Shown: in pieces, positions 1 through 31,793 of the stretch
How the letters are laid out: the number at the start of each line of letters is the position of its first letter
Position numbering within the stretch: position 1 is the stretch's first letter
Notes under the pieces: generated by a model
Told to the model about the DNA's origin: nothing
Databases searched by the model: none
What the model saw: the letters and a program-made list of their open reading frames with translations, nothing else
Made by a program: the position numbers and the translations under genes
Assembly (NCBI GenBank): GCA_004293385.1
Contig: RDYO01000005.1
Location: forward strand, 1 to 31,793
DNA from: Verrucomicrobiota bacterium
GTDB lineage: Bacteria > Verrucomicrobiota > Verrucomicrobiia > Opitutales > UBA953
Direction: 5' to 3'
Length of the DNA: 31,793 nucleotides

Positions 1-1096
1 GCGCCGGCGGCAGGCGCACGGCCTTGCGTATGTACGCGGGCACGTCGACGTCCTGGCCGTCGATGAACGTCATCGGCGTGCCGCCGAACAGGCCGCGGCG
101 CATCGATTCCTCCGTCGCGAACTCGAAGATCGGCTGCGCGGGGTCCTCGCCTTTGCCGCCCTTCTTCGTCTTGGCGGGGGGCTTGGGCGCGGGCAGCGAA
201 GCGCCGAGCACCGAGACTTCGATGCGGTCGCCGAGCGCGGGCTCGACGCGCGCGCAGAGGATCGTGGAGGTCTCGCCGCCGAAACGCGTGCGGACCGCGG
301 CGACCGCTTCGAAAGCCTCGGTCGAGGTCATCGCGGGGCCGCCGGCGACGTGCACGAAAAGCGAGGCCACCTTGGCGACGGCGCCGGGCGCGTGGGCCAG
401 CGGACATTCGATGGCGGCGCGCGCGGCCTTCATCGCGGCGCCTTCACCTTCGCCCACGCCGAAGGCGAAGAGCGTCGGCGAACCGGGCGTCGAGAGCAGC
501 GAGCGTAAGGAGGAAGGGTCGACGGCGATGAGCGCGCCGGGCGCGAACGCGCTGGCCAGACCGCGCAGGGCTCCGCCCACCCAGGCGTCGGCGGCGGCGA
601 AAGATTCCGACAACGGGGCGTCCGGCGCCACCTGCTGCAGGAGGAGGTCGTTGTGCACCACGACGAGTCCGTGGCACTTCTGGCCGATCTTGACGGCGGC
701 CTCGTTGGCCTGGCGCATCCGGCGTTCGCCTTCATGCGAGAAAGGCATCGTCGCGAAGGCGAGCACGGTGGCGCCCGTCTCGGCCGCGAAGCCGGCGCCG
801 CCGAGGCCGGTCACGAGGACGACGACCGGCACGCCGGTGAAGAGTCGACGCAGGGCCGGCTCCTCCGCTTCGGCGGAAGCCAGGCCGAGGGCGGCCTCGC
901 CGCCGGTACCCATCCCGCGCGTCTGCGCGCGGCCGAGCTGCAGGCTCGTGCCGGGTCCGCCGGCGGCCAAGGCGCGCGCGTCGGTGTCGAGCAGGGCCAC
1001 GGAGACCTCGGCGGGGAGCTGGGCCGAGAGCCGGGTGACCATGGCGCAGCCCGCGCCGCCGAGGCCGACCAGCAGGATGGAGGCGGGCGTGGCCAT
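1..1096 (-). CDS. ftsZ: Cell division protein FtsZ, divergent; stop codon lies beyond the window edge
   Basis: Hand translation from ATG 1096 is open to the window edge: MATPASILLVGLGGAG..DTDARAL..TRGMGTGG..TMPFSHEGERR..VHNDLL..RGLFGGTPMTFIDGQDVDVPAYIRKAVRLP. Last gene of the dcw cluster, 1 nt after the ftsA stop. Signature loop missing (see findings). Confidence 0.92.
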   Translation of the reverse strand, partial: MATPASILLVGLGGAGCAMVTRLSAQLPAEVSVALLDTDARALAAGGPGTSLQLGRAQTRGMGTGGEAALGLASAEAEEPALRRLFTGVPVVVLVTGLGGAGFAAETGATVLAFATMPFSHEGERRMRQANEAAVKIGQKCHGLVVVHNDLLLQQVAPDAPLSESFAAADAWVGGALRGLASAFAPGALIAVDPSSLRSLLSTPGSPTLFAFGVGEGEGAAMKAARAAIECPLAHAPGAVAKVASLFVHVAGGPAMTSTEAFEAVAAVRTRFGGETSTILCARVEPALGDRIEVSVLGASLPAPKPPAKTKKGGKGEDPAQPIFEFATEESMRRGLFGGTPMTFIDGQDVDVPAYIRKAVRLPPA

Positions 1097-1097
1097 C

Positions 1098-2333
1098 TTA
1101 GAGGCGGAAGAGCGCCTTGACCTGGGCGAGGAAGCCGCGGGGACGGACGACGGCCGGCGGGGCGTCGGCCAAGGCCGCGGTCATGAGGCCGACGACGCCC
1201 GCATACTCGGGCTTGCGCAGCGATTCGTTCTCGAAGTCAGGCACGCCGACGCGGGCCGAGACGCCCGTGACGAGCTGGACCGCCTCCGCCGCGTCGGCGA
1301 GGTTCGCCGAACCGCCGGTGAGGATCACGCCCGACGGGATCATGTTCTGGTCGAGGCGCACGGCGTGGCCGGGGAAGATCTGCTCGAGGCGACGGAGCAC
1401 GTCCTTGCGGACGAACTCGATCGTCTCCTGGTAGCGGAGCGAAAGCACCTGGGTGATCGTGCCGCGGTTGAACTGCTGGTCGCCCACGCCCTTGTCGCCG
1501 TCCTTCCAGATGGTCTGGTTGACGTCGGTCTCGCGGTGGAGCGCCGAGCCGAAGCGCTGCTTGAGGTCCTCGGCCGTCTCGCGGCTGATGCGCAGCGCGA
1601 CGCTGAGGTCGTTGGTGAGGTGCTCGCCGCCCACGGGGATCGAACCCGCGCAGAGGATGTGCTCCTTGTAGTAGAGGATCCAGTCGGTCGTGCCGGCGCC
1701 CATGTCGATGACGAGCACCCCGCCCTGCTTGTCCGCGTCGCTCGCCGTCGCGCAGGCGGCGGCGTGGGAGGCGAGGATGAAGTCGCGCACGCGGATGCTG
1801 AGGCCGTTGACCATGCCCACGCGCATGCGCATGTTGCCTTCTTCCATCGTCACGCGCCAGAAGTTCACCTCGAGGCGCTTGCCCGTCATGCCGACGGCGT
1901 TGCCGACCGCGCGGTTGTCCAGCATCGTCGGCTGGCGCATGTAGAGCAGCGTGCTGCGTCCCGCCGGCGGTTCCAGGCGCTTGGCCGAGGCGACCGCATC
2001 GGCCACGTCCTTGGCGGTGACCTTGCCGTCGTGCGCAGGCACGGCGATGAAGCCCTTCACGCGCTCGCCTTCGGCGGCCGGTCCGGACAACGAGAGATAG
2101 ACCTGTTCGACCGCGCGCCCGGAGCCGCGCTCGATGTCGTTCACGACCTCGTGCACGCAATGGGTGAGCTTCTCGAGGTCGGTGACGGTGCCTTTGACGA
2201 CGCCTTCGGTGCGGCGCTCGCTGAAGCTGAGCATGCGGGCCTTGCCGTCGATGACCTGTCCGAGGAGGCTGGCGGTCTTGTGCGTGCCGATGTCGATGAC
2301 GGCGATGAGGGATGGAAGGGGCTTAGGGGTCAT
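1098..2333 (-). CDS. ftsA: Cell division protein FtsA
   Basis: Actin-fold motifs IDIGTHK, IDMGAGTTD, PVGGEHLTNDL, ILTGGSANL; amphipathic C-terminal helix GFLAQVKALFRL; lies between ftsQ and ftsZ. Confidence 0.95.
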   Translation of the reverse strand: MTPKPLPSLIAVIDIGTHKTASLLGQVIDGKARMLSFSERRTEGVVKGTVTDLEKLTHCVHEVVNDIERGSGRAVEQVYLSLSGPAAEGERVKGFIAVPAHDGKVTAKDVADAVASAKRLEPPAGRSTLLYMRQPTMLDNRAVGNAVGMTGKRLEVNFWRVTMEEGNMRMRVGMVNGLSIRVRDFILASHAAACATASDADKQGGVLVIDMGAGTTDWILYYKEHILCAGSIPVGGEHLTNDLSVALRISRETAEDLKQRFGSALHRETDVNQTIWKDGDKGVGDQQFNRGTITQVLSLRYQETIEFVRKDVLRRLEQIFPGHAVRLDQNMIPSGVILTGGSANLADAAEAVQLVTGVSARVGVPDFENESLRKPEYAGVVGLMTAALADAPPAVVRPRGFLAQVKALFRL

Positions 2334-3319
2334 CGGAGAGGGAGGGCGGCGGGGGCGGTGACGGGGACGAGGCGAGGTTCAGGGACGGGCGAAGCGGCGT
2401 TGGTGCGGTTCTGGATGGACATCTTGAGCACGTAGGCCGGCGCGGTGGTGCCGGGCCGGCGCAGGAGTTCGTCGACGTTGATGCGGCCGAGCAGCGCGAG
2501 CTCGTTGCGCCAGTTGGCGGTGGAGAAGACGATCTCGACCAAGGCGGGGCGGTCCATCGGCTGGGTGCCGGGGCGGACGGTGACGCGGAGGTTCGAGCCA
2601 GGCGAATCCTCCTGCGCGCCGAAGCAGTCGCGCAGCGAGAGGGCCGACCACTGCTTGTAGAGCTGCGGATAGCTCGTGCGCACGGTCAGCAGGAAGGGCG
2701 CGGCGACCTCGATGCCGTCGATGAGCAGGTCGTCATCCGTCCCGGTCGAACGGAAATGCTGGATCTCCGGCAGGTTGCGGACCGCCTGTTCGGGGTAACC
2801 GACGCCGGCGAAGGTCTGGCCGTCGGCCGCGACGAGACGCACCTGCATCGCGGCGTTCTTCTCGGCGAGGCTCACGATCTTGGCGACGGCGAGCCGCTCG
2901 CGCAGGGTGATCTCGAGCGTGCCGTCGCCGCGGCGGCGCACGTCGGCCGCGACGACCTGGTTGTCGGCCTCGAGCTCGGCCTTGATGGAACGGACGTCAC
3001 GCGCGAAGCCTTCGGGACCCGCGGCGACGACCTTCTTCACGAAGGCTTCGGAAAGGAAACCGTCCGTCTGGAAGCGCAGCTTGCCGGCGGGAGCGCCGGC
3101 CGCGGACTCGTCGACGGCCCACCAGAGCAGCGTGACGAGCACGCCGAGGAAGAGCGCCGCGGCGACGGTCGGGAGCTTGGAGCGCACGACGCGCTTGCGG
3201 CCGAGTTCGCCGGCGGGCACGCGCTGGACGTCCTGCGGCACGAGGGCGCGCCAGTCACGGTCGGCCTGCCCGCGGAAAGCGTCGCGGCGGCGGCCGAACA
3301 AAGAATCGAAGAGGCCCAT
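2330..3319 (-). CDS. ftsQ: FtsQ/DivIB-like bitopic cell division protein (POTRA-like domain), divergent
   Basis: Basic N-terminus, one TM (VAAALFLGVLVTLLWWAV), POTRA-like segment (IKAELEADNQVVAADVRRRGDGTLEITLRER..A); sits between ddl and ftsA. Confidence 0.75.
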   Translation of the reverse strand: MGLFDSLFGRRRDAFRGQADRDWRALVPQDVQRVPAGELGRKRVVRSKLPTVAAALFLGVLVTLLWWAVDESAAGAPAGKLRFQTDGFLSEAFVKKVVAAGPEGFARDVRSIKAELEADNQVVAADVRRRGDGTLEITLRERLAVAKIVSLAEKNAAMQVRLVAADGQTFAGVGYPEQAVRNLPEIQHFRSTGTDDDLLIDGIEVAAPFLLTVRTSYPQLYKQWSALSLRDCFGAQEDSPGSNLRVTVRPGTQPMDRPALVEIVFSTANWRNELALLGRINVDELLRRPGTTAPAYVLKMSIQNRTNAASPVPEPRLVPVTAPAALPLR

Positions 3320-3321
3320 GG

Positions 3322-4245
3322 TCAGCGTTGGTCGGTGTGCGCGGCGCGCGCGAGGGCCGGGGCGGCCATGCGGCGCACGAGCGCGGGGAAATCGAGCCCG
3401 ACGCAGGAAGCGCTCTTGGGCATCAGGCTGGTGGCGGTCATGCCGGGCATCGTGTTGATCTCGAGGAAATAGAAGCGGCCGTCCGGCTCAAGGAAGACAT
3501 CCGCGCGGGCGAAGTCCCGGCAGCCGCAGGCGGCGAAGAGCCGCGCGGCGGCCTCGCCGATGGCGGCGGTGAGCTCGGCGGGGATCGGCGCGGGGAAGAG
3601 ATACTCCGAGGCGCCCTTGGTGTACTTGGTCTGGTAATCGTAGACCCCGGTGAGCGGGACGATCTCGACGAGGCCCATGGGGCGCCCGTCCAGCAGGCCG
3701 ATCGACATCTCGCGACCACGGAGGCGGCGCTCGGCCATCCACTGGCCGGCGGCGGGGATCTCAGCCAGGGCCTTGGCCACGGCGGCTTCCCCTTCCAGCA
3801 TGTAGAGACCGACGCTGCTGCCCTGGTCGGAGGGCTTGATCACCAGATGTTCGCCTAAGGCGGCCACGAGCGCGGCGGCCGTCGGCTTGGCGGCCCCCGC
3901 GAAGGCGACCTCAGGGATGGCCGGGACGCCGGCGGCGCGCATGGCCTGCTTGGTCGCGACCTTGTCCATGCAGAGCCGGTTGGCGGCCGAAGCGCACCCG
4001 GCGAAGGCGACCCCGCGGGCTTCGAGTTCGGCTTGGGCGCGGCCGTCCTCGCCCCAACCACCGTGCAGGACCGGGAAGACCACGTGCTGGGCGGCATCGA
4101 GCCAATCGGGCAAGGCGTCGGCCGTCAGTTCGACGAGCCGGGCGCCGGGCAGGACTTCGGCCACGGCTTTGCCGGAACGGAGCGAGACCTCGCGTTCGGA
4201 GGAAAGACCTCCGCAGAGGACGATGATCTGCAGGGCGTCGCTCAT
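3322..4245 (-). CDS. ddl: D-alanine--D-alanine ligase
   Basis: VLCGGLSSEREVSL, HGGWGEDG, IKPSDQGSSVG, YDYQTKY, EINTMPGMT..SL.PKSA. Start set at ATG 4245 (ATGA overlap with the murC/B stop). Confidence 0.96.
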   Translation of the reverse strand: MSDALQIIVLCGGLSSEREVSLRSGKAVAEVLPGARLVELTADALPDWLDAAQHVVFPVLHGGWGEDGRAQAELEARGVAFAGCASAANRLCMDKVATKQAMRAAGVPAIPEVAFAGAAKPTAAALVAALGEHLVIKPSDQGSSVGLYMLEGEAAVAKALAEIPAAGQWMAERRLRGREMSIGLLDGRPMGLVEIVPLTGVYDYQTKYTKGASEYLFPAPIPAELTAAIGEAAARLFAACGCRDFARADVFLEPDGRFYFLEINTMPGMTATSLMPKSASCVGLDFPALVRRMAAPALARAAHTDQR

Positions 4246-6518
4246 AGGAGTTCCTTCCATTCGCGGCCGAGCGCGACGATCTCCGGCTGGAGCTCGACGC
4301 CCTGGCGGGCCTTCACCTCGGCGCGGACCGTCCGCATGAGCGCGAGGAAGTCCGCGGCCTTGGCGTCGCCGGCGTTGACGAGGAAGTTGGCGTGGGTCGG
4401 CGAGACCGAGACGGGGCCGACGGCGCGGCCTTTGAGCCCGCTGAGGTCGATGAGCCGGCCGGCCTTGTCGCCTTCGGGATTACGGAAGACGCAACCGGCG
4501 CTCGCCTCGCGCGGCTGCGAGGCGCGGCGGCGCGCGGCCAGTTCGTCCATGCGGCCACGGATGGCGGCAGGATCGTCGGCCGTAGGCGAACGCAGGACGG
4601 CGGAGAGGACGACGGCGCCGTGCAGCTGGGGGCAATCGCGGTAGAGGGCGTCGAAACAGTCGCGACGCGCGGCGCGCACGCGGCCCTGCGGGGTGAGCCA
4701 CTCGATGGATTCGACGACGTCGAAGATCCAGCCGCCCATCGCGCCGGCGTTCATGCGCAAGGAACCGCCGACGGTGCCGGGGATGCCTTCGAGGAATTCG
4801 AAGCCGGTGCGGCCTGCGCGCGCGGCCACGCCGCACAGTTCCTTGAGGCGGGTGCCGCCGCCGACGCGGAAACGGCCTTCGCCGAGATCGGTCACGGCGC
4901 CCCAGCGGGCGGCGTCGAGATGCAGGATCAGGCCGTCGTAACCTTCGTCAGGCACGAGGAGATTGGAACCACGGCCGAGCACGAACCAGCGGAGGTCGAG
5001 TTCGGCCGCCGCCCGCAGGAGCGTGACGAGGTCGTCGACCGATGCGGGTTCGGCATACCAGCGGGCCGCGCCGCCGAGGCCCAGCGTGGTGCGACGGGCG
5101 AGCGGCTCATTGGCGCGGAGGACGCAATCGGCGGACAGGCGGCCGGCGACGAGGTCGGGGAGGTCGGCGGTCAGCACGCCTTCGCCGCGACGACGCAGCA
5201 CTTTGGCGTAAGCCTCGGCGTCGCGCTCGATGTCGCCCGCGCCCACGAAAGCCACCACGGTGTCGGCGCCCTCGGCGAGAGCGTCGAGCAAGGCCGGCAG
5301 CGCGCGGCGGTCCTCGACGAGACGGTGCGCGGAACCGGCGACGATCGCGTCCGAACCGCCGCCTTCGACGGCGGCTTCGCCGGCGGAATAGACCGGCAGC
5401 ACGAGCGCCTGGTCGGCGACGGCGAGCGCGTCGCGGAATTCGCGGGCATACTGGCGCGTGCGGGTGTGGCGATGCGGCTGGAAGACGACGAGCAGCCGTC
5501 CGGCGTGCGTCTCGCGCACCCACTGGAGGAGCGCCGCGATCTCCGTCGGATGGTGGGCGTAGTCGGCGAGCACGCGCAGGCCGGTGCGTTCGAAGAGGAC
5601 GTCCTGCCGGCGGCGGATGCCGCGCCAGCGGGCGAGCGGTTCGGCGACGAGCCCGCCCGTGATGAAGTGCGTGACCGCGAGCGCCAGCGCGGCGTTGGAG
5701 CGATTGAAGGTGCCCGCGACGGGAAGGTTGAACTGACCCGCGGGGAAACGTCCGCCGAGCGCCACGACCGACGAGGAATGACCGCCCTGCACGAGCCGGC
5801 AGGAGTAGTCGCCTTCGTCGCCGACGCGGATGACCGGCACCTTGAGTCCGGCGACGAGGCGCTCGAGGCGCTCGTTGCCGACGGGGATCACGACGGCGGA
5901 ACGGGTACGTTCGAAGAGCGCCCGGAAGACGGCTTCGAGCGCGGCTTCGTCACGGTAATAATCGGGATGATCCCAGTCGAGGTTCACCGCCACGGTGACG
6001 TCGGGCGAGAACGCGCCGATCGTGCCGTCGCTCTCGTCGACCTCCGCGACGACCCAGGGCGAAGCCGCCGAGGCGCGCGCGGGCGGGAACGTCGGGTCGC
6101 GGAAGAGCCCGCCGAGCACGTAGCCGAAGTCGGCGCCCGCGCTGGCGAGCGCGGCGACGAGCAGGCCGCAGGTGGTGGTCTTGCCGTGGCTGCCGCACAC
6201 GGCGACGAAGCGGCGCCCGGCGACGGCTTCGGCGAGGAGTTCGCCGCGACGCAAGGTGCGCACGCCATGGCCTTCGGCGAGCGCGAGCGCGGGGTGGCCG
6301 GGCTTCACCGCGCTGGAACGGCCGACGACGGTCGGACGACGGCCCGCGGCCCAGGGATCGCGCAGGAGCGGGACTTCGCCGTTGGCGAGCTGGAGTTCCA
6401 TCGGGCTGCCGGTCGAGTCATCCCAGCCCGAGACTTCCCAGCCGTCGCCTTTCAGGTAGAGCGCGAGCGGGCCGACGCCCATGCCGCACGCCCCGAGCAT
6501 CCAGGCGGAACCGCTCAT
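4242..6518 (-). CDS. murC/murB: MurC-MurB fusion (UDP-MurNAc:L-Ala ligase / UDP-GlcNAc-enolpyruvate reductase)
   Basis: N-terminal MurC motifs GSHGKTTT, EVDESDG, DHPDYY, DYAHHPTEI, FQPHRHTRT, then in the same frame MurB motifs TTLGLGG, GRGSNLL, GIPGTVGG..MNAGA, SAGCVFRNP, HANF. Start at ATG 6518 (ATGA overlap). Confidence 0.94.
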   Translation of the reverse strand: MSGSAWMLGACGMGVGPLALYLKGDGWEVSGWDDSTGSPMELQLANGEVPLLRDPWAAGRRPTVVGRSSAVKPGHPALALAEGHGVRTLRRGELLAEAVAGRRFVAVCGSHGKTTTCGLLVAALASAGADFGYVLGGLFRDPTFPPARASAASPWVVAEVDESDGTIGAFSPDVTVAVNLDWDHPDYYRDEAALEAVFRALFERTRSAVVIPVGNERLERLVAGLKVPVIRVGDEGDYSCRLVQGGHSSSVVALGGRFPAGQFNLPVAGTFNRSNAALALAVTHFITGGLVAEPLARWRGIRRRQDVLFERTGLRVLADYAHHPTEIAALLQWVRETHAGRLLVVFQPHRHTRTRQYAREFRDALAVADQALVLPVYSAGEAAVEGGGSDAIVAGSAHRLVEDRRALPALLDALAEGADTVVAFVGAGDIERDAEAYAKVLRRRGEGVLTADLPDLVAGRLSADCVLRANEPLARRTTLGLGGAARWYAEPASVDDLVTLLRAAAELDLRWFVLGRGSNLLVPDEGYDGLILHLDAARWGAVTDLGEGRFRVGGGTRLKELCGVAARAGRTGFEFLEGIPGTVGGSLRMNAGAMGGWIFDVVESIEWLTPQGRVRAARRDCFDALYRDCPQLHGAVVLSAVLRSPTADDPAAIRGRMDELAARRRASQPREASAGCVFRNPEGDKAGRLIDLSGLKGRAVGPVSVSPTHANFLVNAGDAKAADFLALMRTVRAEVKARQGVELQPEIVALGREWKELL

Positions 6519-7594
6519 GCGGGGGCGCCGCCGGCGAGGGCGACGGTCTCCGTGGCGAGGGCTTCCCAACGATTGGCCGCGTCGGCCAGCGCGAGCGCGT
6601 CGCGCATGGCGGCGAGCGCCGCGTTGTCATGAAGGCGGCCGAAGACGAGTTCGGCGAGGCGATCCAGCTCCGCCTCGGGCAGGAGGAGCGCGGCGCCGGT
6701 CCGCGCGCTCTCGCGGGCGTTGGCCGTCTGGTGGTCGTCGGCCGCGGACGGCAGCGGGATGAGGACGGCGGGCGTCCGGCAGGTCGCGAGTTCGGCGAGC
6801 GTGCCCGCGCCGGCGCGCGCGACGGCGAGGTCGGCGGCGGAATAGGCCGCCGCCATCTGATGGCAGAACGGGAGGAACTTCACCACGGACTGAGGCGTCC
6901 GGACCTCGTCCTCGCGGCCGCCGGGGCCGGTGAGGCAGAGCACGTGCACGCCGCGCTCGGCGAAATCCGCGAGATGGGCTTCGACCCAGCGGTTGAGCCG
7001 CGCGGCGCCTTGGCTGCCGCCGACGACGAGCACGAGGCGACCGGCGGGCGGCAGGCCGAGCGCGCGACGCGCGGCCTCGCGGGCTTCGGGACGGATCTCG
7101 GCGCGCACGGGATAACCGGAATCATGCTGTCGGTCCGCGGCGACGCCCGGCAGGCGGACGCCCGCGGGCAGATGGACCGACGTCGCGAAACGCGCGATCA
7201 GCCGCACGGCCTTGCCGGGGTGGCGGTTCGCCTCATGCACGAGGACAGGCACGCCGGCGAGGCGGCACGCGATCGCGGGAGCGAGGCTCATGAAGCCGCC
7301 GAAACAGACGAGCACCGACGGACGGAACTCCCGCAGCAGGCGCCACGAAGACCAGACGGCGCCGAGGAGCGCGGGAAAGAAGAGCAGGCGGCCGACGAGG
7401 CCCGGGCCGAAGCCGCGACCCTTGCCCGGCACGAAGCAGAGGCGCGGGTAATGCGCGGTCATGCGCGCGTCGACGGCCTTGCGGCTGACGATCAGCCGGC
7501 ATTCATGACCTTCCTCGGTGAGCCGCTGGGCGAGGGCGATGCCGGGCGCGAGATGGCCGCCGGTACCGCCGCAGGCGAGCAGCACGCGGCTCAT
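6515..7594 (-). CDS. murG: Lipid I N-acetylglucosaminyltransferase MurG
   Basis: GGTGGHLAPG, HEAN..PGKA.R, GGSQGA, ARAGAGT.AEL, HQTANA. Start at ATG 7594 (ATGA overlap with the ftsW stop). Confidence 0.96.
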   Translation of the reverse strand: MSRVLLACGGTGGHLAPGIALAQRLTEEGHECRLIVSRKAVDARMTAHYPRLCFVPGKGRGFGPGLVGRLLFFPALLGAVWSSWRLLREFRPSVLVCFGGFMSLAPAIACRLAGVPVLVHEANRHPGKAVRLIARFATSVHLPAGVRLPGVAADRQHDSGYPVRAEIRPEAREAARRALGLPPAGRLVLVVGGSQGAARLNRWVEAHLADFAERGVHVLCLTGPGGREDEVRTPQSVVKFLPFCHQMAAAYSAADLAVARAGAGTLAELATCRTPAVLIPLPSAADDHQTANARESARTGAALLLPEAELDRLAELVFGRLHDNAALAAMRDALALADAANRWEALATETVALAGGAPA

Positions 7595-8805
7595 GCGCGC
7601 GCCTCCTTCGGCTCGAAGGCCGGCTGGCCCGAGGCGCGGACGCAGTTGAGGATCAGGCCCACCATGCAGGCCATGATCACGAGATTGGTGCCGCCGTAGC
7701 TGATGAACGGGAGCGAGATGCCCTTGGTCGGCAGCAGGCCGGTCACGACGCCCATGTTGATGAGCGCCTGGAAGACGAGGAAGAGCGTGGCGCCGAGGCA
7801 GACGTTGAAACGATAGAGGTCGGCGGTGTGGCGCATCGCGCGGTAGGCGCACCAGAAGATGCCGAGGTACGCCAGCGCCACGAGCGTCGTGGCGGCGAGC
7901 CCGTACTCTTCGCCGATGACGGAGAAGACGAAGTCGGTGTGGGCCTCCGGGAGGTAGGCGCGGCCCTGCAGGCCGTTCGCGGCGCCCTTCCCCGTCAGGC
8001 CGCCGACGCCGAAGGCCACCATGCCTTCGAAGAGCTGATAGGCTTCGTCACCGCGCTTCTCCCAGGGCTCGAGGAACGAGGTGAAGCGACGCAGGCGGTT
8101 GGGCCAGTTGAGGATCAGGACGGTGAGGCCGCCGAGGCCGATCAGGAAGCTCGGGATCACGTAGGCCCAGCGGACGCCGGAGACCAGCATCATCACGCCG
8201 CCCACGGCGCAGCAGAGCAGGATCGTGCCGAGGTCGGGACCGAAGGCGATGCAGGCGGCGATGCCGAGCAGGACGCCGACCGGCTTGACGAAGCCTTCGC
8301 GGCAGTCGATCCAGCCGCGGTCCGTGAAGATGAACGGCTTGCGGTCGCGCAGCCGGTAGAGCGGGAACTTGTTCGGCAAGGTATGCCGCTGCATGACCGC
8401 GAGGAAGTGCGAGAGCACGATGACCAGGGCGAGCTTGCCGAGGTCCGACGCCTGCAGGCGGAAGAAGCCGAAGTCGATCCAGCGCCAGGAGCCGTTGACC
8501 GAGACGCCGACGCCGGGCACGCGCGCGAGGACCATCAGGCCGCACGCGATCCAGAGGATCGGCACGCGCCAGGCGCGGGCCATGTCGAGGTCGAGCCGGA
8601 AGAACGCGAAGCCGGCGATGAACGCGACCGGGACGTAGGCCAGCTGGCGGTAGAAGGCGGCGGTACGGTTGCTCGCCGAGAGCGAGATACCGGCGCTGTA
8701 CTGCACCATCAGGCCGAACAACGCCAAGGTCACCGCGAGCACGAAGATGCCGAGGGCGTACCCACCCAGGGCGCCCGGCTCCTCCTGCTTGACCTTGATG
8801 ACCAT
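7591..8805 (-). CDS. ftsW: SEDS peptidoglycan polymerase FtsW
   Basis: Polytopic; NGSWRWI....RLQASDLGK, PDLGT, PEAHTDFVFSVIGEEYG, LLPTKGISLPFISYGGT. Confidence 0.95.
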   Translation of the reverse strand: MVIKVKQEEPGALGGYALGIFVLAVTLALFGLMVQYSAGISLSASNRTAAFYRQLAYVPVAFIAGFAFFRLDLDMARAWRVPILWIACGLMVLARVPGVGVSVNGSWRWIDFGFFRLQASDLGKLALVIVLSHFLAVMQRHTLPNKFPLYRLRDRKPFIFTDRGWIDCREGFVKPVGVLLGIAACIAFGPDLGTILLCCAVGGVMMLVSGVRWAYVIPSFLIGLGGLTVLILNWPNRLRRFTSFLEPWEKRGDEAYQLFEGMVAFGVGGLTGKGAANGLQGRAYLPEAHTDFVFSVIGEEYGLAATTLVALAYLGIFWCAYRAMRHTADLYRFNVCLGATLFLVFQALINMGVVTGLLPTKGISLPFISYGGTNLVIMACMVGLILNCVRASGQPAFEPKEARA

Positions 8806-8826
8806 GGCGTGCGACGGCGCGAGGGC

Positions 8827-9375
8827 TTACTTCTTGTCCGGAGCGGCGACCGGGGCGGGCGCGGTGCCGGTGAGCGGGACGAGCTTGAGCGGGGCGAAGG
8901 TCGGAGCGGGAGCGGCGGCGGCCTTAGGGGCGGCGGCCTTGGGCGCGGCGGCCTTCGGAGCGGCGGAAGGAGCCGAGGCCGACGGGATCGTCAGGACCTG
9001 GCCGGCCTTGAGCATGGCGTTCAGCGAGAGGCCGTTGGCCTTGGCGAGCGCGGAGATCGAGACGTTCTCGTTCTTGGCGACGCTGAAGAGCGTCTCGCCC
9101 TTGACGACGGTGCGCTTGCCGCCCGGACCGACGGGACCGTTCGCGGCGAGCTTGGTCGGCGCCGGGGTCGGCAGACGGTCGGAAGGCACGGCGGCCGGAG
9201 CCGGCGCGACGGCCGAGGGAGCGGCGGCGACCGGACGGGCGCCACCGGAGAAGGCGGCGGTGTCGCCGGGCTGTTCGAAGCCGCTGGTGCTGCGGCAGCC
9301 GTTGACGCCGACGAGGACGGCGATGACGCAGAGGTGCACGAGCACGACGGCGGTGACGGTGATGATGGGACGCAT
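8827..9375 (-). CDS. Membrane-anchored LysM peptidoglycan-binding protein
   Basis: Hydrophobic N-terminus; one LysM (TVVKGETLFSVAKNENVSISALAKANGL...LKAGQVLTIP); Ala/Pro/Lys-rich linkers. Confidence 0.85.
   Translation of the reverse strand: MRPIITVTAVVLVHLCVIAVLVGVNGCRSTSGFEQPGDTAAFSGGARPVAAAPSAVAPAPAAVPSDRLPTPAPTKLAANGPVGPGGKRTVVKGETLFSVAKNENVSISALAKANGLSLNAMLKAGQVLTIPSASAPSAAPKAAAPKAAAPKAAAAPAPTFAPLKLVPLTGTAPAPVAAPDKK
8915..8966. repeat. 15-bp tandem repeat (3 copies plus a partial) encoding KAAAP repeats in the LysM protein tail
   Basis: GCGGCGGCCTTAGGG / GCGGCGGCCTTGGGC / GCGGCGGCCTTCGGA / GCGGCGG. Confidence 0.85.
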
Positions 9376-9418
9376 GGTGGTGTGGGTGTTTGGGCTGGGT
9401 GGGTTTGGTGTGAGAAAA

Positions 9419-10693
9419 TCAGGAACGTTGGGAAAGGGCCGTGGCCGCGCGTTCGAAGACGAGGCCGCGCTCGGAGTAGCCGCGGAACTGGTCGAAACTG
9501 GAGAAGCCCGGGCTGAGCAGGATCACGGCGGGACCCTGCGCGTCCTTGGCGGCGCCGACGACGGCGTCCTGCAGCGCCGGATAGCAGCGGGCGGGTTTGC
9601 CGAGCTCGTCGAAGTGGCGCTTCAGTTCCTCGGCGGTCTCGCCGATCAGGCAGGCGGACTCGATGAGCGGGGCGATGCGGCGCACGAAGCGGCCGAGGTC
9701 CCCGCCCTTCCACTTGCCGCCGCCGATCCATCGGACCGGGACGCTGAACTGCGAGAGCGCGGCTTCGACCGCGTGGAAATTGGTGCCCTTGGAGTCGTTC
9801 CAGAACTCGACGCCCTTGTTCTCCGCGACCTTGCGCAGGCGATGCGGCGGGAGACGGAAGAGGCGCGCGGCCTCCTCGAGCTGACGGAGCGGCAGGCCGC
9901 GGGCCTGCCAGTACTTCACGAGCAGGGCCCAGTTCTCGCGCTGCGGCCAGCTGTCGAACACCGAACCGGCCGGCACGGTGTCCGCCACCTCGGCGCGCGT
10001 GGCGACGAGGGTCTCGGCGGGGAGTTCGATGCCGAAGGCGCGCGCGGCGGCGACGACGGATTCGCCGACGACGAGGATGCCGCCCGGCATCATGCGCTCG
10101 ATCAGGCGGTACTTCGCCCGGAAATAGCTCTCGAGCTCGCCGTGACGGTCGAGGTGATCCTCGTCGAAGTTGGACCAGAGCACGGCCTCGGGCGTGAAGT
10201 GACGGAGGTCCTCCGCCTGGAAGGAGCTGACCTCGACGACCGCGAGGAAGGAGCCGTTGGAGACGGTGCGGTGCAGCGAGGTGAGCGGCAGGCCGACGTT
10301 GCCGCAGGCGATGGCGTCGAGGCCGGCGCGCTTGAACGCGAACGAAAGGAACTCGGTGATGGTCGTCTTGCCGTTGGTGCCGGTCACGGCCACGGCCGGG
10401 CCCGTCCAGAGGAGCGCGCCGAAGTCGAGCTCGGTGAGGCAATGCAGGCCCGCGCGGCGGGCGGCGAGCAGCCACGGGTGCGTCTGCGCGAAGCCGGGGC
10501 TGTAGACGAGCAGGTCGTGACGCGCGGCCTCCTCGGGCCCGAACCCGCGGTTCTCGCCGCGTTCGTCGTAGATGACCGAGGCGAAGCCGCCCGCGGCGAG
10601 CGAGTCGGCGACGGAACGTCCGCTCACGCCCTCTCCGAAGATGGCGGCGGGCCGGGCGAGCCGGCGGCGGAGGGACTCGGGGAACTCGCTCAT
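9419..10693 (-). CDS. murD: UDP-MurNAc-L-Ala:D-Glu ligase MurD
   Basis: FGEGVSG, SPGF, VTGTNGKTT, GNVGLP, EVSSFQ, DHLDRHG, NDSKGTN, LLSPGFSSFDQF..YSERG..F. Start at ATG 10693 (ATGA overlap). Confidence 0.95.
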   Translation of the reverse strand: MSEFPESLRRRLARPAAIFGEGVSGRSVADSLAAGGFASVIYDERGENRGFGPEEAARHDLLVYSPGFAQTHPWLLAARRAGLHCLTELDFGALLWTGPAVAVTGTNGKTTITEFLSFAFKRAGLDAIACGNVGLPLTSLHRTVSNGSFLAVVEVSSFQAEDLRHFTPEAVLWSNFDEDHLDRHGELESYFRAKYRLIERMMPGGILVVGESVVAAARAFGIELPAETLVATRAEVADTVPAGSVFDSWPQRENWALLVKYWQARGLPLRQLEEAARLFRLPPHRLRKVAENKGVEFWNDSKGTNFHAVEAALSQFSVPVRWIGGGKWKGGDLGRFVRRIAPLIESACLIGETAEELKRHFDELGKPARCYPALQDAVVGAAKDAQGPAVILLSPGFSSFDQFRGYSERGLVFERAATALSQRS

Positions 10694-11802
10694 CGCAGCT
10701 TGAGGGAGAGCAGCCCGAGCAGGCCGCAGAGGAGCGAGAGGATCCAGAAGCGCGCCACGACCTTGGTCGCGGGCCAGCCCTTCTTCTGGAAGTGGTGATG
10801 GATGGGCGTCATCAGGAACAGCCGCTTGCCGCCCGTGCGCTTGAAGTAGGCGACCTGCAGGATGACCGAGACGGCTTCGACGACGAACACGCCGCCGACG
10901 ATGGCGAGCAGGAAGGGCTGACGCATCAGGCACGCGACGGCGCCGAGCGCGCCGCCGAGGCCGAGCGCGCCGACGTCGCCCATGTAGATCTCCGCCGGCG
11001 CCGCGTTATGCCAGAGGAACACGAGGCTGCCGCCGAAGAGCGCGGCGCAGAAGACCGCGAGCTCGCCGGCGCCCGCGACGTGGCGGATGCGCAGGTAGGA
11101 GGCGAACTCCGCGTGGCCCGCGAGGTAGGCCACCACGCCGAGGATGGCGGTCGTGATCAGCACGCAGCCGATGGCGAGGCCGTCGAGGCCGTCGGTGAGG
11201 TTCACGGCGTTCGAGCAGCCGACGCAGACGAGGATGAAGAACACGCCCGCGACGGCGACGCACGCGGCCAGCGGCCAGCCCAGCGAACCGGCGGACCACA
11301 GCGGCTCCTTGAGGACCGGGAGCCAGATCTCGGCGAGGCCTTCGCGGTAGGACGGATCGAGCAGGACGATCCCGAAGGCGGTGAGCGCCACGAAGCCCTG
11401 GCCCGCGAGCTTGAGGCGGGCGGAGATGCCGTCGGAGCTGCCGTGCCGGACCTTGAGCCAGTCGTCGTAGAGCCCGACGAGGCCCATGCCGACGAGGCAC
11501 CAGAGCGAGGCGAAGACGAGGACGCCCGGACGCGCCCAGAGGAGCACGGCGGGGATGGTCGCGGCGGCGATGATCAGCCCGCCCATGGTCGGCACCTTGC
11601 CGCCTTCCTTGGCGAGTTCGCCCATGAGGGCCTTGGAACGCTCGGGCTGGCGCAGGCGCGCGAGCACGCCGATCAGCCGGCCGGAGACGAGCATGCCCAG
11701 CAGGAGGGCCGTGACGCCGGCGAGGATCGCGCGGACGGTGATGTAGTCGAAGAGGCGGAAAGGCCCCCAGGCGTGGACGAGTTCGCTGAGACGGTAAAGC
11801 AT
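10690..11802 (-). CDS. mraY: Phospho-MurNAc-pentapeptide transferase MraY
   Basis: KVPTMGG, GLYDDWLK, SNAVNLTDGLDGLA, YMGDVGAL.LG, LMTPIHHHFQ. Start at ATG 11802. Confidence 0.96.
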   Translation of the reverse strand: MLYRLSELVHAWGPFRLFDYITVRAILAGVTALLLGMLVSGRLIGVLARLRQPERSKALMGELAKEGGKVPTMGGLIIAAATIPAVLLWARPGVLVFASLWCLVGMGLVGLYDDWLKVRHGSSDGISARLKLAGQGFVALTAFGIVLLDPSYREGLAEIWLPVLKEPLWSAGSLGWPLAACVAVAGVFFILVCVGCSNAVNLTDGLDGLAIGCVLITTAILGVVAYLAGHAEFASYLRIRHVAGAGELAVFCAALFGGSLVFLWHNAAPAEIYMGDVGALGLGGALGAVACLMRQPFLLAIVGGVFVVEAVSVILQVAYFKRTGGKRLFLMTPIHHHFQKKGWPATKVVARFWILSLLCGLLGLLSLKLR

Positions 11803-11803
11803 C

Positions 11804-13177
11804 CTAGTGGAAGGAAAGCGCGGCGCGCAGGTGAGGAGGCAGGCAGCGTTCGAGCGCGAACGAGCGGCTGCCCTTGAGGAAGACATGGCCGCGATGGGCG
11901 GCCACGCGGGCGGCGGCCTCCTCGATCGTGGCGGCGAGGAAACCCGCCTCCGGGTGCGCGACTCCCTGCAGGAACGCCGCCGCATCGCCGCCGAAGACGA
12001 CCACGCGGTCGTCCGGACGGAGAGGGAGCTGCGCGCCGCAGTCGCGGTGGAGTCGCGCGGAGGTGGGGCCGAGCTCGGCCATGCCGCCGAGCACGAAAAG
12101 ACGAGGTTCCGCCGCAGAGCGGCTGCGCCGGTCGAAGGCCTGCGCGGCGTCGAGCAGCGAAGCCGGGCTGGAGTTGTAGCAGTCGACGGTGAAGGTGCGC
12201 GGGCCGTCGACGTGCACGCTGCCGCGTCCGGGCGGGGGCGCCCAGGCCGCGAGCGCGGCGACGAGTTCGGCCGACGTGCGGCCGGCGAGCTTCGCGGCGA
12301 CGACGGCGAGCGCGGCATTACGCGCGAGGCCGTCGGACAAAGGACCGAGCGGGAAGGTCTCGCCGTCGAGCACGAGCGTGCGGCCGCCGTCGGCGGCGAC
12401 GCCGAAGGAAGCCCGGACGAGCCGCGCGGGCGCGACCGCCGGGAGCGGCTCATCGCCGAAGGCCACCGCGACGGAGCGGTCGGCGTAGGCGGCGAAGTCA
12501 GGCCACGAGAGCAAGGACGCGGGCAGCACGGCCTGGCCGCCGGGCGCGAGCGCGCCGACGAGCGAAGCTTTCTCGCGGGCGATGCCGGCGAGCGAACCGA
12601 CGCCTTCGAGATGGACGGGGGCGACCGCCGTGACGATCGCGATGTCGGGGCGGACGACGGCGGCCGAGACGCCGAGTTCGCCCGGCAGGCTCATGCCCGC
12701 CTCGATCACGGCGTAACGGTGGCGGGCGGGGTCGGCGCGCAGCAGCATCAGCGGGACGCCGATGGTGTTGTTGAGGTTGGCCTCGGTCGCGAAGGCTTCG
12801 GCGCCGAGCAAGGCGGCGAGCAGCTCCTTGGTCGAAGTCTTGCCGACGCTGCCGGTGATGCCGATCACGACGCCGGGGAAAGCGGCGCGCGCGCGGGCGG
12901 CGATCCGGCGCAACGCGTCGAGCGGGTCGGCGACCACGAGCTGCGGCAACGGATCGGCGACCGGACGGCCGACCAAGGCGCCGGCGGCGCCGGCCGCGCG
13001 GGCGGCGGCGAGGAAGTCATGGCCGTCGCGGCGCTCCGTGCGCACCGCGACGAACATCTCACCGGCGCGCAGGGCGCGCGTGTCGATGCCGAAGCCCGCG
13101 ACGGTCGCGGCGGGCGCGGCGGTCCAGCGTCCGTCCGTCCAGGCGGCGAGATCCGAGGCGGCGTAGGCGAGGTTCAT
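11804..13177 (-). CDS. murF: MurF ligase
   Basis: IDTR..GEMFVA....RDGHDF, ITGSVGKTSTKE, NLNNTIGVP, EAGM..PGE, DCYNSSP.S, GGMAELG, KGSR. Confidence 0.95.
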   Translation of the reverse strand: MNLAYAASDLAAWTDGRWTAAPAATVAGFGIDTRALRAGEMFVAVRTERRDGHDFLAAARAAGAAGALVGRPVADPLPQLVVADPLDALRRIAARARAAFPGVVIGITGSVGKTSTKELLAALLGAEAFATEANLNNTIGVPLMLLRADPARHRYAVIEAGMSLPGELGVSAAVVRPDIAIVTAVAPVHLEGVGSLAGIAREKASLVGALAPGGQAVLPASLLSWPDFAAYADRSVAVAFGDEPLPAVAPARLVRASFGVAADGGRTLVLDGETFPLGPLSDGLARNAALAVVAAKLAGRTSAELVAALAAWAPPPGRGSVHVDGPRTFTVDCYNSSPASLLDAAQAFDRRSRSAAEPRLFVLGGMAELGPTSARLHRDCGAQLPLRPDDRVVVFGGDAAAFLQGVAHPEAGFLAATIEEAAARVAAHRGHVFLKGSRSFALERCLPPHLRAALSFH

Positions 13178-14694
13178 GCGGAGACGCCCCTCCGGAGCTC
13201 GAGGATCTCGCGCACGACCTGACGGTCGTCGAACGGGACCACGGTGTCGGCGAATTCCTGGGTCGTCTCGTGTCCCTTGCCCGCGATCACGACGCAGTCG
13301 CCCGCCTTCGCGGCGGCGAGGGCCCGCCCGATGGCGTCGCGCCGGTCGGCGACGAATTCGACGGCGGGCAGCGGACCGAGGCCTTCGCGCATGTCGGCGA
13401 AGATACGTTCGAGCGGCTCCTTGCGCGGATTATCCGCGGTGGCCCAAGCGAGGTGGGCGGTCTCGGCGACGGCCCGGGTCATCGCGGGACGCTTGCCACG
13501 GTCGCGGTCGCCGCCGCAGCCGAAGACGCAGAGCACGCGGCCGGGCGTGATGTCACGGAGCATGCGCAAGGCGTTGCGGAGCGCGTCGTCGGTATGCGCG
13601 TAGTCGACGAAGACGGGGAAAGGCTGGCCGGCTTCGACGCGCTCCATGCGGCCGGCCACGCCGGGGAAGGCGGCCAAGGCGGGCGCGAGGGCGAGCGGAT
13701 CGCGCCCGAACGCGGCGGCCATCGCGAGGGCGCAGAGGACGTTGGAGACGTTGTAATCGCCCGGGAGGGTCGACTTGAAGACGGCGGAGCGGCCCGCGTG
13801 GCGGACCGTGAAGACCGCGCCGCCGGTGTCGAGGGCGAGGTCCGTCGCGCGGACGTCGGCGTCCGGCGAGAGGCCGAAGGTGAGCAAGGCCCCCCGGCGG
13901 CGGCAGGCTTCGGCGAGCACGCGGCCGGACGGATCGTCGACGTTGATCACGCAGACGTCCGGCACCGCGCCGTTGCGGCCGTCGAAGAGCATCGTCTTGA
14001 CGTCGAGGTACGCGGCGAGGTCGCCGTGGTAGTCGATGTGGTCGCGGGTGAGGTTCGTGAAAGCCGCCACCTGGAAACGGAAGCCGTGGACGCGTTCCTG
14101 GTGGAGCGCGTGCGAGCTCACCTCGAGGCAGGCGCCGGCGCAGCCCGCGTCGGCCATCTGGCGGAAGAAGGCGGCGAGGTCGGCCGAGTCGGGCGTCGTC
14201 TTATAAGAGGGGATCGAGCGGCGGCCGAGGTGGTAACGGACCGTGCCGACCAGGCCCCACTGCGAACCGTCGTCCTGGAGCAGGTGCCGGAGCAGCGTCG
14301 AGACCGTGGTCTTGCCGTTGGTACCCGTCACGCCGGCGAGCCGCAGGGCCTCTTCGGGGTGGCCGTAGAAACGGCGGGCGATCTCGGCGAGCATCCGGCG
14401 CGGATCGGCGACCTGCGCGGCAGCGACGGCGGGCAGGCCGGCGACGGGCTCGCCGGAGATGATCGCGGCGGCGCCGCGGGCGATCACGTCGTCAAGGAAG
14501 GCATGGCCGTTGGCCCGCAGGCCCGGGAGGGCGAAGAAGAGCGCGCCCGGGAGCACGCGGCGGCTGTCCGTCACGATCGTGGTCACGCGCACCGAGCCAT
14601 CGCCCGTCCGGCCGAGCACGGGCAGCCCCTGGAGCAGCGCGTTGAAGGTCGGACGTTCCATCGAGGCGGGCATCATCGCGGGCGGAGGCGTCAT
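13174..14694 (-). CDS. murE: MurE ligase (DNPR motif suggests meso-DAP specificity)
   Basis: GVTGTNGKTT, LEVSSH, FTNLTRDHIDYH, DYAHTDDAL, FGCGGDRD..KRP, DNPR, AGKGHE. Start 14694 chosen from the ATGA overlap; ATG 14661 is an alternative. Confidence 0.95.
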   Translation of the reverse strand: MTPPPAMMPASMERPTFNALLQGLPVLGRTGDGSVRVTTIVTDSRRVLPGALFFALPGLRANGHAFLDDVIARGAAAIISGEPVAGLPAVAAAQVADPRRMLAEIARRFYGHPEEALRLAGVTGTNGKTTVSTLLRHLLQDDGSQWGLVGTVRYHLGRRSIPSYKTTPDSADLAAFFRQMADAGCAGACLEVSSHALHQERVHGFRFQVAAFTNLTRDHIDYHGDLAAYLDVKTMLFDGRNGAVPDVCVINVDDPSGRVLAEACRRRGALLTFGLSPDADVRATDLALDTGGAVFTVRHAGRSAVFKSTLPGDYNVSNVLCALAMAAAFGRDPLALAPALAAFPGVAGRMERVEAGQPFPVFVDYAHTDDALRNALRMLRDITPGRVLCVFGCGGDRDRGKRPAMTRAVAETAHLAWATADNPRKEPLERIFADMREGLGPLPAVEFVADRRDAIGRALAAAKAGDCVVIAGKGHETTQEFADTVVPFDDRQVVREILELRRGVSA

Positions 14695-16487
14695 CGGCCG
14701 AGGTCGGCGACGGGACCGCGCGGAAGGTTGGAGACGGGCGGGAGGTCGAGCCAGCGGATGCACTTCTCGGCGACCTCGCGGAAGACAGGGGCGGAGACCT
14801 TGCCGCCGTAGCCGACGCCTTCGCCCTGCGGCTCGTCGATGATCACGGTGATGGCCAGCTTCGGGTCGCCGACGGGGAAGAAGCCCGCGAACGAGGCGAC
14901 GTGGTGGGCGGAGGAATAGCGTCCGTTGACGATCTTCTGCGTCGTGCCCGTCTTGCCGGCGACCTCGTAGCCGGGGATGTCGGCGATCGGGGCGGTGCCG
15001 CCCTTGCCGCAGACGGCGCGCAGGAGCGTGGCCATCTGCGCGGCGGTCGCGGGCGTGATGGCGCGGCCGCGCGAACGCGGGGCGTAGTCGAGCACGGTGG
15101 CCTTGGTCTTCGGGTCCTCGACGCGGAGCACGAGCTGCGGCTGCATCAGCAGGCCGTCGGCGGCGACGACCGACATCGCCATGTGCATCTGCATCGCGGT
15201 GACGCTGACCGAGTGGCCCATCGGCACGCGGGAGATGGTGAGCCCGTCCCAGCGCTTGGGCGGGATGAGCAGACCGGGCACCTCGGCGCCGGTGATCAGG
15301 CCCGTCGGGGCTCCGAAGCCGAACGACTTGATGAGGGTGAAGAAACGGTCTTCGCCGAAACGTTCGGCGTACTGCATGCCGACCTGGACGGTGCCGCGGT
15401 TGGAGGATTCGCGGACGATCTGGCGGATGTCGGCGGCGCCGATGGCGTGCGAGTCGGCCGGGAGCGAGACCATGCGGCCGCGGTAAGGCACGCTGGTCGC
15501 GCCGCAGTCGTAGACGGAGTTCGGCGTGATGAGGCGCTCCTCGAGCGCGCCCGCGACGGCGACGATCTTGAAGACCGAACCCGGCTCGTAGACGTCGGAG
15601 ACGGCGCGGTTGCGCTGGCTGTCCATCGGCGCGGCCTGCGGGTCGAAGAAACGGTTGAGGTCGAAGGTGGGCCAGTTCGCGAGGCCGAGGATGCGGCCGG
15701 TGCGCGGCTCGCTGACGATGATGACGGCGCCCTTGGGATTATAACGGGCCGCGGCGGCGGCGAGCGCCTCTTCGCAGGTCTTCTGCACGAGGCTGTTGAT
15801 CGTGAGGACGACGGTGCTGCCGTCGACCGGCGCGACCTCGCGCAGGCGGATGCTGGTGAGCTCGCGGTGGCGGCCGTCGCGTTCGGATTCGATCCAGCCC
15901 TTCTGGCCTTCGAGGAGCGGGTTCATCACGCTCTCGATGCCGGCGGCGGGGACGCCCTCCTTGTTGACGTAGCCGAGGACGTGCGCGGCGAGCTGGCCCT
16001 TGGGGTAGCTGCGGCGGTACTTCAGTTCGGCGCGGAGCGCCTTGATACCGAGCGCCTTGACGCGCTTGACGACGTCCTCGCCGGCCTCGCGCGCGAGGAT
16101 GGACCAGCGGATGCGGTGCTCCTCGCCGGCGGCGTCGGTGCGGACGGTGGTGTCGAAGGCCAGGCGGACCTTGGCGGCGGGCAGGCCGAGAGCGACGGCG
16201 ACCTCGGCCGCGCGCTCGCGGTCGGCCTTGGTGAGCACGTCGGGGTCCACGCCGATGTCCCAGACGTCTTCGGACAGGGCGAGCAGGTTGTCCTGCGCGT
16301 CGCGGATGTCACCGCGACGGCACGGCTTCTCCTGGAGCACGCGACGGGCCTGCAAGGCCTCCGCGCGCAGACGAGGGGCGTCGACCCAATGCAACCAGAC
16401 CAGCCGTACGACCACGGCCAGGAAGCAGGAGGGGACGACCCATGCCAGCAAACGGTAGCGCGTTCGCCTGGCGTGGGGCAGGCTCAT
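14691..16487 (-). CDS. ftsI: Class B penicillin-binding protein FtsI/PBP3
   Basis: N-terminal TM, RRGDI.D, R.YP.G.LAAHVLG, EPGSVFK (SxxK), SSN (SxN), KTGT. Start at ATG 16487 (ATGA overlap). Confidence 0.95.
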   Translation of the reverse strand: MSLPHARRTRYRLLAWVVPSCFLAVVVRLVWLHWVDAPRLRAEALQARRVLQEKPCRRGDIRDAQDNLLALSEDVWDIGVDPDVLTKADRERAAEVAVALGLPAAKVRLAFDTTVRTDAAGEEHRIRWSILAREAGEDVVKRVKALGIKALRAELKYRRSYPKGQLAAHVLGYVNKEGVPAAGIESVMNPLLEGQKGWIESERDGRHRELTSIRLREVAPVDGSTVVLTINSLVQKTCEEALAAAAARYNPKGAVIIVSEPRTGRILGLANWPTFDLNRFFDPQAAPMDSQRNRAVSDVYEPGSVFKIVAVAGALEERLITPNSVYDCGATSVPYRGRMVSLPADSHAIGAADIRQIVRESSNRGTVQVGMQYAERFGEDRFFTLIKSFGFGAPTGLITGAEVPGLLIPPKRWDGLTISRVPMGHSVSVTAMQMHMAMSVVAADGLLMQPQLVLRVEDPKTKATVLDYAPRSRGRAITPATAAQMATLLRAVCGKGGTAPIADIPGYEVAGKTGTTQKIVNGRYSSAHHVASFAGFFPVGDPKLAITVIIDEPQGEGVGYGGKVSAPVFREVAEKCIRWLDLPPVSNLPRGPVADLGR

Positions 16488-16864
16488 CGAGCGCCGGGTC
16501 CTCCCTGCCCTCCCGAACCGAGGAAGGCGATTTCGCGCGCCGTCATCCGGGGGCTCGCGGAGAAAAGGACGGCCGGGGACGCGGCCGAAGGAGAGACTCG
16601 GATCCACACCACCTGCTCGGGGACCGGCGGCTTGAGGGCGTCGCCGATGCGCTGCTGCAGGTAGAGGATGTCGACGGCCTGCTGGACGTGCCGGCGGGCG
16701 ATGTCGTACTCCTTCTTAGAAAGGGAGGTGTCGCGTTCGAGGCGCTGGATGCGGCTGCCGATCGTGTCGGCTTCCACGCGCAGGCGCATGATGTTGATCG
16801 TGCCGACGGCGAAGGCCGCCACGGTGGCGAGGACGCAGGCCCAGGTGAGGAGGCGCGGGCTCAT
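16484..16864 (-). CDS. ftsL: FtsL-like small bitopic coiled-coil protein
   Basis: One N-terminal TM followed by a heptad-like helix; canonical ftsL slot between rsmH and ftsI. The call rests mainly on synteny and topology. Confidence 0.6.
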   Translation of the reverse strand: MSPRLLTWACVLATVAAFAVGTINIMRLRVEADTIGSRIQRLERDTSLSKKEYDIARRHVQQAVDILYLQQRIGDALKPPVPEQVVWIRVSPSAASPAVLFSASPRMTAREIAFLGSGGQGGPGAR

Positions 16865-17778
16865 GCGGCGAGGCGGCGGACGGCGCGGAGGCGCGCCGAG
16901 CGGCTGCGGGGGTTGCGAAGCTGTTCGGCTTCGGAAGGCTGGACGGCCTTGCGGGTGAGGAGGTCGGCCTGCTTGACGCGGTCGTCCTGGTTGCGGGAGT
17001 CGTCGCGGTCGACGGGACGGCCGGCGACCTCGTTCATGTAACGCTTCACCATCCGGTCCTCGAGGGAATGGAAGGAGATGACGGCGAGGACGCCGCCGGC
17101 GTTGAGCTTGCCGAAGGCGAGCGGAAGGGCGTCGGCCAGGGCGCCGAGCTCGTCGTTGACCGCGATGCGGACGCCTTGGAAGGTGCGGGTGGCCGGATGC
17201 GGGCCGCGGGGTCCGGGCGCGGGGGGCGCGGCCTCGGCGACGAGTTCGGCGAAGCTGGCGGTGCGGGCGAGGCGGCCGGTGCCGCGGGCGGCGACGATCG
17301 CGTTGACGACGCGGAACCAGCGGGGCTCCTCGCCGTAGTCGCGGACGGCGCGTTCGAGTTCGGCGCGGTCGCCGCGCTCGAGGAACTCGGCGGCGCTGCG
17401 GCCGACGCGCGTGTCCATGCGCATGTCGTTCGGCGCGTCGTAGCGGAAGGAGAAACCGCGCTCCGGGACATCCAATTGGTATGAGGACACCCCAATGTCC
17501 ATCAGAACACCATCGAATCGGCCCGGAACGCGGTCAAGGTGGCGGAAATTCTCGGAATGGAAACGCAGCCGGCCGACGTGGGCGGCGAGCAGCGCCGCGG
17601 AGCGCTCACCGGCGGCGGGGTCGCGGTCCATCGCGTCGACCGAGCAGCCCGGCGCCCGGGCGAGGATCGCCGCGGTGTGGCCGCCGCCGCCGAAGGTGCA
17701 ATCCAGGTAGGCGCGCCCGTCCTGCGGAGCGAGGAGCGTCAGGCACTCCTCGAGCAGGACTGGGACGTGGCTGGTCAT
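16861..17778 (-). CDS. rsmH: 16S rRNA m4C1402 methyltransferase RsmH (MraW)
   Basis: HVPVLLEE, DCTFGGGGH, DIGVSSYQLD..RGFSF, HPATRTFQGVRIAVNDEL, ISFHSLEDR, NPRSRSARLR. Confidence 0.97.
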   Translation of the reverse strand: MTSHVPVLLEECLTLLAPQDGRAYLDCTFGGGGHTAAILARAPGCSVDAMDRDPAAGERSAALLAAHVGRLRFHSENFRHLDRVPGRFDGVLMDIGVSSYQLDVPERGFSFRYDAPNDMRMDTRVGRSAAEFLERGDRAELERAVRDYGEEPRWFRVVNAIVAARGTGRLARTASFAELVAEAAPPAPGPRGPHPATRTFQGVRIAVNDELGALADALPLAFGKLNAGGVLAVISFHSLEDRMVKRYMNEVAGRPVDRDDSRNQDDRVKQADLLTRKAVQPSEAEQLRNPRSRSARLRAVRRLAA

Positions 17779-17830
17779 GCGGCGGTCTGTGAATAAGGTG
17801 TGAGCAGTGTAAGTAACTTCAGGATACGCA

Positions 17831-18283
17831 TCACAGACCCAGTTCGCGCAAGGCGCGGAGGATGGTGAGCGCGGACTCGGAATCGCGGTCGGCCTTGGGC
17901 GGCGTCGGCGAGGCGAGCTGGAACGTGGTGAAGCCGCCGCGGAAGATCACCTCGCGCTCGAGCTTGGCCTCGGTGACGATGTGCTCGTTGAGCGTGATGC
18001 GGCCGGCCTTGTCGCAGGTGACCTGGATGCTGTTGGTCGCGAGCAGCGTGATCGCGTCCATCTTCACGGGATCGCTCACCGTCACCTGCTGGGAGGCGAG
18101 GCGGATGCGTTCGGTCATCGACGGAGGGAACACGACGATCGATCCGAGCGCGGGGTGGAACACCGCGAGGAACGTCGCTTCTTCGTCGAAACGCCAGGCC
18201 GCCGGGATGGTGACACGGTTCTTCTCATCCATCTTTCCTTTATGGATGCCGGTGAAGAGACCGTTGTTGGCGCCAATAGACAT
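17831..18283 (-). CDS. mraZ: Division/cell-wall cluster transcriptional repressor MraZ
   Basis: G...GKMDEKNRVTIPAAWR and CDKAGRITL (two SpoVT-AbrB repeats); first gene of the dcw cluster. Start at ATG 18283; the GTG at 18325 falls inside the operator boxes. Confidence 0.9.
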   Translation of the reverse strand: MSIGANNGLFTGIHKGKMDEKNRVTIPAAWRFDEEATFLAVFHPALGSIVVFPPSMTERIRLASQQVTVSDPVKMDAITLLATNSIQVTCDKAGRITLNEHIVTEAKLEREVIFRGGFTTFQLASPTPPKADRDSESALTILRALRELGL

Positions 18284-18300
18284 TAAGTATGGGGAGTTGC

Positions 18301-18355
18301 CCCCAGATGACCCACTTTTCCCCACACCTCCCCACTGGTCAAGAGTTTAGCCCCA
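18301..18355 (-). promoter_or_regulatory. dcw promoter with MraZ operator (TGGG boxes at 10-bp period)
   Basis: Plus-strand CCCCA 18301, CCCAC 18311, 18321 and 18331, CCCCA 18351. Minus-strand TTGACC (18342-18337), 17 nt, then AAAAGT (18319-18314). Confidence 0.85.
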
Positions 18356-18662
18356 GATCTAACCATTTTCTTGTTCACAGCGCGGCCAGGGCGTTTAAAT
18401 GACTGAAATCAGTCCTTATTATGCGGAAGTGTTTGAATTTGAACATTTTAGGTTATTTTTATGTCCGCGGAGCGTTTTCGACCCCCTCCATCCCCTGCCC
18501 GGCCGCGCCTGGAAGATCCGCTCCGCCGGCTTCGGGCAGGCTTTGTAATGAGATTAACACTACAGTTCCGGCCGGCGCGAGGCCGCGGCGGAAGGGCGAA
18601 ACTGTTTGCCAACGGCCGCCGGCTGTGCTTTGTCTCCAACCACTCAACCACGTCCCTTGCCC

Positions 18663-19079
18663 ATGAAAACCGCCCTCGCCCTCCTCGCCGCCCTCGTCCT
18701 CGCCGGATGCTCCACCCAGATCGGCGTGGATAACTCCCAGAACCGCGAAGCCTCCTTCTCCAACGTCACCGGCGTGCTGACCACCCGCTACACCTCCGAC
18801 ACCGAGGCCGTCTTCAACGCCGTCAAGCGCACCATCGACGCCATGCCCGGCACCCTCCGTACCGGCGAGACCGACGACCGCGGCGCCAACAAGGAGCTGA
18901 ACAGCGTCATCGTCTACGCCCGCACCATCGGCGACCTCGAGATCAAGATCACCATCGAGAAGGCCGAAGATCCTGAGACCAAGGCCGTCTTCACCCAGGT
19001 CAAGGTCAAGTACGGCGCCTTCGGCAACCTGCCGGAGAGCCAGCAGCTCGTCTCCAAGATCACCTCCAACCTGCGCTAA
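18663..19079 (+). CDS. Lipoprotein, DUF3568-like
   Basis: Signal peptide with lipobox LAG-C. The C-terminal pattern (ARTIGDLEIKITI..TQVKVKYGAFGNLPESQQLVSKI..NL) resembles DUF3568 proteins as I recall them; not searched. Confidence 0.7.
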   Translation: MKTALALLAALVLAGCSTQIGVDNSQNREASFSNVTGVLTTRYTSDTEAVFNAVKRTIDAMPGTLRTGETDDRGANKELNSVIVYARTIGDLEIKITIEKAEDPETKAVFTQVKVKYGAFGNLPESQQLVSKITSNLR

Positions 19080-19104
19080 GCGCCGGGGCGGAACCGCCAA
19101 ACGG

Positions 19105-19144
19105 ACGCCGCCCAGCCACCCGGCTCGGCGGCGTTCATTTTTTA
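19105..19144 (+). terminator. Intrinsic terminator after the lipoprotein gene
   Basis: ACGCCGCC-C-AGCC / ACCC loop / GGCT-C-GGCGGCGT, followed by TCATTTTTTA. Confidence 0.7.
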
Positions 19145-19157
19145 TCACCTTCCTCAC

Positions 19158-20267
19158 ATGGGCAACATCCACGGACATAGCTTCCGCATCACCACCTTTG
19201 GCGAGAGCCATGGGCCGGCCCTCGGCGTCGTCATCGACGGCTGCCCGCCCCGCGTGCCCTTCGACGCCGCGTTCCTCCGCAGCGAGCTCGACCGTCGCCG
19301 CCCGGGCCAGAGCGCCCTCACGACGCAGCGCAAGGAAGCCGACGCGCCTGAGGTGCTCTCCGGCATCTCGCCTGACGGCCTCACCCTCGGCTCGCCCATC
19401 GCCATCGTCATCCGCAACGGCGACCAGCGCCCGCAGGCCTACGCCGAGATGAAGGCCGCCTACCGTCCTTCCCACGCCGACTACACCTACGACGCCAAGT
19501 ACGGCATCCGCGCCGTCGAAGGCGGCGGCCGTTCCTCCGCCCGCGAGACCGCCGCGCGCGTCGCCGCCGGCGCCGTCGCGAAGACGGTCCTCAAGCACGC
19601 CTGCGGCGCCCGCATCATCGCCTGGGTCGAGAGCGTCGCCGACGTCCGCATGCCCGCCGCGAACAAGGCGCCGACGCTGAAGCAGGTCGAGGCCACGCCC
19701 ACGCGCTGCCCCCACCCCGCCACCGCCGCGAAGATCGACGCGCTCATCCGCGCCGCCCGCGCCGACGGCGATTCCGTCGGCGGCGTCATCTGCTGCGTCA
19801 TCGAGAATCTTCCGGCCGGCCTCGGCTCGCCGGTCTTCGACCGTTTCGAAGCCGACCTCGCCAAGGCGATGCTGTCGCTGCCCGCGACCAAGGGCTTCGA
19901 GATCGGCAGCGGCTTCGCCGGCACGGTGCTGCGCGGCAGCGCGCACAACGACGAGTTCGTCCGCAAGGGCGGCCGCATCCGCACCGCGACCAACCGCTCC
20001 GGCGGCACGCAGGGCGGCATCACCAACGGCGAAGACGTCGTCTTCCGCATCGCCTTCAAGCCCACCGCGACCGTGCTCAAGCCGCAGAAGACCGTCGGTC
20101 CCGACGGCCGCGCCACCGAGCTCAGCGCGAAGGGCCGCCACGACCCGTGCGTCCTCCCGCGCGCCGTGCCCATCGTCGAAGCCATGGCGGCGCTGGTCGC
20201 CGTCGATCACTGGATCCGCGACCGCGGCCAGAACGCTCCCTTCGGCCGCTGCGGACGCAAGGCATGA
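19158..20267 (+). CDS. aroC: Chorismate synthase
   Basis: [64 protein letters not shown]. Confidence 0.98.
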
Positions 20268-20995
20268 CCCCCCTCGTCATCATCCTCGGGCCCACGGGCG
20301 CCGGCCGCGCCGACGTGGTGGCGGAACTCGTCGCCCACGCCTGGCCCGAAGGCCGCAAGGTGCGTGTCCTGCGCGAAGTCCGCGAAGGCGGCGTCGCGCC
20401 TGACGCCTGGGAATTCAAGGACGGCCACGCGATCGTGCCCGCCCCCGGCGACGAAGACGCCGCCATCCTCGTGACGCACGGCGCGCTGCACGTCATCGAC
20501 CAGATGGAGGCCCTCCACCGCACCGTCCGTCCGATGCAGCCCGACGCCGTCTGGCGCGTGGCCCGCATCCTCACGGTCGTCGACTGCCCGCTCACGATGA
20601 AGCACAAGGCCGTCGAGGAATGGTACCGCCCCTGCGTGCACTTCTCCGACGCGGTCATCATCAACCGCCGCTGGGAAGTCCCCGGCCAGTGGGTGAGCAA
20701 GTTCCTCGAACCCTACGAGAAGGAGTTCTACCCCTGCCTCTTCTTCAACCTGACGAAGGTCGGGGCGATCAACAACCCGCCCGCGGTCATCGACGGCGAG
20801 CCGCTGCGCCTTTCGCACATCTTCGACGACATCGATGCGGTCGACGAGATGGAGTTCGACGAGGACAACCTCCCCGACGAACCGTTCGACCTGGTCCGTC
20901 AGGTCGACAAGTACTTCGCGCGCGACGAACTCGGCCGACGCAACATCCTCGTGCCCGAGATCGGCGAGATCCTCCGTCAGGAGGGTCGCCGCTGA
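20264..20995 (+). CDS. Degenerate P-loop NTPase resembling the CobW/COG0523 (G3E) GTPase domain
   Basis: [12 protein letters not shown] (Walker A-like, R in place of K), [15 protein letters not shown]; acidic C-terminus; ATGA-coupled to aroC. Confidence 0.55.
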
Positions 20996-21001
20996 GCGGG
21001 A

Positions 21002-21544
21002 TTACAGCTTCGGCCCGACGCCGGGAGCCTCGCCTTCCGGCGGCTTGCGGCGCTTGGGCGTGCCGGGCGGGCCATCCTTGGGCTCGCCGCCCTTGGCGCC
21101 TTCCTTGGCTAGCTCGGGTCCGTACTTCTCGCCGAGCTTGCGGATGAACTCCATGCGCTGCTCGGGCGTGAGCGCCTGGATGCGCGCGCGTTCGGCCTTG
21201 GCCTCGTCGGCGCTGAGGCGCTTGAAGTGGTGTACGAGCACGCGCGAGCCGAAGCCGCCGCGTTCGCGCATCTCCTTCATGAGCTTGTGGCGCTCTTCGG
21301 GCGTGGCGGATTCGTAACGGACGAGGCTGGCGGCGAATTCGCGGCGCGATTCCGGCGACATGCGCTCGATCTTCTCGATGGCCGAACGCATGCGCTGCAG
21401 GCGCTCCGGCGGGAGCTCGAGGATCTTGCGGATGGTCTGGATCTCCTCGACGGTCGGGTCGCCTTCCGGCGGACGCGGCGAAGCCGGCTGGGCGGAGACG
21501 GCGGCGGCTCCGAGGAGGAGCAGGCTGAGGACGGCGCGGGCCAT
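21002..21544 (-). CDS. Secreted helical-repeat protein (DUF3106-like or Spy/CpxP-like)
   Basis: Signal peptide MARAVLSLLLLGAAAVSA; repeated [LM][ST]PE.R helices (LPPER, MSPESR, ATPEER, LTPEQR); third gene of the ECF triad. Confidence 0.6.
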   Translation of the reverse strand: MARAVLSLLLLGAAAVSAQPASPRPPEGDPTVEEIQTIRKILELPPERLQRMRSAIEKIERMSPESRREFAASLVRYESATPEERHKLMKEMRERGGFGSRVLVHHFKRLSADEAKAERARIQALTPEQRMEFIRKLGEKYGPELAKEGAKGGEPKDGPPGTPKRRKPPEGEAPGVGPKL

Positions 21545-21546
21545 GA

Positions 21547-21909
21547 TCAGGAGCCGGAGGCGACGAAGGTTTCCACGACGGCCGGGCGCTCCGCCACCGG
21601 GGCGAGGAGCGAGAGGTCGTCCGCGGCGCCGAGGAGATCGGCGAGCTGGGCGGATTCGTCGCGGGCGACGAGGGCGAAGGTCTGGCGGTTCAGGGCTTCT
21701 TCGGACGTGCCGGACAGCGTGAGCAGCGCGACGAACACGGCGGCCGTGGCGGCGAGCGCCGAGCTCCAGCGGACGATGGTCCGGCGACGGCGGTCGGCGC
21801 GGACGACGCCGACGACGCGGTCCGCGAAGCCGGGGACGGACACGGCGCGGCCGCGACGGAGCGTCGCGGCGAGCTCCTGGTCGAATGGCGTCTGTTCCGG
21901 GTTATCCAT
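21547..21909 (-). CDS. Putative single-TM anti-sigma factor
   Basis: Short cytoplasmic N-terminus, basic patch RRRRT, one TM (ALAATAAVFVALLTL); directly downstream of the ECF sigma gene. Confidence 0.6.
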   Translation of the reverse strand: MDNPEQTPFDQELAATLRRGRAVSVPGFADRVVGVVRADRRRRTIVRWSSALAATAAVFVALLTLSGTSEEALNRQTFALVARDESAQLADLLGAADDLSLLAPVAERPAVVETFVASGS

Positions 21910-21923
21910 GGCTGGGTACGCCC

Positions 21924-21953
21924 ATAAAACACCGGGCGGGGCGGGAAGTTGCA
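21924..21953 (-). promoter_or_regulatory. Candidate ECF-type promoter upstream of the anti-sigma gene
   Basis: Minus strand TGCAACTT-cccgccccgcccg-GTGTTTTAT, i.e. GCAAC-N17-GTT. Confidence 0.4.
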
Positions 21954-21957
21954 GGGT

Positions 21958-22530
21958 TCATTCTTGGGCGTAGAAATCTTTGAGGAGCTCGCGCAGGCGG
22001 GCGCGGGCGCGGTGGATCCAGGTCTTCACCGAGGAGACGGGGGCGTCCATGATCTCGGCGATCTCCTCGTAGGGGAGCTCCTGCTGCACGACGAGGAGGA
22101 TGGCGGTACGCTGCTCCGGGGCCAGTTGCAGGATGGCGCGCTGGAAGGCTTCGTCGAGTTCGGCGACCCGTCGGGCCGACCCCTGGGAGAGGTCGCCGGG
22201 CTCGGCGGCGAACTCGAGGGCGGTGGTAGGCTTGCGCCCGCGTCGCCGCCATTCGTTCAGGACGAGGTTCCGGGCGATATGGATCAGGTAGGTGCTCAGC
22301 TTGGCCTCGGGGCGCCAGCGGGCCGCGGCGCGGTGGAGCCGGATGAAGACTTCCATGGCCAGCTCTTCGGCCGTCGCCTGCGAACCGACTTCCCCCCGGA
22401 GATAACCGACGAGCCGGGCATGGTGCCGGTGCACGAGCAGGCGCAAGGCGTCGTCATCGCCGCCGGCGACGAGTCCCATGAGGCGCTTGTCGTCTTCGTC
22501 GTCGGGGAGCATCGGCTCTTCCTGGGACAT
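21958..22530 (-). CDS. ECF RNA polymerase sigma factor
   Basis: Region 2 (D..LM.....GD..A...L..RH...L..Y, AEEL..EVFIRL, LSTYLIHIARNL..NEWRR) and region 4 (L.PEQRTAILL...L.YEEIAEIM...SSVKTWIHRAR.RLR). Confidence 0.93.
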   Translation of the reverse strand: MSQEEPMLPDDEDDKRLMGLVAGGDDDALRLLVHRHHARLVGYLRGEVGSQATAEELAMEVFIRLHRAAARWRPEAKLSTYLIHIARNLVLNEWRRRGRKPTTALEFAAEPGDLSQGSARRVAELDEAFQRAILQLAPEQRTAILLVVQQELPYEEIAEIMDAPVSSVKTWIHRARARLRELLKDFYAQE

Positions 22531-22559
22531 CGGGATGGAACTCCGGAAAGGAGCAGGAG

Positions 22560-23495
22560 TTACGCCTCCCGGGGGCGCAGGGCGAAGGTGCGGAGCGTCC
22601 GCAGCAGGAATTGCTCGAAGGCCGCCAGGACCTGGTAGTTCAGCTCCATGCGCCGGCGGGCGTCCTCGAGATGACCCACGGCCTCGGCGACCTGGCCGGC
22701 GCAGCCGGGGTTGGCCCGGCCGACGAGCCGGAGTTTCTCTTCGACCGACACGAGCATGCGGGCGCGGACGCCGCGGCGGACGGACTCCTCGTAGGCCAGT
22801 TCGGCGTCATCCTCGTCCTCGTCGGTCGGAGGAGGCGGCGGCGCGGCCTCGAGGGCCTCTTCGACGAAGAGCTCGAGCAGCACCTCGAAACGGGCGCACA
22901 GGGCGTAGAGCGGGATGAAGACCTCGGAGACGCGCGCCTGCGGCGAGGCCGGGCCTTTCACCATGCGCGTGAGCAGTCGCTCCATCTCGCGCAGCCAGTC
23001 CTGCCACGAAGGGTCGGCGATCGCCGGCGCCTCCCCGCCCACGTGGAAGCGGAGGCAACGGCTGAGGATCGTCGGCAGGACGCGGTAATAATGCGTCGTC
23101 TGGAGGACGATGAGCGTGCCGGGCGGCGGCTCCTCCAGCGTCTTGAGGAAGGCGTTGGCCGATTCGGAGAGGAAGCGGTCGGGCTCGTTGACGATCACGA
23201 CGCGGCGCGGCGTGAGCGAGGAGAGCCGCAGCGCGGCCACGACCTCGAGGACGTTCTCGATGACGATGCGACGCGACTTCTTGGCCGGACGCAGGACGCG
23301 GCAGTCCGGGTGCGCCAGCGGATCGGTTTCGCCGAGATGCATGGCCGCGAGCTGTTCGGCGGCGCGGGCGAGCACGGCGCCGTCGTTGCCCGTCAGGAGC
23401 ACCGCATGCGGCATGCGACCCTCGGCGCGGGCGCGCGCGAGCACCTTGAGCACCGGCAGGTCGGCGACGTCAGCGGAAGCGGCGGACGACTTCAT
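22560..23495 (-). CDS. holB: DNA polymerase III delta-prime subunit, divergent; start uncertain
   Basis: PHAVLL.G, HPD, ANAFLKTLEEPP, LPTILSRC; follows tmk (tmk-holB synteny). Confidence 0.88.
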   Translation of the reverse strand: MKSSAASADVADLPVLKVLARARAEGRMPHAVLLTGNDGAVLARAAEQLAAMHLGETDPLAHPDCRVLRPAKKSRRIVIENVLEVVAALRLSSLTPRRVVIVNEPDRFLSESANAFLKTLEEPPPGTLIVLQTTHYYRVLPTILSRCLRFHVGGEAPAIADPSWQDWLREMERLLTRMVKGPASPQARVSEVFIPLYALCARFEVLLELFVEEALEAAPPPPPTDEDEDDAELAYEESVRRGVRARMLVSVEEKLRLVGRANPGCAGQVAEAVGHLEDARRRMELNYQVLAAFEQFLLRTLRTFALRPREA

Positions 23496-24099
23496 GCCAG
23501 ATCTCCTCCTCGATGGCTTCGGGCGGACGCGCGGCGTCCACGACGAAGAAACGCCCGGCCTCCTCGCGGGCGAGCGTATGGTAAAGTTCGCGGACGCGGC
23601 GATGGAAGGCGTCGCCGAGGAGTTCGAAGCGGTCCGCCTGTCCTCGGTCCCTCACCGCGGCGCGGCCGAGTCCGTGGCCAGGATCAAGGTCGAGCAGGAT
23701 GGTCAGGTCCGGACGCACCGGACCGCAGGCGAGGCGGTTCGCGCCTTCGATCAGACCACGGTCCAGGCCGCGGCCGCCGGCCTGGTAGGCGACGGTCGAA
23801 TCGATGAAGCGGTCGCAGATCACGACCTGCCCGGCGGCGAGGGCCGGAGCGATGACGTCCGCGACGAGCTGCGCGCGGCAGGAAGCGAAGAGCAGCGCTT
23901 CGGCCGCCGGCGCCAGCGAGGTGCCCGGCTGCTTGAGCACTTCGCGCATGCGTTCGCCGTAGGGCGTGCCCCCCGGCTCACGGAGTCCGAGCACGGTCGC
24001 CCCGTCCGCGCGGAGACGCTCCGCGAGACGGGCGAGCTGCGTGGATTTGCCCGCGCCCTCCCCTCCTTCGAACGTGATGAATCTGCCCGCGATCGGCAT
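23470..24099 (-). CDS. tmk: Thymidylate kinase
   Basis: FITFEGGEGAGKSTQ, REPGGT, LLFASCRAQ, DRFIDSTVAYQ, PDLTILLD, DRFE. Start at ATG 24099. Confidence 0.97.
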   Translation of the reverse strand: MPIAGRFITFEGGEGAGKSTQLARLAERLRADGATVLGLREPGGTPYGERMREVLKQPGTSLAPAAEALLFASCRAQLVADVIAPALAAGQVVICDRFIDSTVAYQAGGRGLDRGLIEGANRLACGPVRPDLTILLDLDPGHGLGRAAVRDRGQADRFELLGDAFHRRVRELYHTLAREEAGRFFVVDAARPPEAIEEEIWHEVVRRFR

Positions 24100-24149
24100 C
24101 CGCCACAAGATGCCCTCCGTAGCCTTCAAAGCGAGCGAGGAATGGCGGA

Positions 24150-24187
24150 CATGAGAAAGGCCCGGCGGACGCCGGGCCTTTCTCATG
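24150..24187. terminator. Perfect 17-bp inverted repeat, probably a terminator for the FecR-domain gene
   Basis: CATGAGAAAGGCCCGGC-GGAC-GCCGGGCCTTTCTCATG. Confidence 0.8.
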
Positions 24188-24205
24188 ACGGAATGAACCA
24201 GGAGT

Positions 24206-25288
24206 TCAGATACCGGTCCCGGAAGGATCCAGCTGCTTCTGCTCGACCGAACGGTTCACGTTGTCGGTGATCTTCTTCAGGTTGTCGTCCATCTGGGTGC
24301 CGCCGCCGCCGTTGCTCGAGGAGAGCGGTGCGCCCGGGGCGCCGACCTTGCTCTCGGGAGCCTTATCGTCGGTGACCGGGCTTTCGCTGACGACCTGACC
24401 GAAGGTCTTCGCGGGCTCCGCGGCGCCGTTCGGGAAGATCGCCGCGAGGGTCGGAGCGGTCGCCGCCATCGCGTTGATGGTCGTGGAGACTTCGGCGGGC
24501 AGCGTGGAAGAGGCGGCCAGGGTGGCGGAGATTTCGGCGAGCTCTTCGGCCGGGATCGGGTAGAGGAGGACCTTCACGGTCGCCAGGGCGGCGGCGAGGG
24601 CCGCAGGCGCCGGAGCGGGGGCGTTGCCGCCAGCCGGGGCGCCGGCCGCGCGGGCGAGATTGCTGATGAGCGCGGCGGAAGGCACGGAGCTGGAGGTCTG
24701 CATGCCGGGGTCGACGGTGACAGGGCCGACGTTGGAGCTGTAGACGATGGTCTCGACGGAGCCACGGACGCACGACACGACGACCTTGCCGATGCCATCG
24801 GGGCCGACGCGGTACTCGACGGCGAAGACGGTGCCACGGATGCGCACGAGGCCGGCGGGCGTCTTGACGGTGAAAGTGGAGAGCGCGTTGAGCTTACGGA
24901 CTTCGCCGATGATCTTGCCGCGCGGCACTTCGACTTCGGTCACGGAAGGGCTCGGATCTTTTTCGATCTGGCGGTACGGATCGGTGATGCCGGCGGAGGG
25001 CACCTGACGGAAAGTACGCAGTTCGAGCAGCGTGCTCGGCGTCAGCACCAGCGAGGCGCCGTTGGAGAAGACGAGTTCGGCCGTGGAATCGACGCCGGTC
25101 TCGACGCGCGATCCTTCCTGGAAGACGGCGCCGGTGGCGAGCGGCTTACGCTGCGCCTTGGCGTCGATGATGGTCACGTTGCCGGTGATCTTGCCGACCT
25201 GGACCTTACCGGACTGGAGGGCCGCCGAGGAAAGAACCGGCAGGAGCGCAAGGGCGACCATTCCTAGGTGCTTGAAAAAGGAAATCAT
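24206..25288 (-). CDS. Secreted FecR-domain protein with Ala/Pro-rich C-terminal region
   Basis: Signal peptide, then ETGVDSTAELVFSNGA..., F.VKTPAG...IRGT.F.V, V.CVRGSV. Start at ATG 25288. Confidence 0.8.
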   Translation of the reverse strand: MISFFKHLGMVALALLPVLSSAALQSGKVQVGKITGNVTIIDAKAQRKPLATGAVFQEGSRVETGVDSTAELVFSNGASLVLTPSTLLELRTFRQVPSAGITDPYRQIEKDPSPSVTEVEVPRGKIIGEVRKLNALSTFTVKTPAGLVRIRGTVFAVEYRVGPDGIGKVVVSCVRGSVETIVYSSNVGPVTVDPGMQTSSSVPSAALISNLARAAGAPAGGNAPAPAPAALAAALATVKVLLYPIPAEELAEISATLAASSTLPAEVSTTINAMAATAPTLAAIFPNGAAEPAKTFGQVVSESPVTDDKAPESKVGAPGAPLSSSNGGGGTQMDDNLKKITDNVNRSVEQKQLDPSGTGI

Positions 25289-25310
25289 GAGGGGACTGCG
25301 GGGAAACGTC

Positions 25311-25338
25311 AGCCTAGGCACCGTGCGGGGGGAGGCAA
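25311..25338 (-). promoter_or_regulatory. Candidate sigma70 promoter of the FecR-domain gene
   Basis: TTGCCT-N16-TAGGCT, immediately after the pfk terminator. Confidence 0.5.
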
Positions 25339-25344
25339 ACCCTT

Positions 25345-25380
25345 TAAAACAAAAAGACCCCCGTAAAAGGGGGTCTTTGT
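25345..25380 (-). terminator. Intrinsic terminator of pfk
   Basis: Minus strand AAAGACCCCC-TTTTAC-GGGGGTCTTT followed by TTGTTTT. Confidence 0.9.
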
Positions 25381-25401
25381 TCACAATCCGAACGGTCAGA
25401 T

Positions 25402-26703
25402 TCAGGCGGTGACGTACTTCTCGAGACGGCGCTGGACGGCGATGGCCGAGAGCTGAGCGTACTTCGGAAGGCCCTGATCGTAAGGGAGTTGCATTTCTCC
25501 CTGGATGAGCGGGAGGGCGTAGCGGGCGAAGTCCGGGTGGATGGACATCTTGTCTTCGCCGATCCACTTCTCAGGGAAAGCCTTCACGCCGTTGGCGATC
25601 TGGTCGAGGGGAGCGAGCATGGTCTGGACCGCGTAGGTCTCCTTCTCGGAGCGGGTCAGGATCACCATCTTGCCGGACTCGCCTTCGAGGGCGGCCTTGA
25701 CGGCGGCGCCACCGCAGAGTTCGGCTTCATCGACGTCGGTCTTCGAAGCGTTGTGCGAAGCGGCGCGCTGGGTGATGCCGAGCTTGGAGGAGCGGGCCTT
25801 GACGCCGTCGAAACGGGATTCGACGAGCGTGCGGAGGTATTCGCCGGCGCCGCCGAGGACGGCGTGGCCGAACGCGTCGGTGCTGGAGGTGTCGGCGCCG
25901 AGGTAGTTGCCGGTGGCGTCCTGGACGCCTTCGGAGACGACGACGAAGCAGTGGCCGTTGGACTTCAGGACTTCTTCGACGCGGCGGATGAAGGCGTCGG
26001 CGTTGAAGGCGACTTCCGGCAGCAGCACGATGTGCGGGGCGGAGCAGGAGTAGTGGGTGTTCTTGACGGCCTTGTCGTCGTTCTTGTCGCGGCGCTGGGC
26101 CAGGACGGACGAAGCGGCGAGCCAGCCGGCGTTGCGGCCCATGACTTCGAGGATCGAGACGAAGTCGTTCTGGCCCATGGCGGCGTTGTCGAGAGCGGTC
26201 TCGCGGATGGTCACGCCGATGTGCTTGGCGACGGAACCGTAGCCGGGGCAGTGGTCGGTGAGGGGCAGGTCGTTGTCGATCGTCTTAGGCACGCCGACGA
26301 CGCGGAGTTCGTAGCCGCGCTCCTTGGCGAGGGCGTCGATCTTGGCGGCGGTGTCCTGGGAGTCGTTGCCGCCGATGTAGTGGAAGTAACGGATGTTGTG
26401 GGCTTCGAAGACCTGCAGGATGCGGTCGAAGTCTTCGGCCTTCTTCACCTTGTAGCGGCAGGTGCCGAGGGCGGCGCCGGGGGTGTGGCGGAGGGCGCGG
26501 AGGGTCTGCTGGGATTCGGCCGCGAGGTCGACGAGCTGCTCATGAAGCACGCCCTGGATGCCGTTCAGGCCGCCGTAGATCTCGACGATCTCGTCCTCAT
26601 GCTTGAGGGCTTCCGAGATCACCCCGGCGAGGCTGGCGTTGATGACGGGGGTCGGGCCGCCGCTCTGCGCGACGAGAAGGTTGCCAATGAGGGGAGAAGA
26701 CAT
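25402..26703 (-). CDS. pfp: 6-phosphofructokinase, probably pyrophosphate-dependent
   Basis: QSGGPTPVIN, IGGNDS, PKTIDND, EVMGRNAGW. The GGND and PKTIDND variants are the established PPi-type signature. Confidence 0.9.
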   Translation of the reverse strand: MSSPLIGNLLVAQSGGPTPVINASLAGVISEALKHEDEIVEIYGGLNGIQGVLHEQLVDLAAESQQTLRALRHTPGAALGTCRYKVKKAEDFDRILQVFEAHNIRYFHYIGGNDSQDTAAKIDALAKERGYELRVVGVPKTIDNDLPLTDHCPGYGSVAKHIGVTIRETALDNAAMGQNDFVSILEVMGRNAGWLAASSVLAQRRDKNDDKAVKNTHYSCSAPHIVLLPEVAFNADAFIRRVEEVLKSNGHCFVVVSEGVQDATGNYLGADTSSTDAFGHAVLGGAGEYLRTLVESRFDGVKARSSKLGITQRAASHNASKTDVDEAELCGGAAVKAALEGESGKMVILTRSEKETYAVQTMLAPLDQIANGVKAFPEKWIGEDKMSIHPDFARYALPLIQGEMQLPYDQGLPKYAQLSAIAVQRRLEKYVTA

Positions 26704-26737
26704 GGGAGTGAACGAGTTGAAAAGTGGGTTGTGGGAA

Positions 26738-26756
26738 GCCCTCCCCCCCTTGGCAA
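26738..26756 (-). promoter_or_regulatory. Candidate pfk promoter element (TTGCCA plus G-rich spacer), nearly identical to the one upstream of holA
   Basis: TTGCCAAGGGGGGGAGGGC here versus TTGCCACGAGGGGGGAGGGC at 29407-29388. Confidence 0.5.
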
Positions 26757-26796
26757 CACGGAAAACCCTCCCCTGCCCGCACCCCCTGACTTAGGC

Positions 26797-28227
26797 CTAC
26801 AAAATGCGTCCGGCTTTGACCTGGGCGGACTCCGGAACCTTCCGGGTCCAGTCGGCGGCCTGCTTCACGAAGACGTCGACCTGGGCCCCGGCGGAACCGG
26901 TCAGTTCGCCGGCCTTGGTGACGGCGTCGAGGAGGACGGACTTAGGCAGACGCAGGCGCGCGTCGGCGGCGAGGCGGTCGACGAGGTCGTTGCGCTCGAT
27001 CTTGCCGGTGCGGAGTTCCTTGGCCACGGCGACGGCGTGTTCCTTGATGGCCTCGTGGGCCTCTTCGCGGCCGGCGCCGGCCTTGACGGCTTCCATGAGG
27101 AAGGTGGTCGTGAGCAGGAACGGCAGGTAGTGACGGGACTCGCGGTCGATGACGGGACGGTTGACCTCCATCTGGCCGAGCACGGTGAGGAAGGCTTCGA
27201 AGAGTCCGTCGATGGCGAGGAAGGCGTCAGGCAGGAGCACGCGGCGCACGACCGAGCACGAGACGTCGCCTTCGTTCCACTGCTCGCCGGAGAGCGAAGC
27301 GGCCATGGCGAGGTGACCGCGCAGGATCACGTGGAAGCCGTTGATGCGCTCGCAGGTGCGGGCGTTCATCTTGTGCGGCATGGCGGACGAACCGACCTGG
27401 CCGGGCAGGAAGCCTTCGCTGGCGAGCTCGTGGCCGGCCATCAGGCGGAGGGTCTTGGCGAAGGACGACGGGCCGGAAGCGGCGGAGAGCAGCGCGGCGA
27501 CGACTTCCATGTCCATCGAGCGCGGGTAGACCTGGCCGACCGCGCCGAGGGCGTGCGGGATGCCGAGGTGCGCGAGCACGCGGGTCTCGAGCTGGGCGAC
27601 CTTGGCGATGTCGCCGGAGAAGAGCGTGAGCTGGTCGAGCTGCGTGCCGACGGCGCCCTTGAGACCGCGGGCCGCGAAGGCGGCGAGCGCAGCGTCGACC
27701 TGCGCGATGCCGCGGAGGCATTCCTCGCCGAACATGGCCCAGCGCTTGCCGACGGTGGTGGGCTGCGCGGCGACGTTGTGCGTGCGCGCGGCGATCAGGA
27801 CGTCGCGGTCGGCCTGCGCGCGGCGGGCGAGCGCGGCGAGCGCGGCCACGCCCTTGGCGCGGACGAGCTGGAGCGAGCGGAAGACCTGCAGCTGCTCGAC
27901 GGATTCGGTGAGGTCGCGGCTGGTGAGGCCCTTGTGGACGTGCTGGTGGCCGGCGAGGGCGCAGAACTCGTCGATGCGCGCCTTGACGTCGTGGCGGGTC
28001 TCCTCTTCGCGGCGGCGGATGGAGTCGAAGTCGACCTGGTCCTTGACCTTCTCGTAGGCGACGAGGGCGTCGGCGGGGATGTCGAGGCCGAGGTCGCGCT
28101 GGGCCTTCATGACGGCGATCCAATATTCGCGCTCGAGGACCACGCGGCCGCGGGTGGACCAGACGGCCTTCATCGCCGGGGAGGCGTAGCGGTCGGCGAG
28201 GACGTTGGGTACGTTGTCGGATTCCAT
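26797..28227 (-). CDS. purB: Adenylosuccinate lyase
   Basis: LADRYAS..M, RHDVKA, HKGLTSRD, RTH..AQPTT.GKR, fumarase-superfamily signature SSAMPHKMN. Confidence 0.97.
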   Translation of the reverse strand: MESDNVPNVLADRYASPAMKAVWSTRGRVVLEREYWIAVMKAQRDLGLDIPADALVAYEKVKDQVDFDSIRRREEETRHDVKARIDEFCALAGHQHVHKGLTSRDLTESVEQLQVFRSLQLVRAKGVAALAALARRAQADRDVLIAARTHNVAAQPTTVGKRWAMFGEECLRGIAQVDAALAAFAARGLKGAVGTQLDQLTLFSGDIAKVAQLETRVLAHLGIPHALGAVGQVYPRSMDMEVVAALLSAASGPSSFAKTLRLMAGHELASEGFLPGQVGSSAMPHKMNARTCERINGFHVILRGHLAMAASLSGEQWNEGDVSCSVVRRVLLPDAFLAIDGLFEAFLTVLGQMEVNRPVIDRESRHYLPFLLTTTFLMEAVKAGAGREEAHEAIKEHAVAVAKELRTGKIERNDLVDRLAADARLRLPKSVLLDAVTKAGELTGSAGAQVDVFVKQAADWTRKVPESAQVKAGRIL

Positions 28228-28248
28228 CGGTATGAAGTAAGGTTTATA

Positions 28249-29373
28249 TCAGGCGGGACGCTTCACGGCAAGCGCTCGCAGGAACATCGCGCGGACGGAG
28301 GACTCGTCCTCGCCTCGGTTCGAGGCGTCGAAGCAGTCCGCGCACGCGAGCTGGAGGTCGACGAGCTCGGCCAGGGTGTAGCGGGCCGCCGCCGGGGCGA
28401 CCTTGTTGCTGACGTACCAGGCGTTCTGGGAGAAGAGGTTGGCCGAAGACTTGGCGGCGGAACCGAAGGTCGGACCATGGCGGCCGCTGGCGGCCTCGAA
28501 CTGGCCCTTGGGCAGGCCGGCCTCGCTGACGCGGAAGTCGCCGGAGTCGACGAGGCAGCGGATCTGGATGAGCAGGCGCAGGCGGTTCTGCAGCGCGCTG
28601 AGGAGCGGGCGGCTGGAGTCCTCGTTGAAGAAGTAGCGGTCGAGCGAGGCGAGGCCCCAGGCGAGGTCGCGCGCGGCGAGCGCTTCGATGGGCTCGAAGA
28701 AATCGCCTTCGCCGAAGGTCGGGACGAGCAGATGCACGTCGGACTCCTTGATGGTGCCGCCCGGGCCGACGTAGGTGGCGAGCTTCTCGCATTCGCCCAG
28801 CACGAGGCGGGTCGACTGGCCGACGCGGCCGACGATCACTTCGGGCACGCCACGGTCGTACTTCACGCCGAGCGCCTTCAGTCGGTCGACCGCGAGGGCG
28901 ACCTGGTTGTCGGCCTGCGCGTCGCCCTTGTCGAACGGGCTCTTGGACGCCGAGGCGTGGATGATGAAGTCCTGCGCGGCGGACTTGAGCACGCTGAGGT
29001 CCTTGCGCCGGCCGTCGTAAGGCGTGGCGGAGATGATGATCGAGACGGAGGGGTCCGCCGAGGTCGCGACTTCGAGGATGTTGGCGAGGTTCTTCTTCAC
29101 CTCCTCCGACTTGGCCTGGACGGTGTCGGCGACGAGGTTGAGGTTACGCAGCCAGATGACGCGCTTGCCGCCGAACATGGATAGCGTCTTGACCGACTCC
29201 GCGAACTGGAGTTCGAGCACGCGCGCGTCGTCGACCCGCAGGATCTGCGCGGAGATGATCTCGGCCTCGGCGTCGGATCCCGCGGCCTTCCGGGCCTTGT
29301 CGTAACAGGCACGGCCGTCCTGATCGACGAGGTATTCGTCCTTACCAGCGATGATGGCGAGATAGCCGGGCAC
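28249..29373 (-). CDS. holA: DNA polymerase III delta subunit
   Basis: YL.I.G.DEYLV, SMFGGKRVIWL, ECEKLA.Y, I...DV..LV, P....L..RLR.L. Start set at GTG 29373; the longer ORF to 29574 runs through the structured element. Confidence 0.85.
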   Translation of the reverse strand: MPGYLAIIAGKDEYLVDQDGRACYDKARKAAGSDAEAEIISAQILRVDDARVLELQFAESVKTLSMFGGKRVIWLRNLNLVADTVQAKSEEVKKNLANILEVATSADPSVSIIISATPYDGRRKDLSVLKSAAQDFIIHASASKSPFDKGDAQADNQVALAVDRLKALGVKYDRGVPEVIVGRVGQSTRLVLGECEKLATYVGPGGTIKESDVHLLVPTFGEGDFFEPIEALAARDLAWGLASLDRYFFNEDSSRPLLSALQNRLRLLIQIRCLVDSGDFRVSEAGLPKGQFEAASGRHGPTFGSAAKSSANLFSQNAWYVSNKVAPAAARYTLAELVDLQLACADCFDASNRGEDESSVRAMFLRALAVKRPA

Positions 29374-29409
29374 GCGCCTAATCTCCCGCCCTCCCCCCTC
29401 GTGGCAATC

Positions 29410-29804
29410 CTTTGTCATTCGCAGGCCCCAAGACCGGCCTGCGAGGTGGCAGCGGTTGGCGGTTAGGAAAGACCATGCTCCAAGGGGAGACCGGAAACCG
29501 GCAAGAAAGCTTCGGTTCTGCTTCGGGTAGGGTGGCCATTGCCATGGCCGCCGTTCGCATAGGCATGTATGCATCCGTGGGCAAGGTCACCGACCGTTCC
29601 AATATCCGTCCGCGCACGGACGTGATGGCAATCACGTCCCTACCTCAAGACCCAGCCAATCATCCTGTCTCCGGGTTACCCTTTGGTGCATGACATATCC
29701 TGCCTTGGGTAGGGTTGAGCGCCCTCGCTCAACCGGGGCTGACCAAGGGTGATCAGCCCTACCTGGAGCAAGTGGGACAGGCTTCGGCGGCCGATAGGCC
29801 GCCC
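29410..29804 (+). ncRNA. Candidate structured non-coding RNA of about 400 nt, family unassigned; ends approximate
   Basis: Non-coding gap with at least 8 hairpins (four 9-bp stems), long-range pairs TGCTCCA/TGGAGCA and two GGTAGGG/CCCTACC pairs, three cUUCGg motifs. G-U wobbles mostly favour the plus strand. Confidence 0.7.
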
Positions 29805-31085
29805 TCACGCCCCGTGAATCAGGTCCTCGACGCGGTACTTGTTGAGCTTCCGGCGCATGAAATCGAGGGCGGTGTTCACGGCGCGCTGCTTGATCTGGCG
29901 GCGGTCGCCGGGCAGGGCCACGCGCTGGGACCAGACGCCCGTCGGGGAAGCGTAGCCAAAATAGACGGTGCCGACGGGGTCGGCGTCGGTGCCGCCGCCG
30001 GGTCCGGCGTAGCCGGTGACCGCGATGGCGTAGTCGGAGCCGAACTTCTCGATGGCGCCCGTCGCCATGGCGGCAGCGCACTCGGCGGAGACGGCGCCAT
30101 GCTGGGCGATGAGGCAGTCCGGCACGCCGAGGAGGTTCACCTTGGCGTCGTTGGCGTAGCAGACGGCCGAACCGGCGAAGACCTTCGAAGCGCCGGGGAC
30201 GTCGGTGAAGGCGTTGGCGAGGAGGCCGCCGGTGCAGGACTCGGCGAGGGCGACGGTCTTCTCGAGGCTGCGCAGCTGCTCGACGACGAGCGTGGCGAGG
30301 CAGGCGTGACCGGTGGCGACGAAATCTTCGCCGACCGCGTCGCGGATCTTGCGGGCGACTTCGCAGAGCTGCTCGGCCGTCGCGCCGCCGCCGGCGGACG
30401 AGATGCGGGCGTCGACGACGCCGGTGTGCGTGCCGAAGGTGAGGGCCATGCCCGGCGCGAGGAGCGGACGGACGATCGCCTCGAGGGGCACGGCGCCGAT
30501 CCCGAAGGTGCGCACCTGCACGTAGGCTTCGCCCTGGCAGGCGCAGCCGACCTGACGGAGACGCGGGACGACTTCGTCTTCGAACATCGGGCGGAGTTCG
30601 AGCGAAGGGCCGGGCAGCATGACGAGCGCGCGGCCGTCGCGATGCAGGAAGACGCCGGGGGCGGTGCCACGCGGATTGGGCAGCGAGTCGGCGCCGGCCG
30701 GGACGTAGCACTGGCTGAGGTCCGCGGCGGCGACCTTGCGGCCGATCATCTTGAAGCGATCGCGCAGGGCCTGCTCGGCGGCGGGGACATGGGTGAGGGC
30801 CAGTCCGAGCGCTCCGGCGACGGCTTCGCGCGTATGGTCGTCGGAGGTCGGACCGATGCCGCCGGTGGTGACGATGAGGTCATAGGCGCCCCAGGCTTCG
30901 CCGACGGCGCGGGCGATCTCGGCGGCGTCGTCGCGGACGACCAAGGAACGGGTGATCGGCAGACCACGGCGGGCGAGGTGCTCGCCGAGCCAGAGAAGGT
31001 GGCCGTTCTCGCGGAGGCCGTCGAGGAGCTCGTCGCCCACGTTGATGACGAGGACCTGTCTGGGTCGACTGTTGCAGGAAAGCAT
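29805..31085 (-). CDS. cinA: CinA family protein (molybdopterin-binding-like domain plus PncC NMN deamidase domain)
   Basis: VGDELL.G, TGGIGPTSDDHTRE, NPRGTAPG, LPGP..EL..MF, AESCTGG, PGASKVF.GS..Y.N..K..LLGV, GAVS..A..MA, TGYAGP.GG....PVGTV. Confidence 0.95.
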   Translation of the reverse strand: MLSCNSRPRQVLVINVGDELLDGLRENGHLLWLGEHLARRGLPITRSLVVRDDAAEIARAVGEAWGAYDLIVTTGGIGPTSDDHTREAVAGALGLALTHVPAAEQALRDRFKMIGRKVAAADLSQCYVPAGADSLPNPRGTAPGVFLHRDGRALVMLPGPSLELRPMFEDEVVPRLRQVGCACQGEAYVQVRTFGIGAVPLEAIVRPLLAPGMALTFGTHTGVVDARISSAGGGATAEQLCEVARKIRDAVGEDFVATGHACLATLVVEQLRSLEKTVALAESCTGGLLANAFTDVPGASKVFAGSAVCYANDAKVNLLGVPDCLIAQHGAVSAECAAAMATGAIEKFGSDYAIAVTGYAGPGGGTDADPVGTVYFGYASPTGVWSQRVALPGDRRQIKQRAVNTALDFMRRKLNKYRVEDLIHGA

Positions 31086-31131
31086 TTGCGGAAACGGGGC
31101 GTGCCAGCAGGGTTAAAGGCTCAGGCTCAAA

Positions 31132-31793
31132 ATGCAAACCGACCGGGAAGAACTTTCGCCCAAGGCCAAGGCCCGGCGTGCCCCCCATACCCCGGGCGTC
31201 TACCTGATGAAGGACGCCGCCGGGCTGGTCGTCTATGTAGGCAAGGCCAAGGACCTCAAGAAGCGCCTGGCCTCCTATTTCGTGCCCCGCCAGCGGATGA
31301 CCCCCAAGGTGGCCGCGATGATGGATACCGTGGCGGACATGGAATGGCACGAAGTCCGGTCCGAGACCGAGGCCCTGCTCCTGGAGGGCAAGCTGATCAA
31401 ACGCTGGCGGCCCCGCTGGAACATCCTCTTCCGCGACGACAAGCAGTTCCCCCAGGTCCGGGTCGACCTCGCCGACCCCCTCCCCCGCTTCCGCATCGTC
31501 CGCGCCCGCACGACCGACGCCTGCCGATATTTCGGCCCGTTCCCCCACCAGCAGGCCGTCCGCCGCACGCTCAACGAGATGCGCAAGAAATTCGGCATCC
31601 TGCTCGCCGACAGCAACCCGATCGCCCAGCCCGACGGGACATGGAAGCTTTACGACGACGCCCGCGCCGAGATCCAGAAGCACGGCAACGTGATCACCGC
31701 CGAGGAATACGCCGTGCGTGTGACCGAGGCCTGCGCGTTCCTCGAGGGCAAGGTCGAGAGCTGGGCCGAGCAGGTCGAGGCCGACATGCGCAA
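31132..31793 (+). CDS. uvrC: Excinuclease ABC subunit C, N-terminal part; runs off the window
   Basis: Hand translation from ATG 31132: PHTPGVYLMKD..G.VVYVGKAKDLKKRLASYF, EALLLEGKLIK..RPRWNI..RDDK.FP, RYFGPF (GIY-YIG domain). Not in the ORF track because there is no stop codon in the window. Confidence 0.95.
   Translation, partial: MQTDREELSPKAKARRAPHTPGVYLMKDAAGLVVYVGKAKDLKKRLASYFVPRQRMTPKVAAMMDTVADMEWHEVRSETEALLLEGKLIKRWRPRWNILFRDDKQFPQVRVDLADPLPRFRIVRARTTDACRYFGPFPHQQAVRRTLNEMRKKFGILLADSNPIAQPDGTWKLYDDARAEIQKHGNVITAEEYAVRVTEACAFLEGKVESWAEQVEADMR

Follow-up and report, generated by a model that had tools for sequence, protein, structure and literature searches.

An in-frame 30-bp gap at the T4 loop of ftsZ in a metagenome-assembled Opitutales contig is probably an assembly or library artefact

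The stretch of DNA analysed here (the window) is 31,793 bases long and constitutes an entire contig (C46) of a metagenome-assembled genome (MAG) of 1.06 Mb, which consists of 160 contigs and is 71% complete. On its minus strand, it carries ftsZ, ftsA and the remainder of a dcw cluster, as listed in Table 1. The 3′ end of ftsZ is cut off by the end of the contig, one or two codons short of the stop; in relatives, the gene has one further codon and the stop beyond this point. The product passes the Pfam gathering scores of PF00091 Tubulin (56.8 bits, cut-off 33) and PF12327 FtsZ_C (37.2 bits, cut-off 27), matches FtsZ chains of the PDB with an E-value of 5e-34, and scores 149.3 bits on TIGR00065, which is under the NCBIfam equivalog cut-off of 295.2. 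It is the sole tubulin/FtsZ match in the MAG, and neither a second ftsZ nor an intact ftsZ fragment was found elsewhere in that assembly. By its domain content, C-terminal peptide and gene context, the gene is ftsZ, and it belongs to the divergent type found in one freshwater genus of Opitutales (Verrucomicrobiota). With canonical bacterial FtsZ it has in common the GTPase domain, the FtsZ C-terminal domain, the C-terminal peptide and the position at the end of the dcw cluster after ftsQ and ftsA. Its closest described relative is FtsZ of Verrucomicrobium spinosum, which has the signature GGGTGSG (PMC1845146), the same as in the congeners of the window genome.

The initial annotation had described the dcw cluster as otherwise complete, and the Pfam matches from ftsA through rsmH, all in open frames, agree with that description. 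The murC-murB fusion found here has also been described in V. spinosum, where it was shown to be essential (PMC12283558). The ORF at the ftsQ position gave no Pfam match even at E 0.05, and the same holds for a 583-residue ORF upstream of rsmH (18459-20210, minus strand).

Table 1. Coordinates of ftsZ, its motifs and the dcw genes in the window. All frames of the dcw genes between 2330 and 17778 are open.
Feature	Position	Strand	Basis
ftsZ, 365 codons in the window	2-1096	minus	Pfam, TIGR00065 and PDB chain matches
Conserved C-terminal peptide DVDVPAYIRKAVRL, FtsA-binding type	11-52	minus	Kept in all aligned relatives
T7 loop region, IAVDPSSL in place of NxDxxD	506-529	minus	Alignments of relatives and M. 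tuberculosis FtsZ
Junction of the 30-bp in-frame gap	795-798	minus	DNA alignments to genomes G022 and G015; contigs from public runs
T1 loop region, GLGGAGCAM; Asn of canonical GGGGxN replaced	1040-1066	minus	Alignments of relatives
ftsA, intact, directly upstream of ftsZ	1098-2333	minus	Pfam FtsA (100.1 bits) and SHS2_FTSA
ftsQ-like ORF, 329 residues	2330-3319	minus	Assigned by position only
ddl	3322-4260	minus	Pfam
murC-murB fusion, 775-residue ORF	4242-6569	minus	Mur ligase (MurC-type) and MurB domains (Pfam)
murG	6515-7852	minus	Pfam
ftsW	7591-8805	minus	Pfam
murD	9419-10933	minus	Pfam
mraY	within 10690-12453	minus	Pfam
murF	11804-13177	minus	Pfam
murE	13174-14763	minus	Pfam
ftsI	14691-16607	minus	Pfam
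rsmH/mraW	16861-17778	minus	Pfam

The translation of ftsZ contains VPVVVLVTGLGGAGFAAETGATVLAFATMPFSHEG. Around the gap it reads VVVLVTGLGG followed directly by AGFAAETGATVLAFATMPF, i.e. with the junction VTGLGG/AGFAAE, and the signature motif [SAG]GGTG[SAT]G (tubulin signature or T4 loop) is absent. The gap is exactly 30 bases long; its placement in the DNA is ambiguous by 2 nt, and the DNA and codon alignment supports the codon junction 797/796 that had been proposed. The missing bases of the coding strand encode GTGSGAAATV, corresponding to the T4 loop and about the first turn of helix H4, both of which are present in canonical bacterial FtsZ. When aligned to FtsZ of M. tuberculosis, the window protein has a 10-residue gap directly after GLGG, opposite GTGTGGAPVV; an alignment with 29 relatives places the gap at the same 10 columns, which are filled in every other protein. 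Past the gap, the frame stays open through the C-terminal peptide, which aligns with DVDVPPFMR at the C-terminus of M. tuberculosis FtsZ. The translation and alignments of the deposited sequence therefore bear out the initial annotation in its observation of an FtsZ that lacks the signature loop through an in-frame gap of about 10 residues. The gap is a genuine property of the deposited sequence, and its presence in the organism is doubtful.

The relatives examined comprise 21 congeners and members of other Opitutales families, with 58 genome loci and 94 metagenome contigs. All 131 distinct ftsZ frames among them encode GLGG-G[TM]G[STG]G, with GTGSG after GLGG in 115, GTGTG in 9, GTGGG in 4 and GMGSG in 3. 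A sequence of the GLGGGTGSGAA type is present in all 21 congeners (62-97% protein identity) and in 8 genomes from other families of the same order. At 144 fetched loci, the segment from S4 to PFxxEG is 37 residues long and includes GGG[TM]G[STG]G; the window, with 27 residues, is the only exception. Over the ftsZ region, the DNA of the nearest genome (G022) matches that of the window at 97.5% identity, without a single difference in the 60 bases on either side of the junction, at which G022 carries 30 extra bases that encode the ten missing residues. The initial annotation had held that about 30 extra bp at 797/796 in reads or close relatives would indicate an artefact or a private mutation, and this is exactly what the relatives have.

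Apart from the ten missing residues and the last residue, the FtsZ proteins of G022 and the window are the same. Their codons differ by 27 synonymous changes and 1 non-synonymous change, so that strong purifying selection must have acted on ftsZ until essentially the present. Judged from this codon comparison, a long-standing pseudo-FtsZ would not show such a pattern. Likewise, the strict retention of the T4 loop in all 131 distinct relatives means that GTP binding is selected for in the lineage.

Public sequencing data were consulted for populations close to that of the window. In 14 DNA runs, which stem from five or more studies, 61-89% of the sampled words of window positions 1-3000 are present, and Logan contigs from four of the runs (X1, X2, X8 and X10, from four studies) were aligned to positions 1-2000. 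Three of these, X1, X8 and X10, come from independent freshwater or metagenome studies; their contigs are 99-100% identical to the window nearby in ftsA and ftsZ, and all have the same 30 bases. In X8 (freshwater, depth about 32), a single contig of 1973 bases covers positions 603-2000; it differs from the window at 6 bases and by one insertion of 30 bases behind 795, in which the missing residues are encoded. The X1 and X10 contigs (depths of about 120-190) show 0 differences to the window across long parts of ftsA and stop exactly at 796/797, with unaligned ends that enter the same 30 bases on each side. None of the four runs yielded a contig that crosses the junction without the 30 bases. 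The contigs of X2, a microbial mat sample with a depth of 7-8, show 0-2 differences to the window, and this run is probably from the study in which the window itself was sequenced. No X2 contig lies over 766-966, which suggests low coverage at the site in the source study.

The region 766-966, and 796/797 in particular, is an assembly weak point in metagenomes, at which independent assemblies break. Many public FtsZ fragments of the window's species cluster begin downstream of the T4 region.

The gapped form itself was looked for in several collections. A pattern of the junction with free third codon positions has 0 matches in 185,579 species genomes and 0 matches in 241 million metagenome records; the equivalent pattern for the intact form matches 94 metagenome contigs. 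No sequencing run came up for a 60-base query with the junction at its centre, a weak negative as only 2 words were sampled. In a product look-up, there is no other record with the exact FtsZ product of the window; the members examined of its 90% cluster are C-terminal fragments, and the only member that spans the site is intact.

Taken together, these data show a gap that is confined to a single metagenome-assembled contig and does not characterise the lineage. We consider it to be an assembly or library artefact, with a probability of roughly 77%; in the organism, ftsZ almost certainly codes for GLGG-GTGSGAAATV-AGF, as part of a GTP-binding FtsZ of the kind usual in the genus. Of the two explanations offered initially, it is the second, in which 30 bp of GGC-rich sequence were lost through a private mutation or an assembly error, that accords with the intact loop in all relatives and in near-identical populations.

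Small in-frame indel artefacts occur in MAGs at GC-rich sites of low coverage. The gap resembles them in being a private indel at such a site, in the breaks that independent assemblies show there, and in finding no support in other data; it differs in that no long direct repeat flanks it. We propose that the site, as a very GC-rich, self-complementary stretch that is poorly assembled in metagenomes, would have had very low coverage in the probable source study. The 30 bases may then have been skipped in a few aberrant molecules, or in just one, through a polymerase jump or template switch during library amplification; a faulty assembly path or gap closure would be an alternative route to the same artefact. 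In either case, the aberrant molecule or faulty path would have been the only continuous route through ftsZ. We infer this mechanism as the most economical account; what the data show is that the gap is absent from all other sequences examined, near-identical populations included.

Several properties of the contig bear on how such an artefact might arise. The flanks of the gap have 2 bases of microhomology, and the shared words are only about 9-10 bases long, so that a de Bruijn assembler cannot create the junction from intact sequence. The gap was therefore probably present in one or more real reads or molecules, a point against an artefact. The gap is the largest indel over 31.3 kb of alignment to G015 and over 18.8 kb to G022; no other indel exceeds 13 bases, and these smaller ones go in both directions, several of them seemingly in intergenic sequence. 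With no excess of deletions across the 31-kb contig, the assembly is not visibly error-ridden in general. A gap in frame by chance has a prior of 1 in 3, which we counted against an artefact.

Three specific routes were tried and rejected. Slippage between direct repeats does not fit a 2-base microhomology without a long flanking repeat, the nearby repeats being imperfect. The insert lies within a predicted DNA stem-loop of -28.2 kcal/mol; hairpin excision was set aside since shuffled sequence folds equally well (z -0.28) and the stem-loop is thus not distinctive. For an overlap mis-join of two contig ends, the overlaps that we worked out by hand would yield gaps of 15 or 33 bases and not 30.

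The need for real molecules at the junction, with no long repeat to account for an assembler slip, also suits a 30-bp deletion allele that is real, recent and damaging, carried by part of the cells in the sampled population and captured through low coverage. Such an allele would amount to loss of function in an essential gene, without adaptive meaning, and might be transient, for instance if carried by a polyploid cell or by the DNA of dead cells. The gap being in frame, its flanks exactly matching the local haplotype of G022 and the contig having no general deletion bias are all compatible with this explanation. However, near-identical populations are intact in three other studies, the junction has no matches in large collections, and even at a depth of 7x a lethal allele would hardly be expected to predominate. 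In the cultured verrucomicrobium V. spinosum, TraDIS showed almost all of the dcw cluster, ftsZ included, to be essential (PMC12283558), and the MAG has no second ftsZ to compensate. We therefore regard a damaging allele, the main rival to an artefact, as unlikely. With the T4 loop and the start of H4 missing from a protein that is essential in V. spinosum, a viable strain with the gapped protein as its only FtsZ is likewise unlikely. That a strain of this small-genome genus divides in this way, either with FtsZ in a GTP-independent role or by FtsZ-independent division in an intact dcw cluster, has in our estimate hardly any probability.

Sister phyla of Verrucomicrobiota have lost FtsZ altogether, and the initial annotation had raised, as its first alternative, a pseudo-FtsZ as a feature of the lineage. 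In its strain-level form, this would be a functional, nucleotide-blind FtsZ fixed in the strain, serving as a scaffold or regulator without GTP binding, and a step towards FtsZ-independent division as in other PVC phyla. A gap that was real and fixed would make this a rare natural instance of an FtsZ unable to bind GTP, in a phylum whose sister phyla did away with the protein. The open frame up to the FtsA-binding peptide, the otherwise complete dcw cluster and the degenerate T7 and T1 motifs already present in FtsZ of the genus (see below) can be cited for it. Structural models point both ways. AlphaFold models of the gapped protein and of an intact congener protein were built from the same alignment, and the gapped protein is still predicted to fold, a result that cannot decide function. 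On the other hand, its model loses most of helix H4, which is predicted at residues 101-116 (16 residues) in the intact congener and at 102-106 (5 residues) in the window protein, and confidence falls, the number of residues with a pLDDT of at least 90 going from 181 in the intact congener model to 111. Profile scores are also lowered by about 37-38 bits relative to the intact congener, from 186.8 to 149.3 on TIGR00065 and from 94.7 to 56.8 on Pfam Tubulin.

Point mutants in the T4 or tubulin signature loop of E. coli FtsZ, e.g. ftsZ84 (G105S), affect the same phosphate-binding loop as the gap, and GTP binding and hydrolysis are expected to be lost. These mutants carry single substitutions and their FtsZ remains conditionally functional, whereas the window copy is without the whole loop and part of the helix and should be far more severely affected. 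Against a nucleotide-blind FtsZ there is, moreover, the strict retention of the loop in 131 of 131 distinct relatives, the ratio of 1 non-synonymous to 27 synonymous differences, which indicates no shift in constraint, and the failure to find the gapped form anywhere else in runs, genomes, metagenomes or the product look-up. This reading is already largely refuted, and we assign it a very low probability; as a lineage feature, the pseudo-FtsZ is not supported, given that the loop is intact in all congeners and near-identical populations and that there is no relaxed selection. An artefact being the favoured explanation, the ftsZ annotation of this low-quality MAG is suspect, and, more generally, an in-frame indel in a GC-rich conserved motif of a single MAG should not be taken for biology.

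The real lineage-level peculiarity of the window FtsZ is the genus-wide degeneration of T7 and T1. In T1, GGAGC[SA]M is found in about 100 distinct congener sequences, and the Asn is retained in other Opitutales families. In T7, the congeners (relatives L003-L023 and L032-L084) have [AP][VA]DP[AS][AS]L, with T4 strictly kept. Other Opitutales families have N[ILV]DFxTL at T7, and the second T7 Asp has therefore already been replaced order-wide. On TIGR00065, an intact congener fails the cut-off at 186.8 bits and a member of another Opitutales family passes it at 297.1. The shortfall of the window protein mostly reflects lineage divergence, the gap costing about 37 bits. The whole genus accordingly differs from canonical FtsZ in T1 (GGAGC[SA]M), in T7 ([AP][VA]DPxxL) and in its scores below the TIGR00065 cut-off; judged from the alignments, the degenerate T1 and T7 are real lineage features, independent of the gap.

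Elsewhere in the window, a short GC-rich stretch at about 29480-29770 resembles a dispersed repeat: in G015 and G022, dozens of sequences of 35-130 bases, spread over many contigs, match parts of it at 75-97% identity. An Rfam scan of the window, this stretch included, gave no matches at the gathering threshold. Among the relatives, the near-identical ftsZ loci L035, L041, L055 and L087 come from MAGs that are labelled Phycisphaerales, Klebsiella, Akkermansia muciniphila or Gammaproteobacteria, and which are probably mislabelled or contaminated bins.
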